Shown here: positions 1-64,000 of the stretch, piece by piece
Numbering within the stretch: position 1 is the stretch's first letter
Layout of the letters: each line of letters begins with the position of its first letter
Source: Gammaproteobacteria bacterium
GTDB lineage: Bacteria; Pseudomonadota; Gammaproteobacteria; Ga0077536
NCBI GenBank assembly: GCA_021773835.1
Contig: JAJFJQ010000062.1
Coordinates: 207,322 to 271,321 of the forward strand
Direction of reading: 5' to 3'
Length of the DNA: 64,000 nt
Position numbers and translations under genes: made by a program
Notes under the pieces: model-generated
What the model was told of the DNA's origin: nothing
What the model saw: only the letters and a program-made list of their open reading frames with translations
The model's database searches: none

Positions 1-3000
1 CTGACACGTTTACGACAAGCGCAGCTGATGCTGGCGGTATCACCGGCGGGATCACGCTCAGCTATACGAGTTTCGAGACCCTCGGCGGCGGCGGCGGCGA
101 CGATATATTCGATATCGATCATAGCGTGACCTCAGCGAGCGGTGACGCCGGCGCGGATACTTTTAATCTCGACACGGCGCTGGTCAGTATTAGTGGCGGT
201 CTATTTGGAGGCGACAACGGCGATACCTTTAATATCCGCGCGAACGTCGCAACCGACATCGACGGCGGGCTCGGCGATGACATCGTCAACGTCGACCCGG
301 GCGGTACGGGCGGTATCGTGTTGACGGGCGATGTGTCCGGCGGCGACAACGATGACACGATTAATATCGGTATGCCGACCATGACACCACCTGCCGCGCT
401 CCCATCTTCGTCGAGGATCGTCGGTCAGGTCGATGGTGGTGCGGGCGACGATACGCTCGACTACACCGGTTCAAGCCATGCGATGGTAGTCACCGTAACC
501 GGCCCCGGGACAAGCGGTAACAATCTGGAGTTTACCGGTGCTACGACCGCGGTTGATGCTGCTGGTGACGACGTACTCAACATCGACACCGTCGATGACA
601 ACAGGCTTGGCACGTTAATTGGTCCGAATGAGGACACAACCTGGACTATCACCGGCACGAACAGCGGCATGTTTCAAGGTATCAGTGCCGCGCTGCCGAC
701 GTCGTTCACGAATTTTCAAATTGTCGGTCTCGGTGGGGCCGATACGTTTATTTTCCAAGACCTAGGACAAATCGTCGGACTTGCCGGCGGACCTGGAGTC
801 GTTGGCGGCGGCGTCACAGGTGTCGGCGTCGATTCAATCGTGGTCGCGGCGACCGGCGCATTGGGTCCGGCAAGCGAAGATATTGTTCTGACCGCTTCAG
901 ATGAAGGAACAATCACGACGACCGCTGGTATCACGGAATTTGATCTTATTCAGGCTATCGTCGGTAACGATGGATCCGGGACTGTGTTGGTGCAGTCGGC
1001 GTGGGCCGGTAGTGTCGACGGCGGCACCGGCGGCAGCACAATTGTTTGGACGGCGCTCGGCGATCAGAGCGTTACCCTAAGCGGTGGAGGAACCAGTGGT
1101 GTTGGATTTGCTGGTAGCACAGCCACGATTGCGATGGGCTTCGACAACATTACCGGACTCACAAATCCAGGCACAACCTCCACTGCAAGCCTCACTGGCA
1201 CCAATAGCGCCGCTGCGACCAACACGTGGACGATAATGAGCGACGGTGTGGTGGATATGGGCTCCGTGAGTCTCGACGGCGGCGGGCCGCTGACGTTGAA
1301 CTTCGTGGAGTTCGACAATCTTACCGGCCGCGACGATCCGGACACCTTTACCATCAGTGGTCTACACAGCGGCAATATCAGTGGTGGTAACGTCGGAACG
1401 AATAATTTCGTTTTCACCGGGATCCCAGCGACCAGTTTCATCACTGGCAGCGTTAATGGCGGTAGTGGCGTTGACGTGCTCGACTATTCGGGATTCGGTA
1501 CTGCGATCGCGATCAGCCTGACCGGCGGGACCATTGCGGACGGCTATGACGGCAATGACGGCGCTGCCACGATCAGTTCCGGGTTTAACAACATGGACGA
1601 TATCCGTGGCAATCTGACCATGGCGAATAGTTTTACTGGCATTCCTGGGCAAGATGCTACCTGGACAATTACCGCTACCGATGGGTTCGATTATGATCCG
1701 GCCTCAGCCGCCTTGCCGTTAATCAGCCTAAGCGGTTTTGCGAATTTAACCGGCAGCGCCGCCAATGACACGTTCATCATCACAACCGGTGATGTTGATT
1801 CGATCGACGGTGGCGCTGGAATCGACACATTGAGTCACAATGGCAACGCCGGGCCGATCGCGGTTGCGCTGACTGCGCTTGGTACAAGCAACGGGTTCAT
1901 GGGCATGAGCACTGACATCTCCGGTATGTTCAATAATATAAACCGGCTCGAGGGCAGTGCGAACACAGGTGATTCGTTGACTGGCGTTCCATCCGGTGTT
2001 GCTGCTAGCGCAACGTGGACGTTGGACGGCACCACTTATACGGCGGGCGGTCGAACCTTGACGTTTATTGGTGTCGACGATAGCCCATTTCTGGGTGACC
2101 CTCCTGGTGTTTATGAGGCCATAGAGAATCTCATTGGCAACGACGGCGCGGATACGTTTAATGTAACTGCTGATCGAACCGGCGATATCACCGGCGGTGC
2201 TGGTAACGACGTCGTCAACTTAGCTGCCTTACTCACCGGCAGCGTAATGCTCGGCGCCGGCAACGACACGTTGAACTTTATCGGTACCGGTATGATTGTT
2301 GGTGCGGGCAACATCGCCGATGGTGGTACGGAAATCGCAAGCCCGCCTGGCGATACCATAGATTGGTCCCTATCGAGTGTCGATCCAGTTGCACTGAGTC
2401 TGGTGGATATTACCGATCCCACAAGCATTGACGGGACCTTGAGCCTCGTTGATGGTGGCGCCGCCGGGGGGCTTGCCGAGTTTGAATCATTCTTCACGAA
2501 CAGTACGTCGACCTTGCTCGGCCCGGATACGGCGATAACCTATACCATCACCGGCCCCAATACGTTTTTCATCGATATTGGCGCGATGCCAACCTTCAGT
2601 GGATTCAGCAGCATCACTGGCGGGACCTTGAACGACACGTTTAGTTTTATGCCCGGCGGGTCATTGTCTGGGGATATTGATGGCGGCGGTGGGGTGAATA
2701 GCATCGTCACCGCGGTACTCGCCGCAGCGCCAACCGGTAATTTCTTTTTGACCACGGGCGCTAATTCTGGACGGCTCGGTACGATAGACGTTTTTCCTGT
2801 TGGTACCCCAGTTTTCGGGACTTTAGGCGGCACCTGGACGAACATCACCAACCTAACCGGAGGGACCGGAATCGACGTTTTCACGATTACCGGCGGAACT
2901 GCGTTTGCCGGTTTGATGGACGGTGGCGGCGGGATAGACGCTATCCGTGCTGATAACCTCACGAATACTTGGAATCTGCTTGGTGTCGGTAGCGGTAACA

Positions 3001-5435
3001 TCGGCGGCGTTGGGAGTAATAATTTTGTCAATATGTTGCGCGGAATCGGCGGAACAGGCGCAGATACCTTCGTATTTAATGACGGGGCATCGCTAGATTC
3101 GCTCGATGGTTTAGGTGGTACCGATACGCTCGACTACTCCGCAGTATCGACCCCCATTACAGTAAATCTGGCTACAAATAATGCGTCGTTGCTGACTTTT
3201 GCCGGTGGTAATGCAATCAATATTGAAGCGGTTGTGGGTACAGGGGGCGGGGGTGACACACTCATTGGTGAAAACAATAACAATAGCTGGATTGCCACGG
3301 CCCCTGGAATCGGAACAGTCGACGGCTTTGCCTATTCCGCAATTGAAAATATCTCCGGTGGAACGGCCATCGACAGCTTCCTGATTGGCGCCGCGGGTCG
3401 GGTAACGGGCAACCTCAATGGCGGCGGCGGCATCGATACGATCACCCAGAGCTTCGCCAGTAATTGGGTGATCACCTCTCCAAACGCGGGTACGACCGAC
3501 GGCGTTTTAGGTACGTTCGCGGGGGTCGAAAATTTGACCGCGACCGGTTCGACCGCAAACCTCGATATGGACGGTGGATCTATCTCCGGTCGTTACACCG
3601 CGACAACAGTCACCTTGAACGTCGACGGCACCAGCGTAACCGGGGGCACGCCGGTTGATGTCGCGGGTAATCTTGCCGCGAGCGCCAACCAGACCATTAC
3701 CACCGGCGGCGGTGCATTCGCTGTAAGCGGTACGCTGACGGGTACCGGCGCCGGGTTCAACGTCAATACAGGCGGCGGTACCGTAACCGTTAATGGTGCG
3801 ACCAACGCGAACAGCCTTATCGTAAATTCAGGCGGTTCGAATTTTGGCGCCGTTACCACAACCGGTGTGCAGACTTACGGCGGCTCGACGACGTTCAGAG
3901 GCGATCTCACTGGCAGTAACCTAACTTTCAATGGGACCTCGACGTTTAATGGCAACCACCTCCTACAGTCGAGCACCAACGTCTGGGATTTTAATGGAGA
4001 GGTATTGGGAACCGGCAACCTCGATATCATCCCCACCGCCAACACCGATATTTTTATTGGGAACGGTAATGGCCCGGGTAACATCGCGTCGAGTCGATTC
4101 GGCGGATTCCAAGGACATTTGATTGTCGGCGCCCAATTGGATCCCTTAGATTCACCGGCGGAAGAAGCCGTGGTAGTCATGCCGCCTGGGGTGACCGCGG
4201 ATCTCATTACCGTTGAGGAAAATTTTCTCGTAGGCGGTGACGTTACCTTGATCGGAAGCAACATCATGCTCGATTCGGGTATATCCGGCGGGGCCGGAAC
4301 TGGCCAGGTTACTCTAATTGCAGTTGGCGACTCGCAGGGTACCGGCGGCGAAGGTCCTGGCGATATCATCGGGCCGACTGGCGGTACTGCGATTATTGGC
4401 GGCAACAAGGCCGTACTAGTTGCAAATAATGGGATAGTGAATGCAGGGAATATTCGGTTGGACCTAGATGCTGGTGAGCTATTCCTCGCGGTATCCGCTT
4501 CGCAAGACGAGCCAACGTTCGACGCAAGCAGTAGCGCGACGTCGGTAAGTTTCGACCCGACGACAATTGCGATCATTGCGAGTCTCGGTTTGAATCTCCA
4601 ATCGGTACAGGTGGTCTTCAGCAACCCGGCCTCGGCCTTGACCGGTTTGCAGAATGTGCAGTTCATCGACGTCGGCCTGTTCGAGGAAGAACTGAGTCTG
4701 TTTGGCGTTATCGGTAATGGCATCGCGTTATCGCTCGATCAGTGCGAGGAAGCCGAAGGTTGCGCACCAAACGTGAGCGAAGAAGAAATCGATGCATTGA
4801 TCGCCCAAATCGAGGGAAGGATCTCAGAAATAGAACGTCGCCTCGCTTCCGGTGAGATCGACTCAGCGGAAGGGCAGCGCCTGCTGGCTGGTTTCCAACA
4901 GGAGCTACAAAATTATCAAACCTACAAAGAGCAGTTAGCGGCGTTCAACGAATCGCAACTTGAGTTTGGTGACGATTTCGGTGAACTGGATGATTTCGCC
5001 GAGGAGTTTGACGATGCCGAACCGATTGATGATGTATCTCCGACGGATACGACCGATATCGAAGCACCGCAAATAGCTGCGCCGGCACCGGAGCCGGAAG
5101 CGGAGCCGATGGAGGAGGCATTCGAAGAGCTGGAAGACGAATTTATTGAACAAGAGATCCCGGTCGATGAGTTCGAGGACCTCGAGGAAGACCTTGAAGA
5201 AGACTTTCCTGAGTTGGACGACGTCCTGGAAGAGGCGCCCGATGAGTTTGAAGACTTGGATGAGGAATTTGACGAATTTGAAGAACTCGGGAAGGAAATC
5301 GATCCTGCCTTACTTTTGCGGTTGACGCAGAATGCCAACGTAAACGAATACCGTGGGGCGCTCGGGATTGGCATGGATGGCCGGGTAGTATGGACCGGTG
5401 ACATCATATTGCCCTCGTATGCACGGCAATATTGA
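1..5435 (+). CDS. Giant secreted repeat protein, 5'-partial. It has RTX-like Ca-binding GGxGxD/DGGxGxDTLDY motifs, Gly/Thr/Asn-rich beta-helix-like repeats, a C-terminal coiled coil and a poly-acidic tail.
   Basis: The reading frame is open from nt 3 with no stop upstream of the tracked GTG at 126, so the N-terminus lies outside the window. It ends at TGA 5433-5435. The translation has dozens of DGG(A/S/G)G(x)DTLDY(S/T)G and GGAGND motifs, plus long stretches such as TGTGAGFNVNTGGGTVTVNGATNANSL. The last ~330 aa are heptad-like (EIDALIAQIEGRISEIERRL...) followed by ~170 aa that are about half Asp/Glu. Confidence 0.8.
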   Translation, partial: DTFTTSAADAGGITGGITLSYTSFETLGGGGGDDIFDIDHSVTSASGDAGADTFNLDTALVSISGGLFGGDNGDTFNIRANVATDIDGGLGDDIVNVDPGGTGGIVLTGDVSGGDNDDTINIGMPTMTPPAALPSSSRIVGQVDGGAGDDTLDYTGSSHAMVVTVTGPGTSGNNLEFTGATTAVDAAGDDVLNIDTVDDNRLGTLIGPNEDTTWTITGTNSGMFQGISAALPTSFTNFQIVGLGGADTFIFQDLGQIVGLAGGPGVVGGGVTGVGVDSIVVAATGALGPASEDIVLTASDEGTITTTAGITEFDLIQAIVGNDGSGTVLVQSAWAGSVDGGTGGSTIVWTALGDQSVTLSGGGTSGVGFAGSTATIAMGFDNITGLTNPGTTSTASLTGTNSAAATNTWTIMSDGVVDMGSVSLDGGGPLTLNFVEFDNLTGRDDPDTFTISGLHSGNISGGNVGTNNFVFTGIPATSFITGSVNGGSGVDVLDYSGFGTAIAISLTGGTIADGYDGNDGAATISSGFNNMDDIRGNLTMANSFTGIPGQDATWTITATDGFDYDPASAALPLISLSGFANLTGSAANDTFIITTGDVDSIDGGAGIDTLSHNGNAGPIAVALTALGTSNGFMGMSTDISGMFNNINRLEGSANTGDSLTGVPSGVAASATWTLDGTTYTAGGRTLTFIGVDDSPFLGDPPGVYEAIENLIGNDGADTFNVTADRTGDITGGAGNDVVNLAALLTGSVMLGAGNDTLNFIGTGMIVGAGNIADGGTEIASPPGDTIDWSLSSVDPVALSLVDITDPTSIDGTLSLVDGGAAGGLAEFESFFTNSTSTLLGPDTAITYTITGPNTFFIDIGAMPTFSGFSSITGGTLNDTFSFMPGGSLSGDIDGGGGVNSIVTAVLAAAPTGNFFLTTGANSGRLGTIDVFPVGTPVFGTLGGTWTNITNLTGGTGIDVFTITGGTAFAGLMDGGGGIDAIRADNLTNTWNLLGVGSGNIGGVGSNNFVNMLRGIGGTGADTFVFNDGASLDSLDGLGGTDTLDYSAVSTPITVNLATNNASLLTFAGGNAINIEAVVGTGGGGDTLIGENNNNSWIATAPGIGTVDGFAYSAIENISGGTAIDSFLIGAAGRVTGNLNGGGGIDTITQSFASNWVITSPNAGTTDGVLGTFAGVENLTATGSTANLDMDGGSISGRYTATTVTLNVDGTSVTGGTPVDVAGNLAASANQTITTGGGAFAVSGTLTGTGAGFNVNTGGGTVTVNGATNANSLIVNSGGSNFGAVTTTGVQTYGGSTTFRGDLTGSNLTFNGTSTFNGNHLLQSSTNVWDFNGEVLGTGNLDIIPTANTDIFIGNGNGPGNIASSRFGGFQGHLIVGAQLDPLDSPAEEAVVVMPPGVTADLITVEENFLVGGDVTLIGSNIMLDSGISGGAGTGQVTLIAVGDSQGTGGEGPGDIIGPTGGTAIIGGNKAVLVANNGIVNAGNIRLDLDAGELFLAVSASQDEPTFDASSSATSVSFDPTTIAIIASLGLNLQSVQVVFSNPASALTGLQNVQFIDVGLFEEELSLFGVIGNGIALSLDQCEEAEGCAPNVSEEEIDALIAQIEGRISEIERRLASGEIDSAEGQRLLAGFQQELQNYQTYKEQLAAFNESQLEFGDDFGELDDFAEEFDDAEPIDDVSPTDTTDIEAPQIAAPAPEPEAEPMEEAFEELEDEFIEQEIPVDEFEDLEEDLEEDFPELDDVLEEAPDEFEDLDEEFDEFEELGKEIDPALLLRLTQNANVNEYRGALGIGMDGRVVWTGDIILPSYARQY

Positions 5436-5436
5436 G

Positions 5437-6213
5437 ATGGAAAACTCGACACCTACAAGCCAGCAACCTTTATTTTATCGCGACGTGGTGCCGCTAAGTC
5501 GTGAGCGCCACGCCGATTGGTTTGTCGACATGGCGCAAGGCTATGGGTTTACCGCGGACACGAACTCGATATATGTCGCGGGAACCGAATTTCCGATGAC
5601 CTCGCGGGAATATCCGATAGTCTTCGCGATGGATGCTGCAAAAAATTTGGTCCCGGTAGCGCTGCTGGGCCTGCGACAAAACCAAAACCTCATGATTGCC
5701 GAAGATGGCAGTTGGCTCGGCGGTTATGTCCCGGCCTACATACGGCGTTACCCATTTATCTTGGCTAACGCGGATGAGCAAGCTAATAAATTCGCGGTGT
5801 GCATCGATGAGTCTTATTCTGGTTTCAATACCGCCGGTGAAGGCGATCGACTCATTAACGAGGACGGCCAACATGGCGAGATCCTATCGAATTCGGTAAA
5901 GTTTCTAGAGGAGTTCCACAAGCATAGCGAAGTCACGACGCAGTTTTGCCAGGCTATCGCCGAAGCGGGCTTAGTCGAATCGATGCAGGCCAATTTTTCA
6001 ATGAAATCCGGCAGTAGTTTTTCACTGGCTGGTCTCCATTGTGTACCTCGCAATAAGATCAAGGCATTGTCTGCAGAGCAGCTTAAACTGTTCGTCGACC
6101 GCGATTACCTAGATCTTCTTTATCTGCACATCTATTCGTTATCGAATATGGACAAACTTATCGCACGATACGACGAAGTTGATAAAGCATCGACCGCGGC
6201 AGGTGAACGTTAG
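5437..6213 (+). CDS. SapC-family protein (domain associated with S-layer/type I secretion loci)
   Basis: An in-frame ATG at 5437 lies 1 nt after the upstream stop (the tracked ORF begins earlier at 5398 and would overlap). The motif YVPAYIRRYPFIL and the ~255 aa length fit the SapC domain family as I recall it. No search was run. Confidence 0.55.
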   Translation: MENSTPTSQQPLFYRDVVPLSRERHADWFVDMAQGYGFTADTNSIYVAGTEFPMTSREYPIVFAMDAAKNLVPVALLGLRQNQNLMIAEDGSWLGGYVPAYIRRYPFILANADEQANKFAVCIDESYSGFNTAGEGDRLINEDGQHGEILSNSVKFLEEFHKHSEVTTQFCQAIAEAGLVESMQANFSMKSGSSFSLAGLHCVPRNKIKALSAEQLKLFVDRDYLDLLYLHIYSLSNMDKLIARYDEVDKASTAAGER

Positions 6214-6508
6214 AGAATAATGTGCCCGTGAATAAGCTTAATTTAGTGTCCACTATTCCGACGATCCGACGTATCGAACCATCAATAACGCCCGGCTCTC
6301 GCGTGCACCCGCTGCCGGCGCCGGAACGCGGGCGTGGCTCGGGTGAGACCTACCATTTCGACATCCCGCGCGTAGATGCTGATACCAGCAGTCAGCTACG
6401 CAGGGTCAGCTCGACGGTCTTATTGGACTCAATGATTCGGCAGATGGGCGGTGCGACGATCCCAAGCGCAAAGGGTTCCTACGTCGATATCGTGGTCTAA
6501 TCAAGCCG

Positions 6509-7036
6509 CTATTGAGTTCGCGCGGTTGCCTTCGGCGTCTCGCCGAATTTTTCGATCAACTCCAACGATAGCGCTTGAGCTGCCTTATATTCCGACGGCG
6601 ATAACAGCCCGGCTGCGCGTTTCATTGCGTCAGCGGCCCCTACGTTTCCAAGGTGTGCAGCGACGCTGTACCAAGCGTATGCACGCTCCATGTCATGCGG
6701 TACACCGCGCCCGTTTTGGTAGAGATCTCCTAGCCGGAATTGCGCATCGGCCACGCCGCGTTCAGACGCTTTACGATACCATTGGGCGGCTATTTCGCTA
6801 TCTTTATCGATCCCTTGCCCTGCCGCATACATGCGTCCAATGAAGTATTGCGCGTAGGCGTGGTCGGCAGTCTCGGCCAGCGGTATGAAAATTGATAAGG
6901 CCTTTTCGTAGTCACCAGACATGAACGCAACAACGCCGTCGTTAAAATCAGCCAGCGAATTTTGACTTAATAGCAAAATAAAAAGGATTGCGCTCAGGCG
7001 GATTTTCACTTGGACCTTTCTCCACTGCGTCTTCAT
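6509..7036 (-). CDS. Sel1-repeat (TPR-like) secreted protein
   Basis: An internal Met (MKTQWRKVQVKIRLSAILFILLLSQNSLA) gives a signal-peptide-like N-terminus. Repeated AAQWYRKASERG / AQFRLGDLYQNGRGVPHD Sel1 motifs follow. The tracked ORF extends further upstream, but the 7036 start is preferred. Confidence 0.7.
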   Translation of the reverse strand: MKTQWRKVQVKIRLSAILFILLLSQNSLADFNDGVVAFMSGDYEKALSIFIPLAETADHAYAQYFIGRMYAAGQGIDKDSEIAAQWYRKASERGVADAQFRLGDLYQNGRGVPHDMERAYAWYSVAAHLGNVGAADAMKRAAGLLSPSEYKAAQALSLELIEKFGETPKATARTQ

Positions 7037-7172
7037 AGGCACGCATAATAAACGGATCATCGGCGCCTTATAAGGTGAATTTAGTGGTAAGATTCGGCCC
7101 CCGAGCAGAGCCGGAATCCAGCGTTGGCGCGAGCCTCTCGAAACCGCGCTCATAGAATATCGATGGTGAGAC

Positions 7173-8573
7173 ATGCAGCCCAAAACACTTTACGACAAAT
7201 TGTGGGACGCGCATCTCGTCGAAAAGTTCGACGATGGTACGGCACTCATATATATCGACCGTCATATCATCCACGAGGTGACCACCCCGCAGGCCTTTGA
7301 GGGATTGCGTCTGGCTGGGCGTAAGCCATGGCGCGTCGGCGCGACTAAGGCCGTCTCGGACCACAATACCCCGACCGTTGACGTCCACAACATTACCGAT
7401 CCGATTGCCAAATTACAGCTCGACACCTTGTCGAAGAATTGCACCGAGCACGGCATAACGCACTACGACATTGGCGACGTACGACGCGGAATTGTTCACG
7501 TAACTGGACCCGAGCAGGGATGGTGTCTTCCCGGCATGAGCATCGTATGCGGGGATTCGCATACGGCAACCAATGGCGCGCTCGGTGCTTTGGCTTTCGG
7601 GATCGGGACATCAGAAGTCGAACATTGCATCGCCACCCAGTGTCTTGTGTTGCGCAAGGCGAAAAATATGCTCATTGAAGTCAACGGTGAAATGCCGATT
7701 GGTGTGTCGGCCAAAGATCTGATCCTCGCGATCATTGGAAAAATAGGCACCGCCGGCGCGACCGGTCATACGATCGAATACGCCGGTGAGGCCATCAATT
7801 CGTTGACCATCGAAGAGCGAATGACCGTTTGTAATATGTCGATAGAGGCGGGCGGACGCGCTGGTCTTGTTGCCGTCGATGACGCGACATTGGATTACAT
7901 TAAAGGACGACCGTTCAGTCCTAGTGGTGAACTTTGGGATCAAGCAGTATCAGCCTGGCGCGACCTAAAGTCTGATCCGGATGCGAAGTTCGATAGCGCC
8001 GTCAATATCGATGCGGAGGCGATCGAGCCGCAAGTCACCTGGGGGACGTCGCCCGAAATGGTTGTCCCGGTTTCCGGCAGCGTTCCCGATCCCGACACTG
8101 CAACGGACGAATCTCAACGCATCGGCATGAACAACGCGCTTCGTTACATGGATCTTAAGCCGGGGACGCGCATCGAAGACATCGAAATTGATAAAGTGTT
8201 TATCGGGTCGTGTACAAATTCCCGGATCGAGGATCTACGCGCTGCGGCGAGCGTGGTAAAAGGTCGTCGCAAGGCTGCAAATGTAAAATTGGCTTTGGTT
8301 GTACCTGGCTCTGGCTTGGTAAAAGAGCAAGCGGAGAGTGAAGGATTGGACAAGGTGTTTCTGGATGCCGGCTTTGAATGGCGCGAACCGGGATGTTCGA
8401 TGTGCCTGGGCATGAATCCCGATCAGTTATCAGAGGGCGAGCGCTGCGCGTCGACCTCGAATCGAAATTTCGAAGGGCGACAAGGACGGGGCGGACGGAC
8501 ACATCTCGTTAGCCCGGCGATGGCTGCCGCTGCCGGGATCAGCGGACATTTCGTCGACGTACGGGGGATTTGA
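7173..8573 (+). CDS. leuC: 3-isopropylmalate dehydratase large subunit
   Basis: 466 aa with an aconitase-family signature and LeuC-like N-terminus [16 protein letters not shown]. It is followed 4 nt later by leuD. Confidence 0.93.
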
Positions 8574-8577
8574 GCCG

Positions 8578-9219
8578 ATGGAACCAGTGACGAAAGTTCA
8601 TGGCATTGTGTTACCTATCGATCGTCCAAATGTTGACACCGATGCGATCATTCCCAAGCAATTTTTGAAGTCGATCAAGCGGACGGGATTCGGCGTTAAC
8701 TTGTTTGATGAATGGCGCTACTTAGATAAGGGTGAGGCCGATCAAGATTGCGCCGAGCGACCGGTAAATAAGGATTTTGTTCTCAACCAACCGCGCTATC
8801 GCGGCGCAGAGATCTTACTGGCTCGTGTCAATTTCGGTTGTGGTTCGTCGCGAGAACATGCCCCGTGGGCGCTGCATGACTATGGCATCCGCGCCATGAT
8901 CGCGCCGAGTTTCGCCGATATCTTCTACAGTAACGCGTGTAAGAACGGCCTGGTGCCCGTAACTTTGCCGGAAGACGTTGTCGATAAACTGTTCGACGCG
9001 TGTAGCGCCGTGGAAGGTTATAGCTTAACAGTTGACCTTGAAGCCCAACTTGTAACAACACCCGCTGGCGAAAGTTTTACTTTTGAGTTCAATCCAGGGC
9101 TGCGTCAACGGTTATTGAGTGGCCTCGATGACATCGGCGTCTCCTTGAAATCCGCCGACGCTATCCGCGCATACGAAGCGCGTCGGGCGGTCGAAGTGCC
9201 ATGGCTATTTCAAGACTGA
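8578..9219 (+). CDS. leuD: 3-isopropylmalate dehydratase small subunit
   Basis: 213 aa; the aconitase C-terminal swivel domain sits immediately after leuC. Confidence 0.93.
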
Positions 9220-9267
9220 GGCCTACCAACTAGGCTGTGATGGGGCATGGAGCGCCGAATTCGGTGC

Positions 9268-10920
9268 TTACAGGCTACCCAACTCATCGGCCTCAATTCG
9301 CAGTTTGAACTTTTGGATCTTACCGGTCGAGGTTTTCGGCAACTCTCGGAAAAGGACCGTCTTTGGTGCTTTGAAATGGGCAATATTCTCTCGGCAATAC
9401 GAGATGAGTTCTTCAGCGCTGACATCTGGTGCGGACGGTTTCAGATTTACGAACGCGCACGGCGTCTCACCCCATTTGTCATCCGGCCGCGCAACCACAG
9501 CAGCTTCAAGGACGTGCGGATGTTTGTAGAGCACCTCTTCGACCTCAATAGATGAAATATTCTCACCGCCGGAAATAATGATGTCTTTTGAGCGATCCTT
9601 GAGTTGAATGTAGTTTTCGGGGTGCATGACTCCTAGATCACCGGAGTGAAACCAGCCGTCGGCTAGAGATTCTTGGGTTGCCTTCGGGTTTTTTAAGTAT
9701 CCGCGCATCACAACATTGCCTTTGAACATGATTTCGCCGATCGTTTCCCCGTCGCGCGGTACGGGCTCCATCGTTTCTGGATCGATCACGTTAAGGTCTT
9801 CTAAGACGTTGTAACGAACCCCTTGACGGATCCGTTTTTCCGCCAGATCGGCTGGTGATAAAGAATCCCAGCTACTTTGGTGCGCAGTAAAAACTGCCGG
9901 ACCGTAGACCTCGGTAAGACCATAGGCGTGTGTCACCTTAAAGCCTTGGTCGGCCATCGACCGCAATATCGCCGCGGGTGGCGCTGCACCAGCGGTCATT
10001 ACATTGATCGATCCTTTGATCTCGCGACGATCTTCGTCGCTAGCATTCACAATGAAGTTCAACACGATTGGCGCACCGCAGAAATGGGTCACCCCATGGG
10101 TATCTATTGCGTCGTAAATATCGGCTGCGGCGATCCGGCGTAGACAAACGTTGGTACCGCCTTGCAGCGCTATCGACCATGGATAGCACCAGCCACAGCA
10201 GTGGAACATCGGTAGTGTCCATAGGTAAACCGGGTTTTGTCCCATCGTCCATGCGAGTACGTTACCGATTGAATTGAGATAGGCGCCGCGATGATGCGTC
10301 ACAACGCCTTTGGGATTCCCGGTAGTACCCGAGGTGTAGCAAAGTGATATCGCCTGCCATTCGTCCTCGGGTAGTTTCCATGGAAAGTCTGGGTCACCGG
10401 TCGCGATAAAATCTTCGTATTCAAGCTCCCCGAGGCGATCGTGGCAAAGCGCCGCCTCGTCGGCGATATCGATAACGATGGGTTCCACAGTGCATTTCGA
10501 AAGTGCTTCTTTGACCACGGGCGCAAATTCCGTATCCGTGATCAAGACCTTGGCTTCGCCGTGGTCGAGGATAAAGGCGATGGCGTCAGCGTCGAGCCTT
10601 ATATTGATTGGATTGATAACTGCGCCGCACGCTGCTACACCAAATAACGACTCGTAGAAGGCAGGAATATTCGTTGCTAATACGGCAACAGTATCGTTGA
10701 GGCCGATGCCGCGTTTGTCTAGTGCGCAGGCGAGCTGGCGGCACCGGGCAAAGGTCTCTGTCCAGGTAAATTGGCGCTCTCCATGAACGACAGCGAGTTG
10801 ATCTGGATAAACCGACGCCGCGCGCTGAATAAAACTCAACGGTGACAGGGGCGTGTAATTGGCGGTGACTTTGTCGAGGTCTTGCTCGTAGGGGCTTATG
10901 CTCGATGTAGATTTGTTCAT
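9268..10920 (-). CDS. AMP-dependent acyl-CoA synthetase/ligase
   Basis: 550 aa with the AMP-binding motif YTSGTTGNPKGV and a C-terminal GEIxxxG...K region. Confidence 0.9.
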   Translation of the reverse strand: MNKSTSSISPYEQDLDKVTANYTPLSPLSFIQRAASVYPDQLAVVHGERQFTWTETFARCRQLACALDKRGIGLNDTVAVLATNIPAFYESLFGVAACGAVINPINIRLDADAIAFILDHGEAKVLITDTEFAPVVKEALSKCTVEPIVIDIADEAALCHDRLGELEYEDFIATGDPDFPWKLPEDEWQAISLCYTSGTTGNPKGVVTHHRGAYLNSIGNVLAWTMGQNPVYLWTLPMFHCCGWCYPWSIALQGGTNVCLRRIAAADIYDAIDTHGVTHFCGAPIVLNFIVNASDEDRREIKGSINVMTAGAAPPAAILRSMADQGFKVTHAYGLTEVYGPAVFTAHQSSWDSLSPADLAEKRIRQGVRYNVLEDLNVIDPETMEPVPRDGETIGEIMFKGNVVMRGYLKNPKATQESLADGWFHSGDLGVMHPENYIQLKDRSKDIIISGGENISSIEVEEVLYKHPHVLEAAVVARPDDKWGETPCAFVNLKPSAPDVSAEELISYCRENIAHFKAPKTVLFRELPKTSTGKIQKFKLRIEADELGSL

Positions 10921-10939
10921 TTAAATCCTTATTTAGCGT

Positions 10940-11737
10940 TTATTCATTATTCCAACGGGGTTCACGTTTTTCGATAAACGCGTCAACCCCTTCAATGCCG
11001 TCATCGGACAAAAGATTGCACACAAGATCATTTGACGCACTTCGGTATGCGGCATCGAGCGGTTGTTCCATCTGGCGTTGAAACGAGGCTTTGCCGAGGC
11101 GCAAGGCATACTGAGATTTGTGGCTGAGATCTTGCGCTAGCTTCTCGACCGACGCATCTAATTCTGAGTCGTCTACGGCATAATTAATCAGTCCGATCGC
11201 AGCGGCGCGATCGGCGTCGATGAACTCGCCGGTTAACAGCATCTCCAAAGCATGTTTCCGTGCAACCGTTCGCCCGACCGCCACTGCCGGTGTCGCGCAA
11301 AATAAGCCGTTGTTGATACCGTTGGTCGCAAATCGGGCAGAACGGCCGGCGATTGCGAGATCACAGCTGGCGACGAGTTGGCATCCCGCCGCCGTCGCGA
11401 GGCCTTGTACTTTAGCTATCACGGGCTGAGGTAGGGCCACGATGCCTTGCATCATTGAAGCGCAGTCGGCGAGTAAATCCTGGTAGTACGCCTGGCCACG
11501 ATTGGCGCGCATTTGCTTTAGATTGTGGCCACTACAAAACGCTTTACCTCGGGCCGCGATCACCACCACCCGCACCTTATTATCCGCGGCGATGTCGGCG
11601 AGCGTCTTCAACATGCACTCAAGGACCTCGGCCGAGAGCGTGTTGTATTTATCCGGATCATTGAGCATTAGTTCGCAAACGCCGGCCTGATCGGTGCGGA
11701 TCAGTGGCAATGGTAATTCTCGGTCAACAGCGGCCAT
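10940..11737 (-). CDS. Enoyl-CoA hydratase/isomerase (crotonase family)
   Basis: 265 aa with the crotonase fold and GKAFCSGHNL-type oxyanion-hole motifs. Likely co-transcribed with the ligase. Confidence 0.88.
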   Translation of the reverse strand: MAAVDRELPLPLIRTDQAGVCELMLNDPDKYNTLSAEVLECMLKTLADIAADNKVRVVVIAARGKAFCSGHNLKQMRANRGQAYYQDLLADCASMMQGIVALPQPVIAKVQGLATAAGCQLVASCDLAIAGRSARFATNGINNGLFCATPAVAVGRTVARKHALEMLLTGEFIDADRAAAIGLINYAVDDSELDASVEKLAQDLSHKSQYALRLGKASFQRQMEQPLDAAYRSASNDLVCNLLSDDGIEGVDAFIEKREPRWNNE

Positions 11738-11964
11738 CGGTGTACTCCGTTCGAGGCGAGGGTGGGACTATTTTCAGGGGCCTGGACCTAAGGTTCAAGT
11801 ACGCTGCGAGATTGCTGGCAAGGTCGTGGTTATGATGGTCGGCTGCCGAGCCCCACCCGTCGATTGCGATCGGTATCCCTATCGAGAGTCGATCGACGCT
11901 AGAATGACGCCAATTTTATCGCGATATTTGAGTCGCAGTTATTAACGCCGGTAGGAGTAGTTTC

Positions 11965-13257
11965 ATGCATTTCGAGTACAACGAGAAAACCCAGCAGCTC
12001 ATCGCACAGGTGCGTGAGTTCATGATCGAGCACCTCTATCCGAACGAGGCGGAAATGCTCGCGCAGATAGATGCAGGTGATCGCTGGGCCCCGTATCCGC
12101 TTCTGGAAGAACTCAAAGCGAAGGCCAAAGCAGCCGGGCTCTGGAATTTATTCCTACCCGAAAGCGACCGCGGTGCCGGGCTCACAAACCTTGAATATGC
12201 ACCGTTGTGCGAAGAAATGGGACGGTCCTTACTCGCGCCCGAAGTCTTTAATTGTTCCGCTCCCGATACGGGCAATATGGAAGTGCTAGCCCGCTATGGG
12301 ACCGAGGAGCATAAGAAGAAGTGGTTGACTCCACTACTCGCCGGCGAAATTCGCTCGGCCTTCGCGATGACCGAGATCGAGGTCGCCTCATCGGACGCCA
12401 CCAATATCGAGACGCGAATCGAGCGCAATGGCGACGATTACGTTATCAACGGTCGTAAGTGGTGGACCTCAGGCGCGCTCGATCCGCGTTGCAAGATATT
12501 AATCTTGATGGGTAAGACTGATCCTGATAATCCAAACCGATACGAACAACAATCGATGGTACTGGTGCCGATGGATACCGCCGGTATCAAAATCAAGCGC
12601 ATGCTGCCGGTATTCGGCTTCGACGACGCGCCGCATGGTCATGCAGAAGTCCACTTCGATAATGTCCGCGTTCCGGTGCCAAATATTCTGCTCGGCGAAG
12701 GTCGTGGTTTCGAAATCGCCCAGGGTCGGCTGGGGCCCGGCCGGATCCATCATTGCATGCGTTTAATTGGCGCCACGGAGCGTGCCCTCGAGCGGATGTG
12801 TCGACGCACCAAGGCACGGGTCGCCTTCGGCAAGCCGGTGGCTGAGCAAACCGTGACGCAAGAGCGCATTGCGGAATCTCGCATCATGATCGAGCAAGCG
12901 CGTCTGCTTACTTTAAAGGCGGCTTATATGATGGATACGGTCGGCAACAAAGTTGCGCGAAAAGAAATCGCGATGATTAAAGTCGTGGTGCCGAACATGG
13001 CCTGCCAAATCATCGACTGGGCGATCCAGGCATTCGGTGCGGCCGGGGTAACGACCGATTACGGCTTACCCCACGCCTACGCCAATGCACGTTTGATCCG
13101 GATCGCCGATGGCCCTGACGAAGTCCACCGCAATCAGCTTGCACGACTAGAACTCAGAGAGTACGACGACACGCCAAGCAAACGCGGCGGTAATGCGTTT
13201 GTGCCGCCGCTAGACGAAAGCGGTGGATTCATCGAAAAACCGTTGTTGGTTGTCTAA
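11965..13257 (+). CDS. Acyl-CoA dehydrogenase
   Basis: 430 aa with acyl-CoA dehydrogenase N, middle and C-terminal domain features (WWTSGA, catalytic region near the C-terminus). Divergent from the ligase and hydratase pair. Confidence 0.88.
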
Positions 13258-13271
13258 CTGAGGAGCTATCC

Positions 13272-14036
13272 ATGCGCGGACTCGACGGAAAATCAGCAAT
13301 CGTCACCGGTGGTGGTCGTGGTATCGGTGCCGCGATCGCGAAACGATTTGGCGCGGAGGGTGTACGCGTCGCCATCTATGATATCGATGGCGACACAGCT
13401 GCCGCTACCGCGCGGGAAATTGAAGGCGCGGGCGGACAAGCGCAAGCGACACAGGTAGATTTAACCGACTACAGCGCGGTCACGGAGGCTATTGCCGGCA
13501 CGCACGCCGCGCAAGGCTTGGACATTGTCGTTAATAACGCGGGTTGGGATCAGTTCATTCCGTTTGTGGATACGACGCCGGAATTTTGGGATAAGGTCAT
13601 CGATATCAACTATCGGGCGCCTTTGAATATGCTGCACACGACGCTGCCGTTGCTCATTTCTAACGGTGGCGGTCGGGTGGTGAACATTGCGTCCGACGCA
13701 GGTCGCGGTGGCTCCTCTGGCGAAGCGGTCTATTCGGGCTGTAAGGCTGGTTTGATGGCCTTGGCGAAGTCGCTCGCGCGCGAACACTCGCGCCACAACA
13801 TCACATTCAATGTCGTGTGTCCGGGTCCAACCGAGACGCCGCTGTTCAGCGGTTTCATGGTGGAAGTGAGTAACCCGGATAAGTTGCGTGAGGCGTTCCG
13901 CCGCTCCGTGCCGATGGGGCGGCTCGGCGAAGCCGATGACTTGCCCGGTGCGGTGGCGTTTTTTGCGAGCGACGACGCGGCGTATATCACCGGCCAGGTG
14001 ATCAGCGTTTCTGGTGGACTGACAATGATCGGCTAG
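13272..14036 (+). CDS. Short-chain dehydrogenase/reductase (3-oxoacyl reductase-like)
   Basis: TGGGRGIGAAIA Rossmann motif and YSGCKAG catalytic Tyr-x3-Lys. Confidence 0.9.
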   Translation: MRGLDGKSAIVTGGGRGIGAAIAKRFGAEGVRVAIYDIDGDTAAATAREIEGAGGQAQATQVDLTDYSAVTEAIAGTHAAQGLDIVVNNAGWDQFIPFVDTTPEFWDKVIDINYRAPLNMLHTTLPLLISNGGGRVVNIASDAGRGGSSGEAVYSGCKAGLMALAKSLAREHSRHNITFNVVCPGPTETPLFSGFMVEVSNPDKLREAFRRSVPMGRLGEADDLPGAVAFFASDDAAYITGQVISVSGGLTMIG

Positions 14037-14059
14037 GCCAAAAAGCGGCCGTGGGTCGA

Positions 14060-15175
14060 TCAGCTTGTCGAAATGGAATCCCGCCACGTGATGTTCAAAT
14101 CTTTAAGTGAATCGAGGTACTCATCGAGTGTAATTAAGTCCACGCAGGCGGTTGCTCCGGTTTCTTCGAGTTTTCCATGGACCAATTTTCGGGCAAGCAA
14201 GATCGCGGGCATGCACGGAATATAGGGGCCATCGCCCTGCGTGGCCGTCAAGTTGAAGGTTACTTCAAGGCCCGCCCCGTTCGCGTCAACACCGGCCAGC
14301 GCCATATGCAGGGCACTTTTGTCGCTGCTAAAGCGATCGAATAGCTTGGATGCTCGGAGTAAGAGCGGTGCCGCGCGCTCAAGCCCCCGGACCAGGCCGA
14401 ACCGCACTAAACAGGATATGAGCCAAAGCGACACGTGCAGCGCGGGTAGCTCCAATCCGGCTCGAAACCGGATGGTCTTTAAGGTTGGATATCGTGTTGG
14501 GAAAATGTCGAGGTCGGGAACTTCGCAGTTCCCAAGCAAGCGTCGTCCGAGACCAGGGTAGTCCCGGCAATACAGATCCTGCCATCCGTAGACGCGCTGC
14601 ATATTGCCGTCGATCAAGGTTTGAAACGGGCGGCCAACGTAAGACAAGATTCCAGCCGTCGCCGCCAGCCCGCCGGACGTTTCTTGCGCTGTGGTGATGC
14701 CGTAGTCCAGTGTTTCGATTCTGTCGAAGGTCTGCTGGTAATGGTCGACCAAGGCCGCGGTAAGGCAGGGCACGGAACTCGCGCCACTGACAACCAACAC
14801 CCGCTTGTTTTGGGCGAGTTCGTCGAGAGCGCCGATACCGAACACAAAACTTCGCCCGTCGGCTAGATCGATGTAGTGGCTGCCGGCATTAATACAGGCC
14901 CGTGCTACCGCGTAGTCCTGCTCCTGAAACGGACCCGAGGTATGGATTGTGACCTCCGGGTCAATTGCCGCCAAAGAAGCATTCAGATCTTGTGTGATAT
15001 CAAGAGCAACCGACTCCGGTTTATTCGCCGCCTCCAACGCCGCGCACAATGCATTTGCTTTCTTGATCGAACGACCGGCAACGATCAACTGGATATTTGT
15101 GTCGAGCGCCAAGGATCGCGTGATGATCTCGCCGAAGTGCCCATATCCACCGATGATTAATACGCGGGTTGTCAC
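14060..15175 (-). CDS. Saccharopine-dehydrogenase-like NAD(P)-binding oxidoreductase
   Basis: The Rossmann motif RVLIIGGYGHFG occurs at the likely true start. I favour a GTG start whose GTGA overlaps the upstream gene's stop. The tracked ORF extends to 15391 and would overlap the upstream gene by ~220 nt. Confidence 0.6.
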   Translation of the reverse strand: MTTRVLIIGGYGHFGEIITRSLALDTNIQLIVAGRSIKKANALCAALEAANKPESVALDITQDLNASLAAIDPEVTIHTSGPFQEQDYAVARACINAGSHYIDLADGRSFVFGIGALDELAQNKRVLVVSGASSVPCLTAALVDHYQQTFDRIETLDYGITTAQETSGGLAATAGILSYVGRPFQTLIDGNMQRVYGWQDLYCRDYPGLGRRLLGNCEVPDLDIFPTRYPTLKTIRFRAGLELPALHVSLWLISCLVRFGLVRGLERAAPLLLRASKLFDRFSSDKSALHMALAGVDANGAGLEVTFNLTATQGDGPYIPCMPAILLARKLVHGKLEETGATACVDLITLDEYLDSLKDLNITWRDSISTS

Positions 15176-15807
15176 GCTGTTTTCGTGATCCGGAATTGCC
15201 CCTTGTATTGATAGAGCTTTCCCCACCAGGGGTGTGAAATATCGACACGCATCGCAAAGGAGTCGTCGTCCAAGGGGATTTCTTCTGCATAGCCCTGACC
15301 CAAAAGTGCGGTCAGCGGAAGCGGAATCGTTACGCCAATAAGTTGAATCCCGTAGCCACGGTGTCGCAAAATCACCTTGCCGTCTTGCCATTCATAGTAG
15401 AGCCGCCACACGATACCAAAGCGCATGATCTCGATGACCTCATTGCCGCGAACTTGCAGCATCTTAGAACGAAACCGCCACGGTGTTTTCCCCGCGAAGT
15501 GGAATGTCCGATCGAAATGAAACGCTTCGCTGTCGGCAGTACTTCTGAAATTGACAGTCACTGGAACGTCGCGGCCGCTGTACGGCGGGATACCGCCGAG
15601 CACATGCAATAGCGGGCTCAGCAACCGAAAGATGCGACCGCAGGTAACGTCAAGTGTCCCTTCCACGGCTACAAGATCATTGGAGTACGGGCGATTGGCG
15701 TAGTGTTTACGGATGGCCGTCGGCAGCGTTGGCCAATCGCCGCCAAAAATGGGCTGAAAAATCGGCTGCCGTTCTAACGCATTCGCATCTTCTGCAGAGG
15801 CATTCAT
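15172..15807 (-). CDS. Hypothetical protein, possibly the DUF4166-type partner of saccharopine-dehydrogenase-like enzymes
   Basis: 211 aa ORF translationally coupled (GTGA) to the downstream oxidoreductase. The family assignment is from memory and is low. Confidence 0.5.
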   Translation of the reverse strand: MNASAEDANALERQPIFQPIFGGDWPTLPTAIRKHYANRPYSNDLVAVEGTLDVTCGRIFRLLSPLLHVLGGIPPYSGRDVPVTVNFRSTADSEAFHFDRTFHFAGKTPWRFRSKMLQVRGNEVIEIMRFGIVWRLYYEWQDGKVILRHRGYGIQLIGVTIPLPLTALLGQGYAEEIPLDDDSFAMRVDISHPWWGKLYQYKGQFRITKTA

Positions 15808-16271
15808 AGGGGCCGGTAGACCATCAAGAAGAATATCAAAACGAGACTAATAAATGCGGGCCAGCCGAGCGTAAACCATACTTTAAACAGTGTCTGATAC
15901 TGCGGGTGCAAACTGGCGCCCGTGGCACGGCTCTCACGCAACATAGTTCTAAGTTGGATCTGTATCCACACCACCGGCAGCCAGCACAGGCCGGCTACGA
16001 CATAGAGAATCACGGTCCACTGCAGCCACGTGTCAGTCCAATGGTATCCGCTTTGCCAAACGAGCCACGCGCCAGTCAATGGTTGCAGCACAACGGCCGG
16101 CGCGGTGAATAAATAGTCGGCTAGCACCGTATTCTCGACGGCGTAAATTTTATCATCGAGATTATCGGAAAAGTGCGAGCGCAACATGAAAAAAGCAATA
16201 CCAAGGCCGGTACCGAACAATACGGTGGAACTAATAATATGGACGACTTTGACGGTTGAATACCATTCCAT
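15804..16271 (-). CDS. DUF2269-like integral membrane protein
   Basis: Hydrophobic four-helix-like profile. An internal Met start (MEWYSTVKVVHIISS) is preferred. There is an ATGA overlap with the next gene. Confidence 0.5.
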   Translation of the reverse strand: MEWYSTVKVVHIISSTVLFGTGLGIAFFMLRSHFSDNLDDKIYAVENTVLADYLFTAPAVVLQPLTGAWLVWQSGYHWTDTWLQWTVILYVVAGLCWLPVVWIQIQLRTMLRESRATGASLHPQYQTLFKVWFTLGWPAFISLVLIFFLMVYRPL

Positions 16272-16608
16272 AATTAAGCTGTTCCGGTTAAGAGCCTGCC
16301 ATTCTAAGTAATTATCCACGTTTAGGGATTCTAGATTTGAAGGTAGCGCCAAGGTGTTGATCCAGTGCCCGAAATGCGAACCCGAATATGCCTATGAATA
16401 ATGAATGGTGCACCGCGCCTTGAAGGTCTCCGAATGTTTCTTATACTCAATAAGAAGACAAATAATAATGCGCTGGAAGTGATTCGATCATCCTGAGGTT
16501 TGTGTCCTGAGTGGAACGACTCGCGATACACGCAAAAGCGCTAAACCAGAGCCCTGGGATCAGTGCCGAACCTTCCCCCGCGAATCTCATTCGAGGGAGG
16601 CCGTTTTT

Positions 16609-18657
16609 ATGCCCAACTACACCACTCAAGATATTCGCAACGTCGCATTGGTCGGCGGAGCCAATACGGGAAAAACGATGCTGGTGGACGCGTTGTTCGC
16701 GGCCGCCGGCGCCATCAAAATTAAGGGGCAGATCGAGCGGGGCACGACTATCTGCGACTACACGCCGCAGGAAAAAAGCGTGCGTCATTCCCTTGATTGC
16801 TCGGTCGCCAGCCTCGATTACGATGGAAAGCATCTGAACCTCATCGATACCCCGGGGGCCGCAGACTTTATCGGCCGATCCATTTCCGTCTTACCCGCGG
16901 CCGAGACCGTCGCGGTGGTGATCGACGCACGCGCTGGGCCCGATTTGGTGGCCAAGCGAATGATGGATTGGGCACGCGACCGTGGATTGGATCGCATTGT
17001 TATCGTAAACCATATTGATGCTGCGCCCGATGGACTTGAGGCGTGCCTGAATCAAATTCAAGAGAGTTTCGGGCCGGAGTGTCTCCCAATCAATCTACCT
17101 GCGCAGCAGGCGACTGAGGTGGTCGACTGCTTTTTTAAACCAAATGGCGCCGCTACTGATTTTTCGAGTGTCGCCGACGCCCATTCCCGGCTCGTCGATC
17201 AGGTCGTAGAGGTCGATGACGAACTAATGGAACTCTACCTCGAGCAGGGGGAGGAATTGGGCCCGGAGCAATTGCATGACCCATTTGAGAAAGCACTGCG
17301 GGAGAATCATCTAGTACCAGTGTGTTTTACGTCGGCCGAAAGCGACGCCGGTATCAATCAGTTGCTGGAAATAATCTGCCGACTGATGCCCAATCCAAAC
17401 GAAGGTAATCCACCAGATTTTTTTCGTGGCGACGGTGACATCGGGGACCCCATCCATTTCACGCCGGATCCGAACGCCCATATCCTTGCTCACACCTTTA
17501 AGGTAAATATCGATCCCTTTGTAGGCCGGTTGAGTATTTTCCGAATTCACCAAGGCACGGTATCCAAGGACAAACAACTTGTCGTCGGTGATGGGCGCCG
17601 CGCGTTTCGTGTTAGCCATTTATTCAAGCTTACCGGCGGTGAGACCAGCGAAATAGATGCGGGGATCCCGGGCGATATCTGCGCCATCGCCAAGGTAGAC
17701 GACATCGAAATTGATTCGGTGTTGCATGACTCGCATGACGAAGACGAAATCCATTTGCGCTCAATTAACCTGCCGGTCCCAATGCAGAGCGTCGCGGTTA
17801 AGGCGAAAAGCCGCGGCCAAGAGCAGAAACTATCCGACGCCCTGCACAAGATCCAAGCCGAGGACCCGAGCATTAACATCGAGCACGATCATGCGCAAAA
17901 TCAAACCATCGTCCACGCGCTCGGCGAGCTGCATTTGCGCGTGGTTCTCGAAGCACTAAAGGAACGTTTCAATGTTGACATTGAGACCAGCCCGCCGCGC
18001 ATTGCTTATCGTGAAACGATCACAACGCCGGCCGAAGGACATTATCGCCACAAGAAGCAAACCGGCGGTGCCGGCCAGTTTGGCGAGGTTTCCCTGCGCG
18101 TTAAACCGATGCGCCGCGGGACTGGTTTTCGTTTCAATAACGAGGTGGTCGGGGGCGCTATTCCGCGCCAATTCATACCGGCAGTTGAGAAAGGCGTGCG
18201 TCAAGCGATGAGCCAAGGTGTTATCGCTGGATATCCGATAGAGGATGTGGAAGTGACGGTCTATGACGGTAAACATCACCCGGTGGATTCGAAAGAGGTC
18301 GCCTTCGTCGCCGCCGGCAAGCGCGCATTCATGGCGGCGATTGAACAAGCGGAGCCTGCTATCCTTGAACCCATTATCGACTTGCATATCAGTTTGCCGT
18401 CGGCGAATGTCGGCGATATCACCGGCAATTTAGCGTCGCGTCGCGGTCGCATCAACGAGACGACCGCCCTGGAGGACGGTCGCAGTAGCGTCAGTGCACA
18501 GCTACCATTGGCAGAGCTCGAAGGTTACCAATCCCATTTACACGCTATGACCTCAGGCGCCGGCAGCTTTACCGTCGATTTCAATCGTTATGATGTGGTC
18601 CCTGCGCGGATGCAGAAAGAACTAGCGGCTGAGTTTAAAGAGGCGCTCAAGCATTGA
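16609..18657 (+). CDS. Elongation factor G-family GTPase paralog with divergent catalytic motifs
   Basis: 682 aa. The P-loop GGANTGKT is intact. Switch II reads DTPGAADF and G4 reads NHID. EF-G domain II to V-like features continue to the C-terminus. Confidence 0.85.
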   Translation: MPNYTTQDIRNVALVGGANTGKTMLVDALFAAAGAIKIKGQIERGTTICDYTPQEKSVRHSLDCSVASLDYDGKHLNLIDTPGAADFIGRSISVLPAAETVAVVIDARAGPDLVAKRMMDWARDRGLDRIVIVNHIDAAPDGLEACLNQIQESFGPECLPINLPAQQATEVVDCFFKPNGAATDFSSVADAHSRLVDQVVEVDDELMELYLEQGEELGPEQLHDPFEKALRENHLVPVCFTSAESDAGINQLLEIICRLMPNPNEGNPPDFFRGDGDIGDPIHFTPDPNAHILAHTFKVNIDPFVGRLSIFRIHQGTVSKDKQLVVGDGRRAFRVSHLFKLTGGETSEIDAGIPGDICAIAKVDDIEIDSVLHDSHDEDEIHLRSINLPVPMQSVAVKAKSRGQEQKLSDALHKIQAEDPSINIEHDHAQNQTIVHALGELHLRVVLEALKERFNVDIETSPPRIAYRETITTPAEGHYRHKKQTGGAGQFGEVSLRVKPMRRGTGFRFNNEVVGGAIPRQFIPAVEKGVRQAMSQGVIAGYPIEDVEVTVYDGKHHPVDSKEVAFVAAGKRAFMAAIEQAEPAILEPIIDLHISLPSANVGDITGNLASRRGRINETTALEDGRSSVSAQLPLAELEGYQSHLHAMTSGAGSFTVDFNRYDVVPARMQKELAAEFKEALKH

Positions 18658-18687
18658 TCTAATTGGCGTCTGTTTCTAACGGCAATC

Positions 18688-19224
18688 TCAACCAGATCGG
18701 GCCGCCGTACCCTTTACGATTTCCATCGTGTTGCCGGCACTACTGGTCTCTGCGGCGGTTTCGATCGCGCCCGCGTGTAGTACCGGTGCCGCGTCGATAT
18801 CCTCAGCGCCCATCAGCGACGCCAGCCGTTGTAAGGCAGCCAACACGAACGATTGCTCCCAAGCTTCGAGCGCGCTGAAGCGACGGTCGAGCAAGTCCTG
18901 CAAGGTTTTCGGTGCATCGCGAATGAGTTTTCTGCCGGCGGCCGTTGGCGAAACAATAACGCGACGTTTGTCTTCTTCGCCGCGATGTTTGTCGACCAAC
19001 CCTTTGCGCTCGAGGCCGTTAACGATCGAGGTTGTTGTGGCTTGGGTCAAATTGATTTCCCTCGCGACTTCACTGACCGTAAGCGAGGTGGCGTCACTGA
19101 TCGCCTGCATCACCAGCAGTTGGGGTGTCGTCAAACCCGTGTCTTTCGCCAATCGTTTCGCACCCATATCGGTCGCCTTATGGATCTGGCGCAGCGCGAT
19201 GAGTAACTCCTGATAATTGTCCAT
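18688..19224 (-). CDS. MarR-family transcriptional regulator
   Basis: Winged-helix region LTQATTTSIVNGLERKGLVDKHRGEEDKRRVIV. Start chosen at MDNYQELL. Confidence 0.8.
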   Translation of the reverse strand: MDNYQELLIALRQIHKATDMGAKRLAKDTGLTTPQLLVMQAISDATSLTVSEVAREINLTQATTTSIVNGLERKGLVDKHRGEEDKRRVIVSPTAAGRKLIRDAPKTLQDLLDRRFSALEAWEQSFVLAALQRLASLMGAEDIDAAPVLHAGAIETAAETSSAGNTMEIVKGTAARSG

Positions 19225-19395
19225 TGTTCTCGCCCGGTGACGACAGCCCAGCATACTACCGGATACTAGGGATCAAATGCAGTGCTGATTTTATTTTGAA
19301 AATCTATGTATATTCATTCGGAAAATTATCGATTTAGTTCATCCTAATTGGCTTAAAAGCGATATTTCGCATCTTTCCGTGCAGTTTTCATTTCG

Positions 19396-19439
19396 AATCC
19401 GAATGTAATATACTTTCGGATTGAAAGTATTATTTCAAT
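19396..19439. promoter_or_regulatory. Two adjacent palindromes (AATCCGAA-N11-TTCGGATT at 19396-19422, and TTGAAA-N6-TTTCAA at 19421-19438) in the MarR / asnB-like divergent intergenic region. Candidate MarR operator.
   Basis: Both are perfect inverted repeats read directly from the sequence. Confidence 0.45.
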
Positions 19440-19500
19440 GGATCCGATCCGGCTCGAATCGATCGGCATCCGCAATTCAACGACTAAAAGGAATTCAACT

Positions 19501-21924
19501 GTGTGTGGAATCGCCGCCGTTTGGGGTGAAGGTGCCCCAAATCTCGCCAATCGTATCGCCGAGCGCATGATGCACCGAGGCCCGGACGGGCATGGTCTGC
19601 AGCAGTCGTCGCAATGCAGGCTGACTCTGGCGCATCGTCGCCTTGCGATCATTGATCCAGTGGGCGGAAAACAGCCACTTGCTGCCCCGGAAAACAGCGC
19701 GATGCTGGTCGCCAATGGCATGATTTACAACGATATCGCGCTGCGGCAGTCGCTCAACGGCGATGTCTTCGTTACGTCCTCGGACTCGGAGTCCATCCTA
19801 CGTCACTGCGTGCGGCGGGGAACCGCTGGTGTCTCCGATCTCGATGGGATGTTTGCATTCGTTATGGAACACGACGGCAGGCTAATCGCCGCACGCGACC
19901 CGGTTGGGATCAAACCGCTTTATGTCGGTCGCCGCGGCAACACATTCTGTTTCGCGTCCGAAATCAAGCCGCTCCTGCCCGAGGTCGACGAGATACACGA
20001 GTTTCCTCCAGGCCACGTATTCGATTCCAAGGTCGGGCTCCGGCGCTACTACGCGTTACCTGAGGCGTCCGACGACCTGGGTAAGTCAGATGCGGCGCTG
20101 GCGGCTATTCGACACACTTTGACCCGTGCGGTAGAAAAGCGTCTTCGCTCGGATGTGCCGCTTGGCGTGTTTCTCTCCGGCGGCCTCGATTCGAGCCTAA
20201 TTGCCGCCATCGCAAGTCAGCTTCGACCGGGACTGAAAACCTTTGCCGTCGGTCTTGACGGTAGCCCTGATCTCGTAGCAGCCCGGCGCGTGGCCGCACA
20301 CCTTGGGACTGATCATTATGAGTCGATATTGTCGGCCGAAGCGGTCATGCGTGATCTACCGCGCATCCTCTACCATCTAGAATCATTCGACCGTGATCTC
20401 GTGCGCAGCGCGGTGCCGTGCTATTACGTCTCGAAGCTCGCCTCCGAACACGTCAAGGTCGTCCTTACTGGCGAGGGTGCGGATGAAATATTCGCGGGCT
20501 ACACCTACCATAAATCATACGCCGACCCGGACGCGCTCCAGGCGGAGTTGCGCCGCTCCGTGCTGAGTATGCATGACATCAACCTGCAGCGGGTGGATCG
20601 CATGACCATGGCGCACGGCTTGGAGGCGCGGGTCCCGTTTCTCGATCGTGAAATGTTGGCCCTCGCATTCCGTATACCCGCTTCACTTAAGTTACCGCCC
20701 GAGACGCAGATCGAAAAATGGATCCTGCGCAAGGCGTTTGAGGATTTGTTGCCGCACGAGATCGTCTGGCGCAACAAACAACAGTTTGATCAGGGCAGCG
20801 GTATAGCGGATCTGCTGGAATCGGTTACGGCCGGTGCGCCGGCACAAATGGCAGACGCATTGCCAAAACAGGGGCGCGACGCCGAGGAAGCGCTCTATCG
20901 CCGACAGTTGGCCGAACAGCTCGACGAACCCGCAAAGCTCCTCGAACTCGTTACCCACTGGGAAAGTGATCATCGCGTCGAGCAGGTGCCAGCGGATCGA
21001 TTTTCCGTCACCGCGATCAACAAGACGGTGAAAGACGATAAGGCTATTGGCGACGTCGCCCTGGACGATTTCAGCGGCCTCTATGATCTACCCTCGCCGC
21101 GGCCGTATTTTGGACGCATGGCCAAGCTCGACTACCGCATACCCGAGGCAGCCGCCAACATCTATCGATGGTGTATTGATGAACTGCGCCGAATCAACGA
21201 CACCGCGGAACTAACGGTACTCGATCTTTGCGCTGGCTATGGTGTCAACGGTGCGCTGATGCAGTTAGATAAGTCGTTGGACGAAATTTACGCGCATTTC
21301 TCCGAGGCCCCTGCTACCACACGATCCGACCAGCTATTCGATCGACTTACGCTGGCGCCGCAGCGTAGCGATGCGGCGTTGAACATTGTCGGGATAGACG
21401 TCGCCGCTAACGCGCTCGCTTGCGCGCGTGATACCGGGTTCATTACCGAAGGGCACGCCGTCAATCTAGAAACGCAAGCGCTGCCCGAGGAGCTTGGGGA
21501 GTCCATCGCACGTTGTTCGCTCATTACGATCACCGGTGGATTCAGCTTTATCGGGAGCGCGACGTTCGACAAGATCCTATCTGCCGTACCGAACTCGTCG
21601 CCAAAACCGTGGATCGTAGGCTTTCCGTTACTGCATACGGATCTCGAACCGATAGTGGATGTGTTACACAACCACGGCTATGTTATCCAGCCGGGACTAC
21701 AATACCGTTATCTACAGCGGCGGTTTGCAAGCGATCGCGAACGCGACAACGAGCGGACCGCGCTCGCCGCCTCCGATTTAAACACAATTGCCGAAGACTA
21801 TTTTGAATCACGTCTACTGCTTGCCCAGCCTCCGTGTGGTCCACAAATACCTGTCGAAGTACTGGATCTTGATGCCATCGGAGACGGTGAACCGACGGTG
21901 GATTCCCGACGCTGGGCATCCTGA
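19501..21924 (+). CDS. Asparagine synthase (glutamine-hydrolysing)-like amidotransferase fused to a C-terminal Rossmann/methyltransferase-like domain
   Basis: GTG at 19501, preceded by AAAAGGA, gives the N-terminal MCGIAAVWGEG (Ntn Cys). The PP-loop SGGLDSS is present. The C-terminal ~270 aa contain VLDLCAGYGVNG and NIVGIDVAANALACA. Confidence 0.8.
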   Translation: MCGIAAVWGEGAPNLANRIAERMMHRGPDGHGLQQSSQCRLTLAHRRLAIIDPVGGKQPLAAPENSAMLVANGMIYNDIALRQSLNGDVFVTSSDSESILRHCVRRGTAGVSDLDGMFAFVMEHDGRLIAARDPVGIKPLYVGRRGNTFCFASEIKPLLPEVDEIHEFPPGHVFDSKVGLRRYYALPEASDDLGKSDAALAAIRHTLTRAVEKRLRSDVPLGVFLSGGLDSSLIAAIASQLRPGLKTFAVGLDGSPDLVAARRVAAHLGTDHYESILSAEAVMRDLPRILYHLESFDRDLVRSAVPCYYVSKLASEHVKVVLTGEGADEIFAGYTYHKSYADPDALQAELRRSVLSMHDINLQRVDRMTMAHGLEARVPFLDREMLALAFRIPASLKLPPETQIEKWILRKAFEDLLPHEIVWRNKQQFDQGSGIADLLESVTAGAPAQMADALPKQGRDAEEALYRRQLAEQLDEPAKLLELVTHWESDHRVEQVPADRFSVTAINKTVKDDKAIGDVALDDFSGLYDLPSPRPYFGRMAKLDYRIPEAAANIYRWCIDELRRINDTAELTVLDLCAGYGVNGALMQLDKSLDEIYAHFSEAPATTRSDQLFDRLTLAPQRSDAALNIVGIDVAANALACARDTGFITEGHAVNLETQALPEELGESIARCSLITITGGFSFIGSATFDKILSAVPNSSPKPWIVGFPLLHTDLEPIVDVLHNHGYVIQPGLQYRYLQRRFASDRERDNERTALAASDLNTIAEDYFESRLLLAQPPCGPQIPVEVLDLDAIGDGEPTVDSRRWAS

Positions 21925-22358
21925 GAAGGCGAGGTAACGAGTGGAGTGAGCGAGAACGGTCGGAACTGGCTAGTCGACCAATTGCCGTACGAAGGTACAC
22001 AGCTATAAGGATCGCTAACTCGATACGATTCCGCGCGGAAACGCTAGTTTCCAACCCATTCGACCGGAGCAAGTCATTCGTTCGTCAACGACGCCGTCAA
22101 TTTACGGGGCCGCGCTTACGAACAATTCGTTGAAAAGCTTTTAGAGATTTCCACGAATACTCGGTTCCAACGCTGCAATAGTTGGCAGCTTCAGTGCATT
22201 AGCCACTGTTCCATCATCGCTGACATAGCGCTTGCAATCCTTACCATGTAGGTTATTATTACATTGATATATATCTGCGTGTATTTGAAGATATTAACAT
22301 TTAAGTTTAATTGAGCTGTCCGACAGGGGTGAAGCCTGGGCGGAGACGGAGCGATGCG

Positions 22359-22703
22359 ATGCCGAGTCGAGTAGTTGTAGCGAAAGAACTGGCCGAAATC
22401 TTTAAAATTTTGGCGCATCCGGACAGGATCCGATTGATCGAGGAAATGAAGGATGGAGAAAAGGACGTCAACACGCTTGCCGAATTACTCGATCTGCCCG
22501 GTCCGCGGGTATCGCAGCATTTGGCCTTGATGCGCGCGCACCGCATCATTGAAGAAGAACGTGACGGACGCCATCGCCGATATCACCTCGTGCAGCCGGA
22601 AATCGCGCAATGGATCATTGACGGAATGGCATTTCTGGAAAATCGTTCTCATGTGATACCGAAATCGAAGATCAATGCAGCGCGGAGATTATGGGCTTCT
22701 TAG
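22359..22703 (+). CDS. ArsR/SmtB-family transcriptional regulator
   Basis: HTH region ELAEIFKILAHPDRIRLIEEM...VSQHLALMRAHRII. The tracked ORF begins at 22311. Confidence 0.75.
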   Translation: MPSRVVVAKELAEIFKILAHPDRIRLIEEMKDGEKDVNTLAELLDLPGPRVSQHLALMRAHRIIEEERDGRHRRYHLVQPEIAQWIIDGMAFLENRSHVIPKSKINAARRLWAS

Positions 22704-22762
22704 ATAGCCAAAGTTTTTGTACGACATCAAAGTTTATTTAGCAATATTTTCTGGAGTCAGAA

Positions 22763-23416
22763 ATGCCGAATTTTGCAACCGGGGTAATCCGCTTCCAACG
22801 GGACGTTTTCCCTGCAAGGCGGGAAATGTTTGAAAAATTGAGCCAGGGCCAATCGCCGGAGGCTTTGTTTATTACCTGCTCGGATTCACGGATTGAACCC
22901 GCGATGATCACGCAGACCGATCCGGGCGAGCTGTTTATCTGCCGTAATGCCGGCAATATCATACCGCCGCACACAACGGCGACCGGCGCAATGACGGCAT
23001 CGATCGAATTCGCGGCCGCTGTATTACAGGTACCGCACATCGTGATCTGCGGGCACACGGAATGCGGCGCCATGAAAGGTGCGATGGATCCGGGATCGCT
23101 GGACGGGTTACCGCATGTTAAAGAATGGCTCGGATTCTCCAAGGCCGCAGTCGACATCGTAAACGACCTTGGTGCCGAATCGGACGAGCCCGGTCGCATG
23201 CGCATGCTGTTGGAGCAGAACGTAGTACTACAGTTGCAACATTTGAAAACTCATCCGACGGTAGCATTGCGCCTTGCAAAACACGATGTACAGCTCCATG
23301 GCTGGGTCTATGACATTGCGTCCGGGGACGTGCACGCCTACGACGAACCGTCGGAAAAATTTGTGCCGGTCGCCGAACGTTATGCCGAGGCGATCAAATT
23401 GAGCCAGAGCGTTTAA
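22763..23416 (+). CDS. Beta-class carbonic anhydrase
   Basis: CSDSRIEP and HTECGAM zinc-ligand motifs. Confidence 0.9.
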   Translation: MPNFATGVIRFQRDVFPARREMFEKLSQGQSPEALFITCSDSRIEPAMITQTDPGELFICRNAGNIIPPHTTATGAMTASIEFAAAVLQVPHIVICGHTECGAMKGAMDPGSLDGLPHVKEWLGFSKAAVDIVNDLGAESDEPGRMRMLLEQNVVLQLQHLKTHPTVALRLAKHDVQLHGWVYDIASGDVHAYDEPSEKFVPVAERYAEAIKLSQSV

Positions 23417-23450
23417 TCATCCCGGGAAACCCGACGAACGAGGCCAAGCA

Positions 23451-25097
23451 ATGAAATACTTCGATACTTCGAACCTTCGCGGAGACATCTACGGCGGTGT
23501 AACGGCGGGTGTTGTCGCGCTTCCGCTTGCCCTGGCGTTTGGTGAAGCGTCTGGGGCAGGGCCGATTGCCGGATTATGGGGGGCGATCATCGTTGGGTTT
23601 TTTGCGTCTCTAATTGGCGGAACACAATCGCAGGTCTCCGGTCCGACCGGACCCATGATTGTCGTATTCGCCGGTGTATTTGGAACCTTACACGGCGATC
23701 TCTCGTTAGTCTTTGCGGCGGTGGTCCTCGCTGGACTCTTGCAAATAGTGTTTGGGATCCTGAAACTCGGCCAGTACATCAGGCTCGTCCCGTATCCCGT
23801 GATATCGGGCTTCATGAGCGGTATCGGCTGCATAATCATCGCCTTGCAACTATCTCGTCTATTTGGCCATGAACCAGAGGCCCGCGGGACGATACCGGCG
23901 TTGACCGCCGTTCCTGATGCGGTGATGGATCCAAATTTCGTGGCATTGACGATCGCAATAGTATGCCTGGTCCTAGTTTTTCGCTGGCCTCAGAGCTGGG
24001 GAAAGATCATTCCGGGACCGCTGGCAGCCTTGATCGTCGGTACGGTTCTAAGCGTTTTCTTACCCGGGGCACCGGTTTTAGGCGATATACCGACAGGGTT
24101 CCCGGACTTGGTCATCCCAAGTTTTACGCACGAAACGGTTCTCATTGTGCTCGAAGCAGCCTTCATTTTAGCGCTACTTGGCGCGGTCGACAGTTTGTTG
24201 ACGTCGCTCGTCGCCGATAACATGACACGCACGCGCCACGATTCGAATCGCGAACTAATTGGGCAGGGTGTCGGCAATACCGTTGCCGGCTTGTTCGGCG
24301 CCATTCCGGGCGCGGGCGCCACAATGCGCACGGTAGTTAACATTCGCACGGGCGGCAAAACTCGGATATCCGGCATGGTGCACGCGTTGCTATTGTTCGC
24401 GGTCGTGATCAGCCTCGCGCCGTTAGCCGAGCGGATCCCGCACGCGGTATTAGCGGGTATCCTGATCAAGGTCGGTTACGACATTATTGACTTCTCTTAT
24501 CTCAGATACGCGCACAAAGGTCCGCGCTGGGACCTGGCCTTAATGGCGTTAGTGCTCGGCCTCACGGTATTTGTGGATCTCATTACGGCGGTCGCAACTG
24601 GGGTGGTGCTCGCGGCACTCGCATTCGTGAAAATGCTGGCGGATGAACAGATGTCGCAATTCGACCAGCCAACGGTAACAACACCCGAAGAGCAGGAAGT
24701 GCTCGCGAAAGCAAAGAACCAAATTATGATGTTCGACTTCTCAGGTCCGCTGAGTTTCGGTGCGGCCGCGGATGTCGGTCACCAGGTTCGAGAACGTACG
24801 GGGCAAACTGCGCGGGCAATGATCCTTGACTTCTCGCGGGTAACCTTCATTGATGTATCGGCAGCGCGCGCCGTCGAGACGATTGGCTGCGACGCTCGTG
24901 CGCAACACACGCGCGTGTATTGCTCGGGGATGAGTGATTCAGTGCGGGCTGATCTTGCCGGATTGAACGCCGACCACTGTATCCCGAGCGACACCTACTA
25001 TGATGAACGCATCGATGCCCTGCGTGCCGCATTAACGTTTATCGAAAACGGCTCGGCGCACGGTCAGGACAAGGACGAACTGGTAGCGGCTGGATAG
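23451..25097 (+). CDS. SulP-family anion (sulfate/bicarbonate) transporter with C-terminal STAS domain
   Basis: 548 aa polytopic membrane protein plus a STAS-like C-terminus. Classic pairing with a carbonic anhydrase. Confidence 0.9.
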   Translation: MKYFDTSNLRGDIYGGVTAGVVALPLALAFGEASGAGPIAGLWGAIIVGFFASLIGGTQSQVSGPTGPMIVVFAGVFGTLHGDLSLVFAAVVLAGLLQIVFGILKLGQYIRLVPYPVISGFMSGIGCIIIALQLSRLFGHEPEARGTIPALTAVPDAVMDPNFVALTIAIVCLVLVFRWPQSWGKIIPGPLAALIVGTVLSVFLPGAPVLGDIPTGFPDLVIPSFTHETVLIVLEAAFILALLGAVDSLLTSLVADNMTRTRHDSNRELIGQGVGNTVAGLFGAIPGAGATMRTVVNIRTGGKTRISGMVHALLLFAVVISLAPLAERIPHAVLAGILIKVGYDIIDFSYLRYAHKGPRWDLALMALVLGLTVFVDLITAVATGVVLAALAFVKMLADEQMSQFDQPTVTTPEEQEVLAKAKNQIMMFDFSGPLSFGAAADVGHQVRERTGQTARAMILDFSRVTFIDVSAARAVETIGCDARAQHTRVYCSGMSDSVRADLAGLNADHCIPSDTYYDERIDALRAALTFIENGSAHGQDKDELVAAG

Positions 25098-25365
25098 CAG
25101 TCGGCCGGCTGCATTAGACACTTGCTTTAGGTTGCGCGCGATAGCGGGATCGAACCGGTGCTCCGTGCCGCATGAAGACAATCGCGCATGCATTCGGGTG
25201 CCCGGTTCTACACCATGGTGGCAGGAACACGAATTGCACAGCCTAAAGGTTTAAAAACGCAGATTTTGCACGAGCTTGTTTGCAGGATTAGAGCAGTGTC
25301 AGAACCGAGCGGTGACGCGAAGGCGTGAAACCCTCTCGACCCTGACAACTACCGCGTGACGAGAT

Positions 25366-28300
25366 CTAACCATTGTGCATCGTTACCAGTAGATCGTGTG
25401 CATCGACCGTCTCGCCACGTCGAACATTCACCTGCTTGACGGTCGCGTCCAGATCGGCCCGGATCTGAGTTTCCATTTTCATCGCTTCGATGGATAGCAG
25501 CGGATCACCCTTTTTGATTTTCTGGCCCGAGGCCACTGCGACCGAAGCGATCATGCCGGGCATCGGTGCGCCGATGTGGGCCGGATTGCCGGCCTCCGCC
25601 TTAGGTCTTTCTTCCTTCACTTCCGCCCCGGACTTTGCGACACGCACGAGTCTCGGTTGTCCGTTCAGCTCGAAAAAGAGTTTTACCTCTCCGTCCTCCG
25701 GCGCCTCTGTTCGCCCCTGCAGGCCAATTAATAACCCCTTACCAGACTCGAGTTCGACCGAGATTTCTTCACCTTCGGTCATCCCGTAGAAAAATGCCGT
25801 CGTCGGCAACCTCGATACGTCGCCGTAATGACTACGGTGGGCGGCATAATCGCGAAATACCTTTGGGTACATCAAACTCGAAGCGAGATCAGTATCGCTG
25901 ACCGTGCGGCCGATCGTTTTCTCTACGTCATCGCGCAGTGCTTCTAGGTCGACCGGCGGTATGTTTGCGCCTGGCCGTCCGACGAGCGGTTGTTCACCGG
26001 CTAATACCTTCTGTTGTAGTTGCTGCGGGAATCCGTCGGGCGGGAAACCCAGCTCTCCTTTAAAAAGCGAAATTACCGATTCGGGGAAGGCAATCTCGCG
26101 TTCGGGATCAAGCACTGCGGCAGGGTCGAGATCGTTGATAACCATAAACAGTGCCATGTCGCCGACAACCTTGGATGTCGGTGTGACTTTGATAATGTCA
26201 CCGAACATTTGATTGACCTCGGCATAAGCACGCGCGACCTCGGGCCAACGTGACGCGAGTCCGATTGCGCGGGCCTGTTCGCGCAAATTCGTATACTGGC
26301 CGCCGGGCATTTCGTGACGGTAAACATCCGACGTGCCGGATCGCATATCAGCTTCGAACGGCGCGTAATATCGCCGCACACCCTCCCAATAATGTGAAGC
26401 GGCCTGCATGGACTCGAGCGGGACTTTTGGATCCCGCTCGTGACCAGCAAGTGCAACGGCTATTGCACCAAGATTTGGCTGAGAAGTGAGACCCGACATA
26501 CTGTCGAATGCCCCGTCAACGGCGTCGCAGCCCGCCGTCACAGCCGCCAACACGGCGGCACCGCCGATGCCGCTCGTATCATGCGTATGAAAGTGTACAG
26601 GGAGGCCGATTTCTTGCTTTAAGGCCGTGATTAATTCATAGGCGGCCCGAGGACGGCATAGACCGGCCATGTCCTTGATGCCGATGATGTGCGCGCCAGC
26701 CTGCTCGAGCGCTTTGGCCATGCCGATGTAGTAGTTGAGGTTGTATTTCGAGCGGCTAGTGTCGAATAAATCTCCGGTGTAGCAAATGGCGCCTTCGCAA
26801 AGGCTGCCCGATTCGCAAACCGCGTCGATTGCGACGCGCATGTTTTCGACACCATTGAGCGCGTCGAACACTCGAAATATATCGATACCGCTGGCAGCGG
26901 CTTGCTGCACGAAATACTTCACCACGTTATCGGGATAGTTTGTGTAGCCGACCGCGTTAGATGCGCGCAGCAACATTTGCAGTAGGATATTCGGCACCGC
27001 CTCACGTAACCGCGTGAGGCGCTCCCATGGATCTTCTTTAAGAAAGCGCATCGCAACATCAAATGTCGCTCCGCCCCAGCATTCAAGCGAGAATAGCTGC
27101 GGTAGCATCCGCGCATAGTATGGTGCGATTTCGACCATATCGTGTGTTCGCATGCGCGTCGCGAATAGCGATTGATGTGCGTCGCGCATCGTCGTATCAG
27201 TAAGTAACACCTGTGGTTGATCGAGCATCCATTTGCTGAAGCGTTCGGCGCCGAGCGTTCTAAATTCATCGCGCGAGCCGCGTCTCATTTCCGAATTTCG
27301 ATCATAAGACGGCCGCACAACTGATAGCGCCTGTGTCTGCGGCGGTATACGCCCTTCCATTTCCGGATTACCGTTGACAATGACTTCCCCGAGGAAGCGT
27401 AATAAGCGTGTCGCACGATCGCGACGCTTTATTATTTTGAATAATTCCGGCGTTGAGTCGATAAATCGCGTCGTATTTTCACCCGACTGGAATACTGGAT
27501 GATTGATGATGTTTTCCAGAAACTGCAGATTGCTCGACAAACCACGGATCCGGAACTCGCGCAGGGACCGATCCATACGCTTAATCGCCTCAGCGCTAGT
27601 TGGCGCCCAGGTTGTGACCTTCACGAGCAGCGAATCGTAGTATGGCGTGATGACCGCACCTGAATAGGCGGTACCGCCGTCGAGGCGAACGCCGAAACCG
27701 GATGCACTGCGATAGGCGGTTAGGCGACCATAATCCGGAATGAAGTTATTTTCCGGGTCCTCAGTCGTGACACGACATTGCAACGCATGGCCTTTTAGCT
27801 TTATGTCATTTTGGAGCGGGACTGCGCCGTCGGGCGAACCAATGCGCTCACCCTCAGTGATGCGGATCTGTGCTTTGACGATATCAATTCCGGTAACTTC
27901 TTCGGTGACCGTGTGCTCAACCTGGATCCGTGGATTAACCTCAATAAAATAATAGTTACCGCTGTCGATATCCATCAAGAATTCGACGGTTCCGGCATGC
28001 GTGTAGCTTACTGCTCTGGCCAGATTCAGCGCCGCCTCACACAAATCTGCTCGCGTTCGCTCATCTAGGTACGGCGCCGGGGCACGCTCTACGACTTTCT
28101 GATTTCGCCGTTGCACAGAGCAATCACGCTCATACAAGTGGACGAGGGACCCGTGCATGTCACCGAGGATTTGTACTTCGACGTGCCGTGCGCGGCGAAC
28201 GAGTTTCTCCAAATAAACCTCGTCGTTGCCGAACGCCGATAGCGCCTCGCGTCGCGCACTATCCATATTCGCATCGAGTTCTGACTCCGATTCGATGATG

Positions 28301-28812
28301 CGCATACCGCGACCGCCGCCGCCCCAACTTGCCTTAAGCATTAATGGATAACCAACTTGGGCGGCGAGTCGTTTTACCTCATCGCTGTCGTGCGGCAGCG
28401 GGCCTGTCGCTGGCATAATTGGTACACCTGCGTGCTCAGCGACGTCGCGAGCTGCGATCTTATTACCAAGCGTGCGCATTACCTGTGGCCGCGGTCCAAT
28501 GAACAAGATGCCCGCCGCGGCGCAAGCGTCGGCAAATTCCGGATTCTCTGACAGAAACCCGTAACCCGGATGTATGGCATCCGCACCGGCTTGCCGAGCG
28601 ATCCCGAGGATCCCGTCGATGTCGAGGTAGGCCGCTACCGGCTGCTTGCCGTCGCCGACAAGGTAACTTTCATCGGCCTTGAACCGATGCAATGCAAAGC
28701 GGTCCTCATTCGCATAAATGGCGATCGTCTGAATTCCGAGTTCCGTGGCCGCGCGCATAACGCGGATCGCGATCTCGGAACGATTAGCAACCAGGAGTCT
28801 ACGTATGCGCAT
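25366..28812 (-). CDS. pyc: Pyruvate carboxylase (single-chain)
   Basis: 1148 aa with a biotin carboxylase N-terminus, carboxyltransferase centre and C-terminal biotinyl domain containing AMKME. Confidence 0.93.
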   Translation of the reverse strand: MRIRRLLVANRSEIAIRVMRAATELGIQTIAIYANEDRFALHRFKADESYLVGDGKQPVAAYLDIDGILGIARQAGADAIHPGYGFLSENPEFADACAAAGILFIGPRPQVMRTLGNKIAARDVAEHAGVPIMPATGPLPHDSDEVKRLAAQVGYPLMLKASWGGGGRGMRIIESESELDANMDSARREALSAFGNDEVYLEKLVRRARHVEVQILGDMHGSLVHLYERDCSVQRRNQKVVERAPAPYLDERTRADLCEAALNLARAVSYTHAGTVEFLMDIDSGNYYFIEVNPRIQVEHTVTEEVTGIDIVKAQIRITEGERIGSPDGAVPLQNDIKLKGHALQCRVTTEDPENNFIPDYGRLTAYRSASGFGVRLDGGTAYSGAVITPYYDSLLVKVTTWAPTSAEAIKRMDRSLREFRIRGLSSNLQFLENIINHPVFQSGENTTRFIDSTPELFKIIKRRDRATRLLRFLGEVIVNGNPEMEGRIPPQTQALSVVRPSYDRNSEMRRGSRDEFRTLGAERFSKWMLDQPQVLLTDTTMRDAHQSLFATRMRTHDMVEIAPYYARMLPQLFSLECWGGATFDVAMRFLKEDPWERLTRLREAVPNILLQMLLRASNAVGYTNYPDNVVKYFVQQAAASGIDIFRVFDALNGVENMRVAIDAVCESGSLCEGAICYTGDLFDTSRSKYNLNYYIGMAKALEQAGAHIIGIKDMAGLCRPRAAYELITALKQEIGLPVHFHTHDTSGIGGAAVLAAVTAGCDAVDGAFDSMSGLTSQPNLGAIAVALAGHERDPKVPLESMQAASHYWEGVRRYYAPFEADMRSGTSDVYRHEMPGGQYTNLREQARAIGLASRWPEVARAYAEVNQMFGDIIKVTPTSKVVGDMALFMVINDLDPAAVLDPEREIAFPESVISLFKGELGFPPDGFPQQLQQKVLAGEQPLVGRPGANIPPVDLEALRDDVEKTIGRTVSDTDLASSLMYPKVFRDYAAHRSHYGDVSRLPTTAFFYGMTEGEEISVELESGKGLLIGLQGRTEAPEDGEVKLFFELNGQPRLVRVAKSGAEVKEERPKAEAGNPAHIGAPMPGMIASVAVASGQKIKKGDPLLSIEAMKMETQIRADLDATVKQVNVRRGETVDAHDLLVTMHNG

Positions 28813-29364
28813 AATAAATGGGGTCGGAGTAGGTTGATTCCAGATCAGTAAAGACCGAAATTAGCATTAGGGAACACTGATTACTTAATAACTTTACGAT
28901 TAGCACAGAGACGAGAATGTCGTTGCGCAGGCTTTTACGATAACAGTGACAAAGCCAAACTTCCCGTTGCGTGCGGTCCTCCACGTCTTACTTAATTTAG
29001 CGCGCTTGGAGCCAATCATTCATGAACATTCAAGGCCCAAACAATGCAACGCATGCTTTGGGCGATTGTGCTTTGCGCTCTGACTGTAAACGCGCGGGCA
29101 CTTACACACTTCATTCATGCCCATGATATCGCGGATGGAGAAGGTAACATCTTAGGCTCAGGAGACCGTCAAAATGAAATACACCGATAAGTGTCGCCTC
29201 GATTTAGCTACTAGCCTTCCGGCACCTAGATTGCTAGAAAGCCGTCCGAAAATACGGAACCCCGTCTCCCGCCTGGCGCGCCGTTTGACGACCGACTTGG
29301 TCAAATGCACTTGACCTGCACGTACTGAGATTTTCAGTCCGAGGAATCCAGGTCGGATATCGTC

Positions 29365-29429
29365 ATAACGCATTGATTTAATTGGTGGGCGATACTGGGT
29401 TCGAACCAGTGACCCCTGCCGTGTGAAGG
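29365..29429. repeat. Partial duplicate of the tRNA-Val 3' half plus ~10 bp flank. Left att-like boundary of the island.
   Basis: ~65 bp with 2 mismatches relative to 46526-46590 (taacgcattgatttaattggtgggcgatactgggttcgaaccagtgacccctgccgtgtgaagg). Confidence 0.8.
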
Positions 29430-29534
29430 ACCTATAGCAATTTATAAATTCCGTAAAACTAATCACTTAGCGCATTCGGCCCCGCGCAATCGTGACTGGA
29501 GATGACAGTTGACGACTGGAACTGACTGCGGGTG

Positions 29535-29551
29535 GTCACGATTTGGTCACG
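29535..29551 (+). repeat. 17-mer GTCACGATTTGGTCACG, left copy (the second copy is at 46480-46496). Candidate integrase arm-type site.
   Basis: An exact 17 bp match occurs just inside both island ends in the same orientation. Confidence 0.5.
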
Positions 29552-29693
29552 TTGCCGATTAATTGCGTGGGACTACGAATTCGCCACCAATAGGTTGATT
29601 TCGCAATTACGAATATTCAGCAGGGGCAGGCCGTTTGTACCCAAAATCACTAACGATTGACGATACTAACGACATTCGTTACTATTTGGCGCA

Positions 29694-29975
29694 GTGATCA
29701 AGTCGTTCAAATGCCGGCAGACTGAGCGAATTTTCCGCGGAAACTTCTCTCGAAAATTTCCACGGGACATTCAGCGTATCGCGGCACGGAAACTTGAAAT
29801 GCTGGAAGCAGCTACCGTTTTGGGTTCGTTACGGATCCCTCCTTCCAACCGCCTTGAGAAGTTGAAAGGTGATCGCTCTGCCCAGCACAGCATTCGAATT
29901 AACGATCAATGGCGGATCTGTTTCGTTTGGAAACGCGGGGATGCGTTCAATGTAGAAATCGTGGATTACCACTAG
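29694..29975 (+). CDS. higB: HigB toxin (RelE/ParE superfamily mRNA interferase)
   Basis: 93 aa with KSFKC...RIFRGNFSRKFPRDIQRIAARKLEMLEAA...LKGDRSAQHSIRINDQWRICFVW...VEIVDYH. Confidence 0.85.
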   Translation: MIKSFKCRQTERIFRGNFSRKFPRDIQRIAARKLEMLEAATVLGSLRIPPSNRLEKLKGDRSAQHSIRINDQWRICFVWKRGDAFNVEIVDYH

Positions 29976-29986
29976 CGAGTAAACAA

Positions 29987-30286
29987 ATGACCAAGAGAGA
30001 ATTTGAACCCATCGCACCCGGCGAAATTCTGCTGGAAGAGTTTCTTCGTCCGATGGGGATCACCCAGTACCGATTAGCGAAGGACATCAGTGTTCCACAA
30101 AGGCGGGTCAGTGAGATCGTGCAAGGCAAACGCGGGATCACTGCCGATACCGCGTTACGCTTTGGACGGTTCTTTTGTATGGAGCCGCAGTTCTGGCTGA
30201 ATCTACAGTCCCGATTTGACTTACTGCGCGCTGAAGCCCAATTAGAAGAGCGCTTGGACAAGGAAGTGACCCCGCATGCTGCCTGA
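29987..30286 (+). CDS. higA: HigA antitoxin (XRE-family HTH)
   Basis: Starts at MTKREFEPIAPGEIL 12 nt after the higB stop. HTH region YRLAKDISVPQRRVSEIVQGKRGIT. The tracked ORF begins upstream in the same frame. Confidence 0.8.
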   Translation: MTKREFEPIAPGEILLEEFLRPMGITQYRLAKDISVPQRRVSEIVQGKRGITADTALRFGRFFCMEPQFWLNLQSRFDLLRAEAQLEERLDKEVTPHAA

Positions 30287-30533
30287 TTCGTTCACTCGTA
30301 TGTCTATTTGACGCGGAGGTTTTGTCAAGTTGTTACGCGCATGACAGATCGTGTCGTTGGAGAAGAAGCGCCGCCGTGCATCAGGCACACGTCACCTGTG
30401 ACCGAGTTTGAAACGCGCGCAAACGCAACCCGCGATAACTCTTCGCTCGTAATAGAAATCGACCTGGGCGAAACAGATTGTTGCACTGACCGTGCACGTT
30501 CAGGAATCGTTGCGCATTTCCGTCGGAGCGGAA

Positions 30534-31076
30534 TCAGCGCATCTGTCTTTCTTGCTCACGCGTCGGCTCATGCGAAACTTCCGCTCGATTGTCCGCGTAT
30601 CTATCCTGGCAGTGCGGCACGGATGGCATCACTAGGCGTTTGGCTGACGCGTAATTGCGAAGCTTATCGGTTGTGATCTCAATTGGAACGTTAAATGGTG
30701 AGCGCATCGCCTTCCGAAAGAAGCGCTTAGCCGCTTTCGTATCTTTGTGACTTTGCACGAGGATCTCGATCAAATCGCCGTCCTGGTCCACGGCCCGTCA
30801 AAGGTAACGACGCTTTCCTTGAACTGAAACGACGACTTCGTCGAGAAACCAGCGGTCGCCGCGAGGCCCTTGATGTTTTCTAATTCGACGAACGTAATCG
30901 GGTCCAAAGGTGAGACACCGCTGGCGAATGGTTTCGTCCGAAACCGAAACACCTCGCTTCGCTAACAGGTCTTCGACATCACGGGAGCTCAATGTGAAGC
31001 GATGATAAAGCCATACTGCCGGCGCGATGATTTCGGGTGGGAATCGGTATCCGCGGTAATCAGGAGAATTCGTCAT
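30534..31076 (-). pseudogene. IS6-family transposase remnant (frameshifted and C-terminally truncated)
   Basis: Two adjacent ORFs in different frames match the N-terminal part (FPPEIIAPAVWLYHRF...DEVVVSVQGKRRYL) and the middle part (DQDGDLIEILVQSHKDTKAAKRFFRKA...PIEITTDKLRNYASA) of IS26-like transposases. Confidence 0.65.
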
Positions 31077-31133
31077 TGCTAAGTCGTCGGCTATCCTGGG
31101 CTAACCTGACGGAACCCGCAATACGAATGCCGC

Positions 31134-32042
31134 TTAGATCTGCTTAATCAACTCGGAACTCAGCAGCAACCGATCGAGGCGCCGTTCCAGTTCCGGCGTA
31201 GCCGGTACCATTGGCAGTCGATGCTCGTTACTTCTGATCAAACCCATCTTTTTCATCATGTACTTGATCGGGATCGGATTAGTGTCCCAGAACACCGCCT
31301 GGTTCAAGTCATACAACTCGAAGTGCAGTGCGCGCCCAGTACTGAGATCCAGACGTTGCATCGCATCACACAGCGCAATAATCTTGTCTACCGCCACGTT
31401 GCCGACAGCGTTCATTACGCCTACGGCGCCAAGCGCGAGCATCGGGAAGCTCAAGGACTCAAGTCCGACAAATATGCGGAACGAACTGCCGAAGGCGAGC
31501 AGGCAATCGCTGACGAAATCGAGATCATTTACCGCGTGTTTGATCCCGACCAGGGTTGGTACACGGGTCGCGATCTGTTCTACCGTTGCAACATCGACCG
31601 ATACTGCAGCACGCCCGGGGATGTGGTAGATCAATAGCGGTCGATCGCTGCGCTCGCCGACCGCAGCGAAATAATCAACCAGCCCTCGACGCGGTGGACG
31701 GATATAGTATGGCGTCACCACGAGTATGGCATCCGCGCCACATTCGGTAGCGTGCTCGGTCAGTTGAAACGTCTCGACGAGTGACTGCGAACCGGTTGCG
31801 GCAACGACCTGGCAGCGACCGGCAGCGACGCGCACAGCCGTACTGACCAGTTCATTGCGTTCGGCAACCGTCAGTGAGCTTGGTTCGGCAGATGTTCCAT
31901 TGACGACAATTCCGTGGCCACCTTGCTCGACTTGCAGTTCGACTAGCTGCTGGAAGCTCTCAAGGTCAACCCGACCATCGTGGAACGGGGTAACGATGGG
32001 CGTGAATGAACCGCGCAATGAGTCGTCAGTAAGTGTCAGCAT
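31134..32042 (-). CDS. DapA-family (dihydrodipicolinate synthase / N-acetylneuraminate lyase superfamily) lyase/aldolase
   Basis: 302 aa with PIVTPFHDGRVD...NGTSAEPSSLT. Confidence 0.8.
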   Translation of the reverse strand: MLTLTDDSLRGSFTPIVTPFHDGRVDLESFQQLVELQVEQGGHGIVVNGTSAEPSSLTVAERNELVSTAVRVAAGRCQVVAATGSQSLVETFQLTEHATECGADAILVVTPYYIRPPRRGLVDYFAAVGERSDRPLLIYHIPGRAAVSVDVATVEQIATRVPTLVGIKHAVNDLDFVSDCLLAFGSSFRIFVGLESLSFPMLALGAVGVMNAVGNVAVDKIIALCDAMQRLDLSTGRALHFELYDLNQAVFWDTNPIPIKYMMKKMGLIRSNEHRLPMVPATPELERRLDRLLLSSELIKQI

Positions 32043-32195
32043 AAAAGTTGCCGCCCGGGCTCGTGAATATACTTAGTATGCTAAGTATATTCACGAGATC
32101 GACCGATAGCAAGCTAAGGTGAGCAGGGCCGATATCGCGCATACGGTCGTGGCCGGGATCTGCGCGGGGAATGAGTTCGCGGGTACACTATCGTC

Positions 32196-32744
32196 ATGAG
32201 CAGGCGCAGCAGAGGCAATTCCGGGGAAACGACCGAGTCGAAGTCCGCTACGACAGTCGAGTTCTCGCTCGATCAGAGCATGGGGGCGCTCGTCCGCTTT
32301 ACTCACCGCGCTTTCCTCGAGGACCTGCAGTCACACCTCGCTACGCATGACGTAAACGCGGGCATGTGGTTCTTTCTGCGGACGCTTTGGGAAGAAGACG
32401 GCATCACCCAGCGGGAGCTGAGCCGGCGGATAGGTATCTCGGAACCAACTGCGCTGCATCAGTTGCGCAAGATGGAAAGCGCGAAGCTGCTCGAGCGCCG
32501 ACGATCGAAAACGGATCGTCGTAAATTTGACGTCGTGTTGACCGCCAAGGGCCGCAGGCTGAAACAGAAACTACTGCCGTACGCGGTCGATCTCAATGCG
32601 GACGCACTGATGGGGATTCCGAAAAGCGATGTCCAGATCGCGCGGCGCGTGCTTGCCGATATTCGCGATAACCTCAGCAAACGGCGCCAGGAACGCGATG
32701 TCGCCATCCGTAAAAAGGCTGGCCCGGGGGCTAGCAAGGACTGA
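32196..32744 (+). CDS. MarR-family transcriptional regulator
   Basis: RELSRRIGISEPTALHQLRKMESAKLLERRRSKTDRRKFDVVLTAKG. Confidence 0.75.
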   Translation: MSRRSRGNSGETTESKSATTVEFSLDQSMGALVRFTHRAFLEDLQSHLATHDVNAGMWFFLRTLWEEDGITQRELSRRIGISEPTALHQLRKMESAKLLERRRSKTDRRKFDVVLTAKGRRLKQKLLPYAVDLNADALMGIPKSDVQIARRVLADIRDNLSKRRQERDVAIRKKAGPGASKD

Positions 32745-32796
32745 ATTGCGGACTCGCACCAGGCTCACGAACCTAGCGGGCCACGGCCGCCCGGAC

Positions 32797-33090
32797 CTAC
32801 TCTTCGATAGCGGCCAGACGCCAGTTTCTAAAAACCGGTTCGTCGGCCGGCACGATCTCAGTCCGCAGCAATGCGTAACATCCAGGGCAGAAGGCCTGTC
32901 GTAGAACAATTTCGCGTTTTGTGTAATGACTCGGATCGGCATGGACACCGGGTCCGGCGTCAGCGGCCGGGCGCACCCGTTGCAGCGCGCCTGATAATGG
33001 ATCGGTTCGCGCATTCCCAATCGTCGCTGAGCAATGCCGACACTGCACGACCCCGGCACTGTCAACTGTGAGATTGTCATCGATGTTCAT
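32797..33090 (-). CDS. Small Cys-rich subunit resembling the acetone carboxylase gamma subunit
   Basis: ~97 aa from the internal Met MNIDDNL. Two Cys pairs (CRHC...CPGC). Positioned immediately after the hydantoinase B-type gene, as in acxABC. The family call is from memory. Confidence 0.45.
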   Translation of the reverse strand: MNIDDNLTVDSAGVVQCRHCSATIGNARTDPLSGALQRVRPAADAGPGVHADPSHYTKREIVLRQAFCPGCYALLRTEIVPADEPVFRNWRLAAIEE

Positions 33091-33109
33091 GCTGCTACTC
33101 CCGTCGGTT

Positions 33110-35086
33110 TTATCCGGCTTTGCGATCTCCGGCCCGCACTTCGCGTAATTGGTTGCGCCGCGTCTGGGTAGCCGCATCGTCCAGCGTGCCGTCGGCGTCA
33201 CAAACGACACCGTAAATCATGTCCGCGGCATGGGCAGAAACACGCTGCCGATGGATGTCGTGCACGACTTCGTGTGGGTCGCGCAGTAACGGATCGCCAT
33301 AGCCGCCGCCCCCCTGCCAATGGGTGTAGTACACGTCGCCCGGATCAAGGTCTGTTTCAGCATGTGAAGGCAGCTCATCATGTTGCCCGACAATATCCTG
33401 CAGATTGCGCGGGATCCGGCCCGCGGCGAACTGCTGGTGCACATCGGTGGCGCGCACCAGTACGTCGTAGCTGTTGTTTGCGGGATATCCGCCGCACAAA
33501 CCGTGGGCCAGCGGCAGCGCTTTCCCTGGCGAGGAAACGACCAGGTGCACGCGACCGGCGGGCGAGTCATGTGGAATAAAGCAGCTCGAAGCACCAAGTC
33601 CGCCACGAAAGCGCCCAGGACCACCAGAATCCACCTCCTCACGCCGCCAGAGGTAAAGCATCGGAAAACTGAATTCGTTGATTTCTACATCCGCGATGCG
33701 GCCCATCGGAATGCAACTCTGGCCTCCGGTATCAACTCCATCGCGATCTGTGCGGGCGCCGAGGCCGCCGGACATGGAGTCGCACAGCATGGTTACGAAT
33801 GGTCCGCCGCGCTGATCCACACCTGCCAGTACGGTCAGATCCCAAGTCCCTTCGCAAACCGACATTGCGCCACGGCAATGCTGCGGATGCGTGACCAGCA
33901 TACTGGCGATAGTTTCCGACACTGCATTTTGCGTCGCCCAGGCCGAAGCAACGGAGGCTTTGCCGACGCCCGCCGGGAAAGTGCAATTGTTGATCGTACC
34001 CTGCTCGCTGATGATATTCAGGCAACGGTATATGCCGCCGGGGACCCAGGGAATGTCGTTACACAGCATGGTCAATACGATCGGCATAATGCCGCCACGC
34101 AAACCGGCGAAGGTGCAGTTAATAAAGCCCTCGACCTGCTTGTCAGTACCGGTGAAGTCGAACGTAAGGCTGTCGCCCTGTTTACTCATCTGAAGCACGA
34201 TCTTGTAGATACCGTCATCCCCGGCGCGCGCGCCGTCCTGGTGGGCCACCGCCCCCCAGGTGCCGTTCGGCAGGCTGCTCAGTTTTGCGCGGAGACGCTT
34301 TTCAGCATCCGCCATCATGCGTTTCATGACCGCCTTGACCGTGTCGGGGCCATATTTCCCGATTAACTGGTCAAGACGCTCCTGTGCAACGTTATTGGCG
34401 CCAAGCTTGGCGCGCAGATCGAGCGCGATAAGCTTCGGGACACGGGAACGACGCAGGTACATGTCCTCGATGTCCGGACGTAGCTCTCCGCCCTCTATGA
34501 TCTTGACGGGCGGTACCGGCGTCGATTCCCAAAATACGTCGCGCCCGGATACCGACCAGCTGCCGGGCGATACGCCGCCAAGGTCAACCTGATGGCACAC
34601 CGCGCCGGTCCACGCGAACAGCTTACCGTCGTGGAACAGCGGTGCGAACAAGCTCACGTCGTTTTGATGCAGTCCGCCACCAACCCAGGGGTCGTTGCAC
34701 AAAAACATATCGCCGGGCTTGATCCCGGGGCGTTCGCAGCGGTGCTCCAGAGTCCACTTAATCGCCATGTCGAGCGATGCAGCGAGTTGCGTGTTGTAAA
34801 CCCCGACCAGCACGAGATCGCCGGTTTCGTCGGCAATCGCCGCGCTGAAGTCATTGCAGTCGGTAACCACAACGGAGCCGGACATGCGCTTCAGGGCGTC
34901 ACCCATATCTTCGGTGATGGCCGCGAGGCGGTGCCGGATGACTTCGAACGTCAACGGGTCGACCGCTTCAATGGCGCGTTCGTCAATTGTATGGATCGCC
35001 AGGTTCGACGCAGCGGCAAGCAGTTCCGCCGGACTGCGTTGGACGAAATTAAAGCGTTCGGAGCCGGAAACGTGGGTGATCGTCAT
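33110..35086 (-). CDS. Hydantoinase B / oxoprolinase-family subunit (acetone-carboxylase alpha-like)
   Basis: 658 aa with DPLTFEVIRHRLAAITEDMGDALKRMSGSVVVTDCNDFSAAI. A 4 nt overlap with the upstream hydantoinase A gene. Confidence 0.88.
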   Translation of the reverse strand: MTITHVSGSERFNFVQRSPAELLAAASNLAIHTIDERAIEAVDPLTFEVIRHRLAAITEDMGDALKRMSGSVVVTDCNDFSAAIADETGDLVLVGVYNTQLAASLDMAIKWTLEHRCERPGIKPGDMFLCNDPWVGGGLHQNDVSLFAPLFHDGKLFAWTGAVCHQVDLGGVSPGSWSVSGRDVFWESTPVPPVKIIEGGELRPDIEDMYLRRSRVPKLIALDLRAKLGANNVAQERLDQLIGKYGPDTVKAVMKRMMADAEKRLRAKLSSLPNGTWGAVAHQDGARAGDDGIYKIVLQMSKQGDSLTFDFTGTDKQVEGFINCTFAGLRGGIMPIVLTMLCNDIPWVPGGIYRCLNIISEQGTINNCTFPAGVGKASVASAWATQNAVSETIASMLVTHPQHCRGAMSVCEGTWDLTVLAGVDQRGGPFVTMLCDSMSGGLGARTDRDGVDTGGQSCIPMGRIADVEINEFSFPMLYLWRREEVDSGGPGRFRGGLGASSCFIPHDSPAGRVHLVVSSPGKALPLAHGLCGGYPANNSYDVLVRATDVHQQFAAGRIPRNLQDIVGQHDELPSHAETDLDPGDVYYTHWQGGGGYGDPLLRDPHEVVHDIHRQRVSAHAADMIYGVVCDADGTLDDAATQTRRNQLREVRAGDRKAG

Positions 35087-37212
35087 GCCAGTTTCTCCTT
35101 CTCGCTTCCGTTAACGGTCGCGACGTAAGTAATTCTGAGATTACCGAGTTCGTCGACCCGTGCATCGCAACCGAACGGTATGGCAACGGTGGTCGTCGGC
35201 GCCTCAACCACGGCTGGTCCTTTCAGGGTATCGCCCGGTCCGAGATCGAGATAATCGTAAATCGCAGTGCGTTCAAATCCACGCCGTATATCCAGGAATA
35301 CGTCGCGACTACCCCGAGCTTGCGCGCTTGCAGGCTTGCGTTCTGCGTGCGGCAATTCCGGCCGTATCGGCAGGCGGCCGCGGACCCGCATGCGATATGT
35401 GATCAACTGCATGCCCGCATCCCGATAGCCGGCATCCTTACCATACAGCTCCGCATACAGTGCTTCGAACGATTGTCCGATGGAGTCGACCTTCTCGGCG
35501 TCCAGTTCCCCGGCTGGAACCGGGGTCGTTACCTCGGCCAGCTGCATGGTGTAGCGAACGTCGACCTCGCGCTCGTAGGTCACGTCCGTAAAACTTAATC
35601 CCTGCTCGTCAAGGTAAGCGCTAAGTTCCCGCTCCAGGTCGCTGAAAATGTCCTGTAGCTGTTGCGGATCCGGTGGAAAATTTTCAGGTTGCGAGCGTTC
35701 GCGGGTCAGGACGATGTCTGAGCTGGCAAGACCGTACGCCGAGAACACAGCCGCAGTTGACCCGAGCGGAACCAGTACTTCGATGACGCCAAGATCGGCC
35801 GCATAGCTTGCGCAATGCATGGGGCCTGCGCCACCGAACGCATAGAGAACGAAATCGCGCGGATCGCGGCCGCTGTTTACAACCACCTTGCGTACCAAGT
35901 CAGCAGCCTGTGCATTCTGGATTGCGTAGATGGCTGCAGCCGCATCGCTAACGCTCATGCCGAGCGGGTCAGCGATATGTTTTTTGATCGATGCTTTCGC
36001 ACTCGCGACGGATAGTGGTTTTTTGCCGCCCAGGAAGTAATCCGGATTAATGATGCCGAGCACCAGGTCCGCGTCGGTCAATGTGGGGCGCTCACCGCCC
36101 TCGTCATAGCAAGCCGGACCAGGGTGCGCGCCGGCGCTATCCGGACCGACGCGCAGGTTGCCACCCTGGTCAAGCCACGCGATCGCGCCACCGCCAGCTC
36201 CAATGGTATGCACGTCGACCATGGAACTCGAAATCAGATACTGATTGATGACCACTGTATTGGTCGAGACAGGCTTGCCGTCCACCAACAAGCCAACCAG
36301 AAATGTTGTGCCGCCGATATCGGTCGAGATTACGTTGTCATGGTTAAGGATTCGGCCCAGATTCGCGCAACCGACGAGGCCGCCGGTAAGCACCGAACCA
36401 AGCGTTGTGACGGCATGACGAGGTGCCTCGCGAGCGCGAACGCAGCCGCCAGAACCTTGCATCACAAGTAGCGAGCCGTCAAAGCCACGCCCACGCAACT
36501 CGTCTTCCAGCGGGTACAAGTAGCCACGGAGGATAGGCGCGACCTGGGTATTAACTATCGTGGTGGCGCTGCGCGGAAATTCACGAATGCGCGGACTGAC
36601 ATCTGAAGATAGTGCGACGTAGAGGTCGGGCGCTATTTCACCAATAATGTCGCGGACTCGATGTTCGTGCGCCGGATTGCTGAACGACCAGAGAAAAGAC
36701 ACCGCTAGCGCTTCGACGCCTTTATCGATCAGCCGCCGGGTCGCCTGGCGAACGCCGCCCTCATCAAGACACACAATTTCCGCCCCTTTGTAGTCGATCC
36801 GCTCGTTGATTTCCTCGATCAATTGACGCGGCACCAGGGCTGGCGGTTTGCTGGTGTTGGCCATGTTCTGGATTTCTTCTGCATCCAGGCCAGCATAGCG
36901 TCCCTCAACATTCATAATCGAAATAGAATCGGCGTGCCCCTGAGTGGTCATGAATCCGACTTTGGACACATTGCCCGTGACCAGTGCGTTAAGCGTGGAA
37001 GTTGTACCGTGCACGATATAGTCCGTATTGCCGAGCAACTCTGGCGTGCTGATCCCGACTACTGCGGCCAGTTCGTCGACGACATTCAGGAACCCGAGCG
37101 AAAAATCGTGCGGTGTAGACGGTGATTTTGCTGCGAACAGGATGCCCGCTTCATCGGCCAGGAAACCATCCGTAAAGGTACCCCCGGTATCGATACCCAT
37201 AACATATGCCAT
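35083..37212 (-). CDS. Hydantoinase A / oxoprolinase-family subunit (acetone-carboxylase beta-like)
   Basis: 709 aa with the N-terminus MAYVMGIDTGGTFTDGF and ASKHA-fold ATP-binding motifs. Confidence 0.88.
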   Translation of the reverse strand: MAYVMGIDTGGTFTDGFLADEAGILFAAKSPSTPHDFSLGFLNVVDELAAVVGISTPELLGNTDYIVHGTTSTLNALVTGNVSKVGFMTTQGHADSISIMNVEGRYAGLDAEEIQNMANTSKPPALVPRQLIEEINERIDYKGAEIVCLDEGGVRQATRRLIDKGVEALAVSFLWSFSNPAHEHRVRDIIGEIAPDLYVALSSDVSPRIREFPRSATTIVNTQVAPILRGYLYPLEDELRGRGFDGSLLVMQGSGGCVRAREAPRHAVTTLGSVLTGGLVGCANLGRILNHDNVISTDIGGTTFLVGLLVDGKPVSTNTVVINQYLISSSMVDVHTIGAGGGAIAWLDQGGNLRVGPDSAGAHPGPACYDEGGERPTLTDADLVLGIINPDYFLGGKKPLSVASAKASIKKHIADPLGMSVSDAAAAIYAIQNAQAADLVRKVVVNSGRDPRDFVLYAFGGAGPMHCASYAADLGVIEVLVPLGSTAAVFSAYGLASSDIVLTRERSQPENFPPDPQQLQDIFSDLERELSAYLDEQGLSFTDVTYEREVDVRYTMQLAEVTTPVPAGELDAEKVDSIGQSFEALYAELYGKDAGYRDAGMQLITYRMRVRGRLPIRPELPHAERKPASAQARGSRDVFLDIRRGFERTAIYDYLDLGPGDTLKGPAVVEAPTTTVAIPFGCDARVDELGNLRITYVATVNGSEKEKLA

Positions 37213-37288
37213 CGCAAATTCCTCTTATACCTTCTCGCGCCAGTGGGTGATCGGCTTATTTATCGATAGTGCGCCTTGTGCAATGCAA

Positions 37289-38776
37289 TCAATCGAGGCG
37301 CACATGAATGTTCTTGACTTGCGTGTAGGACAACAATTCTGACAACCCCTCTTCGCGGCCGAGCCCGGATTTCTTGTAGCCCCCGAACTCAGCGCCGATG
37401 AAATGGCTGGTCATATGGTTGATCCAGACGTAGCCCGATTCGATGCGGCTTGCGAGGCGGTGAGCGCGTTGCAGGTCGCGGGTCCAGATTGAGGCTGTTA
37501 GACCGTAATCGACCGAGTTAATTTGGGTCACCAGTTCGTCTTCGTCACTCCACGGAATTACCGACAGAACGGGACCAAATACTTCCTCGCGAAACAGCCG
37601 CATCGCGGGCGTGACATCAGCGAATACCGTCGGTTCGACGAACCAACCCTTTGATAAAGTCTGGTCCGCAGACGGCCTGCCGCCGCATAACAAGCGGGCG
37701 CCCTCTTCTTTGGCCCCCTCGATGAAGGCCATAACCTTGTTGAATTGAGGTTCCGAAATAAGGCTGCCCATCGTTGTGTTCATATTCGTGGGGTCACCGC
37801 ATCGGTGAAGCTTCGGTATCAGTTCCGTAATTCCGGCACAGACTTCATCGTAAACTGAGCTGTGCGCGAAACAGCGCGAGGTTGAGCCACAGGACTGCCC
37901 CGCCCAGGTGAAGTTCATACCACCGACTGCGCCGGTGACGGCGCGCTCTAGATCAGCATCCGGGCATATGACCAGAGGATTCTTACCTCCAAGTTCGAGT
38001 GTTACCGGAATGATCTTCTCGGCAGCGGCACGCAATATGTTGCTACCAGTCTGGACCGAACCGATGAGTGCTACTTTGCGCACCAATGGGTGGTCGACAA
38101 GTGCCGCGCCGCATTCGCTGCCACCGGTGACGATGTTCACCACGCCTGGGGGCAACGTGTCGGCTATTATTTCGGCTAAGCGATACGAAGACAGCGGTGC
38201 CTGCGCTGGAGGTTTCATCACGACCGTGTTGCCGGCAGCGATTGCGGGCGCGAGCTTACCCGCGAGAAACATCAAGGGGTGGTTATAGGCCACGATGCGG
38301 GCAACGACGCCCAGCGGTTCGCGCAGCGAATAATTCAGCACGCCAGATCCCATGGGCAACGTGTCGCCTTTGAGTTCGTGGACCAGGCCGGCGTAGTAGT
38401 CGATTTGTGCTGCAGCGATGACCGCGTCCCTGGTCATCTCGCGCACCGGATTACCGCAGTTGATAGCATCGATTAAAGCGAATTCGTCGGCCGAAGCACG
38501 TATTTTCGCGGCTAGTTCACGCATAAAGGTGGCGCGCGCACCCGGTGCCGTATCCCGCCAGGTTGCGAACGCCGTGTGCGCAGCCTGCACGGCACGATCG
38601 ACGTCCGTGGCGTTAGCAACGGCGCAGTTACCGAGTTCGTCCTGGTTGGCCGGGTTAACGGTTGCTGCATATCCACCATCCGGCCGGTGCCAGGCGTTCC
38701 CGAAAAAAAGATCGCGAGTGCGGGGTAAAACGCCGTACTTTTCCGACGGATTGATGATGGCTCGATTTTCAGTCAT
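37289..38776 (-). CDS. NAD(P)-dependent aldehyde dehydrogenase
   Basis: 495 aa with LELGGKNP and a catalytic Cys region. Confidence 0.9.
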   Translation of the reverse strand: MTENRAIINPSEKYGVLPRTRDLFFGNAWHRPDGGYAATVNPANQDELGNCAVANATDVDRAVQAAHTAFATWRDTAPGARATFMRELAAKIRASADEFALIDAINCGNPVREMTRDAVIAAAQIDYYAGLVHELKGDTLPMGSGVLNYSLREPLGVVARIVAYNHPLMFLAGKLAPAIAAGNTVVMKPPAQAPLSSYRLAEIIADTLPPGVVNIVTGGSECGAALVDHPLVRKVALIGSVQTGSNILRAAAEKIIPVTLELGGKNPLVICPDADLERAVTGAVGGMNFTWAGQSCGSTSRCFAHSSVYDEVCAGITELIPKLHRCGDPTNMNTTMGSLISEPQFNKVMAFIEGAKEEGARLLCGGRPSADQTLSKGWFVEPTVFADVTPAMRLFREEVFGPVLSVIPWSDEDELVTQINSVDYGLTASIWTRDLQRAHRLASRIESGYVWINHMTSHFIGAEFGGYKKSGLGREEGLSELLSYTQVKNIHVRLD

Positions 38777-38836
38777 GTGCCTGCCCTGTACAGAGGTGTT
38801 GCAACAATCGGGAACGCTGGTTACTGCGCGCGTGGA

Positions 38837-39643
38837 TCAGAGAAAAGTCAGACCACCGTCCACTGTTAAGGACTGCCCGGTCATAAACGCGCTGGCGTCG
38901 CTCGACAAGAACAGAATGGTGCCGACCAGGTCATCCGGCGCTTGCGGGCGCGATACACAACGCATCGCGATCATCGCGTCGCGCTGCTGCGGTGTGACGG
39001 TTTCGCGCTCGATTTCCGTTTCTACGGCGCCCGGCAGGATCGTATTGACGGTGATTCCATGTGGGCCAAGTTCGCGCGCGAGACTGCGCGACATTCCAAC
39101 CAGGGATGACTTCGAGGTTGTGTAGTGGAGATAGTTACCGCGGCCCATGGTGACTGAGGCGGAACCCATGTTGACGATGCGACCATAGTTCTGGTCAACC
39201 ATCACCGGAGCGGCGGCTCGCGCCATCAGGAATGGTCCGGTAATGTTGACGCGTAGTACCTGGTCCCACTCGTCGAGTGGAATTTCAGTAAACGGGCGCA
39301 TCTTAATAGTCGAGAAAATTCCGGCATTGTTGATCAGGATGTCGAGGCGACCGAATGCCGCTACAGCTGCAGTAACTGCAGCGTTCGCCGAATCGGCCTG
39401 TGCGACATCGGTTTGGCAGGCCAGGGCTTCGCCGCCCGCAGCGCGGATAGCCGTAGCTACTCGCTCCCCGCTTTCAGCATTACGCTCCGCGATGACAACC
39501 GCGGCGCCGGCATCGGCGAATGCGTGCGCGAAAACCTGTCCGATGCCTTGACCGCCGCCGGTAACCATGGCGACGCGCCCGGCCAGATCGATTTGATTAC
39601 TCACTGCATAGTCTCCCATTGTTTGCTCGTCCCTCGCGACCAC
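38837..39643 (-). CDS. Short-chain dehydrogenase/reductase
   Basis: VTGGGQGIG motif and YTTSKSS catalytic Tyr/Lys. The true start may be the internal MGDYAV. Confidence 0.88.
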   Translation of the reverse strand: MVARDEQTMGDYAVSNQIDLAGRVAMVTGGGQGIGQVFAHAFADAGAAVVIAERNAESGERVATAIRAAGGEALACQTDVAQADSANAAVTAAVAAFGRLDILINNAGIFSTIKMRPFTEIPLDEWDQVLRVNITGPFLMARAAAPVMVDQNYGRIVNMGSASVTMGRGNYLHYTTSKSSLVGMSRSLARELGPHGITVNTILPGAVETEIERETVTPQQRDAMIAMRCVSRPQAPDDLVGTILFLSSDASAFMTGQSLTVDGGLTFL

Positions 39644-39931
39644 TGGCGTCGGGTTGATAACTCCGCAGCGTCAGTGGACCGGGCGAAAATGACGAGAATA
39701 TCCTGCAGCCGAACCGCCCTAAGGTGCCAGCGTTAACGCTCACGGGTTTGATACAGCCTAGCGCAAAATACTTAGTAAGCAAAGTATTTATTCAGAGCGA
39801 GTTCAGACTGACGCGGACGATGCGCATTACTTGAAAGAAGTGGTCGCCGAGCGCAGGAAAGTGGTTTCCGGCTGCGCAATCAGCGGCATCCTAGCAGGGG
39901 CAACAGCGGTGAAGATGAACTTAGGCGAGCC

Positions 39932-40549
39932 CTAGTTGCTACCTGGCCGCTTCATCTCGAAGGTTTCACCGAGACGGGCGTAAGTGGCGCCACCCATCCG
40001 CATTATCGGCGCTGCTTCCACGGTGTCGAAACGGTCATCCTCGGTCAGAAGGACGTCTTGGACATGAACTGCGACCACGCGTCCGACAACCAACGCGGAA
40101 TGGCGTTCACCGGGCTGACTGGGTGGTAGATCGACGATACGGACGACTCTGCATTCTAGATTGGCGGCCGCCGCTTTGACGCGCGGAACCCCGACTGTGA
40201 CGCCTGGAGCGCACTCGAGACCTGCAAGTTCAAACTCGCTGACACCGGGCGCCGCAGTAGCAGAGGTGACATTCACAGCTTCGCGTAGGGCGTAGGAAGC
40301 AAAATTGGCGACAAATTCAGGTACCACTCTCACGTTGGCGAGCGTGTCCTTTTCTTCCCGGTCTGCGGCACCGTTGACGGAGAATGCGACCATTGGAGGT
40401 GAGGTCGAGATCGCGTTGAAGTAGGAAAACGGTGCAAGGTTTGGTCCGCCAAGCGCATTGACCGTACTAATCCAGCCGATTGGTCGCGGCGCAACAATCG
40501 CGTTCACAATCGATGGACGAAAATGCTCGTCGGTGCTTTTCATGAACAT
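39932..40549 (-). CDS. Flavin reductase (HpaC/NADH:FMN oxidoreductase-like domain)
   Basis: 205 aa with IVAPRPIGWISTVNALGGPNLAPFSYFNAISTSPPMVAFSV. Confidence 0.85.
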   Translation of the reverse strand: MFMKSTDEHFRPSIVNAIVAPRPIGWISTVNALGGPNLAPFSYFNAISTSPPMVAFSVNGAADREEKDTLANVRVVPEFVANFASYALREAVNVTSATAAPGVSEFELAGLECAPGVTVGVPRVKAAAANLECRVVRIVDLPPSQPGERHSALVVGRVVAVHVQDVLLTEDDRFDTVEAAPIMRMGGATYARLGETFEMKRPGSN

Positions 40550-40666
40550 GGCAGTTCCCTTGGCTGGCCTCAGACTTTAGTCCGGGTGAACGAGCAGGCC
40601 CGTTCTTCCGTAGCTATACAATTGACGAGAGTATGCTAAATTACTTAGCAAGCAAAGCATTATGCC

Positions 40667-41242
40667 TTGGCATCGATGACGACTAATCAGGACGTTCCGC
40701 GAATTCCTTTCGAGGATTTGCGTGAAGATATTGCCGATTCTCTCCGCGCCAAGTTCGAGCGCCTGGGTTACCTCGGTGAATTCTTCTCCGCAACGGCGCA
40801 CCAGCCTGACGCGCTGATGGCGTTCATACTTTTTACAGACGCAGCGAAGGCTGAACTCGATCTAAAATCGGTCGAATTGATCGCACTGACGGTTGCGACC
40901 ATGAAGGCCGTAGCCTACGAAAAGAATCAGCACGAACGCCTTAGCGTCAAGTCCGGTTTCGGACGTAAATGGGTGGCCGCCGTAGAAGCACTCGCACCTG
41001 AACGGCATGACACACTTAGCGAGAGCGAAAAGCGCATGCAGCGTTTCGTGATCGAAGCCGTACGTGCAGATGGCAAAAATATTACGCTATGGCGGCGCGC
41101 GCTCTGCGATGACCTTGGCCACGTCAAGACCATTGCCGTGATGATGGTTATGGCGCGTTATACGAGCCACGCCTTATTGGTCAACGCCCTAGACATTGGT
41201 GCTCCGGTACCTTCCATATTTGACAATACTGAAGGTGGCTGA
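40667..41242 (+). CDS. Carboxymuconolactone decarboxylase/AhpD-like family protein
   Basis: All-helical ~190 aa protein with a CxxxxH-like element (ALCDDLGH). The assignment is tentative. Confidence 0.45.
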   Translation: MASMTTNQDVPRIPFEDLREDIADSLRAKFERLGYLGEFFSATAHQPDALMAFILFTDAAKAELDLKSVELIALTVATMKAVAYEKNQHERLSVKSGFGRKWVAAVEALAPERHDTLSESEKRMQRFVIEAVRADGKNITLWRRALCDDLGHVKTIAVMMVMARYTSHALLVNALDIGAPVPSIFDNTEGG

Positions 41243-41269
41243 CGGTCAAAGCCACGAGGGAAATCCGAT

Positions 41270-42391
41270 ATGAACAACGCTGAACCAGTTATCGCGGATG
41301 AGAGCGGGAAACCGCTTGGGACTGTCACGCCCGACGCTGCGCGCCCGGGCGAGGATTGGCCACCATTGACAATCCGGCGCGCTGTCATCGAACGGGAGAT
41401 TGAGCGTCTGTGCGATATTTCAGTGCCCGAAAACGGTCGGCGTCAGGTGCAGTTTATCCACCCATCGGCTAATCCAGCAACACCCGGGCTCAATCCGGGA
41501 GTGCGTGTGATGTTGGAGGTGTTGCTGCCAGGTGAGCAAACCGCGCTCGGCCGGCACAATTCGACACAGGTCAATTTTTGTATTCGCGGGGCCGGTACGA
41601 CCGTGGTCGGCGCACGGCAGGTCCATTTCTCGCAATACGACGTGTGGAACATACCTTCTTACTCGCCTTACAGACATGTCAACGATTCCAAAGACGTGCA
41701 GGTTAGGCTGACCTATTCGAACGCGCCGCTATTGGAGATGTTACGGGTCCATTTGGTCGAAGAGAATCCATTGCCCGGCGCGAGTCTCGAATTGGCAGCG
41801 GCATCCACACCAAGTGCGAATAACCGTGGTCAGAGCCCATTCGGCACCTTCGCGATCGGTGACGATGGTGCACACCTGATGCCGTACGAGACGCTGATCA
41901 GTCCGTCACAGGTCGATTCACGCGCATTGCACTGGCCGTGGGCGGTGGTACAGGAAAAACTCGACCAACTGGCCGGGCTAGGCAGCGAGTACACTGGCCG
42001 GCGCCTGTATCTCATGTATAACCCGATGACCGGCCGCTCCAACGGCACCACGCCCAACTTTTTCGCAACCATTACGATCAGACCACCGAAGATTATCGAC
42101 CGGCCGCATCGCCACGTGTCTTCGGCAATCAACTATTATTTTCGGGGAAGCGGCTACAGCGTAGTCGAAGGTCAGCGTTACGAGTGGGAGGCTGGCGACC
42201 TGATGGTGTCTGCGCCGGGCTGGGCCGTGCATAACCATGCCTCGTATGACGAACCGGTTTACGAGCTGACGGTGCAGGATCAACCACTGCACATCATGAT
42301 GGAATCGCTGTTGTGGCAGGAAAGTATGAAGGAGCCCGCCGCGATTCTGGGCTCGGCGGTGGGTTTTGCGACCAACCGCGCAGCAGGCTGA
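41270..42391 (+). CDS. Bicupin protein, gentisate 1,2-dioxygenase-like
   Basis: 373 aa with two cupin modules (LLPGEQTALGRHNSTQ... and RPHRHVSSAINYYFRGSGYSVVEGQ). Confidence 0.55.
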   Translation: MNNAEPVIADESGKPLGTVTPDAARPGEDWPPLTIRRAVIEREIERLCDISVPENGRRQVQFIHPSANPATPGLNPGVRVMLEVLLPGEQTALGRHNSTQVNFCIRGAGTTVVGARQVHFSQYDVWNIPSYSPYRHVNDSKDVQVRLTYSNAPLLEMLRVHLVEENPLPGASLELAAASTPSANNRGQSPFGTFAIGDDGAHLMPYETLISPSQVDSRALHWPWAVVQEKLDQLAGLGSEYTGRRLYLMYNPMTGRSNGTTPNFFATITIRPPKIIDRPHRHVSSAINYYFRGSGYSVVEGQRYEWEAGDLMVSAPGWAVHNHASYDEPVYELTVQDQPLHIMMESLLWQESMKEPAAILGSAVGFATNRAAG

Positions 42392-42569
42392 GTCGATTAT
42401 CTGAGCGAGACTAGTGACACACCGAGCGTGCGCTACGACGTGCGCGCCGATTCACCAGTACAAACCACACGCCATCACCTCAGGATGACTTCCAGCCTCA
42501 GGGTCTGATGGTTTCAGAATCGCGTTATCGTGCGAACGGCTGATGTTCGTCAAATCGCTATCGCCTGCA

Positions 42570-42640
42570 ACTGTTAGGGGGTGACAAATTGTCACCAGCC
42601 TCTGACAACGATGACAGTACACCGGGTCATGGGCATCAGG
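42570..42640. promoter_or_regulatory. Cluster of TGACA-containing palindromes: GGTGACAAATTGTCACC at 42570-42586 and GTCATGGGCA-N5-TGCCCATGAC at 42616-42640
   Basis: Perfect inverted repeats ~140-200 bp upstream of the 42780 ORF. Confidence 0.4.
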
Positions 42641-42779
42641 TGCCCATGACAACCCCAGAAACACCACTAAAACCCAAATAGAATCACCACCACTATCAAA
42701 CCGCAACCCCGGAAAAGGCGCTCGCGGATCCACTATAAGTGGCGGTAGGGATTTACGTGATCTTGGATACCCGAGTGCT

Positions 42780-43445
42780 ATGTTGCCGATCGAATGCAGA
42801 GAAGCTCGCGCGAAGCTGGTGGGGCTTGCTGACGAGTTGGCGCAGCAGTTTCTCGACGAACTCGCGGCGAGTATCAAAAAGGGTGTCATCAAAACGACAC
42901 CGTTTGCCTATCTACGTGGATTGGTTAAATGTGCACGCGTCGGCACGTATGCCCCGGAGGGTGCGCTGACGATAGCGCGTCAACGACAATGTAAGGCCGC
43001 GGTCGACCTGGCATTAACGCGCGTAGTGCCGCTGGTACCGCTTATCCGATTGAGCCGGTCGACCCAGACAGCGCGTTGGTCAAGAGATTGCTCAACATCC
43101 GACAGCGCTCGGGTAGGTCAAACCACACAACGAATTAGTGACGTCGCCGACCTGTACGGCGGACGCTCGTGCGTGCGTATGTACGAAAAACGGCGATATC
43201 CGCAAGGCAATAGGAACGCACGGTTTAGAGCGAATTTATTGGATCGCATCGGCCACAACAAGACGTTGCGAGTATTAGTTAAAGTCAATAGGTTGGTGCC
43301 CTGGGCTCCAATTGAGCAAAAAGTAACCACCTGTCGAATATCGACACTTAACCGTGGATCGACGATTTTTTATTCCGATGGCGTATTTGGTAGTGACGGC
43401 TTAGTCGGTATTCGTTGGACCAGAGAGAAAATAACAAATCGTTAG
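42780..43445 (+). CDS. Hypothetical island protein (no recognisable family)
   Basis: 221 aa tracked ORF. Only the N-terminal ~90 aa look protein-like (ARAKLVGLADELAQQFLDELAASIKKG...). Confidence 0.3.
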   Translation: MLPIECREARAKLVGLADELAQQFLDELAASIKKGVIKTTPFAYLRGLVKCARVGTYAPEGALTIARQRQCKAAVDLALTRVVPLVPLIRLSRSTQTARWSRDCSTSDSARVGQTTQRISDVADLYGGRSCVRMYEKRRYPQGNRNARFRANLLDRIGHNKTLRVLVKVNRLVPWAPIEQKVTTCRISTLNRGSTIFYSDGVFGSDGLVGIRWTREKITNR

Positions 43446-44306
43446 ACGGACATCTTAAAGTCAATAGGTTGATGCCGCCGGCATCAAGATAGTGACTCTA
43501 GAATTCGTAGATGGGAGGAGTACCCGCCGGCGCGCCGGGCCCACGAGCATTGGCCTAGGGCCAATGCAACGTGTTTGTGTCTACGACACGCTGCAGTCGC
43601 CGACGTTGAGCGAAGGTCCGCGTCACTACACAAGCGAAGCGCAGTAGTGACGCGGACGAAATCGGTGCCTTGGGCCTTGCCCGCTGGGCCGATTCCTGAA
43701 CTGTGCACGAATGCCCCGCGAATTACGGTGGGAACCCCGCACGTCGGTGACTTGATTTATCCGGATGCCAGCTTCGCGCCCGTCTAGACTCATCCGGCGT
43801 GAACGATTTTATCCGTGGCCACTACGGCAAAGTGGCAACCAAGGCATCGTCGGACCGTGTAACCGATGCATCGGCGCAAGCCGCGGTCCATCTTCAAGCA
43901 AATGACAAACCAATCGGAGCGTCCATCCTCGCCGGCAGTTGCCAGCGATTCAATCATCGAGCGTCCGTTTAGCGAATGTTGCTTAGTGCTCATTTTTTTT
44001 AATGCAGTTAGCCGCTGCAATCTTAAAAGGAGGTGTTTAACCATTGTCGAAACTCACCCGGAAACGGGATCGTTGGATTGCGCGAGAACTTCTTCAACAG
44101 AGGAAAGCTCGCGTTGCCTGTAACCAGGCGCTTTTAGGTTGACTGGGACTGGTGCCCCATGACTGCTCCGCTGTAGCGGTCTTGCCAGCTTCGGCTGTCA
44201 GGAAAGTCGGAAACACTTACCGAAAATCGGAAGCACTGTGAGAAGCCTGAACTACCAACTGAAAATGCTGTGTCGGCATTCCCGCGAAGGGAGTTATGCG
44301 ACGCAG

Positions 44307-45101
44307 ATGAATCGCGAACGCATGCTGACTTTGATCGCGAATGAATTGCACGAGCTCGGATATCGCAAGATGAGCGAGCGTTCCTTGAAACCGAAACATA
44401 TCGATGCGTTAGTGAAGCATTGGTTTGATCAGCGCTTGTCGATCGGAACCATTAAGAACCGCATGGCCGTGATCCGCTGGTGGGCGCACAAGGCCGATAA
44501 GCAGAATGTCGTTGCACGTAGCAACGATCACTATGGGATCTCGGATCGACGATTCATTGCCGATGAATCGAAGGCTAAGTCGGTTACCGAATCGCAATTG
44601 GAAAAGATCGTAGATGCGCACGTCCGCATGAGCCTCGAACTTCAGCAAGCTTTCGGATTGCGTCGAGAAGAGGCGATGAAGATTCAACCGAGCTTCGCCG
44701 ACCGCGGTGACCACATCGTTCTGAAACCAAGTTGGACGAAAGGCGGTAAGGATCGTGCGATCCCGATCCGGACAGAAGCGCAGCGAGACGTGCTCGATCG
44801 TGCGCGGCAACTCGCCGGTCTTGGCTCGTTAATACCGAGCAATCGAAATTATGTCCAGCAGATGCGGATCTACGAGCGCGACACCGTGCGCGCTGGTCTG
44901 TCGAATATGCATGGACTACGGCACGCCTACGCACAGAATCGATACGAAGAATTAACTGGTTGGAAATGCCCCGCGGCCGGCGGCCCGGCAAAGGCATCGC
45001 TGATGTTTGAGCAACGGGTAGTCGATAGAGAGATGCGGCTAACGATCAGCCGTGAATTGGGCCATGAGCGCGAGCAAATCACGGCAGCCTATTGCGGGTA
45101 G
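44307..45101 (+). CDS. Tyrosine recombinase-family protein (second recombinase of the island)
   Basis: C-terminal HGLRHAYAQNRY...GHEREQITAAY motif (His-x-x-Arg ... Tyr). Start chosen at MNRERML with AAGGGAG upstream. The tracked ORF begins at 44238. Confidence 0.6.
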   Translation: MNRERMLTLIANELHELGYRKMSERSLKPKHIDALVKHWFDQRLSIGTIKNRMAVIRWWAHKADKQNVVARSNDHYGISDRRFIADESKAKSVTESQLEKIVDAHVRMSLELQQAFGLRREEAMKIQPSFADRGDHIVLKPSWTKGGKDRAIPIRTEAQRDVLDRARQLAGLGSLIPSNRNYVQQMRIYERDTVRAGLSNMHGLRHAYAQNRYEELTGWKCPAAGGPAKASLMFEQRVVDREMRLTISRELGHEREQITAAYCG

Positions 45102-45227
45102 CGATATCGTTCGTGAAGCGGACACACGCAGCCTGAAAAAACTACGCACTTCGTTGAATTGAATTACTGCAGCGGATCCGGTGCGTCCCTCGTAAGCTCC
45201 CGTTAAGCACACTTAACCAACCTGCGA

Positions 45228-45644
45228 ATGGCCGAAACCATACTGTTAACGATACCTGAAGTCGCAGAACATTTACGCGTCTCAGCCCGGACTGTTCACC
45301 GGCTTATCGCTGCGAAATCGTTACCGGTTTGCAAGGTTGGTCGCTCTGTTCGAATCAGAAGAGTCGACCTCGAGCGTTTTCTGGACCCCGAATCCACGAC
45401 GCCTGATAATAAGACCTGCACGGGGCCGGGTGTGCGTAACCGAGAGGAAAACGTATGCCATACCGTCGCAAAGACAGTACCGTTTGGTGGGCGTCTTACG
45501 TCGATGCAAGCGGACAAAGAGTTAGACGAACTACTGGAACAACGGACCATAAGGAGGCAAAAGCGCTCGAAGCCAAATGGAAGCTTGAAGCGTTCCGAAC
45601 AGGGCAGTGGGGCGAAGAGCCGAGCCGAACGTTCGCGGAGTTGA
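45228..45644 (+). CDS. AlpA-family (MerR-like HTH) excisionase/regulator
   Basis: MAETILLTIPEVAEHLRVSARTVHRLIAAKSLPVCKVGRSVRIRRVDLERFL. The tracked ORF runs on to 45644 and overlaps the integrase start out of frame, so the functional end is uncertain. Confidence 0.6.
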   Translation: MAETILLTIPEVAEHLRVSARTVHRLIAAKSLPVCKVGRSVRIRRVDLERFLDPESTTPDNKTCTGPGVRNREENVCHTVAKTVPFGGRLTSMQADKELDELLEQRTIRRQKRSKPNGSLKRSEQGSGAKSRAERSRS

Positions 45645-46543
45645 TGGTGCCTTATCTAAAGGCGACAGCAACTAAGAAACGCAGTCATGAACGCGATCGA
45701 TACCTAGTCGCGAGATTGCGCGAATTTTTCGGTGAGCATGATCTTCGGTCTTTAAGTCCCCGAGACGTTCGAGCCTATATTGAGCATCGCCAAAGCAAGC
45801 ACGTAGGGCCGGCGACTATAAATCGGGAACTGGGCCTCTTATCCGCGGCACTCAATTGGGCAAAGCGGGACCTGGAGTGGCAGTTACCGAACCCAATAAT
45901 GGGTCGTCTGCTGCAGCCGCCGGAAGGACGGCTACGTTGGCTAAGTCGGCAGGAAGCAGACCGATTGATCGCGGCGGCGCGTAAGCAAAGCCGAGCGAAA
46001 TATTTGGTCGACTTTCTTGAACTGGCTTTGCACACGGGCATGCGCCGGGGCGAGATGCTCAACCTGGAGTGGCAGCGGGTCGATCTTGATGAGGGGCTGG
46101 TCTACTTACGCGGGGCGAATCAGAAGAACGGCAAGTTTGGGAGCGTGCCATTGAACGCAACCGCGAAAGCCGCTTTGGTACGTCGCGATGCGTTCAGACG
46201 GGAAAACTGTCCCTCGTCGTCCTGGGTGTTCGCGCACAAGGACGGCGAACGCGTTGCATCTGTGAAATGCTCGTTCGCAACTGCGTGCGCCACGGCCGGG
46301 ATCGAGGATTTTCGGATCCACGATTTACGCCATTGTTGTGCCGCGTGGCTGGTGCAGGCGGGTGTTTCAATCCGGGCTGTCGCCGAGCTGCTGAGGCACT
46401 CGGATATCCGCGTCACGATGCGCTACGCCCATTTGGCACCGGAAACTGTGCGCGCCGCGGTCTCAGTCTTGGATGCTGAGTCACGATTTGGTCACGGTGC
46501 AGACTTGGATAAACGCGAAAAGGAGGTTAACGCGTTGATTTAA
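45455..46543 (+). CDS. int: Site-specific tyrosine integrase (phage/P4-like)
   Basis: 362 aa with an arm-binding-like N-terminus and HDLRHCCAAWLVQAGVSIRAVAELLRHSDIRVTMRYAHL catalytic box. Its stop lies 1 nt before the tRNA-Val 3' end. Confidence 0.9.
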   Translation: MPYRRKDSTVWWASYVDASGQRVRRTTGTTDHKEAKALEAKWKLEAFRTGQWGEEPSRTFAELMVPYLKATATKKRSHERDRYLVARLREFFGEHDLRSLSPRDVRAYIEHRQSKHVGPATINRELGLLSAALNWAKRDLEWQLPNPIMGRLLQPPEGRLRWLSRQEADRLIAAARKQSRAKYLVDFLELALHTGMRRGEMLNLEWQRVDLDEGLVYLRGANQKNGKFGSVPLNATAKAALVRRDAFRRENCPSSSWVFAHKDGERVASVKCSFATACATAGIEDFRIHDLRHCCAAWLVQAGVSIRAVAELLRHSDIRVTMRYAHLAPETVRAAVSVLDAESRFGHGADLDKREKEVNALI

Positions 46544-46544
46544 T

Positions 46545-46619
46545 TGGTGGGCGATACTGGGATCGAACCAGTGACCCCTGCCGTGTGAAGGCAGTGCTCT
46601 CCCGCTGAGCTAATCGCCC
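46545..46619 (-). tRNA. tRNA-Val (anticodon CAC)
   Basis: The reverse complement GGGCGATTAGCTCAGCGGGAGAGCACTGCCTTCACACGGCAGGGGTCACTGGTTCGATCCCAGTATCGCCCACCA folds as a cloverleaf, with CCA encoded. Confidence 0.85.
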
Positions 46620-46807
46620 CGAATTGGAGCCGGCATTCTAGGTTGGGCCTAGGGGGCGGTCAAATTCATCTAGTGCCGAGCTCCGCGCGGCCGCTGCGCC
46701 CTAAACGCTCAATAATTGTGAATTATTACCGAAATAATTATTGAACCAGTTCTCAGCCACGGGTACTCACCAGGTATAGTTACAATAGTGTGACGGGGAG
46801 CACAGAC

Positions 46808-47386
46808 ATGACTAATTTTACCAGGGCGTTGGTCTTAAGCATCGCCTTATCGTTACCGGTTGCTGCCAATGCAGCGATGTGGGAATTCGCCGGCTTTATG
46901 GATGACGACCAAGCAATGACGTCAACCGTGCCTGATCCATACTTCGGCGGCGGCTTCGTTAGCGCGTTGCTGGATACGGATACGGGTGTCCTTGAATGGT
47001 TCATCTCGTTCGGCGGGCTTACCTCGGACGAGACCGTCTCCCATTTTCATTTGGCACCACCCGGTGCGGGGGGCGGAGTCGTGCAAACGCTTGTTAGTGA
47101 GAGCGTTAGGGCCGGTAGCCCGACGGCCGGTTCCTATGTCGGCTCGGCCATCCTGGATGCGGGCAAGATCGCCTCTCTTACGACGAACTCACTTACCGAC
47201 ATGGAAGAACACATCGTAGGGGACGTGACGGACTGGTACGTCAATATCCATACGGAAAATTGGACGGGCGGGGAAATTCGTGGTCAGCTTATTGTAAGCG
47301 GTATAACTGTTGTCCCGTTGCCTGCTGCTGTGTGGTTGTTCCTACCTGCGATTGCCATGTTGGCGAGGGTGGGACGAAGACAGTAA
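46808..47386 (+). CDS. CHRD-domain secreted protein with VPLPA-type C-terminal sorting tail (PEP-CTERM variant)
   Basis: Signal peptide MTNFTRALVLSIALSLPVAANA. CHRD-like VNIHTENWTGGEIRGQL. C-terminus VPLPAAVWLFLPAIAMLARVGRRQ (motif, TM helix, basic tail). Confidence 0.6.
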   Translation: MTNFTRALVLSIALSLPVAANAAMWEFAGFMDDDQAMTSTVPDPYFGGGFVSALLDTDTGVLEWFISFGGLTSDETVSHFHLAPPGAGGGVVQTLVSESVRAGSPTAGSYVGSAILDAGKIASLTTNSLTDMEEHIVGDVTDWYVNIHTENWTGGEIRGQLIVSGITVVPLPAAVWLFLPAIAMLARVGRRQ

Positions 47387-47503
47387 GCAGCTCGATACCG
47401 TAGAACAAAAAATCTCGCTTATAGCGGGATTTTTTTTGTTTCGAGCATTAAACAGCAGTGGAATTGCCTATAATTCGCCCTCGTTCAAACACAGCAGCAC
47501 GCC

Positions 47504-48913
47504 ATGTCCGTCGTTACCCGTTTCCCACCCAGCCCTACCGGCTACCTACACGTCGGTAGTGTACGCACCGCCTTATTTAATTGGCTTTACGCGCGCAAAG
47601 TGGGTGGTAAGTTTATCCTACGCATCGAAGACACCGACCGCGCGCGTTCAAGCCAGGAGGCGGTGGATATTATTTTTGCGGGCATGGAATGGCTTGGCCT
47701 CGACTACGACGAAGGGCCGTATTTTCAGACGCAACGCTTCGATCGCTATGGCGAAGTGATTGAGCAATTACTCGCGCAAGATAAGGCCTACCATTGTTAC
47801 TGTTCAAAAGACCGCCTCGAAACACTGCGCGCAGAGCAAATGGCGCAAAAACTGAAGCCGCGCTATGACGGTCGATGTCGAGATCGAATAGGTGCGCCGC
47901 CTCAGGGTATTGCGCCGGTTGTTCGCTTGAAGACGCCGCGAGAAGGTGCGGTAGCGATCGAGGATAAAGTGCACGGCTATATAACGACCAGCAATTTAGA
48001 ACTCGACGACCTTGTAATTTCGCGTTCCGACGGTACGCCAACCTACCATCTGACGGTTGTCGTCGACGATATCGACATGGGCGTTACCCATATCATCCGC
48101 GGCGACGATCACATTAACAACACACCGCGCCAAGTTCACATCATCGAAGCACTTGATGCGCCGCGTCCGCTTTATGCGCATGTACCGATGATCAATGGCG
48201 CGGACGGTAAAAAATTGTCGAAACGCCATGGCGCCGTGAGCGTGCTCGAATTTCGCGAACAGGGATTCCTACCCGATGCGCTCACGAACTATTTAGCTCG
48301 CCTCGGCTGGGCACATGGCGATCAAGAAATATTCACCCGCGCTGAACTCATCAACGCGTTTGATTTCGATGGCTTAAACAAATCAGCCGCAACCTTCGAT
48401 TGGGACAAGCTCTTATGGCTGAACCAACAGTACATACAAAACGCTGAACCGGCAGCGCTGCTGGCATTGGCCGCACCATACCTCGAGAGTGCGCAGCTGC
48501 AGCTCGACAAAGGCCCGGATATCGCCGCGGCGGTTGAAGCGCAGCGCACTAGAGCGAAGACCTTGGTCGAGATTGCCGAGCAAAGCCATATGTTCTACGG
48601 TGAATTCATACGCGATGAAGCCGCCGCCAAGAAACATCTGCGGCCGGTTATCGGGCCCGCTTTAAAGGCGATCCAAGGAAAGTTCGCCGCCGTTGAGACG
48701 TGGCATGGAACAGAGCTTAAAGACATCGTTGAGCAGACGGCGGCAGAATTCGATATGAAGATGGGCAAAGTTGCGCAGCCCCTGCGCGTCGCTGTGACGG
48801 GGTCGTCTGCGTCGCCTTCGATCGACACCACGCTCGAACTGATTGGCCGTGAACGTTGCTTGGAGCGTCTCGATGCAGCACTTATTTACATCGCTGAGCG
48901 TGCGGTTGCTTGA
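47504..48913 (+). CDS. gltX: Glutamyl-tRNA synthetase
   Basis: 469 aa with HVGSVRTALFNWLYARK (HIGH region) and KLSKRHG (KMSKS). Confidence 0.95.
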   Translation: MSVVTRFPPSPTGYLHVGSVRTALFNWLYARKVGGKFILRIEDTDRARSSQEAVDIIFAGMEWLGLDYDEGPYFQTQRFDRYGEVIEQLLAQDKAYHCYCSKDRLETLRAEQMAQKLKPRYDGRCRDRIGAPPQGIAPVVRLKTPREGAVAIEDKVHGYITTSNLELDDLVISRSDGTPTYHLTVVVDDIDMGVTHIIRGDDHINNTPRQVHIIEALDAPRPLYAHVPMINGADGKKLSKRHGAVSVLEFREQGFLPDALTNYLARLGWAHGDQEIFTRAELINAFDFDGLNKSAATFDWDKLLWLNQQYIQNAEPAALLALAAPYLESAQLQLDKGPDIAAAVEAQRTRAKTLVEIAEQSHMFYGEFIRDEAAAKKHLRPVIGPALKAIQGKFAAVETWHGTELKDIVEQTAAEFDMKMGKVAQPLRVAVTGSSASPSIDTTLELIGRERCLERLDAALIYIAERAVA

Positions 48914-49038
48914 CACCTAATAGCGCCTAACGTAGTCTGCGCGACCTCGAACGAGTAGCCGCTAAAGAGCTGAAAAAGCAAAGGTTTATTCCAGCTTTTA
49001 CTTTTTCACCAAGCACCTTAAACTGCCTGCTCGCGCAT

Positions 49039-49114
49039 GGGGCCATAGCTCAGCTGGGAGAGCGCCGCAATGGCATTGCGGAGGTCGGCGGTTCGATCCC
49101 GCCTGGCTCCACCA
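49039..49114 (+). tRNA. tRNA-Ala (anticodon GGC)
   Basis: GGGGCCATAGCTCAGCTGGGAGAGCGCCGCAATGGCATTGCGGAGGTCGGCGGTTCGATCCCGCCTGGCTCCACCA. A G3:U70 wobble pair is present. Confidence 0.85.
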
Positions 49115-49319
49115 TTCTTTATTCCCGTCGTATCGGATACTTACCTTATCCGTCATCCTTCAATCGCCGCGGCGCCCATTTTGCGTGCGGAGGGCCTTAT
49201 ACTCACAGCCACAAGGCAGCGTGATATTTTAATCTTAAAACAAATCTATTTTAATGTTAAAGTAATTTCCACGAGGATTAAGACCGGAGCGCCGCGGTCC
49301 GTTGGTGAGGAGGAAACAT

Positions 49320-52073
49320 ATGTCAGCTCGTCCTGAAACACCCGTCAAAAATAAGAAAAAAGTCCCCACTTATTGCTACCAATGTGTCAACGGTCCTGAT
49401 CTGCTTACCGTAGAAGTCGTCGACGGCATCGCGACACAGGTTGAGCCCAATTTCGCTGCCAATAAAGACCATCCGGCCGAAGGCAAGGTTTGTGTTAAGC
49501 CGTACGGCCTGGTGCAGAAGGTGTACAACCCGCATCGCATTCTTACGCCAATGAGACGCACTAACCCCAAAAAAGGCCGGCACGAAGATCCGGGTTGGGT
49601 TGAGACTACTTGGGACGAGGCGCTCGATTTGATCGCGGAAAAGATGAAGGCGACTCGGGAAAAGGGTCTCCTCGACGAGAACGGTGATCCGCGATTCGCT
49701 TTTACGACCGGCGGCGCAGCCACACCCTTTTATTACGCCGGCACGCTCAGTGCGTTTCTCGGGGCCTGGGGACCGTACGACAACAGTCTCGGCGCCGGTG
49801 GTACGGTGAAGTGCTATCACAGTGAACACATGTACGGCGAACTCTGGCACAAGGCCTTCACCGTGATGCCGGATACGCCACGCGCCCAATACGTTATTTC
49901 ATTCGGCAACAATATCGACGCCTCCGGCGGCGTGACCGCTGTGTACCGCCAAGCGAATGCGCGGGCGCGGGGATGGACGCGGATCCAATTCGAACCACAT
50001 CTATCGGTGACCGGCGCTAAGGCAACGGAATGGGTGCCAATCAAGACCAAGACCGATGGCGCCGTGCTGTATGCGATGCTCCACGTGTTGTTGCATGAGC
50101 ACTCGGCCGATGAACTCGATATCAACTTCCTCAAACACACGACCTCTTCACCTTATTTGGTAGCTCCAAACGGCTATTACCTGCGCGATCCGGAAACCAA
50201 GAAACCGCTGATATGGGATCTGCAGATCAATGGACCGGTGCCGTTCGATACGCCAAACACCGATCCAGCGATTGAAGGAAGCTTCGTCGTCCCGCACGCG
50301 ATCGAGGTCGGTGCGGACGACGAGACGTGGACGCATACGGATACGTCAGTCACGACCGCACACGAAAAACTTAAAGCGCACGTTCGCGAAAACACGCCAG
50401 AGTGGGCGGCTGAGATCTCCGACGTACCAGCGGATACTCTGCGGCGCATCGCCAATGAGTTTCTGGGCGCCGCCTGTATCGGCGAAACACATGAGGTCGA
50501 AGGGCGCGTGCTGCCGTTTCGGCCGGTCACGGTTGTCCTAGGTAAGTCGGTGAACAACGGTTGGGGCGCCTACGAATGCGTATGGGCACGCACCGTGATG
50601 CAGGTGCTTGTCGGTGCACTCGAAGTGCCGGGCGGAATGCTCGGTAGCACGACGATCATATCCGGACCCGACTGGGATCGCATGGCCAACGTCTTTCCGG
50701 GCGAAGACGGGTTTATGCATTTTCCATTCAACCCAACCGATAAAGAAAATTGGTTGCAAGCGAATGAAATGCGGCACGCTCATAAGCTGTTAACACCGAT
50801 GGTCGGGGATTCGATGTTCTCCGGCTTGTTCGGATCGACTTCGATTGCCTGGTTGCGTCTGCAAGGCCGCGCGGCCGAGTCGTGGGCGAAACCGCAGCCA
50901 CCGGATGTGTGGTTCGTCTATAAATGCAATCCATCGATATCGTTTTCGGAGACCTCACGTCTCGGTGAGTCGATGGCGCAATTTCCCTTTATGGTCTCGT
51001 TCGCCTATACCGAGGATGAAACCAACCATTTCGCAGACCTGATGCTGCCCGAGGCGATCGACCTCGAGTCGACGCAATTGATCCGCGTCGGTGGGCAACA
51101 CTATTTTGAGCAGCAATGGGAAGCCGAGGGTTGGGTGCTGCGGCAGAAAGTGGTTGAACCACAGGGCGAAGCCAGAGATTTCTCTTGGATTTGTAATGAA
51201 CTCGCACGCAGGGTTGGCATCCTCGAGGCCTACAACGACATGATCAATGTGGGTGCCTGCGGTATACCGTTGAAAACCGATAGTTACGATTACTCGCTCG
51301 ATCCAACGACGGTACACGAACCGGATGTAATTTGGGACGCTGTGTGTAAGGCGGCGAGTGCGGATCTGACCGATGGCAAGGAGGTCAACGATCTCGAATG
51401 GTTCCAAGAAAAGGGTTACAAGGTTCGGCCGTTTTCAAGCATCAATTGGTACCTGTATCCGAAGTTGGTCGATCAGGGCCTGCGCTTCGAATTGCCTTAC
51501 CAAGAACGGATCCTGCGAGTTGGCCAACAACTTGCCAACCGCTTACACGAAAACGGCGTCGATTGGTGGGACACGCAGCTTGAAGAATACGAAGCGTTAC
51601 CGACGTGGAAGGATCTGAACAAACTGTGGGACAACATCATCGAGAAAAATTACGATGTGAAGGCCACTGATTTCCCGTTCTGGCTATTGAGCGCTCGTAG
51701 CATGCAATACGCCTGGGGCGGCAACACCAGCTTACAATTTATTCACGAGGTGGCGAGCAACGTCGCCGGGCACGATGGCATTTTGATCAACGCGAATAAG
51801 GCCGCGGAGTTGGGGATCGGGGAGGGCGACTGGATGGAAGTCAGCTCACCAGTCGGCAAGGCCCATGGTCAGGCACGCTTGCGCCAGGGCATTCGCGAAG
51901 ACGTGATCGTTATGATTGGCCAGTTCGGCCATTGGAAGATGCCATTCGCGAAGGACCTTAAGGTGCCGAGTTTAAACGCGCTCGTTCCCATGCACCCGGA
52001 TTTCCTCGATGGCCATGGTTCGAGCATTGATGCGACAAAAGCTGCGGTTAAAAAAGTGGAGAAGCTAGTATGA
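49320..52073 (+). CDS. Molybdopterin-dependent oxidoreductase catalytic subunit (Mo-bisPGD/DMSO-reductase superfamily) without Tat signal
   Basis: ATG at 49320 lies 7 nt after GAGGAGG. 917 aa. N-terminus CYQCVNGPD...(33)...CVKPYG. RILTPMRRTNPKKG...WDEALD is typical of the family. No RRxFLK. Confidence 0.8.
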   Translation: MSARPETPVKNKKKVPTYCYQCVNGPDLLTVEVVDGIATQVEPNFAANKDHPAEGKVCVKPYGLVQKVYNPHRILTPMRRTNPKKGRHEDPGWVETTWDEALDLIAEKMKATREKGLLDENGDPRFAFTTGGAATPFYYAGTLSAFLGAWGPYDNSLGAGGTVKCYHSEHMYGELWHKAFTVMPDTPRAQYVISFGNNIDASGGVTAVYRQANARARGWTRIQFEPHLSVTGAKATEWVPIKTKTDGAVLYAMLHVLLHEHSADELDINFLKHTTSSPYLVAPNGYYLRDPETKKPLIWDLQINGPVPFDTPNTDPAIEGSFVVPHAIEVGADDETWTHTDTSVTTAHEKLKAHVRENTPEWAAEISDVPADTLRRIANEFLGAACIGETHEVEGRVLPFRPVTVVLGKSVNNGWGAYECVWARTVMQVLVGALEVPGGMLGSTTIISGPDWDRMANVFPGEDGFMHFPFNPTDKENWLQANEMRHAHKLLTPMVGDSMFSGLFGSTSIAWLRLQGRAAESWAKPQPPDVWFVYKCNPSISFSETSRLGESMAQFPFMVSFAYTEDETNHFADLMLPEAIDLESTQLIRVGGQHYFEQQWEAEGWVLRQKVVEPQGEARDFSWICNELARRVGILEAYNDMINVGACGIPLKTDSYDYSLDPTTVHEPDVIWDAVCKAASADLTDGKEVNDLEWFQEKGYKVRPFSSINWYLYPKLVDQGLRFELPYQERILRVGQQLANRLHENGVDWWDTQLEEYEALPTWKDLNKLWDNIIEKNYDVKATDFPFWLLSARSMQYAWGGNTSLQFIHEVASNVAGHDGILINANKAAELGIGEGDWMEVSSPVGKAHGQARLRQGIREDVIVMIGQFGHWKMPFAKDLKVPSLNALVPMHPDFLDGHGSSIDATKAAVKKVEKLV

Positions 52074-52717
52074 CGCGCTATGTAATGACGGCCGACCTAA
52101 ACCGTTGCGTCGGCTGCCAAACCTGCACTGCGGCGTGCAAGCATACCAACGCAACGCCGCCTGAGATCCAATGGCGTAAGGTCTTGGACGTCGAGATGGG
52201 TGAATTCCCCGATGTCGAACGTATCTTTATGCCGGTCGGTTGCCAACATTGCGCCGATCCACCATGCATGCATGTGTGTCCAAGTCAGGCCACCGCGCAG
52301 CGCGACGACGGTATTGTTACCATCGACTACGACCTTTGCATCGGCTGCGGTTACTGCATGGTGGCATGTCCGTATGACGCGCGTTACAAAGTCGACGAGG
52401 CGCGATTTGCCTACGGTAAAAAACCAAGTCTGACAGAGGCCTTGCGGCATGATGAAGGTCGCCTCGGCGTTGCGCAGAAATGTACGTTTTGCGCCGACAG
52501 GATCGATGAGGGCACGGCGAAGGGTTTAACTCCAGGAGTAGATCCCGAGGCGACGCCAGCGTGCGTCAACTCTTGCATCGCCAACGCACTGCAATTCGGT
52601 GATATAGAAGACGAGAACAGCAACGTATCGGAATTGTTGGCCGAGAATACCTATTTTCAAATGCACGAAGAACTCGGTACCGAAACCGGATTTTACTACT
52701 TATGGAATGAAAAGTGA
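52070..52717 (+). CDS. Four-cluster [4Fe-4S] ferredoxin-type electron-transfer subunit (DmsB/PsrB/SoeB-like)
   Basis: Four Cys clusters (CVGCQTCTAAC, CQHCADPPC, CIGCGYCMVAC, CTFCADR). ATGA overlap with the catalytic gene. Confidence 0.88.
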   Translation: MTRYVMTADLNRCVGCQTCTAACKHTNATPPEIQWRKVLDVEMGEFPDVERIFMPVGCQHCADPPCMHVCPSQATAQRDDGIVTIDYDLCIGCGYCMVACPYDARYKVDEARFAYGKKPSLTEALRHDEGRLGVAQKCTFCADRIDEGTAKGLTPGVDPEATPACVNSCIANALQFGDIEDENSNVSELLAENTYFQMHEELGTETGFYYLWNEK

Positions 52718-53592
52718 CGATAAGCTTCGGATCGAAATTACAGACAAACTGGGACTGGCGCGCGGCGTTCAATTTTATGTTCGGCGGAAGCGGTAGCGCG
52801 CTGTTGCTCATGATGGCAATATTCGCCGCGCCGCAGGCCGCACCGTTGGCCTTGGCGCTAGTGGCGCTCGTATTGGTTGGGTTTGGTCTGTTGATGGTGT
52901 GGCTAGAGATTGGCCGACCGTGGCGTTTCTTGCATGTCTTTTTTCATCCGCAGACATCGTGGATGACCCGAGAGGGCTCGGTCGGAACGGTGCTGTTCCC
53001 GGTAACAATCGCCGGGGCGCTAATGCATTCCGTGATGCTGCTGGCGTTTGCTGCAGTCCTCGGCTTCGTCTTCCTCTATTGCCAAGCCCGTATATTGAAA
53101 GCGGCGGCCGGCATACCGGCGTGGCGTGAACCGGCCATTGTTCCGCTGATCATCTCAACCGGTTTGGTCGAAGGGACCGCTATCGCGATGATGTTTTTCC
53201 AAGGAATGAATTCAGCAGCACTGTGGATGCCCGGATTATTCACCCTATTTATCGCTGCGAGGCTATGGATGTGGTTTGCCTACCGCGACGCGTTAGCGCG
53301 CGGCAAGGCGCCGGCAGGGACATTGCAGGCGCTAACGAAAATGCACCGCGAATTCATCATCGCCGGCTGCATTGTGCCGTTGCTGTGCGTATTAATGACC
53401 TTCGCATTCGAACTCGGGAGTTGGGGCACCTTCCTTGGCGGCGCGGTTGCGCTCATATCCGGTTGGCGCTTGAAATATGCCATTGTCGTCAAAGCGTCCT
53501 TCAAGCAAGGCTACGGGATCGGGAAGCTCAGAAAAGGGCGGCCAATCATAAAACCGCCGGTACGCAGAGCAGGCGATCCGATCCAACTTTAA
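52714..53592 (+). CDS. Integral membrane anchor subunit (NrfD/DmsC-type)
   Basis: 292 aa, polytopic and hydrophobic. Start overlaps the FeS gene stop (GTGA). Confidence 0.7.
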   Translation: MTISFGSKLQTNWDWRAAFNFMFGGSGSALLLMMAIFAAPQAAPLALALVALVLVGFGLLMVWLEIGRPWRFLHVFFHPQTSWMTREGSVGTVLFPVTIAGALMHSVMLLAFAAVLGFVFLYCQARILKAAAGIPAWREPAIVPLIISTGLVEGTAIAMMFFQGMNSAALWMPGLFTLFIAARLWMWFAYRDALARGKAPAGTLQALTKMHREFIIAGCIVPLLCVLMTFAFELGSWGTFLGGAVALISGWRLKYAIVVKASFKQGYGIGKLRKGRPIIKPPVRRAGDPIQL

Positions 53593-53833
53593 CGACTAGA
53601 ATCGTGTGTGAATCGAGCCACGATTTGCGGCTGCGCTCGTGCAGGTCCACGCGTACTAGTGGACAACCCCAAAAACCGTTAGAATGCGCCACTCGGTTTT
53701 GCCAACGCAATCGCATCTCATTGATTTACAAACAGATGTTCAGCGGCAATAGCGCGGACCTGCACGGCTCTAAAACGTGTAGATCGACCAAACGTCGGGC
53801 TCGTAAAACCAGCCCACTGTTATTGGACAACAT

Positions 53834-53909
53834 GTCCCCATCGTCTAGAGGCCTAGGACACTGCCCTTTCACGGCGGCAACAGGGGTTCGAATCCCCTTG
53901 GGGACGCCA
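53834..53909 (+). tRNA. tRNA-Glu (anticodon TTC)
   Basis: GTCCCCATCGTCTAGAGGCCTAGGACACTGCCCTTTCACGGCGGCAACAGGGGTTCGAATCCCCTTGGGGACGCCA. Confidence 0.9.
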
Positions 53910-53916
53910 AAAAAAT

Positions 53917-53946
53917 AAACCCGCCTTATGGCGGGTTTAATTTTTT
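53917..53946 (+). terminator. Rho-independent terminator of tRNA-Glu
   Basis: CCCGCC-TTAT-GGCGGG hairpin followed by TTTAATTTTTT. Confidence 0.75.
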
Positions 53947-54400
53947 GTGTCCCCAAGGATTGATTCTCACCCCCCTGGTTCGACAGATTGCGCAAAGCAA
54001 TCTGGACGCACGCAGTGCGCCCCGCAGGGGTGAGCAAACAAGCCTTTGTTTGCGAATCTATCTCCGCGATCTGTCTAGCACGATCCCACACACTGGCGGG
54101 TTTAATTTTTTGTGTCCCCAAGGATTGATTCTCACCCCCCTGGTTCGACAGATTGCGCAAAGCAATCTGGACGCACGCAGTGCGCCCCGCAGGGGTGAGC
54201 AAACAAACCTTTGTTTGCGAATCTATCCCCGCGATCTGTCTAGCACGATCCCACACACTGGCGGGTTTAATTTTTTGTGTCCCCAAGGATTGATTCTCAC
54301 CCCTCTGGTTCGACAGATTGCGCAAAGCAATCTGGACGCACGCAGTGCGCCCCGCAGGGGAGAGCAAACAAGCCTTTGTTTGCGAATCTATCCCCGCGAT
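53929..54400 (+). repeat. Three tandem copies of a ~165 bp structured repeat
   Basis: Unit boundaries at 53929, 54094 and 54259 (period 165). Copies differ by 1-4 substitutions. The third copy decays after ~54395. Confidence 0.85.
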
Positions 54401-54511
54401 CGATTTGTCACCGAGGTGCTTCAATTGGGGGGGTATTCTATGAGCCCCTAATAAGTAAATATCCCAAAAACGTTTCCGCGGAAACGTTTTCATTAGACTC
54501 AGCAGAAAAAT

Positions 54512-55306
54512 TCAGTAAACCAACACCACAGGCCGCACGCCCATGCCGTCGCCGTCCTGAATGTTCAGCGGCGCACCAACGAAATACATGCGTTGTTTAC
54601 CCAACAGCCGCTCGACGTTGACCAATTGTTCATAAATCGCGATACCGCGGGAAAGAAAGGCGTGATGGGCGGGGAACGCTCTCGCGGCCTCTGATTCGGC
54701 ATTCACCGGCGTCTTGTCGGTCATGCTCCAGACACTGAAGGCGTCTGTGCCGAACGCGCGTACGGGAATCTTCGCCAGGTATTCGGCCGCTTCGTACGTT
54801 AATGCGATGGTTTCCGGCACCTCGGTATCGGAGCGCGGTGGCGTAAACCCTGTGTAAATTACGACGATATCCCCGGATTCAATTCCCCGATCTTCGACCA
54901 TCTTTTGGGTAATCGATCTGCCAACCGAAAGATCGCTGAAATCGAACACTTTCAAGGGGCCAGCGAACGATTCGATCGAGTAACTGTCGAGGCCGCCGCC
55001 AAGTCCCATGTGGTTCGGTGCGTCCACGTGCGGGCCGGCATGATTGAACAAGGTGTAGTATGCGTCCGAACCGGACACCGGTCCGAACTTCCACGGGATG
55101 ACGTTAAACGAGTTCGATTCCGTAAAGCCGAAGTCTGCCATCAGTTTCTTACCCCAGAATCGCTGTGGTAGATCCTCCGTGACGAGTGCGCCGAGATCGA
55201 TGATTTCTTTTGGCTGCGGTACCTCTGCTTGTGGGTTGCGATCAGGTTGGCCGCAGGCGAGCAACGATCCGTACAGAAATGTTGCGAGGATGAATCTTGA
55301 CGTCAT
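54512..55306 (-). CDS. Cyclase-family (kynurenine-formamidase-like) lipoprotein
   Basis: Lipobox LLACG after an N-terminal hydrophobic segment. Metal motif NHAGPHVDAPNHMG. Confidence 0.7.
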   Translation of the reverse strand: MTSRFILATFLYGSLLACGQPDRNPQAEVPQPKEIIDLGALVTEDLPQRFWGKKLMADFGFTESNSFNVIPWKFGPVSGSDAYYTLFNHAGPHVDAPNHMGLGGGLDSYSIESFAGPLKVFDFSDLSVGRSITQKMVEDRGIESGDIVVIYTGFTPPRSDTEVPETIALTYEAAEYLAKIPVRAFGTDAFSVWSMTDKTPVNAESEAARAFPAHHAFLSRGIAIYEQLVNVERLLGKQRMYFVGAPLNIQDGDGMGVRPVVLVY

Positions 55307-55468
55307 TGCCTGTCCTCTACCTGACTGAGTACCCGTTGAAGGATACTCGAAATGCGGAAGGCAGGAGGCCGATCACCTTTTAGGTTCTGAGGAAAGGTGG
55401 TCTGCCCCCTGTTTCCCTCGCCCAAAGCCTCGCGTTTCCAGCATCCTGGATCATGTTCCACGGGATCG

Positions 55469-56392
55469 CTACTCAACACCCAACACCAGGTTCCGATACC
55501 CGAAGAACGTCGGCCTGTCCTGCCCCCTGCCAAGGTCACGACTCGTGCTGTGGATGAGTGCCGCGATATTGTCGATAGGTGTCAGGTAAGACATTTTGCA
55601 TTGCCTTTCGGCGACAACCTTGCCATTAACAGTTGCCGTGAATTCGATCATTAAGTTGTCGTAATCCTTCGTGACTCGGTGTGTGGCCCACGTGTCCGCC
55701 GGTGGCAGATACTTGATCCGACAATCTGCCTCTGCCTCGTAATGACCAGCGTCACGGACCCACACTTCCCCCCGATTGGGAATTAGCGTAAACGTACCGG
55801 AAGTATTCTGTTTGACATCCCGCTTTTGATTGTTGTAGATCCGAAATGTCTTGATCGAACTCCACCCGAGGTTGGAATTCTCGAAGAGTTTGTAAAAAGA
55901 CGACGGCACATAGAAATCCCATTGGGCATACACGCGGCCAGTCGTAGGTGCCGGTACAGAAAGGCGATCATTACGCGCGCTCGACGGCGTATCACCCACA
56001 ATTATTGGGAAATTTGCACCGTTTATTGTTTCGTCAAAAAAACCGGACCTAGGGTCGTTTGCTTTGTAGTACATCGAGTCAACAAAGTGCAGTGCGTCGA
56101 TCTCAGCATCAGATTTCAACGGCCTCGATATCAAAACGCCAGGGGCCGACTGCGATGTTAGCGCTGGGTCCTGTTTTGGTGGCCGATTAGGATCTGGCTC
56201 CGGTTCCGACTGAGGTCGGGACGCTGCTTCTAATAACGTGACACGCTTGGCCAGCGCCTCGATCGCTGCATCGATCTCGGCGCCGCCAGCAGCATAGGCC
56301 AGTCCGTGACCACACAGCATGGCGAACGCTATCCATGTCAAAGTGACCTTGATTCGCGACTCTCGGGTTATTAAATCAATATCTTTATCCAT
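55469..56392 (-). CDS. Secreted hypothetical protein (signal peptide; unknown fold)
   Basis: 307 aa with N-terminal TLTWIAFAMLCGHGLAYAAGG and a Pro/Gln-rich linker. A fragmentary paralog lies at 59157-59498. Confidence 0.55.
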   Translation of the reverse strand: MDKDIDLITRESRIKVTLTWIAFAMLCGHGLAYAAGGAEIDAAIEALAKRVTLLEAASRPQSEPEPDPNRPPKQDPALTSQSAPGVLISRPLKSDAEIDALHFVDSMYYKANDPRSGFFDETINGANFPIIVGDTPSSARNDRLSVPAPTTGRVYAQWDFYVPSSFYKLFENSNLGWSSIKTFRIYNNQKRDVKQNTSGTFTLIPNRGEVWVRDAGHYEAEADCRIKYLPPADTWATHRVTKDYDNLMIEFTATVNGKVVAERQCKMSYLTPIDNIAALIHSTSRDLGRGQDRPTFFGYRNLVLGVE

Positions 56393-56817
56393 GTTTATTC
56401 CTTAAAAAGGGGTCGGAGTAAGTTATTACGATTGAGACTTTTGCTACGAATAGCAAGAACGACATTGTAAGAATACAGCGACTAAATTGAGGAAACGTAA
56501 TAGCAGAAAAGCCAACCGGCCGTCGCAGAGTGTGCATGTCACGTGGTGTAACGGGGAAATGATCGGTAAGCCGTTTTATATTCTACTATCGGCTATGGGG
56601 TGTGTCCTGAAAGGTTAGATCTCGCGTATCCAAGAGTACGACAGTAATTCGCGCAGGTAATTCGATTTCGAATCATCGAAGTATCGTAATTGACTCCGAC
56701 CCCATTTACCATTTACCCAATTTCCGTTTGGCGCAAATGCAGTTGTCGATACCTTGACCGAGTGTGACATTTTGCTAGGGTGTATTTACTGTATCAACCA
56801 GAGAGACAACATCGGCA

Positions 56818-57441
56818 ATGGTGGATAGTCCCAAGGGACAGGGCTTCGTCGCGCACGTTCGCTACGGGTTGCAGCGCAAGTCTTGGTACGACATGGTATT
56901 TTTGCTGGGATTGTTGGTATTTCTTTGCTCGTTGCTTACTGGATTGGTACATCAACTATCGTCTGAATCACGGCTTCCTAGCATTGTGTTAAACCACCTT
57001 GCCAATGGCGAGAAATTTTTCGCCCAGGGAGACCTCAACAAGGCGTTGAAGGAGTTTCGTCTTGCGATCGCCATCGCTCCTGATGATGATCAAGCACATC
57101 GTCGGCTTGGCATAGTCGCGCACTCGTTAGGTGATGTCGAAGAGGCGGTTCATGAATTTAAGGAGGCGCTACGTCGCAAACCTAGCGATTTTGTCGCCCA
57201 CTACATGCTCGGTCTCATTTACCTACAGCAAGGGCGCCTGGAGCAAGCCGAGAGCCACAATCAATTTGCTATCCAGTATCGACCGGGATTTGCTGACGCC
57301 TATAACAACTTGGCGACCGCACAACTCAGGCAGGGTGATGTCGAAACTGCCGTGCGCAACTATCGACAGGCTTTAGCACTGGATCCAACTCTAGTGCCGG
57401 CTCGCCGGAGTCTTCAAGCTCTGGGTCGCGAACCTCAATGA
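56818..57441 (+). CDS. TPR-repeat protein with N-terminal transmembrane helix
   Basis: One TM helix followed by at least four TPR units (AIAIAPDDDQAHRRLG..., AYNNLATAQLRQGD...). Confidence 0.7.
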   Translation: MVDSPKGQGFVAHVRYGLQRKSWYDMVFLLGLLVFLCSLLTGLVHQLSSESRLPSIVLNHLANGEKFFAQGDLNKALKEFRLAIAIAPDDDQAHRRLGIVAHSLGDVEEAVHEFKEALRRKPSDFVAHYMLGLIYLQQGRLEQAESHNQFAIQYRPGFADAYNNLATAQLRQGDVETAVRNYRQALALDPTLVPARRSLQALGREPQ

Positions 57442-58529
57442 ATGCACCTGGCGCTTCAAACCAGACTTTGGCGACCCGGCATGTTGTTGGGAATTGTTTC
57501 GTTAATCCTTACTTCGACTACGTTATTGTCGGCGGCCTTTGGAGCATTCTTGCAGCGGGCGTGTTTCTCTACAGACCGACCCTTGTACAGGGTATGGATA
57601 TGTTCACCCTGGCAGTGTTAATTCTGTTAGTTAACAGTGCTCACTTCGCCGCTTCCACCGTTCGCCTGTATAGCAAACCGATTTACTTTCAAGACCATCC
57701 TTTCGTTACCCTCGCCTTGCCGATCATCACGCTCCTCGGACTGACGGTGTTCATTTTAGTTCCGAACACTCTCGGCAAGCACTTGCAGGCTTTGAGCTTG
57801 ACCTGGTCGCCCTACCACTATGCTGCGCAGACCTATGGTCTGGTCGTAATGTATAGCTTCCGCTCAGGTTGCAGGCTGACAAACTCTGAAAAGACGTTGC
57901 TGTGGTGGACATGCATGTTGCCATTTCTCCGGGCTTTTCTCGGCGCTCCGGATTCGGGGTTGGGCTGGTTCGTGTCGCGCGAAACTCTTGCAACCATTAC
58001 GTATTTGCCGAGCGTGTTGTTTATGGTCACCGACGTGATATTCGCCGCTATTTTCGTCGTGCCTGCGGTTCTCGCCTGGCGGATATATAGTAAAAAACGT
58101 CAGTTCCTACCGCTGATTTGTCTCGTCCTCATGTTGTCGAATGGGCTTTGGTGGACAGTGCTCGATTTCGTCGATGGCTTCGTAGTCGCGACCATAGCCC
58201 ATGGACTCCAATATTTGGCGATCGTGATCGTGTACCACGTGCGCGAACGGCTGCGTGAATCTGATAACAAACATGCTTGGCTTGTTCACGCGCTCAGTTT
58301 CTACGGAAAATGCTTGCTGCTCGGTTACGGTTTGTTTTACTGCTGGCCGCACGCGTACGTCTGGGCGGGAGCTGGATTGGTAGAGAGCATGCTGCTGGTG
58401 TCAGCAGCCATTAATATCCATCATTTCGTAGTCGACCGATATATATGGCGGTTAAGCACACCGGCAAATACACGAACGATGATGGATGCGCCGGTCACTG
58501 GTTCGATCCCAGGACCGCTCACCAATTAA
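57438..58529 (+). CDS. Polytopic integral membrane protein of unknown function, translationally coupled to the TPR protein
   Basis: ATGA overlap with the TPR gene. ~10 hydrophobic segments across 363 aa. Confidence 0.6.
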   Translation: MNAPGASNQTLATRHVVGNCFVNPYFDYVIVGGLWSILAAGVFLYRPTLVQGMDMFTLAVLILLVNSAHFAASTVRLYSKPIYFQDHPFVTLALPIITLLGLTVFILVPNTLGKHLQALSLTWSPYHYAAQTYGLVVMYSFRSGCRLTNSEKTLLWWTCMLPFLRAFLGAPDSGLGWFVSRETLATITYLPSVLFMVTDVIFAAIFVVPAVLAWRIYSKKRQFLPLICLVLMLSNGLWWTVLDFVDGFVVATIAHGLQYLAIVIVYHVRERLRESDNKHAWLVHALSFYGKCLLLGYGLFYCWPHAYVWAGAGLVESMLLVSAAINIHHFVVDRYIWRLSTPANTRTMMDAPVTGSIPGPLTN

Positions 58530-58569
58530 ATCAATGAGGGATAGTTTTTTCGAATACCGCCGCCAGCTC

Positions 58570-58640
58570 TTTCGAGTCCGTGCCGGGAGCACGTTATAGC
58601 GATTGAAATCGACGGTGAAGCTGCCGGCACCGGAGGTCAT
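58570..58640 (-). pseudogene. Orphan 3' fragment of the EF-G-like gene
   Basis: The translation MTSGAGSFTVDFNRYNVLPAR matches the C-terminus ...AMTSGAGSFTVDFNRYDVVPAR of the 16609-18657 product. ~85% nt identity over ~60 nt. Confidence 0.6.
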
Positions 58641-59156
58641 TTTATGCAGATCGGATTGGTAGCCTTCGAGTTCCGCTAACGGAAGCTGTGCGCTTCCGCT
58701 ATTGCGGTCGTCCTCACGGGATAGTTCTCACCCCTTCGGTTTGACAATTTGCTATCAAGCAACGGGCGCACGCGGCGCGCCGCTACTCAACACCTAAAAT
58801 GCAATAGCGGAAACCGAAAAATGTTGGTGCATGGTTTGAACTACCGTGGTGATTTCGGCTCGTGCTGTGTAGCAGCGCGGCGAAATTATCGACATATGGC
58901 CGATCACCGGTGGCTGCAAGCTCGGTCGCGCCCGCAAATTACTGGTTGCCGCTGTCCAGTTCGTTACCCCCTCATCGGTTGCCAAAAAACTCCCATCGAC
59001 GGGCGGTGTAGTCGATCGTTATCCTGAATGTCGTCCATTGGGCCGTTGGCGGAAACCCATCCATCCGGAGTTCAGGCTACCCGCCGCCTCTCAGCCAAAC
59101 TTTGGACGGCGGAATCAACGTGACCGTGCGCGTGCCGTCAGGAAGACCGCCGTGCT

Positions 59157-59498
59157 TTAATCGAGATCGATAAAACTTTGCGGCACGTACATCGAAAATT
59201 GAACGTAAACCCTGCCCTCGTTGGGGGCTAGCGTCCATTCATTATCGTCACGTAGTTTCGGAAGACTCTCATAAGCGAGAATCGGCAATACGCAGCTGTC
59301 GATCCCTGGGTCATATTTCACCCAGTTTTCCCAATGCGGCTGGATCACTCGCCGAACACTGTACATATACTTATCGCATTCCGCCTGCGTGCGAAATTCG
59401 CGACGGATCAATTCACCCGGAAGCTTCGGCGGCAGGCGATGAGCACGATATCGGACCGGCACCAGTGGCCGCCGCCACGAGTAAAAGCTTGAATGCAA
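59157..59498 (-). pseudogene. Fragmentary paralog of the secreted protein encoded at 55469-56392
   Basis: GRVYVQFSMYVPQSFIDLD versus GRVYAQWDFYVPSSFYKLFE. Covers only ~110 aa and lacks an N-terminal signal. Confidence 0.45.
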
Positions 59499-59822
59499 AC
59501 GGTATCGGTAGCCCGCCTGTTCTTCCGTTGCTAAGGCTCATGCTCATTGGTGCTTCCTGTACTCGGTCCTGTGTGACCAATAGAGCACTAATCGGACCGG
59601 GCGCGCCATGGAGAGGCTAGAGACCGCCCAACGATCGCGTTATTGTAACGGCGGGTTAACGTAACCGCAGGGGCATGCTGCAAATCGCATGAGTCAATCT
59701 ACAAGCTGAGTTGCTCTTGATGCGAAACAAAATACCTTGGGTCCTCGATATCGACAAGCGCGTGTAACGTTAATCTAGTCTCCAATACCCAGGGCGAACG
59801 ATTCGACATTAGACACACAAAA

Positions 59823-61376
59823 TTGACAGCCCGTATGATTGCTCGTGTTAAGCCGTTTGTATGTGCCTTACTTCTTTGGTGGTCACCGCCAGGCACGGCA
59901 ATCCCCGCGTTCAATGGGGCGGAAGGTTTTGGCTCTGAGACGCATCATGCGAGAGGCGCTATCGTTTGCCGAGTTACACAAACGACCGACGATAGTAACG
60001 CTACGAAATCGTATCTAGCGATGCCGGGCGAATTCCGTTTTTGCCTATTGAAAGCGAAGGAGTTTTCCGGTGCTTATATCGTGTTCGACGTGTCCGGCAC
60101 CATTACGCTGAAGACTCCGGTTCGGATCCCGTCCAATGTATATATCGCAGGTCAAACGTCCCCAGGGGGAATTGCGTTTGCAGGAAACGCGATCGTACTA
60201 AAAGATTCAAGTGACGTTGTAATTCGTCATATCAGGCACAGAGAAGCAGCTCGTAAGGGCGATGCATTCACCATCGACAATTCTAGTGATGTCGTTCTTG
60301 ACCATGTTTCTGTTAGCTTTTTCAAAGATGGCGCGGTTGATATCGTAAATAACGCTCATGACATTACTATCCAGTGGAGTCATATGGGTGATGCCATCGA
60401 TAGCGGTTCAAAAAAGGAACGCTATCACGGTCAGCCGAACCTTCTACGCAATGGCGTCGACCGCGTGTCATTGCATCACAATTTTTACACGCATGGGCAT
60501 TCGCGGATGCCACTGGCGCATCACACGGTAGGTCAGCCACATTTTCTGATCGAATTTTCAAACAACGTAATCTATAACTATGGAAAATATCCGTCACGGT
60601 TTGCAGCTGTCGAAGGGTTAGGTAACGTAATCGGTAACTTTTACATACCTGGCCGCAATACACATTCCGATCTTGCAGCCAATGTCACAAGCGATCGCGT
60701 TCCAAAAAACCCGGTTGATATCGGGGGCAGGCAGACGAAAACGCTATCCGAAGATCTCGATATCAGCGACGCGCTAAAACCACCAGTGTTAATTGAGAAC
60801 GGCATGTCGTTGTACGTCAAAGGAAATCTAATGATCGACGGTTTCGGCCATGATGCCACGATCTATACGGACAAATACGGCAAACAGATCGAGCTAGGTG
60901 TTCCCGGACTTGTTACCGGCGTACGGCCAGTCGACTCCATACCGGATGAACGGATTGTCAAAAGCGGGAGCGGGAAGGTCATCGCAGAGGCGGCGCCATT
61001 TAGACCCTTGAGAGCCTCTGTCGTTGGTATACCGATAATAACTACGGTCCCGGCAAGGGAAAATCTCCCACGGGTTCTCGAGTCATTTGGCGCTTTACCG
61101 CGGGATAACACGGACAAACGTTTGGTTGAGGAGCTGCGGAGCCGATCGGGACGATGGAAGTATATGAAACCACAGGACAACAATGTTTATGCAGGGCATC
61201 CGCCGGCAGACTCTGATTCGGACGGCTTACCCGATTATTTCGAGGACAAAGTAGGGCGCGACATTAAACCGACCGGACACGACTTCGACGGCACTTTGGA
61301 CAACATTGAGATCTATCTCGACGAATTAGCCGACACGCTACTTAAGGCTACTCCTGCAATCAATATCGATAATTAG
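59823..61376 (+). CDS. Pectate lyase (polysaccharide lyase family 1-like) with C-terminal Asp-rich Ca-binding-like extension
   Basis: Signal peptide, then AFNGAEGFG. Parallel beta-helix region with LDHVS and HNFYTHGHSRMPLAHH (RxP motif). C-terminal PADSDSDGLPDYFED. Confidence 0.7.
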   Translation: MTARMIARVKPFVCALLLWWSPPGTAIPAFNGAEGFGSETHHARGAIVCRVTQTTDDSNATKSYLAMPGEFRFCLLKAKEFSGAYIVFDVSGTITLKTPVRIPSNVYIAGQTSPGGIAFAGNAIVLKDSSDVVIRHIRHREAARKGDAFTIDNSSDVVLDHVSVSFFKDGAVDIVNNAHDITIQWSHMGDAIDSGSKKERYHGQPNLLRNGVDRVSLHHNFYTHGHSRMPLAHHTVGQPHFLIEFSNNVIYNYGKYPSRFAAVEGLGNVIGNFYIPGRNTHSDLAANVTSDRVPKNPVDIGGRQTKTLSEDLDISDALKPPVLIENGMSLYVKGNLMIDGFGHDATIYTDKYGKQIELGVPGLVTGVRPVDSIPDERIVKSGSGKVIAEAAPFRPLRASVVGIPIITTVPARENLPRVLESFGALPRDNTDKRLVEELRSRSGRWKYMKPQDNNVYAGHPPADSDSDGLPDYFEDKVGRDIKPTGHDFDGTLDNIEIYLDELADTLLKATPAINIDN

Positions 61377-61553
61377 ACGTCATACGCCACATCGCTGTTT
61401 AATAGAGTCGCAACGTCAAACTTACCTTGGGTTTAGACCACAGCGCCACGATCGACGAACATGGCAGCAGAACTCAGCTTTTCGTCCACCGTTACGTTCG
61501 GATTGTCTCGGTGTGCGATATTGACCGAAGCATATCGTTGCAACAAGGTCAGG

Positions 61554-62519
61554 CTACAATTTTGCGTACGGACCAAACACTTGCGCCGGGCCTAGCGGGA
61601 CCATTCCGCCCGGGTTCAGTTTTTCGACACTGTAATAAGTTTTTTTAATGTGATCGAAATCAACCGTATCCGACACCCCAGGCACGTCGTACAAGCGTTT
61701 CAAATATCGCGATAAGTTGGGGTAGTCGATTAGGCGTCGTAAGTTGCATTTAAATAAACCATGGTAAGCCACATCGAAGCGGATCAAGGTGACGAATGCG
61801 CGCCAGTCGGTTTCAGTGATTTGATCGCCGACGAGATAGGAGTGGTTATCTAAGCGCGACTCGAGTTCGTCGAGGCAGGCAAAGACATCGGTCACGGCTT
61901 CTTCGTGTGCGGCTTGGGATGAGGCGAAAGCAGCGCGATAGACGCCGTTATTCAATCCATCGTAGATCCGATCGTTCATTACATCGATATCCGTTTGTAG
62001 CGCCGCCGGGTAAAAATCGAGGCTTGAATCGCCGAACGCATCGAAGGCCTTGTTAAACATCCGCATGATGTCCACGGACTCGTTGTTAACTATCGTGTCG
62101 TTAGCCTTGTCCCACAGGACGGGCACGGTCGGGCGGCCGGTGAATTTGGGATCGGCGTGTGAATATAATTGATGGACATAGCGCACATTGTGCAGCGGAT
62201 CGACTATCGCACCTTCGCATTCGCGAAAACCGTACCCTTGGTCGGTAAACTCTGGCGCCGCGATCGACAGCGATATCACATCATCAAGTTTTTTCAGCTT
62301 GCGATAGATCAGCGCGCGGCATGCCCATGGGCAATTTAGCGCGATGTAAAGATGGTAGCGACCTGGCTCGGCCGTGAAACCACCGTCGCCCGTTGGCCCT
62401 GGGTTGCCGTCGGCTGTGACCCAATGTCGGAACGTCGATGACTCGCGAACATACCGACCGTCGGCATCGCTGCGTGAGCGCTTCTGCCAATCTCCTTCCC
62501 ACTTGCCGTCAATTAACAT
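61554..62519 (-). CDS. Xi-class glutathione S-transferase (glutathionyl-hydroquinone reductase, YqjG family)
   Basis: Start at MLIDGKW. GRYHLYIALNCPWACRALI (CPWA motif). Confidence 0.85.
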   Translation of the reverse strand: MLIDGKWEGDWQKRSRSDADGRYVRESSTFRHWVTADGNPGPTGDGGFTAEPGRYHLYIALNCPWACRALIYRKLKKLDDVISLSIAAPEFTDQGYGFRECEGAIVDPLHNVRYVHQLYSHADPKFTGRPTVPVLWDKANDTIVNNESVDIMRMFNKAFDAFGDSSLDFYPAALQTDIDVMNDRIYDGLNNGVYRAAFASSQAAHEEAVTDVFACLDELESRLDNHSYLVGDQITETDWRAFVTLIRFDVAYHGLFKCNLRRLIDYPNLSRYLKRLYDVPGVSDTVDFDHIKKTYYSVEKLNPGGMVPLGPAQVFGPYAKL

Positions 62520-62709
62520 GATGTAGTCCTTGCGTCGAAGCAACGACGCCTATTGTCACGAACGAGTTGTCATTGCTCAAGGGCCTCGTCGGTGGGCGCT
62601 GTATTTTGACGAGCCCATGGCGCAAAAATGAATTCACGTGACCGGACTATTTCATTTTTCGCCAACTAATGACACGATGCTGCCCTCGGTCAATTAGTGG
62701 GGACGGCAT

Positions 62710-63483
62710 TTGGACCATCGCGAAACACGCATTGACGTACGGGGCAAAAGCACGCAAGTGTTGACCGGTGGTTCTGGGCCGCCGATCTTATATCTTCATG
62801 GCGCCGGCGGCGAGCTGGCGTGGCTGCCGTTTTTCCAAGCGCTAGCGGAGCATTTCGAAGTGTTTGTACCGGGGCATCCAGGTTTTGCCGGGTCGGACGG
62901 ACTCGATCAAATCGACTCGATGGAAGATCTGGTGCTGCACTATACCGATTTGATTGAAATCCTGGACATCAAGCAACCCGCGCTTGTTGGCCTATCGCTC
63001 GGTGGTTGGCTTGCCGCTGAATTTGCGACGCGTTACACCGATTGCATTAGTGCACTGGCGATGATTGCACCTGTTGGCTTGCGCCCGCCAGTGCTGGATA
63101 TCTTCTCGGCATCGCCAAGCGAAACACGCGCCATGGTTTTCAGCGAACCTGAGTCCGAGCTAGCTCAGCAATTTATCTCAGACGACCCGGATCCCGAAGC
63201 CTACGACAATTATCTTAAGGCGCGTGAAGCAACGGCGCGTCTTGGATGGAACCCGTATCTGCACAATCGCAAACTTGAGGGTCGGCTGTACCGCATTAAA
63301 GTGCCAACACTTGTTATTGCGGCAGGTGCTGATCTGTTGGTACCTGAAGCGCATTGTCGGCTTTATGAAGCCGGCATCGATGGCGCCCAATACGTTGAAA
63401 TCGCGGGCGCGGGGCATGCCGTTCCGTTTGAGCGACCCGCCGAGACAGCGGCTAGCGTTATTCAGTTTTTGGCCAGCAACTAG
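62710..63483 (+). CDS. Alpha/beta-hydrolase fold protein
   Basis: ILYLHGAGG and GLSLGGW nucleophile elbow. 257 aa. Confidence 0.8.
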   Translation: MDHRETRIDVRGKSTQVLTGGSGPPILYLHGAGGELAWLPFFQALAEHFEVFVPGHPGFAGSDGLDQIDSMEDLVLHYTDLIEILDIKQPALVGLSLGGWLAAEFATRYTDCISALAMIAPVGLRPPVLDIFSASPSETRAMVFSEPESELAQQFISDDPDPEAYDNYLKAREATARLGWNPYLHNRKLEGRLYRIKVPTLVIAAGADLLVPEAHCRLYEAGIDGAQYVEIAGAGHAVPFERPAETAASVIQFLASN

Positions 63484-63518
63484 TTTGCACGTAAACCTGT
63501 ATCGACGAGGAGACGCTC

Positions 63519-64000
63519 GTGCGCTTTTATAATTTTCACTTGATGCCCTGGCCAGATCTTCCGGCCGACTACGATGACATTAGCAAACATCCGTCAGCTT
63601 GGGTGACACTCTCCAACAGTAACTACGACCCCGAAAAAGGCCATCATCTATATAACGAGTATCTCGATCAGCTTGAATATGCAGAGGAGCTGGGTTTCGA
63701 TGGCGTTTGCGTGAACGAGCATCACCAAAATGCCTACGGCACAATGCCGTCGCCAAACCTCGTTGCTGCAATGTTGGCGCGGCGAACGAAGCGCATCAGC
63801 ATATGCATGGTCGGCAATGGACTGCCATTGCGCGACCACCCTCTGAGGGTGGCCGAAGAAGTTGCGATGCTCGACGTGGTCACGGGCGGGCGAATAATTT
63901 CAGGCTTCGTGCGTGGTATTGGCGACGAGTACACGTCGATGGGTGTCAACCCAACTTATTCGCTAGAGCGTTTTCGCGAGGCCCATGATCTGATAATCAG
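63519..64000 (+). CDS. Luciferase-like flavin-dependent monooxygenase/oxidoreductase (3'-partial)
   Basis: GTG start 7 nt after GAGGAG. FHLMPWP...GFDGVCVNEHHQNAYGTMPSPNLVAAMLA. Runs off the window end. Confidence 0.75.
   Translation, partial: MRFYNFHLMPWPDLPADYDDISKHPSAWVTLSNSNYDPEKGHHLYNEYLDQLEYAEELGFDGVCVNEHHQNAYGTMPSPNLVAAMLARRTKRISICMVGNGLPLRDHPLRVAEEVAMLDVVTGGRIISGFVRGIGDEYTSMGVNPTYSLERFREAHDLII

Follow-up and report, generated by a model that had tools for sequence, protein, structure and literature searches.

The catabolic genes packed into an 11-kb part of the 64-kb window (the whole stretch of DNA analysed, from an uncultured gammaproteobacterium) raise the question of whether they form one pathway or came together by chance, and the first-pass annotation had read them as a coherent funnel from a ketone or aromatic compound to ring cleavage. 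The gene set is real; an integrative island of 17.2 kb, inserted at a tRNA-Val gene, carries it as cargo. The island is flanked by a 64-nt direct repeat, in which 17 nt adjoin the 3' half of the tRNA-Val and whose copies are 97% identical; the left copy (29366..29429) marks one boundary, while the right copy (46528-46591) and the minus-strand tRNA-Val(cac) (46545-46619) together form the other (46528..46619). Both copies match the single tRNA-Val of two relatives (L174/L175), in which synteny with the window begins at the right boundary tRNA-Val; in relatives with 89% GltX identity, synteny is lost exactly at this gene, and other DNA occupies the same site in close relatives.

Besides its cargo, the island holds, on the plus strand, a tyrosine integrase abutting the tRNA-Val (45455..46543; PF00589, E 4e-35), an integrase-like protein (44238..45101; Phage_int_SAM_2 / Integrase_1), a 221-aa ORF (42780..43445) with no Pfam match and no counterpart among the related loci, and a toxin-antitoxin pair (29694..30286) made up of a HigB toxin (29694-29975; PF05015, E 6.4e-18) and an HTH antitoxin (29909-30286; HTH_3), whose matches on plasmids bear HigA and RelE/ParE annotations. 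A frameshifted and truncated transposase remnant, read as two consecutive ORFs in different frames (30534..31076, minus strand), gives only faint DDE_Tnp_IS240 and HTH_Tnp matches, and we take it, from our own reading of the sequence, to belong to the IS6 family.

Pfam and NCBIfam profile searches with the cut-offs of the models recovered every gene named in the first-pass annotation at its place, and the list lacked only a 97-aa protein encoded after HyuB. Five genes, here called module B, lie on the minus strand: a short-chain dehydrogenase/reductase (SDR, 38837..39643; adh_short, E 3e-58), an NAD(P)-dependent aldehyde dehydrogenase (ALDH, 37289..38776; PF00171, E 1e-156), a HyuA-type ATP-binding subunit with three Hydantoinase_A domains (35083..37212), a HyuB-type subunit (33110..35086; Hydantoinase_B PF02538, E 2e-125), and the 97-aa four-Cys zinc-ribbon small subunit (32797..33090). 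Module A comprises a DapA-family class I aldolase-like gene (31134..32042, minus; PF00701, E 2.8e-68), a MarR-family regulator divergent from it (32196..32744, plus; PF01047, E 1.1e-11), a Flavin_Reduct-family FMN protein (39932..40549, minus; PF01613, E 8.5e-24), a divergent CMD/AhpD-superfamily protein (40667..41242, plus; PF02627, E 4.7e-4), and a bicupin, assigned by Pfam, NCBIfam and its motif, with HRH...H in the C-terminal cupin (41270..42391, plus).

The short gaps described earlier are present (a 4-bp overlap, then 19, 76, 60 and 27 bp, while the SDR and the flavin reductase are 288 bp apart); the co-directional minus-strand arrangement holds for six of the named genes but not for the MarR, CMD-like and bicupin genes, which lie on the plus strand, so that the cluster must comprise four transcription units or more. 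None of the ten cargo ORFs is truncated or interrupted, and they show 52-85% identity to orthologues; the cargo enzymes miss the NCBIfam cut-offs for every characterised equivalog but dapA.

An incidental juxtaposition of unrelated genes, sharing neither pathway nor regulation, would suit a mosaic island with a toxin-antitoxin pair, an IS remnant, two integrase genes and ORFs without assignment, and also the fact that modules A and B usually lie apart from each other. This explanation is largely refuted, and we consider it very improbable, given that linkage of these gene families is repeated on dozens of independent contigs. The members of module A are tightly linked on many unrelated contigs: among 84 metagenomic bicupin loci, a MarR gene occurs in 18, the flavin reductase in 17 (every one within 3 kb), a DapA-like gene in 17, and a CMD-like gene, as the direct upstream neighbour of the bicupin, in 15. 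The usual companion is either an anthranilate-dioxygenase-like Rieske alpha/beta pair (36/84) or an OCD-family gene (38/84), the latter being found together with the flavin reductase in only one locus of the 84. Module B, for its part, recurs as a unit in Actinobacteria; its linkage is seen in L002, L005-L008 and L172, and its ALDH and SDR are linked to HyuAB in L002-L008, L088, L089 and L172. The two modules are joined in four related loci (L003/L004, L088, L089), with at least three different gene orders for the fusion. The neighbourhoods of the HyuAB homologues, a comparison that the first-pass annotation had proposed, and those of the bicupin homologues bear out its claim of a coherent set.

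The same claim is borne out by a palindrome, ATACTTAG-N4-CTAAGTAT, which has three sites in the 64 kb, one in each of the three promoter regions of the cluster, against 0.03 expected; the search was derived from site 1 alone and is an independent test, while the refined operator consensus was built after the sites had been seen and is not. Operator 1, a perfect copy (32069..32088), lies in the gap that separates the start of the DapA-like gene from that of MarR, inside a longer palindrome whose 17-nt arms match perfectly (32060-32097), and is overlapped by a promoter-like -10 hexamer; operator 2, with one mismatch (39768..39787), lies upstream of the SDR-ALDH-HyuA-HyuB-small-subunit unit, and operator 3, with three mismatches (40641..40660), where the flavin reductase and CMD-like genes diverge. 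About 15 related loci also have the palindrome in the promoter region of their bicupin gene; the equivalent of operator 3 is conserved ahead of the bicupin operon in L089-L095, L098, L106/7, L114, L117/9 and L135/6, and the MarR protein is 52-57% identical to those of related bicupin loci. The cargo is thus probably co-regulated through a putative shared operator.

The chemistry of module A is best approached through its bicupin, which had been described as gentisate-dioxygenase-like. The description stands as regards the HRH...H motif, the 3-His motif of gentisate dioxygenases (GDO), which is kept and aligns with canonical GDO, but not as regards the GDO model itself, which is missed by a wide distance (64 bits against a cut-off of 442), and the order of the cupins is swapped; the best NCBIfam match is 5-aminosalicylate dioxygenase. 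The AhpD/CMD-like label holds for the family, in which 16 of 16 tested orthologues match PF02627 (best 9.7e-8), although the window protein alone falls short (20.5 bits against 23) and the AhpD CxxC motif was not found in it. The DapA-like protein could formally be a lysine-biosynthesis paralogue, with 237.6 bits to TIGR00674 (cut-off 206). Its Lys, Tyr and Arg residues align with K161, Y133 and R138 of E. coli DapA, and in 16 of 17 loci an orthologue (55-65% identity) follows the bicupin at a distance of 7-190 bp. Its top NCBIfam model is the homoprotocatechuate variant TIGR02313 ('HpaI-NOT-DapA'; 296 bits, under the cut-off of 396.7), and the linked ALDH could, as in that system, oxidise a released semialdehyde, but no other hpa genes are present and the ring-cleavage enzyme of the island is a cupin instead of an extradiol dioxygenase.

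Gentisate clusters of the nag type, with salicylate 5-hydroxylase NagGH, gentisate 1,2-dioxygenase, maleylpyruvate isomerase and fumarylpyruvate hydrolase, offer a further comparison. Relatives of the island likewise pair Rieske alpha/beta subunits of the AndAc/NagG group with an HRH...H bicupin, the cluster has a MarR-type regulator with a palindromic operator, and its end products are predicted to include pyruvate. Unlike nag-type clusters, the island has neither a maleylpyruvate isomerase nor an FAH hydrolase, in the place of which stand the CMD-like, DapA-like and flavin-reductase (elsewhere OCD) genes, its bicupin differs in model score and cupin order, and the window is without any hydroxylase. 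An aromatic, gentisate-type context is plausible from the Rieske pair of the relatives (AndAc/AndAd-like, 417 bits to AndAc), the 3-His motif, and two Amycolatopsis species in which module B adjoins GDO, FAH, MDMPI and 3HB6H genes. Such adjacency was seen in this one genus only, gentisate genes being absent within 10 kb of module B in Pseudarthrobacter and Klenkia. In favour of an aromatic context, VanA-like and dienelactone-hydrolase genes surround module A in L109.

The flavin reductase had been flagged as unusual for its want of a cognate two-component monooxygenase, and indeed none is found anywhere in the 64-kb window. This is, however, the norm for its orthologues, which lie no more than 3 kb from the bicupin in 17 loci, usually 43-94 bp downstream (immediately downstream in 13), and which have the Rieske pair alongside in every one of the 13 loci whose length allows a judgement. 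Only one of the 17 (L098) also holds an ACAD-like oxygenase, while L090 and its near-duplicate L091 carry a different ACAD-fold gene, seen only in precomputed Pfam annotation. The reductase is thus a standing member of module A that almost never has a two-component monooxygenase partner. Its best PDB match, 3bpk (1.5e-29), is annotated as a monooxygenase component B, and another, the 2-nitrobenzoate nitroreductase NbaA (4z85, 5e-21), shows the fold reducing a substrate directly, and without an oxygenase partner, in a benzoate pathway, even if the similarity is only moderate and no nitroaromatic genes are evident.

The second suggestion of the first-pass annotation, that the reductase supplies the carboxylase-like HyuAB enzyme with electrons or reduced flavin, draws only on co-location in the window, L003/L004 and L088; outside fused clusters of this kind the reductase is not linked to HyuAB. 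The suggestion is disfavoured and scarcely credible: module B occurs without a reductase in L002, L005-L008, L089 and L172, as does HyuAB in Actinobacteria, the reductase accompanies the bicupin in some 15 loci from which HyuAB is missing, and the Hyu-type enzymes that are known depend on ATP and a divalent metal but not on flavin (PMC8453981).

The enzyme of module B has the three-subunit make-up of the acetone and acetophenone carboxylases (Acx and Apc), in that an ATP subunit of HyuA type and a metal subunit of HyuB type are joined by a small four-Cys protein whose homologues are Apc beta and Acx gamma, and from this likeness, seen at the level of sequence, a carboxylase activity is predicted. 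The small subunit, which in relatives always follows HyuB directly and has invariant C17, C20, C68 and C71, gives a profile matching acetophenone carboxylase beta (5l9w_C, 2.5e-9) and acetone carboxylase gamma (8e-4), and HyuA has Apc gamma as its top PDB match (3.6e-117). The SDR in the same operon would fit a logic of alcohol to ketone to carboxylation, just as Apc of Aromatoleum aromaticum is preceded in its pathway by 1-phenylethanol dehydrogenase. The island enzyme nevertheless scores far under the equivalog cut-offs (ApcC, 437 against 1500), and it has one HyuA-type subunit where Apc has two, no epsilon subunit, and no following CoA ligase or thiolase, the place of which is taken by a strictly linked ALDH that has no specific equivalog among the NCBIfam models.

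A different reading, which we regard as possible but unlikely, takes the block for an N-heterocycle or lactam pathway, in which HyuAB with its small subunit would be an ATP-dependent lactamase or hydantoinase opening a cyclic amide, the DapA-like and OCD-type enzymes would act on cyclic imine or amino-keto-acid intermediates, the ALDH and SDR would finish the carbon chain, and the bicupin and a Rieske pair would act on a nitrogen-containing aromatic, e.g., an aminobenzoate or oxindole derivative. The highest model score of HyuA is to caprolactamase alpha (526 bits, NCBIfam), the best solved relatives of HyuB, which misses every NCBIfam equivalog cut-off, are caprolactamase CapB (6yra_B) and Apc delta, and the ATP motifs given for Hyu-type enzymes, DTGGTFTD, DxGGT and GAxPGP (PMC8453981), are invariant in A1, a likeness shared with CapAB, N-methylhydantoinase and IaaCE, the last of which is a Hyu-type hydrolase with a proposed role in opening the 2-oxoindoleacetate lactam ring (PMC8453981). 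The OCD family, which includes imine reductases and cyclodeaminases, is also the commonest bicupin neighbour, and the best NCBIfam matches of the bicupin and the Rieske pair are to 5-aminosalicylate and anthranilate dioxygenases. Other HyuAB relatives adjoin amino-acid-type ABC transporters, amidohydrolases or sugar-type transporters, neighbours that would suit a lactam or a polyol substrate equally; L085 and L087 adjoin LIV-type ABC transporters, an amidohydrolase, an M20 peptidase and an aminotransferase. Against this stand the third zinc-ribbon subunit, always present here, matched among solved structures only by acetone/acetophenone carboxylase entries, and foreign to the two-subunit caprolactamase of CapA and CapB (PMC8453981), the lack in the island of an aminotransferase, deaminase, amidase or other nitrogen-handling gene, and the canonical gentisate genes beside module B in Amycolatopsis.

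All four fused relatives carry the Rieske alpha/beta pair and a 350-360-aa protein, and no trace of either is found in the 64-kb window, where no Rieske oxygenase occurs. The hydroxylating oxygenase of these relatives being missing, the funnel is incomplete within the island, whose genes do not suffice to close the pathway; the earlier idea of a funnel therefore stands as to the coherent set and its plausible aromatic context, but not as to completeness. The gap might mean that the block is a decaying remnant, a non-functional hitch-hiker that lost the Rieske pair and the 360-aa protein, perhaps via the IS6-type transposase whose remnant lies beside the DapA-like gene, and the gene order in the window is unlike that of any relative. 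We consider this rather improbable, as the ten ORFs are undamaged, all three operator copies are preserved, and many bicupin loci also have no Rieske pair within 10 kb, so that the module can exist without one nearby.

Finally, the explanation that we favour, with modest confidence, is that the island cargo is a single MarR-controlled regulon of two evolutionarily separable modules, a gentisate-like module A and a carboxylase-like module B, for which we infer the substrate class, the order of reactions and the roles of the reductase and the carboxylase. Module B, which is ATP-dependent in this scheme, would probably convert an upstream alcohol or ketone into an aromatic acid entering module A. 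In the relatives, the anthranilate-dioxygenase-like Rieske pair would make the ring-cleavage substrate; since the pair is missing here, the island may depend on a chromosomal hydroxylase, receive an already dihydroxylated substrate, or represent a reduced version. The bicupin, as an Fe(II) 3-His dioxygenase, would open a para-diol or aminophenol benzoate, the FMN protein (replaced in its position, in other lineages, by an NAD(P)H enzyme of the OCD family) would reduce the cleavage product, the CMD-like protein would act as an isomerase or decarboxylase, and the DapA-like aldolase would release pyruvate and a semialdehyde for oxidation by the ALDH. As part of this best explanation, and with a like leaning in its favour, module A would be a widespread, uncharacterised gentisate-like ring-cleavage module.

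The genes that the first-pass annotation assigned to the cluster are all present, according to an ORF listing and to Pfam and NCBIfam scans, and they extend from a DapA-family gene (31134-32042, minus strand) to a bicupin gene (41270-42391, plus strand). Between these lie a MarR regulator (32196-32744, plus), followed by HyuB (33110-35086), HyuA (35083-37212), an aldehyde dehydrogenase (ALDH; 37289-38776), an SDR (38837-39643) and a Flavin_Reduct protein (39932-40549), all on the minus strand, and a weak CMD-family protein (40667-41242, plus). The annotation had overlooked a 97-aa ORF (32797-33090, minus), which begins 19 bp after HyuB. No specific function was obtained for the ALDH, the SDR or the CMD-like protein from PDB or NCBIfam searches.

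The juxtaposition of these genes is not incidental, given that the neighbourhoods of the HyuA homologues and of the bicupin homologues separate the set into two recurring modules, i.e., module A (the CMD-like protein, bicupin, DapA-like protein, flavin reductase, and MarR) and module B (the SDR, ALDH, HyuA, HyuB, and the 97-aa small subunit). The two modules are fused in four related loci (L003/L004, L088, and L089), with no fewer than three gene orders among them, and all four also carry a Rieske oxygenase pair and a protein of 350-360 aa without Pfam hits, of which there is no trace in the window. In L003 (7192-8274) and L089 (5970-7031), this protein, which has no NCBIfam match either, is located between ALDH and HyuA, and the two copies are 76% identical. 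A 349-aa ORF, also Pfam-less, is found downstream of the flavin reductase in the bicupin locus L090 (11949-12998), and has no tblastn match to the 350-360-aa protein.

A thresholded tblastn count of the neighbours that define module A covered 84 bicupin loci (L088-L171). The position immediately upstream of the bicupin is occupied by a gene of the OCD/mu-crystallin family (OCD) in 38 of these loci and by a CMD-like gene in 15, while a Rieske alpha/beta pair is found in 36, within 3 kb in 34 cases, and a MarR gene in 18, of which 15 are within 3 kb. A flavin-reductase orthologue is present in 17 loci, always within 3 kb, and lies on the same strand, 43-94 bp downstream, in 13 of them; DapA-like orthologues, with 55-65% identity, also number 17, all except one at 7-190 bp downstream. 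The OCD gene and the flavin reductase share a single locus, and are otherwise mutually exclusive neighbours of the bicupin in the 84 loci. In one locus (L109), module A is ringed by a VanA-like oxygenase, an alpha/beta hydrolase, a dienelactone hydrolase, and a TonB receptor. The Rieske pair of the relatives is closest to the anthranilate dioxygenase AndAc/AndAd, with 417 and 131 bits, both of which are below the cut-off. Module A was found across soil, marine, and freshwater metagenomes, and none of its enzymes reaches the cut-off of a functionally specific characterised family, with the DapA-like protein passing the generic dapA model only; the module is both widespread and uncharacterised.

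The bicupin, for example, scores 64.3 bits against the gentisate 1,2-dioxygenase (GDO) model TIGR02272, for which the cut-off is 442.1, and 88 against the 5-aminosalicylate dioxygenase MabB, for which it is 650. Its residues H280, H282, H321, and H323 are retained by all of 15 homologues and include a 3-His Fe(II) motif (HRH...H). When aligned with the GDO of Amycolatopsis (HRH...WHAHH), however, this motif is found in the C-terminal cupin of the bicupin, whereas that of the GDO is in the catalytic N-terminal cupin. The CMD-like protein of the window reaches 20.5 bits against PF02627, where the gathering score is 23, and its profile retrieved at best an AhpD-core protein from the PDB (E 0.12), but 16 of 16 orthologues match PF02627 at E <= 0.01 (best 9.7e-8), and its sequence family would thus place it in the CMD superfamily. 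The AhpD-type CxxC is missing, the aligned position reading Y-E-x-N-Q-H-E, and there is no conserved Cys in the family. The DapA-like protein exceeds the cut-off of TIGR00674 (dapA; 237.6 bits vs. 206.15), yet its top-scoring model is TIGR02313, the HpaI-like DapA variant, whose cut-off of 396.7 is not reached at 296 bits. The Lys of the Schiff base and its Tyr and Arg partners align with K161, Y133, and R138 of E. coli DapA. While the sequence test returns the DapA family, the gene context argues for a catabolic role.

The flavin reductase had been described as unusual, as it had no cognate monooxygenase in the island. No two-component monooxygenase is encoded in the 64 kb, and neither the island nor the remainder of the window contains an oxygenase encoded with this PF01613 reductase. 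An ACAD-like oxygenase beside the orthologous reductase was detected by tblastn in only one (L098) of the 17 reductase loci, and precomputed Pfam annotation places another ACAD-fold gene in L090 and its near-duplicate L091. This gap is no puzzle, as reductases of this family are normally found together with the bicupin and a Rieske oxygenase: the Rieske pair accompanies them in 13 of the 13 loci that are long enough to judge. What is truly odd is the absence of the Rieske oxygenase from the island, with the alpha and beta subunits of L003 retrieving nothing in the window by tblastn below E = 0.1. The further suggestion that the reductase may serve HyuAB found no backing, given that the two are not linked outside the fused clusters. 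The protein matches both component B of NTA monooxygenase (as annotated) and the stand-alone nitroreductase NbaA, and two roles can be considered. The alternation between the OCD gene and the flavin reductase speaks for a role in substrate reduction, although the constant company of the Rieske pair leaves an electron-donor role open. In the literature, no trigonelline-type pairing of a Rieske oxygenase with a flavin reductase was found, nor was any matching cluster found in that on 5-aminosalicylate pathways.

Module B has its own distribution, with linkage of all five genes in a MAG (L002) and in Pseudarthrobacter, Amycolatopsis, and Klenkia, with 65-72% identity in HyuA, and the HyuA search of genome contigs returned at least five close relatives among the matches listed. 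In all close relatives and some of the distant ones, the 97-aa ORF comes directly after HyuB; it has four invariant cysteines, and its profile retrieves 5l9w_C (E 2.5e-9) and 5m45_C (E 8e-4), the small subunits of acetophenone carboxylase and acetone carboxylase, respectively, so that the full subunit make-up of these carboxylases (HyuA-type, HyuB-type, and a small zinc-ribbon subunit) is present. The equivalogs of acetophenone carboxylase are not reached (ApcC 437 vs. 1500, ApcD 228 vs. 1500), and neither are those of the caprolactamase CapAB (CapA 526 vs. 1000, CapB 233 vs. 1000). The main alternative to a carboxylase is that HyuAB acts on lactams, for which it may be said that the highest HyuA model score is that of caprolactamase and that several HyuAB relatives stand in nitrogen-compound contexts; the conserved third subunit, however, is not described for the hydrolases in the caprolactamase paper (PMC8453981). 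A new carboxylase role for the three-subunit enzyme is possible. Among the more distant relatives of HyuAB the neighbourhood differs: some lie next to a GMC oxidoreductase and a sugar-type ABC transporter, others next to LigB/TauD genes and an amidohydrolase or next to LIV-type transporters, and the family is therefore not bound to a single pathway. In two Amycolatopsis species, module B and a class II aldolase adjoin a GDO, an FAH hydrolase, a mycothiol-dependent maleylpyruvate isomerase, and a flavoprotein of the 3-hydroxybenzoate-6-hydroxylase type. Acetovanillone carboxylase (AcvCDE) was also considered as a parallel to module B, and was ruled out, given that it is, according to published work, biotin-dependent and not of the Hyu type. 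In a related MAG locus (L086, 14985-19155), a trio of molybdopterin oxidoreductase, 4Fe-4S protein, and NrfD lies just downstream of HyuAB, and a similar trio is found near gltX in the window (49302-53592).

The two modules also appear to share their regulation. The intergenic region between the DapA-like gene and MarR contains a perfect palindrome with 17-nt arms, and its core, ATACTTAG-N4-CTAAGTAT, occurs with up to three mismatches at exactly three sites in the 64 kb, where shuffling predicts 0.03. These sites, with 0, 1, and 3 mismatches, are in that intergenic region (operator 1, 32069-32088), upstream of the SDR-ALDH-Hyu unit (operator 2, 39768-39787), and between the flavin reductase and the CMD-like/bicupin unit (operator 3, 40641-40660). 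In approximately 15 related loci, the promoter region of the bicupin operon contains the same motif, and the remainder of the 2.47 Mb of fetched loci almost lacks it; in the window and in L089, it covers module B, too. Phylogenetic footprinting marks the palindrome as a conserved operator, for which the MarR of the cluster is the obvious candidate binder. Co-regulation, on which the reading of the first-pass annotation depends, is supported, as far as sequence can do so, by this shared operator in all three promoter regions. A scan for promoters and terminators returned no more sites than shuffled sequence, and one -10-like hexamer overlies operator 1. In L098, a copy of the motif (13522) lies just upstream of the gene of the ACAD-like flavin monooxygenase, and the regulon may include such an oxygenase in some lineages.

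The block is the cargo of a genomic island. A 64-nt direct repeat (29366-29429 and 46528-46591; 97% identity) borders it, and the right copy is formed by the 3' half of tRNA-Val(cac) (46545-46619) and a further 17 nt, while a tyrosine integrase (45455-46543), preceded upstream by a second integrase-like gene, ends 2 bp from this tRNA. In the closest relatives (L174/L175; GltX 89% identity), synteny runs rightwards from tRNA-Val and is broken exactly at the tRNA. The 17.2 kb are therefore a strain-specific insertion that carries the catabolic block and has all the hallmarks of a tRNA-integrated island: an integrase beside the tRNA, a direct repeat of the 3' end of this tRNA marking each border, and no counterpart in close relatives. 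Unrelated genes (AAA_25, an MT-A70 methyltransferase, an autotransporter, and an Ldi-like gene) lie to the left of tRNA-Val in L174 (1-9000) and L175 (1-2100). The tRNA-Val is an integration hot spot.

At the left end, a HigB/HigA pair (29694-30286), made up of a toxin with PF05015 and an antitoxin of the HTH type, is probably a stabilising module of the island. Directly beside the DapA-like gene is a truncated remnant of an IS6-family-like transposase, split over two reading frames (30534-31076), within which an independent Logan assembly of the island (L001) ends, at window position 30563. Judged by its GltX homologues, the host belongs with uncultured Gammaproteobacteria, a placement that they make no finer. 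All six window proteins looked up by exact sequence (GltX, pyruvate carboxylase, the EF-G-like protein, HyuA, the bicupin, and the DapA-like protein) are singletons, and no match to the 11.5-kb block was retrieved by megablast from plasmids or from E. coli genomes.

Elsewhere in the window, a 165-nt unit is repeated in three tandem copies (53929-54423; 99% and 88% identity), the first of which lies 20 bp past tRNA-Glu (53834-53909). From ~54240 to 58780, a cyclase-family gene, a TPR protein, and uncharacterised ORFs have no counterpart in L174/L175, with which synteny resumes at window position 58783, and this segment may be a second strain-specific insertion beside tRNA-Glu. A 1769-aa ORF without a Pfam match occupies 126-5435.

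The first-pass annotation read the cluster as a funnel leading from a ketone or aromatic compound to ring cleavage, and while its coherence and co-regulation are well supported, the aromatic funnel itself is plausible. In such a pathway, the SDR and ALDH would oxidise an upstream precursor, and the ATP-dependent Hyu-type enzyme would convert it, a step that is probably a carboxylation, given the three-subunit make-up, and that would yield an ortho-substituted benzoate. The Rieske oxygenase, in the relatives, would hydroxylate this benzoate to a gentisate-like compound, whose ring would be opened by the bicupin, and the product would be handled by the CMD-like protein and a reductase, i.e., the FMN protein here and the OCD enzyme elsewhere. 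The DapA-like aldolase would then yield pyruvate and a semialdehyde, the latter for the ALDH. Taken jointly, module A would be an undescribed form of the gentisate pathway, widespread in the environment, in which the cleavage product is reduced (by a stand-alone Flavin_Reduct or OCD-family enzyme) rather than hydrolysed before being split by the aldolase, and module B would be the first aerobic Hyu-type biotin-independent carboxylase to feed an aromatic ketone or phenol into it, a joint reading that we consider unlikely.

The control of a catabolic island by MarR is ordinary, and the interest of the system resides mainly in module A, where the near-exclusive alternation of OCD and Flavin_Reduct proteins, which belong to unrelated reductase families, at the same dioxygenase is a concrete hint as to its chemistry. 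The presence of a three-subunit Hyu-type enzyme alongside aromatic ring-cleavage genes points, in turn, to a substrate range that is unexplored in aerobes for the relatives of the acetone and acetophenone carboxylases. Finally, the conserved operator and the MarR offer a direct route to the inducer and, hence, to the substrate.

Follow-up and report, generated by a model that had tools for sequence, protein, structure and literature searches.

Three adjoining minus-strand genes lie in the window (the whole 64,000-nucleotide stretch of gammaproteobacterial DNA analysed). Their sequences mark them as an authentic enzyme of the ATP-dependent hydantoinase/ketone-carboxylase superfamily, built from three subunits:

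32797-33090, minus: gamma-like Cys4 zinc-ribbon subunit, 97 aa
33110-35086, minus: HyuB-like beta, metal-containing coupling or hydrolysis subunit, 658 aa
35083-37212, minus: HyuA-like alpha, ATP-binding ASKHA-type kinase subunit, 709 aa

HyuA contains the Pfam domains Hydant_A_N (5.8e-37), Hydantoinase_A (4.6e-78) and Hydant_A_C (4.2e-22), and in the PDB it comes closest to Apc alpha (chain 5l9w_B, 3.6e-117). Four motifs stand out: GIDTGGT (residues 6-12), DIGGTT (298-303), GAHPGP (361-366), and ERIDYKG (137-143), similar to the R/KERiDsxG interface motif of Apc-alpha (PMC5214803, PMC8453981). HyuB matches Hydantoinase_B (2e-125) and, in the PDB, CapB (top, 2.2e-54), Apc-beta (4.4e-53) and Acx-alpha (1.9e-36); its metal tetrad D79/H140/D143/H165 aligns with CapB D41/H99/D102/H124 (PMC8453981). 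The HyuA stop and the HyuB start share 4 nt (ATGA). The longest reading of the small ORF (32797-33210, 137 aa) begins with GTG. The conserved reading begins with the ATG at 33090, which is preceded by a GGGAG ribosome-binding site and lies 19 nt past the HyuB stop; an independent gene call on the same DNA likewise gave 97 aa. The three-subunit enzyme proposed in the initial annotation is borne out by these ORFs, their Pfam domains and the conserved 97-aa Cys4 subunit.

The triad travels as cargo on a genomic island of 17.2 kb that is inserted at tRNA-Val, has 64-nt direct repeats and encodes an integrase:

29366-29429, no strand: distal direct repeat (displaced tRNA-Val 3' end), 64 nt, 97% identical to 46528-46591
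44238-45101: second integrase-like gene
45455-46543, plus: tyrosine integrase adjoining the tRNA (Pfam Phage_integrase, 4.1e-35)
46528-46619, minus: integration site, with tRNA-Val(cac) at 46545-46619 and the proximal direct repeat at 46528-46591

The proximal 64-nt repeat spans the 3' part of tRNA-Val(cac), and GC content is 0.565 in the island versus 0.542 in the rest of the window. Repeats, tRNA, integrases and composition all uphold the earlier description of the genes as island cargo.

The triad is surrounded by catabolic genes and operator-like sites:

31134-32042, minus: DHDPS-family aldolase (class I, pyruvate-dependent), 302 aa (Pfam DHDPS, 2.8e-68)
32060-32097, no strand: operator-like site, a perfect inverted repeat of 17 nt between marR and the aldolase gene
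32196-32744, plus: MarR-family regulator (Pfam MarR, 1.1e-11)
37289-38776, minus: NAD(P)-dependent aldehyde dehydrogenase, 495 aa, directly upstream of HyuA (Pfam Aldedh, 1.2e-156)
38837-39643, minus: SDR-family oxidoreductase, 260-268 aa (Pfam adh_short_C2, 3.8e-63)
39769-39786, no strand: second operator-like site, TACTTTGCTTACTAAGTA, about 150 bp upstream of the SDR start
39932-40549, minus: flavin reductase, 205 aa (Pfam Flavin_Reduct, 8.5e-24)
40642-40659, no strand: third, weaker operator-like site, TGCTTTGCTTGCTAAGTA
40667-41242, plus: CMD-like protein, 191 aa (Pfam CMD, 4.7e-4, weak, below cut-off)
41270-42391, plus: bicupin dioxygenase, 373 aa, remotely gentisate/5-aminosalicylate-dioxygenase-like (Pfam Cupin_2, two stretches)

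The operon runs SDR-ALDH-HyuA-HyuB-gamma, with the SDR (260 aa by the independent gene call) first. The aldehyde dehydrogenase reached none of the NCBIfam equivalogs (best: betaine-aldehyde dehydrogenase, 454 bits versus a cut-off of 593), and the DHDPS-family aldolase scored 296 bits against TIGR02313 (HpaI-NOT-DapA), below the cut-off of 396.7. The bicupin falls far below the NCBIfam cut-offs for both MabB (88 bits) and gentisate 1,2-dioxygenase (64 bits); its best PDB match is gentisate 1,2-dioxygenase 3bu7 (6.5e-18). Three gammaproteobacterial relatives (L005, L006 and L037) retain the flavin reductase and have MarR homologues (53-56% identity); L005 also has a homologue of the CMD-like protein (63% identical).

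The MarR gene faces the gamma gene tail to tail and is transcribed away from the aldolase gene. As the initial annotation stated, a sigma-54 AcxR-type activator is missing among the scanned ORFs of at least 150 aa, a set that took in all but a few long ORFs distant from the island; the MarR-family gene adjoins the operon instead. The first operator-like site, with core TACTTAGCATACTAAGTA at 32070-32087, overlaps a promoter-like site (32112-32084). The second equals this core with two mismatches, a match seen 0 times in 100 shuffles, and the third sits between the minus-strand flavin reductase gene and the plus-strand CMD-like and bicupin genes. As supporting evidence, these three copies of an 18-nt motif appear to link the catabolic genes of the island, triad operon included, and the MarR-family protein is the candidate binder.

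Sequence and predicted fold show the small ORF to be a genuine, though divergent, homologue of the gamma subunit of acetone/acetophenone carboxylases. Its two CxxC pairs (C17, C20, C68 and C71) are invariant across 31 homologues of 93-103 aa, with a mean column identity of 59%; chance conservation would be far lower. Four independent lines argue for the homology: Pfam matches across the family, a profile match in the PDB, the predicted fold, and gene fusions. The HMM test suggested in the initial annotation fails for the window protein alone, which scores 18.4 bits (E 0.0026) against Acetone_carb_G, below the gathering score of 21, and succeeds for its relatives, 12 of the 31 homologues matching (best 6.5e-6). 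No NCBIfam model matched the small protein. The family profile finds Apc gamma (5l9w_C, 0.0042) with the Cys pairs aligned. Searched against the PDB, the AF2 model (pLDDT 82.6) matches gamma chains of Apc and Acx alone (E 3-7e-4, probability 1.0, TM 0.62-0.67), the next match having E > 1. Finally, the gamma domain is fused to HyuB in many relatives, in frame in most of the nearest representatives, and once as HyuA-HyuB-gamma; the tails of these fusions exceed the Pfam cut-off (27-44 bits). The earlier gamma assignment thus holds.

Gene order A-B-small follows the acxABC pattern, as first noted, and not that of two-gene hydAB (PMC5214803). The subunits are indeed shorter than in the acetone and acetophenone carboxylases: HyuB has 658 aa versus 776 in Acx (about 118 aa shorter) and 684 in Apc, and gamma 97 aa versus about 165-168 in Acx (about 70 aa shorter) and 129 in Apc. 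By comparison with Hyd beta, the beta subunit is about 80 aa longer. Identity of the large subunits to every characterised reference is 22-31%, and their scores fall short of every NCBIfam equivalog cut-off by roughly half or more; caprolactamase models score best for alpha (526 bits versus 437 for Apc models) and beta (233 versus 228). Assignment of the large subunits as oxoprolinases, hydantoinases or caprolactamases was rejected on these grounds. None of the 150 closest representative clusters (32-69% identity to the query) is characterised, and a literature search returned nothing relevant on assayed members. By sequence the enzyme falls in a large branch of uncharacterised members, set apart from acetone carboxylase and acetophenone carboxylase as well as from the two-subunit lactamases, hydantoinases and oxoprolinases; most branch members carry gamma, as a downstream gene or fused to HyuB. 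The initial annotation had named, as fatal to its view, an unrelated small ORF beside large subunits lying inside the oxoprolinases or hydantoinases; the opposite was found.

The triad, as its distribution indicates, is a large, horizontally spread family and not peculiar to this island. Of 40 loci, drawn from Actinobacteria, Proteobacteria and haloarchaea, 39 keep the A-B-gamma order, and so does the 40th (L004), a collapsed low-coverage contig. ALDH homologues accompany 32 of the 40 triads, and SDR homologues 27. The actinobacterial operon encodes GDO-like, FAA hydrolase, MDMPI, 3HB6H-like, ALDH, HyuA, HyuB, gamma, SDR and Aldolase_II proteins, several genes overlapping or standing close together; its GDO-like protein shares 29% identity with the window bicupin over 109 aa only, and its aldolase-fold protein has a dioxygenase and decarboxylases as best PDB relatives. 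Around the triads of gammaproteobacterial relatives lie genes for Rieske alpha/beta, flavin reductase, bicupin and GST; this supports the view that they assemble the same lower pathway from non-homologous parts. Gentisate-type lower-pathway genes are often found near triad loci. Transporters vary by locus (sugar-, amino-acid- and NMT1-type ABC, TRAP, MFS), and odd neighbours such as citrate synthase and aconitase occur at some.

The reading we favour, with about an even chance of being right, is a minimal alpha-beta-gamma ATP-dependent carboxylase of an aryl or alkyl ketone. Alpha would bind ATP and phosphorylate the enolisable carbonyl, and beta would process the activated intermediate at its Asp-His-Asp-His metal site, with gamma, the 97-aa Cys4 zinc ribbon, docked on beta. 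Activation would be sequential on a single alpha subunit by analogy with Acx, which likewise lacks alpha' and epsilon. The triad, presumably cotranscribed with the SDR and aldehyde dehydrogenase downstream of the operator-like motif common to neighbouring catabolic genes, would convert the ketone to a beta-keto acid with ATP and bicarbonate. The ketone is probably an aryl methyl ketone that the SDR makes or consumes. SDR, ALDH and, in Actinobacteria, the class II aldolase-fold enzyme would carry the product to an aromatic acid, and thence into a gentisate-type ring-cleavage pathway.

Several observations point to ketone carboxylation. The literature consulted reports gamma for the two carboxylase types only, all Hyd enzymes lacking it (PMC5214803), and Apc alpha is what alpha most resembles in the PDB. 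Loci of the sister clade follow the same ped-apc-bal logic as the ethylbenzene pathway: SDR-HyuA-HyuB-SDR-acyl-CoA ligase on R. opacus pCP105, and HyuB-gamma/HyuA among P450 genes and a 2,4'-dihydroxyacetophenone-dioxygenase-family gene in M. branderi. Locus L048 fits as well, its triad accompanied by a luciferase-like monooxygenase, an alpha/beta hydrolase, two SDRs and an ALDH. The conserved core also lacks an aminotransferase or deaminase of the type that follows lactam opening in the caprolactam pathway. Coupling to aromatic catabolism is suggested by the actinobacterial operon, the gammaproteobacterial lower-pathway parts and the three motif copies; with the dehydrogenase pair and gentisate-type ring-cleavage genes alongside, activation of a ketone (less likely a lactam) in aromatic degradation seems most likely.

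Against this, it is hard to see chemically what the ALDH and aldolase-fold enzymes would do after a beta-keto acid, and retro-aldol release of acetate from the free acid is unfavourable. The island also has no ring hydroxylase. The NCBIfam scores, marginally higher for caprolactamase than for Apc models, also tell against carboxylation. Some proteobacterial contexts are reminiscent of amide or amino-acid metabolism, with Peptidase_M20, kynureninase-like and TrpA/TrpB-like genes and an amino-acid-type ABC transporter at Mesorhizobium and Burkholderia loci. Moreover, gamma is regarded as structural and distant from the active sites (PMC5214803), so its presence is not proof of carboxylation. The evidence only partly narrows the chemistry (carboxylase, lactamase or hydrolase) that the initial annotation had left open.

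The main rival, possible but doubtful, is an ATP-dependent hydrolase of lactams or cyclic amides with an incidental gamma subunit. Its substrate would be a ring-fused or unsaturated lactam (oxindole, dioxindole or 4-hydroxy-2-quinolone-type), with ALDH and SDR turning the ring-opened side chain into acids of the anthranilate or salicylate type that feed a gentisate or 5-hydroxyanthranilate-type pathway. Besides the caprolactamase preference, the CapB match of beta and the Mesorhizobium and Burkholderia genes, it draws on the window bicupin's best, weak NCBIfam match (5-aminosalicylate dioxygenase) and on Gamma-MAG relatives with an AndAd-like Rieske beta subunit, MarR, flavin reductase and SDR. 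The Rieske/MarR/flavin-reductase/SDR set of the closest relatives presumably resembles indole-3-acetate (iac) clusters, and would suit an oxindole-type lactam. A characterised hydantoinase-like gamma-lactamase serves anaerobic indoleacetate degradation, but gamma is absent from all characterised hydrolases of the family (PMC5214803). Also opposed are the missed equivalog cut-offs, the core without aminotransferase or deaminase, and the ketone-like sister-clade contexts; M20 and kynureninase genes occur at only 2-4 of 40 loci, several kb from the triad.

It is unlikely that the enzyme uses ATP to transform an enolisable carbonyl in some other way, new to the superfamily. Such a reaction might, for example, yield a stable enol phosphate or activate a phenol or 1,3-dicarbonyl, the gamma-bearing enzymes then being a functionally heterogeneous radiation. 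The wholly uncharacterised nearest clusters, differing transporters and odd neighbours would fit; positive evidence is absent, and with two chemistries already known in the family the idea is less parsimonious.

That the triad is a true acetone (small aliphatic ketone) carboxylase, orthologous to AcxABC, is highly improbable. The shared gene order and the PGAP label "acetone carboxylase subunit gamma" on distant haloarchaeal gamma homologues favour it, but Acx is the most distant reference (129 bits, 22-31% identity over fragments), beta and gamma are markedly shorter, AcxR is absent, and the neighbourhood suggests aromatic catabolism, not acetoacetate activation. An ordinary two-subunit hydantoinase/5-oxoprolinase beside an unrelated or spurious small ORF is scarcely credible: the ORF's sub-threshold Pfam score, lack of an NCBIfam match and "hypothetical protein" label in public records are outweighed by its longer beta partner and gamma-only fold, and the fusions, kept position across phyla and four invariant Cys refute the idea.

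Three closely packed genes on the minus strand, spanning 32797-37212, encode the HyuA-like, HyuB-like, and gamma-like proteins of the triad:

35083-37212, minus strand: HyuA-like alpha subunit (709 aa); Pfam Hydant_A_N, Hydantoinase_A (4.6e-78), and Hydant_A_C
33110-35086, minus strand: HyuB-like beta subunit (658 aa); Pfam Hydantoinase_B (2e-125)
32797-33090, minus strand: gamma-like protein (97 aa); ATG at 33090, 19 nt past the HyuB gene, with a GGGAG ribosome-binding site

The HyuB ATG overlaps the HyuA stop codon (ATGA). The longest reading frame for the small gene begins at a GTG at 33210 (137 aa); the conserved reading is the 97-residue protein from the ATG at 33090, the length also given by a separate gene prediction for this DNA. 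Pfam E-values for the large subunits range from 1e-22 to 1e-125. Thus, the subunit sizes, the gene order, and the two Cys pairs described in the initial annotation are correct. The alpha subunit contains the actin-like ATP-binding motifs GIDTGGT, DIGGTT, and GAHPGP, placing the triad in the hydantoinase/ketone-carboxylase superfamily (Weidenweber et al. 2017), and beta residues D79, H140, D143, and H165 align with the metal-site residues D41, H99, D102, and H124 of the caprolactamase beta subunit, CapB (PMC8453981). Active-site residues were rejected as a means to distinguish carboxylase from hydrolase, because the metal tetrad and the ATP motifs are conserved superfamily-wide (PMC8453981). 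Weidenweber et al. likewise found no signature motifs (PMC5214803).

The small protein is a true gamma homologue, as settled by four lines of evidence: a conserved family, a profile search, the predicted fold, and gene fusions. The window protein itself scores 18.4 bits (E 0.0026) with Pfam PF08882 (Acetone_carb_G), below the gathering score of 21 bits, and an NCBIfam search with it gave no match. Its family includes 30 homologues of 93-103 aa, in which the cysteines C17, C20, C68, and C71 never vary and RQaFCPgC...TEIVPaDEP is kept as a motif; 12 of the 31 members match PF08882, the best at 6.5e-6. A profile of this family, searched against all PDB sequences, has a sole match below E 0.8: the small subunit of acetophenone carboxylase (Apc; 5l9w_C, E 0.0042), with both CxxC pairs aligned. 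The four cysteines correspond to Apc-gamma C22, C25, C75, and C78 (PMC5214803). The AlphaFold2 model (pLDDT 82.6) has exactly five significant Foldseek matches in the PDB, all of them gamma chains from Apc (5l9w_C) and acetone carboxylase (Acx; 5m45_C, 5svb, and 5svc), with E 3-7e-4, probability 1.0, and TM 0.62-0.67; the next match has E above 1. The window protein therefore has the four cysteines and, in its model, the gamma fold, and is predicted to form a zinc ribbon. Because the four lines agree, the possibility that the small gene encodes something other than a gamma homologue fails, even though the suggested HMM test is passed by relatives rather than by the window protein.

The fusions deserve separate mention. 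An exhaustive HyuB search of 50%-identity representatives matched 12,862 clusters with E no higher than 1e-3. Among the best 150, 103 are 700-800 aa long and 80 have a C-terminal domain matching a custom gamma HMM; most of the remaining representatives inspected still have CxxC...CxxC tails. The HyuB-gamma fusion P0045 is 76% identical to the window HyuB; P0153, P0154, P0156, P0160, and P0169 are further examples, and one protein, P0161 (1430 aa), joins HyuA, HyuB, and gamma. Several of the fused gamma tails exceed the Pfam gathering score (27-44 bits). These sequences argue strongly for physical association of gamma with HyuB. Moreover, because most of the nearest 150 representatives are HyuB-gamma fusions, gamma-bearing enzymes form a large and unexplored radiation that extends past Acx and Apc. 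HyuB has more than 120 matching 90%-identity clusters that are at least 67% identical, all with generic names; public labels are "hydantoinase/oxoprolinase family protein" for the large subunits and "hypothetical protein" for gamma. The three-subunit nature of the window's family is unannotated, its parts being of known kinds and its sequences already public, and the literature searched revealed no characterised member.

Placement among the characterised enzymes was made by ranking scores and identities. Against the PDB, alpha scores 396 bits with Apc alpha, 362 with N-methylhydantoinase, 355 with the caprolactamase alpha subunit (CapA), and 315 with Acx, whereas beta scores 188 bits with CapB, 184 with Apc-beta, 164 with N-methylhydantoinase, and 129 (in two fragments) with Acx. 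Against NCBIfam, alpha scores 526 bits with CapA (cut-off 1000) and 437 with ApcC (cut-off 1500); beta scores 233 with CapB (cut-off 1000) and 228 with ApcD (cut-off 1500). The window HyuB is 29% identical to CapB, 27% to Apc-beta, 28% to N-methylhydantoinase, and 22-31% to Acx, and every reference stays at or below about 35% identity when compared with the 150 nearest HyuB representatives. From these low identities, the ranking places the window family in its own radiation, roughly equidistant from Apc and from the two-subunit lactamases, hydantoinases, and oxoprolinases, and farthest from Acx. The large subunits thus lie outside the ordinary oxoprolinase and hydantoinase groups, where they might have been expected had the initial annotation been wrong: identities are 22-31% and the equivalog cut-offs are missed. 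Weidenweber et al. classified these enzymes by gene order, subunit set, and subunit length (PMC5214803). Judged in this way from its sequences, the window family represents a fourth pattern: its gene order is Acx-like, alpha' and epsilon are missing, beta (658 aa) is intermediate in length, and gamma (97 aa) is the shortest.

Apc provides the best PDB match for alpha and, by both sequence profile and fold, for gamma; for beta it is in a near-tie with CapB. The two enzymes also share the Cys4 zinc ribbon predicted in gamma, the Asp-His-Asp-His site in beta, and an association with SDR genes and aromatic catabolism. However, the window enzyme lacks the alpha' paralogue and the epsilon subunit: the island has one HyuA gene, and tblastn scans of the fetched loci gave no match to a second. 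Its gene order is A-B-gamma rather than alpha'-gamma-alpha-beta(-epsilon), or apcABCD(E), and its gamma has 97 residues rather than 129. The beta subunit, 27% identical, is without most of the long C-terminal arm (21 residues past the aligned region, versus about 57 in Apc-beta); an arm embracing gamma as in Apc was accordingly rejected. Finally, neither large subunit reaches its Apc cut-off in NCBIfam, and no benzoylacetate-CoA ligase gene adjoins the triad.

Acx from Xanthobacter autotrophicus (PDB 5M45/5SVB) likewise has three subunits, including one HyuA-type ATP-binding subunit, and its gamma gene is downstream of the HyuB-like gene; the proposed likeness to acxABC gene order therefore holds. 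In contrast, Acx is the most distant of all the references (129 bits), and the window family does not cluster with its branch. The Acx HyuB-like subunit has about 720-776 aa, and its gamma about 165-167 aa with an N-terminal extension, compared with 658 and 97 here. Acx systems have the sigma-54 regulator AcxR, whereas the regulator gene adjacent to the window triad is of the MarR family, and the metabolic neighbourhood differs. No sigma-54 activator was seen among the window ORFs scanned, in agreement with the initial annotation.

The third comparison is with two-subunit or fused enzymes, namely caprolactamase CapAB, lactamase OplAB, N-methylhydantoinase, and 5-oxoprolinase (PDB 6YRA, 7HK5), which share the Pfam domains, the ATP motifs, and the metal tetrad of the window proteins, and among which CapA and CapB give the highest NCBIfam scores. 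These enzymes, however, lack gamma, which is present and conserved throughout the window family. Their beta subunits are about 580 aa, rather than 658, and 28-29% identical; both caprolactamase cut-offs are missed; and the amine-handling enzymes of their pathways are absent at the window locus.

A scan with the gamma alignment against one genome per species identified 32 loci. The Actinobacteria include Nonomuraea, Pseudonocardia, Amycolatopsis, Streptomyces, Saccharopolyspora, Nocardia, Microbacterium, and Nocardioides, and the Proteobacteria include Mesorhizobium, Labrys, Xanthobacteraceae, Ottowia, and Burkholderiaceae. The closest loci are in gammaproteobacterial MAGs (HyuB 84-85% identical), the nearest triads coming from Gammaproteobacteria and "Proteobacteria" MAGs. 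Neighbourhoods were compared for 40 loci, the window included. The HyuA-HyuB-gamma order occurs in 39; the remaining one, L004, shows this order too but on a low-coverage contig that is collapsed. Recurrent partners are an ALDH (32 of the 40 loci), an SDR (27), a class II aldolase-fold protein (20), an IclR regulator (19), a 3-hydroxybenzoate-6-hydroxylase-like flavoprotein (18), a GDO-like bicupin (12), an FAA-family hydrolase (12), and a mycothiol-type maleylpyruvate isomerase (11). In Nonomuraea, a single compact cluster holds all ten genes, several of which overlap or are a few bases apart. In the gammaproteobacterial relatives the lower pathway is made from other proteins: Rieske alpha and beta subunits, flavin reductase, bicupin, and GST. 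Because two non-homologous lower pathways thus lie beside one conserved upper module, we argue that the module would supply an aromatic acid to a gentisate-type route.

Gene contexts differ between loci, so the substrate range of the family may not be uniform. Three Mesorhizobium loci (L017, L020, and L023) and one from Burkholderia diffusa (L046) contain a triad (HyuB 70-71% identical) without an ALDH gene, in the company of Peptidase_M20, MFS, and amino-acid-type ABC transporter genes; among these four, only L020 and L023 also have GntR, kynureninase-like, and TrpA/TrpB-like genes. Labrys has an NMT1-type ABC transporter together with luciferase-like and acyl-CoA-dehydrogenase-like monooxygenases, and Ottowia has TRAP transporters. 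Citrate/citramalate-type enzymes recur beside the triad in L003, L019, and L040 (Microbacterium-type), L046 (Burkholderia), and L047 (Cupriavidus): aconitase, family III CoA-transferase, and HMG-CoA-lyase-like genes in Microbacterium, and citrate synthase in Burkholderia and Cupriavidus. Plasmid protein searches found only distant haloarchaeal, Rhodococcus, and Mycobacterium relatives, and no near-identical DNA was found on plasmids. One distant triad, on a Natronosalvus halobius plasmid (L036, 4960-9276), encodes HyuA (694 aa), HyuB (650 aa), and gamma (93 aa), 43, 42, and 36% identical; it adjoins thiolase and acyl-CoA dehydrogenase genes, and PGAP names the small gene "acetone carboxylase subunit gamma".

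In the window, the triad belongs to a five-gene operon within a 17.2-kb island (GC 0.565, versus 0.542 elsewhere in the window):

29366-29429 and 46528-46591: 64-nt direct repeat, 97% identical, including the 3' part of tRNA-Val(cac)
31134-32042: DHDPS-family aldolase, downstream of the operon
32196-32744: MarR-family gene, convergent, downstream of the operon
37289-38776, minus strand: ALDH, second gene of the operon (SDR, ALDH, HyuA, HyuB, gamma)
38837-39619/39643, minus strand: SDR, first gene of the operon
39932-40549, minus strand: flavin reductase, upstream of the operon
40667-42391: CMD-like and bicupin dioxygenase genes, divergent from the flavin reductase
42780-43445: 221-aa ORF with no family match, between cargo and integrases
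44238-45101: second integrase-like gene (Phage_int_SAM_2 and Integrase_1), inside the island beside the tRNA-proximal integrase
45455-46543: tyrosine integrase, ending two bases from the tRNA
46545-46619: tRNA-Val(cac), the integration site

Insertion at the tRNA 3' end, the flanking direct repeats, and the adjacent tyrosine integrase bear out the earlier description of the triad as island cargo; the housekeeping genes (pyruvate carboxylase, gltX, and tRNA-Ala) lie outside. The island includes bicupin, flavin reductase, and aldolase genes. Because it has no ring hydroxylase gene, it is an incomplete or host-dependent version of the pathway. The bicupin was rejected as an orthologue of the actinobacterial GDO-like protein (29% identity over 109 aa), as was the CMD-like protein as an orthologue of the actinobacterial maleylpyruvate isomerase (no similarity).

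The marR/aldolase intergenic region contains a perfect 17-nt inverted repeat (32060-32097). Its 18-nt core (32070-32087) recurs with two mismatches at 39769-39786, about 150 bp upstream of the SDR gene; 100 shuffles gave zero matches as good. A weaker third copy (40642-40659) lies between the flavin reductase and CMD-like genes. Because this operator-like palindromic motif (TACTTAGCATACTAAGTA and variants) recurs in three promoter regions, the island catabolic genes look like one regulon. The adjacent MarR-family regulator probably uses the motif as its operator; the related loci searched do not have it.

What reaction does the triad catalyse? The initial annotation left open carboxylase, lactamase, or hydrolase. 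We give roughly even odds to an ATP-dependent ketone carboxylase, because gamma is known only from carboxylases (PMC5214803), an SDR is the constant partner, no amine-handling enzyme is conserved, and the contexts of sister clades point to ketones. On Rhodococcus opacus pCP105 these follow alcohol dehydrogenase-carboxylase-CoA ligase logic, as in the ethylbenzene pathway; in Mycobacterium branderi the neighbours include P450 genes and a gene of the 2,4'-dihydroxyacetophenone-dioxygenase family; and in a further sister context, luciferase-like monooxygenase and esterase-type hydrolase genes adjoin. The main rival, an ATP-dependent lactamase whose substrate would be a lactam of the oxindole or quinolone type, is possible but rather less probable. 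In its favor, the caprolactamase scores are marginally better, the gene set of the closest relatives is indoleacetate-like, and the amide/tryptophan-metabolite context of the Mesorhizobium and Burkholderia loci does not fit an aromatic ketone.

If the enzyme is a carboxylase, ketone and bicarbonate would presumably be activated sequentially on the single alpha subunit, by analogy with Acx, which also is without alpha' and epsilon (PMC5214803). One possible scheme, speculative and internally balanced, leads from aryl ketone to gentisate: HyuAB-gamma would convert an aryl methyl ketone to an aroylacetate; the SDR would reduce this to a beta-hydroxy acid; the aldolase-fold enzyme would release an aryl aldehyde; and the ALDH would form the aryl acid, for conversion to gentisate. 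The lyase step, which would be a retro-aldol cleavage of a free beta-hydroxy acid, is weak on chemical grounds; the nearest solved relatives of the aldolase-fold protein are pyruvic oxime dioxygenase, a pyridine-dicarboxylate decarboxylase, and NovR. The substrates weighed were 3'-hydroxy-, 2'-hydroxy-, and 2'-aminoacetophenone, dioxindole/isatin, 4-hydroxy-2-quinolone, hydroxyphthalate, acetol, and diacetyl, none of which is favored by sequence alone.

The Hpe and Acv hydroxyacetophenone pathways, which use a kinase, a biotin carboxylase, and a phosphatase (PMC9618137), remove the acetyl chain of an aryl ketone aerobically, as the scheme above would, through carboxylation to an aroylacetate, to yield a benzoate. 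However, their enzymes (dikinase and biotin-dependent carboxylase) are wholly unrelated, and their downstream steps are CoA-dependent and feed protocatechuate, not gentisate. The most elaborate proposal is unlikely in its entirety. Under it, biotin-independent, ATP-dependent ketone carboxylases would include a third class of minimal (alpha-beta-short gamma) composition, with the triad as its prototype. An SDR that reduces beta-keto acids, a class II aldolase-fold enzyme (lyase, decarboxylase, or oxygenase), and an ALDH would complete a CoA-independent module, which would strip the acetyl chain from hydroxy- or amino-acetophenones and pass the benzoate to gentisate-type cleavage. The genes themselves have moved horizontally between Actinobacteria and Proteobacteria, in the window by way of a tRNA-Val island.

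Only Acx and Apc, both complex or specialised, define function among gamma-bearing enzymes, and a very large set remains uncharacterised. The window family occurs also in cultured strains of Rhodococcus, Amycolatopsis, Nocardia, Labrys, and Mesorhizobium, and its neighbourhood (SDR, ALDH, and gentisate-type lower pathway) is unusually informative and conserved, so it is directly testable. The triad is a well-defined, testable lead for enzyme discovery, with no surprise in principle. A carboxylase would fix CO2 onto ketones without biotin on a simpler scaffold, and would add a new aerobic route for aryl-ketone catabolism; a lactamase would overturn the rule by which gamma is taken as a mark of carboxylases.

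Other features of the window merit brief description. Just outside the island, genes for a beta-class carbonic anhydrase (22763-23416) and a SulP/STAS permease (23451-25097) adjoin that for pyruvate carboxylase (25366-28812, opposite strand), a grouping that may be a bicarbonate-supply arrangement. A 1769-aa ORF with a GTG start (126-5435) has no Pfam match at E up to 1e-5. At 49302-53592, a gene cluster encodes a molybdopterin oxidoreductase of 923 aa together with a 4Fe-4S dicluster protein and a membrane subunit resembling NrfD; it lies between tRNA-Ala (49039-49114) and tRNA-Glu (53834-53909).

Follow-up and report, generated by a model that had tools for sequence, protein, structure and literature searches.

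The three translationally coupled genes A, B and C at 49320–53592 of the 64-kb window (the whole stretch of DNA analysed, 64 000 nucleotides) probably encode a member of the PadBCD family, a phenylacetyl-CoA:acceptor oxidoreductase of the EC 1.17.5.1 type which faces the cytoplasm and is held by an inverted NrfD-type anchor. In the phenylacetate pathway, PadJ is followed by PadBCD, which carries out alpha-oxidation to phenylglyoxylate, and then by PadEFGHI (PMC5109826, PMC4453571, PMC9765128).

The A, B and C proteins are homologous to the padB, padC and padD products of Thauera and Aromatoleum, with similar order and sizes. Identity to a Thauera sp. operon is 56, 63 and 42% for A, B and C, respectively, with a score of 1072 bits for A; gene order is equal, and subunit lengths are 917, 215 and 301 aa in Thauera versus 917, 215 and 292 aa here. 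The Thauera A protein belongs to a 90% cluster named phenylacetyl-CoA:acceptor oxidoreductase by JGI, and the link to the purified enzyme of T. aromatica, A. evansii and EbN1 rests on such KEGG-derived source names together with gene context. Homologues in Aromatoleum and Azoarcus are 66–67% identical, and B shares 73% identity with its Rhodoferax counterpart. The JGI name PadB is also carried by dozens of relatives at 60–83% identity. It reaches as far as representatives with 44 and 40% identity, and the 44% cluster includes a protein called 'PadB' in NCBI.

Operon layout and predicted orientation

The features of the region are as follows.

49039–49114, + strand: tRNA-Ala(GGC), directly 5' of the operon (ARAGORN; Rfam tRNA, 62 bits)
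49115–49319, + strand: leader/promoter region, with Shine–Dalgarno sequence GAGGAGGA at 49307–49314
49320–52073, + strand: catalytic Mo-bisPGD subunit A (PadB-like), 917 aa, 102.6 kDa, without a Tat signal
49374–49499, + strand: codons of the degenerate FS0 motif of A (sequence and family alignments)
49812–49814, + strand: codon for Cys165 of A, presumed Mo ligand
52070–52717, + strand: electron-transfer subunit B (PadC-like), 215 aa, 16 Cys, without a signal peptide
52714–53592, + strand: membrane anchor C (PadD-like, NrfD/PsrC type), 292 aa
53834–53909, + strand: tRNA-Glu(TTC), 3' of the operon (ARAGORN; Rfam)
53916–53939, no strand assigned: strong, bidirectional intrinsic-terminator-like hairpin with a 10 bp stem and T-runs on both strands

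The hairpin forms the end of the tRNA–operon–tRNA block. The order gltX, tRNA-Ala, ABC is kept in the closest relatives (seen at three loci), and alignment with these same loci reveals approximately 36 extra nucleotides in the window, at 49283–49318. An Rfam search of the leader returned no riboswitch, and a sigma-70 scan of the + strand found no promoter. A and B overlap by ATGA (52070–52073) and B and C by GTGA (52714–52717), so that the coupling to a 4×[4Fe-4S] subunit and an NrfD-type anchor described in the earlier note is confirmed.

The A reading frame can be extended upstream by no more than six codons, to a TTG at 49302, and the 18 residues preceding its first cysteine, Cys19, are hydrophilic (MSARPETPVKNKKKVPTY). 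There is consequently no room for a twin-arginine signal peptide on A, and neither A nor B can carry a Tat or Sec signal. The Tat signal characteristic of the periplasmic CISM reductases (Psr/Phs/Ttr/Arr/Dms) is absent from A. The GAGGAGGA sequence and the N terminus thus bear out the earlier view of a 917-aa catalytic subunit without Tat, starting at a Shine–Dalgarno-supported ATG.

The 16 Cys residues of B fall into four ferredoxin-type groups, giving four [4Fe-4S] motifs. C has about eight transmembrane helices (TMHs) and a strongly basic C-terminal tail. Its score against Pfam NrfD is 26.3 bits, just over the 25.8 cut-off, and a profile built from 23 C subunits matches the PsrC chain of a Thermus polysulfide reductase (2vpw_C) with E = 2.4e-4. 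A hand-made 8-TMH model of C places 22 K/R residues on one side of the membrane and none on the other, and by the positive-inside rule both termini are predicted to be cytoplasmic. Since neither A nor B carries a Tat or Sec signal, and all of these K/R residues lie on the side of the termini, the active site of the membrane-bound complex would be on the cytoplasmic face, where a CoA-ester substrate is found. The lack of Tat, the 16 Cys and the Pfam NrfD match all agree with the cytoplasm-facing complex of three subunits, with a 4×[4Fe-4S] protein and an NrfD-type anchor, that had been proposed.

The catalytic subunit and its FS0 motif

Pfam identifies the Molybdopterin (PF00384) and Molydop_binding (PF01568) domains in A but not Molybdop_Fe4S4 (PF04879), which is also missing from all listed relatives. 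Scores of A against NCBIfam equivalogs all fall far below the cut-offs (PhsA, for example, 177 versus 694). A total of 2803 homologues of A were found.

The N-terminal motif reads C19-YQ-C22-VNG-P26-D27...C58-V-K60 (codons at 49374–76 for C19, 49383–85 for C22, 49395–97 for P26, 49398–400 for D27, 49491–93 for C58 and 49497–99 for K60). Across 104 relatives no variation is seen at C19, C22, G25, D27, C58 or K60 and very little at P26, a conservation that is not due to chance. Three cysteines and the lysine of the degenerate motif are therefore as first described; the residue in the third-ligand column, under the x4 spacing of the nearest canonical relatives, is Asp27 and not Pro26. As Asp, or His in one lineage, occupies this column in all but one of the relatives examined down to 37% identity, the motif would be written C19-x2-C22-x4-D27...C58-x-K60. 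Of the eight such representatives of full length, six have Asp, one His and one Cys; at 36% identity or lower, the majority of representatives retain Cys. The subclade with His carries Tat. The Thauera A protein has the same C-x2-C-x4-D...C-x-K motif, and the 'missing' third Cys appears to be a conserved hallmark of the PadBCD family, a signature derived here from the family sequences and not from the literature. Asp at the substituted position could provide a ligand to a fourth Fe, or the cluster could be of the 3Fe type.

Cys165 is likewise invariant across the 104 relatives and aligns with a Cys retained by nearly all 50%-cluster representatives. It is presumed to be the protein ligand of Mo; around this position HMMER aligns A with ArrA and PsrA 4–6 residues out of register, and for this reason the assignment is put no more strongly.

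The AF2 model of A has a pLDDT of 89.6. By both sequence and fold, the best PDB match is ArrA (6cz7), at E = 1.7e-41 for the family profile and a TM-score of 0.66/0.74, followed by PsrA (2vpw); the PDB fold search with this model returned no structure of the PadBCD family itself.

Comparison with SoeABC

The earlier note had favoured a SoeABC-like complex, that is, a cytoplasmic sulfite:quinone oxidoreductase. Like the window operon, SoeABC has the ABC order, no Tat signal and an NrfD-type anchor for which an inverted orientation is expected (PMC8076601). The cytoplasmic orientation of A and B does not discriminate, because it is common to SoeABC and PadBCD. Identity, length, FS0 motif and gene context, in contrast, are all against SoeABC, which is rejected as family membership and can be given hardly any probability.

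The comparator was a 998-aa Azospirillum protein encoded beside xsc, and not A. vinosum SoeA (ADC63403.1); its relatives at 70–73% identity are named 'sulfite dehydrogenase (quinone) subunit SoeA' by JGI. Identity to this SoeABC-type operon is 25% for A (133 bits), 34% for B and approximately 26% over 85 aa for C (E = 0.03). A published working criterion for SoeA is >30% identity and >50% coverage, plus operon structure (PMC6382920), and A lies below that identity threshold. Clustering away from SoeA had been named beforehand as grounds for abandoning the proposal, and this is what is seen: A scores 1072 bits with the Thauera protein, at 56% identity, versus 133 bits with the SoeA-type protein, a score exceeded by more than 150 of the 50%-identity clusters. 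Among the best 150 representatives of these clusters, no SoeA is apparent by length or by the 20 source names looked up; the only one longer than 931 aa (1309 aa) lacks a CxxC motif.

SoeA-type proteins are 950–1000 aa long, about 80 aa longer than A. Their FS0 motif, CYMCACRC...CAKG, is the canonical C-x2-C-x3-C...C, and PF04879, present in 120/120 listed SoeA-type relatives, represents a four-Cys [4Fe-4S] site that A lacks. The SoeABC-type context comprises sulfonate or sulfur genes such as xsc. A search for sulfonate and sulfur-oxidation genes, which the earlier note had suggested, found none (dsr, sox, apr, sat, xsc or tau) in the window or in the annotated conserved neighbours, the latter covering approximately 30 neighbour families, those best conserved across 79 related loci.

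Gene context, substrate and related systems

Flanked by tRNA-Ala and tRNA-Glu and lying beside gltX, the operon is isolated, unlike the Thauera and Rhodoferax clusters, and is an orphan in the window's gammaproteobacterial lineage. No paaK/padJ, padEFGHI/ior or PaaX genes are found in the 64-kb window, nor any thioesterase or benzoyl-CoA-pathway gene near the operon, and its own clade (the window and five related loci) has no conserved functional partner. The phenylacetate-pathway association of PadBCD, not found within the window, is seen in Thauera and in a clade at 54–56% identity (Rhodoferax, Polaromonas). The Thauera operon is flanked by genes for a PaaX regulator, FdhD, XdhC and a MobA-like protein, with no padE–J within 10 kb. 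In the Rhodoferax/Polaromonas clade, the cluster with ABC also encodes two ligases (PaaK-type, 583 bits, and benzoate-CoA ligase), an FlK-type thioesterase and 4-hydroxybenzoyl-CoA reductase (1322 and 498 bits, over the equivalog cut-offs). Subunits of a 2-oxoacid oxidoreductase resembling Por, PadG and PadI are encoded there too, the enzyme being a 2-oxoacid:ferredoxin oxidoreductase in relatives at 54% identity. Neighbours in other clades include acyl-CoA ligase, acyl-CoA dehydrogenase, B12 acyl-CoA mutase with MeaB, thiolase, and FadB-like and IorAB-like proteins. As contexts differ between clades, substrate specificity has probably diversified.

A PadBCD-family paralogue with an unchanged electron path to quinone may act on something other than an arylacetyl-CoA: an acyl-CoA that is aliphatic or derived from an amino acid, or no CoA ester at all. 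The lack of any aromatic-pathway partner in the window clade is consistent with this, as are sister clades at 66–69% identity which are linked to other genes. Linked to one of these are a B12 acyl-CoA mutase with MeaB, TonB receptors, a Cys/Met PLP enzyme, a RidA-family protein and acyl-CoA dehydrogenase; thiolase, hydantoinase A/B and a FadB-like protein accompany another, and an XDH-family enzyme whose identity to HcrA is only 35% accompanies the third. However, identity of 54–57% to clades with an explicit phenylacetate or 4-hydroxyphenylacetate context keeps an arylacetyl-CoA, such as phenylacetyl-CoA, as the likely default substrate of the family, and a different substrate is considered unlikely.

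The direction of electron flow is not fixed by sequence alone, and in the bSreA/SoeA lineage cytoplasmic CISM enzymes can work both ways (PMC10100899). Electron transfer from quinol to substrate by a cytoplasm-facing reductase, as in the bacterial sulfur reductase SreABC, is nevertheless very improbable here: the nearest relatives with a name all belong to the oxidizing PadB type, a respiratory-reductase context is absent, and the neighbours of related clades are catabolic CoA-ester enzymes.

For an oxidizing PadBCD-type enzyme, the acyl-CoA thioester, by default an arylacetyl-CoA such as phenylacetyl-CoA, would bind at a Mo centre ligated by Cys165. By analogy with the Thauera enzyme, its activated alpha-methylene would be converted to the 2-oxoacyl-CoA in two 2-electron steps, with oxygen derived from water. 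Electrons would leave through an FS0 cluster on Cys19, Cys22, Cys58 and probably Asp27, with Lys60 as a putative bridge from FS0 to the pterin, and pass via the four [4Fe-4S] clusters indicated by the motifs of B to quinone bound in C, close to the cytoplasmic face. Hydrolysis of the 2-oxoacyl-CoA to the 2-oxoacid would follow, catalysed either by the complex itself or by a distinct thioesterase; no gene for such a protein adjoins the operon.

Arsenite oxidase AioA has a [3Fe-4S] FS0 cluster in which the third Cys is replaced, and in the nitrate reductase NarG His is the first FS0 ligand. The window family resembles both in keeping three Cys in a conserved FS0 loop with one ligand position substituted, but the substituted position is an invariant Asp (His in the one Tat-bearing subclade). 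PsrABC/PhsABC and ArrAB show likeness in the PsrC-type anchor matched by the C profile and in a conserved Cys in the Mo-ligand region. They are, however, Tat-exported, periplasmic enzymes with a 4-Cys FS0, and identity to A in structural alignments is 18–19%. Anchor orientation is also opposite, the termini of PsrC lying on the P-side (PMC8076601) and those of C being predicted to be cytoplasmic. SoeABC of Allochromatium vinosum, Aquifex aeolicus and Ruegeria pomeroyi again combines a cytoplasm-facing Mo-bisPGD subunit with a 4×[4Fe-4S] protein and an NrfD-type anchor, and reduces quinone (PMC8076601).

Compared with PadBCD of Thauera and Aromatoleum, the window operon represents a separate clade from uncultured Gammaproteobacteria. 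It is without the PaaX, FdhD, XdhC and MobA genes flanking the Thauera operon and without the thioesterase, PaaK, 2-oxoacid oxidoreductase and Hcr genes of the Rhodoferax-type cluster. The likeness to PadBCD lies in the complex itself: the lack of a Tat signal, the C-x2-C-x4-D...C-x-K FS0 motif, the four 4-Cys groups of B (63% identical to Thauera B) and the NrfD-like anchor.

Subunits of the operon and their predicted orientation

An earlier note on this DNA had described three ORFs at 49320-53592 as a three-subunit molybdoenzyme, and all three were recovered as described.

Genes of the molybdoenzyme operon
49320-52073, + strand, A, Mo-bisPGD catalytic subunit (917 aa, 102.6 kDa)
52070-52717, + strand, B, 4x[4Fe-4S] subunit (215 aa, 23.9 kDa)
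52714-53592, + strand, C, NrfD/PsrC-type anchor (292 aa, 31.9 kDa, pI 10.7)

The genes are coupled by the overlaps reported in that note, ATGA at the A/B junction and GTGA at the B/C junction, and a Shine–Dalgarno sequence, GAGGAGGA, lies at 49307-49314, ahead of the ATG of A. Upstream of this ATG the frame is open for only six codons (to a TTG at 49302), and a hydrophilic stretch of 18 residues precedes the first cysteine of A. A wrong start therefore cannot hide a twin-arginine (Tat) signal peptide, and the reported lack of one in A stands.

Pfam comparison identifies Molybdopterin and Molydop_binding domains in A, from which the Molybdop_Fe4S4 domain is absent. B is a 4Fe-4S dicluster protein, with 16 cysteines arranged in four ferredoxin-type groups. 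The assignment of C as an NrfD-type anchor also holds: it scores slightly over the Pfam NrfD threshold, and a profile of 23 C-subunit sequences matches PsrC of the Thermus polysulfide reductase (2vpw_C, E = 2.4e-4). A hand-made eight-helix model of C places 22 Lys/Arg residues on the side of the termini and none on the opposite side. By the positive-inside rule, this suggests that both termini are cytoplasmic, an orientation that would agree with the absence of export signals from A and B. The termini of PsrC, in contrast, are on the P-side (PMC8076601), opposite to the position predicted for C.

Relationship to PadBCD-type and SoeABC-type enzymes

No NCBIfam family reaches its cut-off with A (the best is PhsA, 177 vs 694 bits); NCBIfam has neither a PadB nor a SoeA model. 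Among the candidates scored from the protein database, A has 2803 homologues at E <= 0.001, and those named by JGI are called 'phenylacetyl-CoA:acceptor oxidoreductase', the activity of the PadBCD family. An exhaustive HMMER search over 1.84 billion 50%-identity representatives gave as best representative a 917-aa protein with 57% identity to A, the 90% cluster of which comprises Thauera proteins, T. aminoaromatica included, with the same JGI name. Clusters of the 44% and 40% representatives still bear this name, and one member of the 44% cluster is called 'PadB' in NCBI. The Thauera operon encodes subunits of 917, 215 and 301 aa, with identities of 56, 63 and 42% to window A, B and C, respectively. 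The Thauera enzyme is said to have subunits of approximately 93, 27 and 26 kDa and to contain Mo and Fe-S; it is reportedly insensitive to oxygen, with ubiquinone as its likely acceptor. No PadB-like gene was found on plasmids by tblastn.

The Thauera operon is flanked on one side by FdhD/XdhC/MobA-like maturation genes and on the other by a divergent regulator of the PaaX type, a repressor family responsive to phenylacetyl-CoA. In this locus (L081), the FdhD/NarQ-family gene (9168-9986) is directly upstream of the PadB-like gene and is preceded by the XdhC-like and MobA-like genes. In formate dehydrogenases, the Mo=S ligand is installed by the sulfurtransferase FdhD; the position of an FdhD-family gene beside the Thauera PadB-like gene suggests, by analogy, that PadB-type enzymes may need a sulfido-Mo cofactor. 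No FdhD-type gene adjoins the window operon.

More distant relatives include Tat-exported molybdoenzymes of Gordonibacter and Raoultibacter (P0241 cluster, locus L079), which are 917 aa in length with approximately 30–33% identity. Both genera are known to have Mo enzymes that dehydroxylate catechols.

The candidate favoured in the earlier note was SoeABC, the cytoplasmic sulfite:quinone oxidoreductase. An Azospirillum brasilense operon, detected by tblastn against plasmids (26% identity), served as the SoeABC reference, standing in for A. vinosum SoeA. Its subunits are of 998, 251 and 314 aa and are followed by xsc (sulfoacetaldehyde acetyltransferase), with an enoyl-CoA hydratase/phosphate acetyltransferase fusion gene approximately 7 kb upstream. 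Relatives of its A subunit at 70–73% identity carry the JGI name 'sulfite dehydrogenase (quinone) subunit SoeA'. The Azospirillum SoeA-type protein lacks a Tat signal and has the canonical CYMCACRC...CAKG motif; PF04879 is present in 120 of the 120 SoeA-type relatives listed, which are about 950–1000 aa long. Window A is 25% identical to it (133 bits), a score exceeded by more than 150 other 50%-identity clusters. B has 34% identity to the SoeB-type subunit, and C gives a marginal match to the SoeC-type subunit (E = 0.03). A thus clusters away from SoeA. The cytoplasm-facing character of the complex had been correctly recognized, but the family had not: the operon is of PadBCD type. Related loci (79) were taken from species-representative genomes, their neighbour proteins were clustered and the conserved neighbours annotated; no sulfur-oxidation or sulfonate genes are among these annotated neighbours. 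A literature search found no paper naming both SoeA and PadB.

The FS0 and molybdenum sites of the catalytic subunit

The N-terminal cluster site of A (FS0) has the motif C19-x2-C22-x4-D27...C58-x-K60. Across 104 relatives of at least 60% identity, C19, C22, G25, D27, C58 and K60 never vary and P26 hardly does; the motif is also present in all homologues of the 79-locus set and in the Thauera protein. Full-length representatives of at least 37% identity have no Cys after a spacing of three (x3) or four (x4) residues from the second Cys, with one exception, the protein P0129. Their motifs are G-P-D, with G-L-D in one, G-G-P-D in one Syntrophales group and G-P-H in one Tat-bearing subclade. P0129 (40% identity) has Cys exactly at the position of Asp27 in the others, and P0130 (39% identity) combines a clear Tat signal (RRRFIKAG) with the motif C-x2-C-x2-G-P-H. 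Both proteins are intermediate in form, between the canonical enzymes of the periplasm and the Asp-type PadB clade of the cytoplasm. Among representatives of 36% identity or less, Cys at x3 or x4 predominates; a few unrelated lineages carry Asp at x3 instead, and a handful lack both residues at these two positions.

In the multiple alignment of representatives, Asp27 shares a column with the third FS0 cysteine; Pro26 is paired with that Cys solely in comparisons with x3-type proteins (ArrA, for instance). This alignment, together with conservation of the motif across the relatives, shows a conserved Cys-to-Asp substitution that defines the PadB-like superclade. The earlier note was right that the third Cys is missing, but its reading of the motif as degenerate does not hold, given the conserved Asp in that column; nor is the site in decay. 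The presence of a cluster in FS0 is argued for by the retention of three Cys and Lys60. Judged from the sequence, Asp27 may be the ligand of the fourth iron, or the cluster may be a [3Fe-4S] cluster. Asp ligates iron in some ferredoxins, and the corresponding cluster of arsenite oxidase is [3Fe-4S]. To our knowledge, Cys3-Asp ligation has not been described for any Mo-bisPGD enzyme.

The Rhodoferax/Polaromonas loci (L053-L066) alone encode an extra Cys in the sequence EPNFCAA, approximately 23 residues after C22, which could be an alternative cluster ligand in this subgroup. As a general fourth FS0 ligand this Cys was rejected, since it is not conserved outside the Rhodoferax group.

Cys165, invariant in the 104 relatives, aligns with a Cys kept across nearly all 50%-identity representatives and is the likely Mo ligand. 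This assignment is based on the multiple alignment of representatives; HMMER pairwise alignments place Cys165 a few residues away from the known Mo-ligand Cys of ArrA and PsrA. A confident AlphaFold2 model of A, built from the 104-sequence alignment (mean pLDDT 89.6, pTM 0.91), has ArrA as its best PDB fold match (TM-score 0.66/0.74, 18% identity), with further matches to PcrA, EbdA and PsrA. The nearest solved structures by sequence are ArrA and PsrA, at low identity, and PDB searches revealed none closer than ArrA.

Gene context and proposed function

A neighbour-joining tree was built from the A subunits of the related loci. In the clade with 54–56% identity to the window (Rhodoferax, Polaromonas and others), the A, B and C genes follow an FlK-type hotdog thioesterase gene and precede those for a PaaK-type phenylacetate-CoA ligase and then 4-hydroxybenzoyl-CoA reductase (alpha subunit 1322 bits vs a cut-off of 995, beta 498 vs 405). 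Genes for PadG/PadI-related 2-oxoacid:ferredoxin oxidoreductase subunits, a benzoate-CoA ligase and an ABC transporter are nearby. Such a set would be expected where (4-hydroxy)phenylacetate is degraded anaerobically to benzoyl-CoA, and it agrees with the Pad pathway as published, in which the PadJ ligase is followed by alpha-oxidation to phenylglyoxylate by PadBCD and then by PadEFGHI (PMC5109826, PMC4453571, PMC9765128).

Gammaproteobacterial MAGs with 66–69% identity encode an acyl-CoA ligase, an acyl-CoA dehydrogenase and a B12-dependent acyl-CoA mutase with MeaB nearby, as well as a RidA-family protein, a Cys/Met PLP enzyme, hydantoinase B and TonB receptors. The Aromatoleum context includes hydantoinase A/B, a thiolase and a FadB-like protein, and another clade has IorAB-like genes with an AraC regulator. 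In one clade (L027), an XDH-family enzyme with XdhC adjoins; it was rejected as a 4-hydroxybenzoyl-CoA reductase, having only 35% identity to the genuine HcrA of L060. The common denominator of these contexts is CoA-ester catabolism, and they fit a cytoplasmic enzyme that oxidizes the alpha-carbon of an acyl-CoA and passes electrons to quinone.

Features surrounding the operon
9-14 kb, cluster of ligase, hydratase, acyl-CoA dehydrogenase and SDR genes
33110-37212, hydantoinase A/B pair
44238-45101, integrase gene (Phage_int_SAM_2/Integrase_1 domains)
45455-46543, second integrase gene (XerC/D-like tyrosine recombinase)
46545-46619, - strand, tRNA-Val(CAC)
46790-47386, CHRD-domain protein gene, just upstream of gltX (also in L083), both within 46790-48913

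The window operon lies in a block consisting of the CHRD protein gene, gltX, tRNA-Ala, ABC, tRNA-Glu and a terminator, which is kept in the closest genomes (L001, L083 and L084). The outer flanks of the block vary, and GltX of L083 and L084 is 89% identical to that of the window. Both integrase genes abut tRNA-Val just upstream of the block, and the region 44238-46619 resembles the boundary of an integrated element; upstream of the CHRD-gltX block, which is conserved, L083 and L084 carry other genes of mobile appearance. In P0386, from another genome, GltX and CHRD are fused in a single 701-aa protein. Ahead of the operon, no riboswitch or leader was found with Rfam and no + strand promoter by a sigma-70 scan. 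Approximately 36 extra nt (AGACCGGAGCGCCGCGGTCCGTTGGTGAGGAGGAAA) are present in the operon leader at 49283-49318 relative to L001, L083 and L084; within them are a small inverted repeat rich in GC (GACCG...CGGTC) and a second Shine–Dalgarno sequence. In the alignment with these loci, the ancestral CAGGAGGAT site sits upstream of the insertion. Downstream, a 255-aa ORF (53726-54493, - strand) runs across both tRNA-Glu (53834-53909) and the terminator hairpin (53916-53939). Pfam finds no domain in it, its sole match is a weak crotonase-like one of 48 residues, and it is probably spurious or much shorter.

No operon partner is conserved in the window clade (the window, L001, L002 and L006; at a greater distance, L003 and L005), and the 64-kb window contains no pad, paa, bcr, dsr, sox, apr or xsc genes. 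The hydantoinase A/B pair was rejected as functionally tied to the operon, being 12 kb away behind integrases and tRNAs; these hydantoinases are only 27–38% identical to those adjoining the enzyme in Aromatoleum and some gammaproteobacterial loci. At 22311-25097, genes for an ArsR-type regulator, a beta-carbonic anhydrase and a SulP/STAS anion transporter stand side by side, an arrangement more suggestive of a bicarbonate-uptake module than of sulfate metabolism. At 126-5435, a 1769-aa ORF without any Pfam domain (E <= 1e-4) precedes a SapC-family gene (5398-6213). The rest of the 64 kb encodes ordinary metabolism, including aconitase/isopropylmalate-isomerase-type subunits, EF-G, asparagine synthase, pyruvate carboxylase, an aldehyde dehydrogenase and a cupin.

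PadBCD offers the most likely mechanism. The sequence shows the cofactor motifs, the absence of export signals, membership of the family and the gene contexts of relatives; the substrate class, Mo ligand, FS0 ligation, quinone site and direction of electron flow are inferred. The alpha-methylene group of an acyl-CoA would undergo two successive two-electron oxidations at the cytoplasmic Mo centre, with oxygen derived from water. Electrons would pass from FS0 (Cys3 + Asp27) through the four clusters of B to a quinone in C near the cytoplasmic face, and the 2-oxoacyl-CoA would be hydrolysed afterwards. A broader proposal is that the FS0 Asp (His in one subclade) is functional throughout the PadB superclade, giving a Cys3-Asp [4Fe-4S] or [3Fe-4S]/[4Fe-4S]-convertible cluster, and that the orphan operon of this uncultured gammaproteobacterial lineage, which lies between tRNA genes and has no phenylacetate gene near it, oxidizes a CoA ester other than phenylacetyl-CoA; taken as a whole, this combination is speculative and rather unlikely.

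By these comparisons, the plausible assignment of sulfite oxidation is shown to be wrong. PadB is absent from a published DMSO-reductase/MopB phylogeny (PMC10100899). The family is large, and its diverse acyl-CoA contexts and conserved FS0 Cys-to-Asp change are both concrete and testable. Cytoplasm-facing Mo-bisPGD enzymes with an NrfD-type anchor belong to at least two unrelated families, SoeABC and PadBCD, which must be separated in metagenome annotation of sulfur and aromatic-carbon cycling. The window operon is a further member of the known PadBCD-type family; the Asp-for-Cys signature of FS0, shared across the family, and the orphan, tRNA-flanked context of the operon add modest interest.

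Follow-up and report, generated by a model that had tools for sequence, protein, structure and literature searches.

What is the tandem array that follows the tRNA-Glu gene of this uncultured gammaproteobacterium, and how did it arise? In the window (the whole stretch of DNA analysed, 64,000 nucleotides) there is a single tandem array, at 53929-54401, with a period of 165, 2.9 copies, 98% matches and no indels (TRF score 918). It starts 19 nt past the end of the tRNA-Glu gene, and its base composition is that of its surroundings.

Position and identity of the repeat units

The units of the array are as follows.

53929-54093: repeat unit 1, 165 bp (TRF and direct-repeat search)
54094-54258: repeat unit 2, 165 bp, with two differences from unit 1 (TRF, repeat search and alignment)
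54259-54400: high-identity part of repeat unit 3, 142 bp, with three differences from unit 1 or unit 2

A first-pass annotation of this DNA had described three tandem 165-bp units after tRNA-Glu with more than 97% identity between copies. The array is confirmed, with 2.86 high-identity copies in place of three. Between units 1 and 2 there are two differences in 165 positions. Unit 3 has three differences from each of them in its first 142 nt, after which ungapped identity is lost, and the identity value given for the copies therefore holds for unit 3 over these 142 nt. There are four substitutions among the copies in all, none of which is compensatory. The feature is real, and its earlier description is correct apart from the copy number and the distal end.

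A misassembled repeat or a mixture of strain variants could also be proposed to explain the copy number or the array itself. In the Logan contigs of SRR15505512, the flanking genes are identical to those of the window and the contigs break on both sides of the array, inside the tRNA gene (L004) and 28 nt into unit 3 (L001). Short-read graphs thus cannot resolve the region, which is the behaviour expected at repeats. An assembly artefact is nevertheless quite improbable: the junction CACACAC-TGGCGGG requires at least two tandem copies, each copy carries private substitutions, the distal junction of the array is independently reproduced in L001, and the degenerate fourth unit described below is an evolutionary signature and not the product of an assembler.

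Open reading frames across the array

At 165 nt, the period is a whole number of codons (55), and each strand has one frame without stops across the array. The two ORFs that result are listed here.

53726-54493: minus strand, spurious ORF of 255 aa that crosses the array and runs antisense through tRNA-Glu, starting in a terminator hairpin
53945-54451: plus strand, spurious ORF of 168 aa that crosses the array from a TTG start in the terminator T-run, with no Shine-Dalgarno sequence

The 255-aa ORF corresponds to predicted protein P0121 of the 455-kb NCBI contig and forms a singleton cluster, while the 168-aa ORF is absent from the protein collection. Among 5.8 billion proteins, a search with the two translations finds only P0121 itself and ORFs that are antisense to tRNA-Glu in unrelated organisms. 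No Pfam family is found above threshold for either ORF (the 168-aa ORF has one sub-threshold match). The codon log-likelihood per codon is -0.09 for the 168-aa ORF and -0.03 for the 255-aa ORF, compared to 0.12-0.28 in 12 real genes of the window. The GC1/2/3 pattern of both ORFs is flat and likewise outside the range of these 12 genes. As they have no homologues in this collection, no Pfam domain above threshold and no coding signature, both ORFs are artefacts. The array is intergenic, as the first-pass annotation had it.

These results also bear on whether a repeat protein built from 55-residue units is encoded by one strand or the other of the array. The period and the open frame on each strand are those that such a protein would have, and in the plus frame two of the four substitutions are silent. 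Against this stand the lack of homologues among those 5.8 billion proteins, other than the sequence itself, and of any Pfam domain above threshold, codon statistics outside those of all 12 real genes, and the positions of the ORFs themselves, the minus-strand ORF lying antisense to a tRNA and starting in a terminator hairpin and the plus-strand ORF starting at a TTG in a T-run. A protein-coding array is extremely improbable.

The terminator and the quasi-palindrome

The left boundary of the array involves three overlapping features.

53834-53909: plus strand, intact tRNA-Glu(UUC) gene (ARAGORN; Rfam tRNA, 56.8 bits)
53908-53925 and 53930-53947: plus strand, arms of the tRNA-Glu intrinsic terminator hairpin, bidirectional in appearance, with loop TTAT (inverted repeat, terminator scan and fold)
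53883-53973: quasi-palindrome of approximately 90 bp with its apex at 53926-53929 (local alignment, inverted repeats and MFE fold)

The terminator scan places the hairpin TAAACCCGCC-TTAT-GGCGGGTTTA and its T-run at 53916-53939, with matches on both strands. The arms form an inverted repeat of 18 nt with 94% complementarity, and the hairpin has a predicted fold of -24 kcal/mol (z -6.7). Because the array starts at the last base of the loop, every unit opens with the right terminator arm, GGCGGGTTTAATTTTTTG. The units had previously been said to begin with the 3' half of the tRNA-Glu terminator, and this is what is found at all unit starts.

The first 45 nt or so of each unit repeat, in inverted and diverged form, the 43 nt just before the terminator loop. 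When aligned locally to the tRNA and its trailer, the minus strand of the unit has a score of 47 (shuffles: 15.2 +/- 2.1, maximum 23). The plus strand has a score of 16 (shuffles: approximately 15), and so there is no same-strand similarity. The tRNA end, the terminator and the unit start therefore make up a single quasi-palindrome. Its left arm consists of the tRNA-Glu T-arm, the acceptor 3' strand and the A-rich left terminator arm, and its right arm is the inverted copy in unit 1. The similarity between the arms is greatest beside the apex, and the loop at this apex is the left boundary of the array. In the MFE fold of the tRNA with unit 1, the long palindrome hairpin displaces the acceptor and T arms of the tRNA. 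Slippage at the terminator had been put forward as the origin of the array. Slippage or recombination at this site fits the position of the left boundary in the loop of the terminator, where the long palindrome has its apex.

Alternatively, the array could have descended from a duplicated, convergently oriented tRNA-Glu gene or from an integration (att) site, the inverted segment being its remnant. The minus strand of each unit has a 45-nt segment that resembles the T-arm, acceptor end and trailer of tRNA-Glu; the 3' ends of tRNA genes are well-known targets of integration, and two integrase genes are found at tRNA-Val in the same window. However, the copy is inverted and not direct as attL and attR would be, its similarity to the tRNA ends at the T-arm with the rest of the unit failing to align, and neither strand of the array contains a tRNA-like gene according to ARAGORN. 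Furthermore, tRNA-Glu is not flanked by an integrase, those of the window being located at tRNA-Val. An origin of this type is improbable.

The distal end and the age of the array

Beyond the high-identity part of unit 3, the array continues in a degenerate form.

54401 to approximately 54458: degenerate in-register continuation, corresponding to unit positions 143-165 followed by 1 to approximately 35, roughly 60% identical, with indels

In an in-register global alignment, a test that was chosen a priori, this segment scores 5 against the bases with which the unit should continue, while 3000 segments of 60 nt drawn at random from the window score 3 at most. When the unit is rotated through all 165 possible starting points, registers 137-143 fit best. 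Aligned locally and with no register imposed, the right flank shows no significant similarity to the unit by itself. Counting the decayed distal copy, the length of the array is approximately 3.2 units.

This degenerate partial unit indicates that the array is older than its 98% identity implies. The first-pass annotation took the near-identity of the copies as a sign of recent amplification, which appears to be correct for the inner copies, in the sense of recent homogenization or re-amplification, but not for the array as a whole. The 98-99% identity of the inner units would thus be a record of this later event and not of the age of the array, whose long persistence the old distal remnant would imply. 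It could also reflect selection instead of neutral concerted evolution.

Structure of the repeat unit

Each unit contains a multi-hairpin core.

54127-54223: multi-hairpin core, shown for unit 2, with the same core at 53962-54058 and 54292-54388 (MFE and centroid folds, both strands)

The outer helix of the core (GATTC/GAATC) encloses the CTCACCCC/GGGGTGAG helix and the hairpin GCAAACAA-NCCT-TTGTTTGC. The CTCACCCC/GGGGTGAG helix in turn holds two hairpins, CAGATTGC-GCAAA-GCAATCTG and CGCAC-GCA-GTGCG. Most of these elements had been described previously, and for two of them the description applies to every unit: CAGATTGC-GCAAA-GCAATCTG is exact in all three (with no matches in shuffles) and GCAAACAA-(G/A)CCT-TTGTTTGC is also found in all three. 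The CTCACCCC/GGGGTGAG helix is whole in units 1 and 2 only, as one of its pairs is broken in unit 3 (GGGGAGAG, T>A).

The characterization of the unit as highly structured is borne out by comparison with shuffles, with a single unit folding better on both the plus strand (z -3.8) and the minus strand (z -4.3). Nearly all of the pairs are Watson-Crick, such that both strands fold; the hairpins are palindromes at the DNA level, and the fold does not indicate which strand is transcribed. A functional RNA would also be predicted to show a z-score of about -4. The unit is complementary to the 3' half of tRNA-Glu, with a predicted duplex of -43.3 kcal/mol (shuffles: -29.8 +/- 3.7 kcal/mol). Pairing of the tRNA-Glu leader with the unit, as in a processing stem, is no better than in shuffles (z -0.45).

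Flanking genes and transcription signals

Downstream of the array is a gene in the opposite orientation.

54512-55306: minus strand, convergent cyclase-family gene, kynurenine-formamidase-like (Pfam PF04199, E-value: 9e-17; homologues)
54467-54490: minus strand, terminator hairpin of the cyclase-family gene, with perfect 12-nt arms AAAACGTTTCCG/CGGAAACGTTTT (inverted repeat and folds)

The array is thus situated between the terminators of two convergent units, tRNA-Glu on the plus strand and the cyclase-family gene on the minus strand. This position, the inverted tRNA segment of each unit and the degenerate distal end are all new with respect to the first-pass annotation. The neighbours of tRNA-Glu are padBCD-like and cyclase-family genes and not integrases. 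The best-named homologues of the proteins encoded here are from Woeseiaceae or from unclassified Gammaproteobacteria MAGs.

The gene order at 47504-53909 is gltX, tRNA-Ala(GGC), a padBCD-like phenylacetyl-CoA:acceptor oxidoreductase operon (49302-53592) and tRNA-Glu. In another organism (L007, 6525-6752), an identical tRNA-Glu is found 77 nt after tRNA-Ala(GGC), and the 4.3-kb pad operon therefore looks to have been inserted into a former tRNA pair. The approximately 180 nt upstream of tRNA-Glu (53655-53833 in the window; L011 from ERR14231557, 4487-4670; L012 from ERZ23495043, 2905-3090) include a -10-like box, TTAGAATGCGCC. In relatives with 87% and 83% protein identity, 53655-53833 is much better conserved than the DNA just past the padD stop codon, which suggests a conserved promoter and a leader of roughly 140 nt. 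RNAalifold proposes hairpins in this leader, with no compensatory pairs in the three sequences. Elsewhere in the window, tRNA-Val(CAC) (46545-46619, minus strand) directly adjoins two integrase genes, 45455-46543 (Phage_integrase, PF00589, E-value: 4e-35) and 44238-45101 (Integrase_1 / Phage_int_SAM_2). The region from 44238 to 46619 is probably the edge of a genomic island integrated at tRNA-Val.

A scan with the sigma-70 consensus alone finds no sigma-70-like promoter on either strand of 53500-54700. The unit junctions, which carry an orphan right terminator arm, fold no better than shuffles (z about 0). With Rfam, only the three tRNAs reach the gathering score in the DNA searched. The earlier suggestion of a tandemly amplified small RNA is not sustained by these results, the units having no sigma-70-like promoter, no stable terminator at their junctions and no Rfam family at threshold.

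RNA could instead be produced from the array by read-through of the tRNA-Glu terminator, with the precursor cut into stable, functional multi-hairpin RNAs of approximately 165 nt in the manner of an RtT-like structured trailer. The architecture parallels that of the E. coli tyrT/RtT locus, the units fold strongly and are each complementary to the 3' half of tRNA-Glu, the inner units are still 98-99% identical in an array that appears to be old, and the AaHKsRNA22 model is weakly matched (see below). On the other hand, the tRNA has a good intrinsic terminator of its own ahead of the array, the RtT model is unmatched even at permissive thresholds and the units have no sigma-70-like promoters of their own. 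Both strands fold equally well, as DNA palindromes should, and a homologous element was not found in the collections searched. This explanation is unlikely overall, though it is the main rival to the reading preferred here. Candidate functions for such a trailer RNA include modulation of the stringent response, activity as a sponge and sequestration of the tRNA-Glu acceptor strand by the 13-nt antisense segment of each unit.

A more specific proposal is that the units are trailer RNAs made by regulated read-through, with a 5' segment antisense to the tRNA-Glu acceptor and T-arm, and that the array is a multi-copy decoy; there is little likelihood of this. The putative decoy would pair with precursor or mature tRNA-Glu, or with fragments of it, and so tune its maturation or a stringent-type response.

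Searches for related sequence

Other than the terminator arm itself, no full or partial copy of the unit is present in the remaining 63.5 kb of the window. Public collections were searched for the unit using exact scans with 21-25-mers and blastn. In the exact scan of GTDB representative genomes, the 21-mer CAGATTGCGCAAAGCAATCTG has one match, in the Paracoccaceae MAG JANPOY010000076.1 (L002). The match is an intergenic hairpin (L002, 5560-5595) identical to CAGATTGCGCAAAGCAATCTG, with flanks that are 85% identical over 39 nt and unalignable beyond approximately 39 nt, and with no tRNA nearby. Based on the short flank similarity and the lack of a tRNA, it was judged to be due to chance or convergence, though the two sequences may yet be related. 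The same 21-mer has one match in JGI metagenome contigs (L003), which is inside a coding region and is attributed to chance. Three patterns gave no matches in viral contigs, and plasmids and phages, searched by blastn in 'distant' mode, have only two marginal matches, of 46 nt and 35 nt. In a permissive Rfam scan of 53400-54700, the AaHKsRNA22 model matches the three near-identical copies with 25.8-28.4 bits (gathering score: 39.8); the best match, of 28 bits, has an E-value of 0.006 for a 1.3-kb search. A database check of the unit, which had been recommended, returned no related sequence in the collections searched and no Rfam family at the gathering score.

These searches are relevant to the possibility of a mobile or dispersed repeat (REP/BIME- or MITE-like) that was locally amplified. 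The unit is highly palindromic and about the size of a MITE, and its intergenic position between convergent genes is usual for REP elements. Such an origin is very improbable: there is no other copy in the remaining 63.5 kb, and no meaningful match in the genome, metagenome, viral, plasmid or phage collections. The unit has no evident terminal inverted repeats or target-site duplication, as its termini (TGGCGGGTTT... and ...CCCCGCGATC) share GCGGG only and there is no flanking direct repeat. The exact-period head-to-tail layout is also unlike that of REP clusters, which are not known to be built in this way. The term REP-like, used in the first-pass annotation, is not supported by the searches of the window and of the public collections.

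Relatives of the flanking genes indicate how the locus varies. In cyclase homologues with 64-67% identity, the gene is not beside a tRNA. In a 91% cyclase relative, the contig ends 87 nt past the stop codon, and those bases of the spacer are already unalignable. P0129 is a C-terminal cyclase fragment of 145 aa from a relative of roughly 91%, on an ENA contig of 1,235 nt with approximately 800 nt beyond the stop codon. In padD relatives with 87% and 83% identity, the tRNA-Glu promoter/leader is well conserved and the contigs end at or inside the tRNA. In padD relatives with 70% identity, Usp genes take the place of tRNA-Glu.

Proposed origin of the array

The boundaries of the array, the palindrome, the identity gradient and the lack of sigma-70-like promoters and of coding signal are directly seen. 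The best reading of the locus is that the array is a product of DNA-level instability and not a set of independent genes. Specifically, it is moderately probable that the array is a VNTR-like tandem duplication of the non-coding tRNA-Glu 3' spacer, palindrome-driven and locus-specific. We infer both how the copies recombined and that the array is neutral.

The proposed model for the formation of the array is as follows. A hairpin or cruciform would form at the palindrome, causing replication to stall or break at the apex. Slipped-strand mispairing, template switching or unequal sister-strand exchange could then duplicate the 165-bp segment. The inner copies would afterwards be kept uniform, and the copy number changed, by unequal crossing-over or gene conversion, while the edge copy diverges. 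Under this model, the hairpins of the unit would be those of the ancestral spacer, multiplied along with it. Transcription of the array, if any, would presumably occur by read-through of the tRNA-Glu terminator and, by analogy with RtT from tyrT, might yield a stable multi-hairpin trailer RNA. Any effect of the array, for example as a spacer or insulator between the convergent units, would be secondary. Nothing shows the array to be a new RNA gene or a mobile element, and it is most likely a lineage-specific, ordinary but unusually neat tandem duplication.

If the array is only a palindrome-seeded minisatellite, its value is mainly practical: it breaks short-read assemblies, it has yielded a spurious 255-aa 'protein' in public data, and it might serve as a marker for strain typing. 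It is also a clean natural case of a tandem array that begins exactly at the apex of a terminator palindrome and has a decayed edge copy, and as such could help in understanding how duplications are seeded by terminator hairpins.

Comparison with known systems

The closest parallel in layout is the tyrT-tyrV/RtT array of E. coli (RF00391). With E. coli K-12 as a positive control, tyrV is followed by a 178-bp array of 3.1 copies with 95% match and four RtT matches of 133-137 bits, and this array is annotated with rttR and tpr. Both loci have a structured unit of approximately 170 bp in about three head-to-tail copies directly after a tRNA gene, both units share sequence with the 3' end of the tRNA, and both arrays contain dubious small ORFs (tpr in E. 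coli, P0121 here). The tyrT repeats are reportedly co-transcribed, Rho-terminated and processed. Unlike that locus, an intrinsic terminator is found here between the tRNA and the array. The E. coli array overlaps the last 19 nt of tyrV in direct orientation, whereas the tRNA-like segment here is inverted and palindromic with the tRNA. The RtT covariance model (45-bit threshold) is unmatched in 53400-54700 even at E <= 10. RtT elements recur at several tRNA operons (PMC4986893), while the present unit was found at one locus. The array is therefore RtT-like in architecture but not a member of the RtT family. If its RNA is expressed and pairs with tRNA-Glu, the array would add a second case, evolved independently, to the RtT-type repeats distal to tRNAs, which are poorly understood; if it acts as a decoy, it would represent an RtT-like system that arose separately and has an explicit mechanism of tRNA pairing.

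Three non-coding RNA systems share single aspects of the locus. The 3'ETS-leuZ of E. coli, an sRNA sponge, is a single short trailer that ends at the terminator. It is similar to the array in that it is non-coding, lies directly 3' of a tRNA and includes the operon terminator, but the array here is repeated and lies beyond the terminator. The tandem sRNA arrays NsiR1 (Anabaena) and PrrF1/2 (Pseudomonas) also consist of tandem structured non-coding units. These have a promoter and a terminator for each unit, unlike the present array with no sigma-70-like sites and no terminator stem at its unit junctions. AaHKsRNA22 (RF02902, Aggregatibacter sRNA 22) resembles the unit in that three unit hairpins align over the full model. 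Membership in this family was rejected, as the best score is below the gathering score (28.4 < 39.8 bits), two of the model's five helices stay largely unpaired in the alignment and the organism is unrelated; the paper that describes this sRNA offers no context for it.

VNTR or minisatellite loci such as the mycobacterial MIRU-VNTRs provide the remaining comparison, and in general terms the array would count as a bacterial minisatellite. MIRUs are a dispersed family with units of 40-100 bp at many loci, while the unit described here is 165 bp, highly structured and, within the searches, present at one locus. In common with VNTR loci, the array is intergenic and head-to-tail, its inner units are nearly identical and its edge unit is decayed, its period is a multiple of 3, and short-read assemblies break at it.
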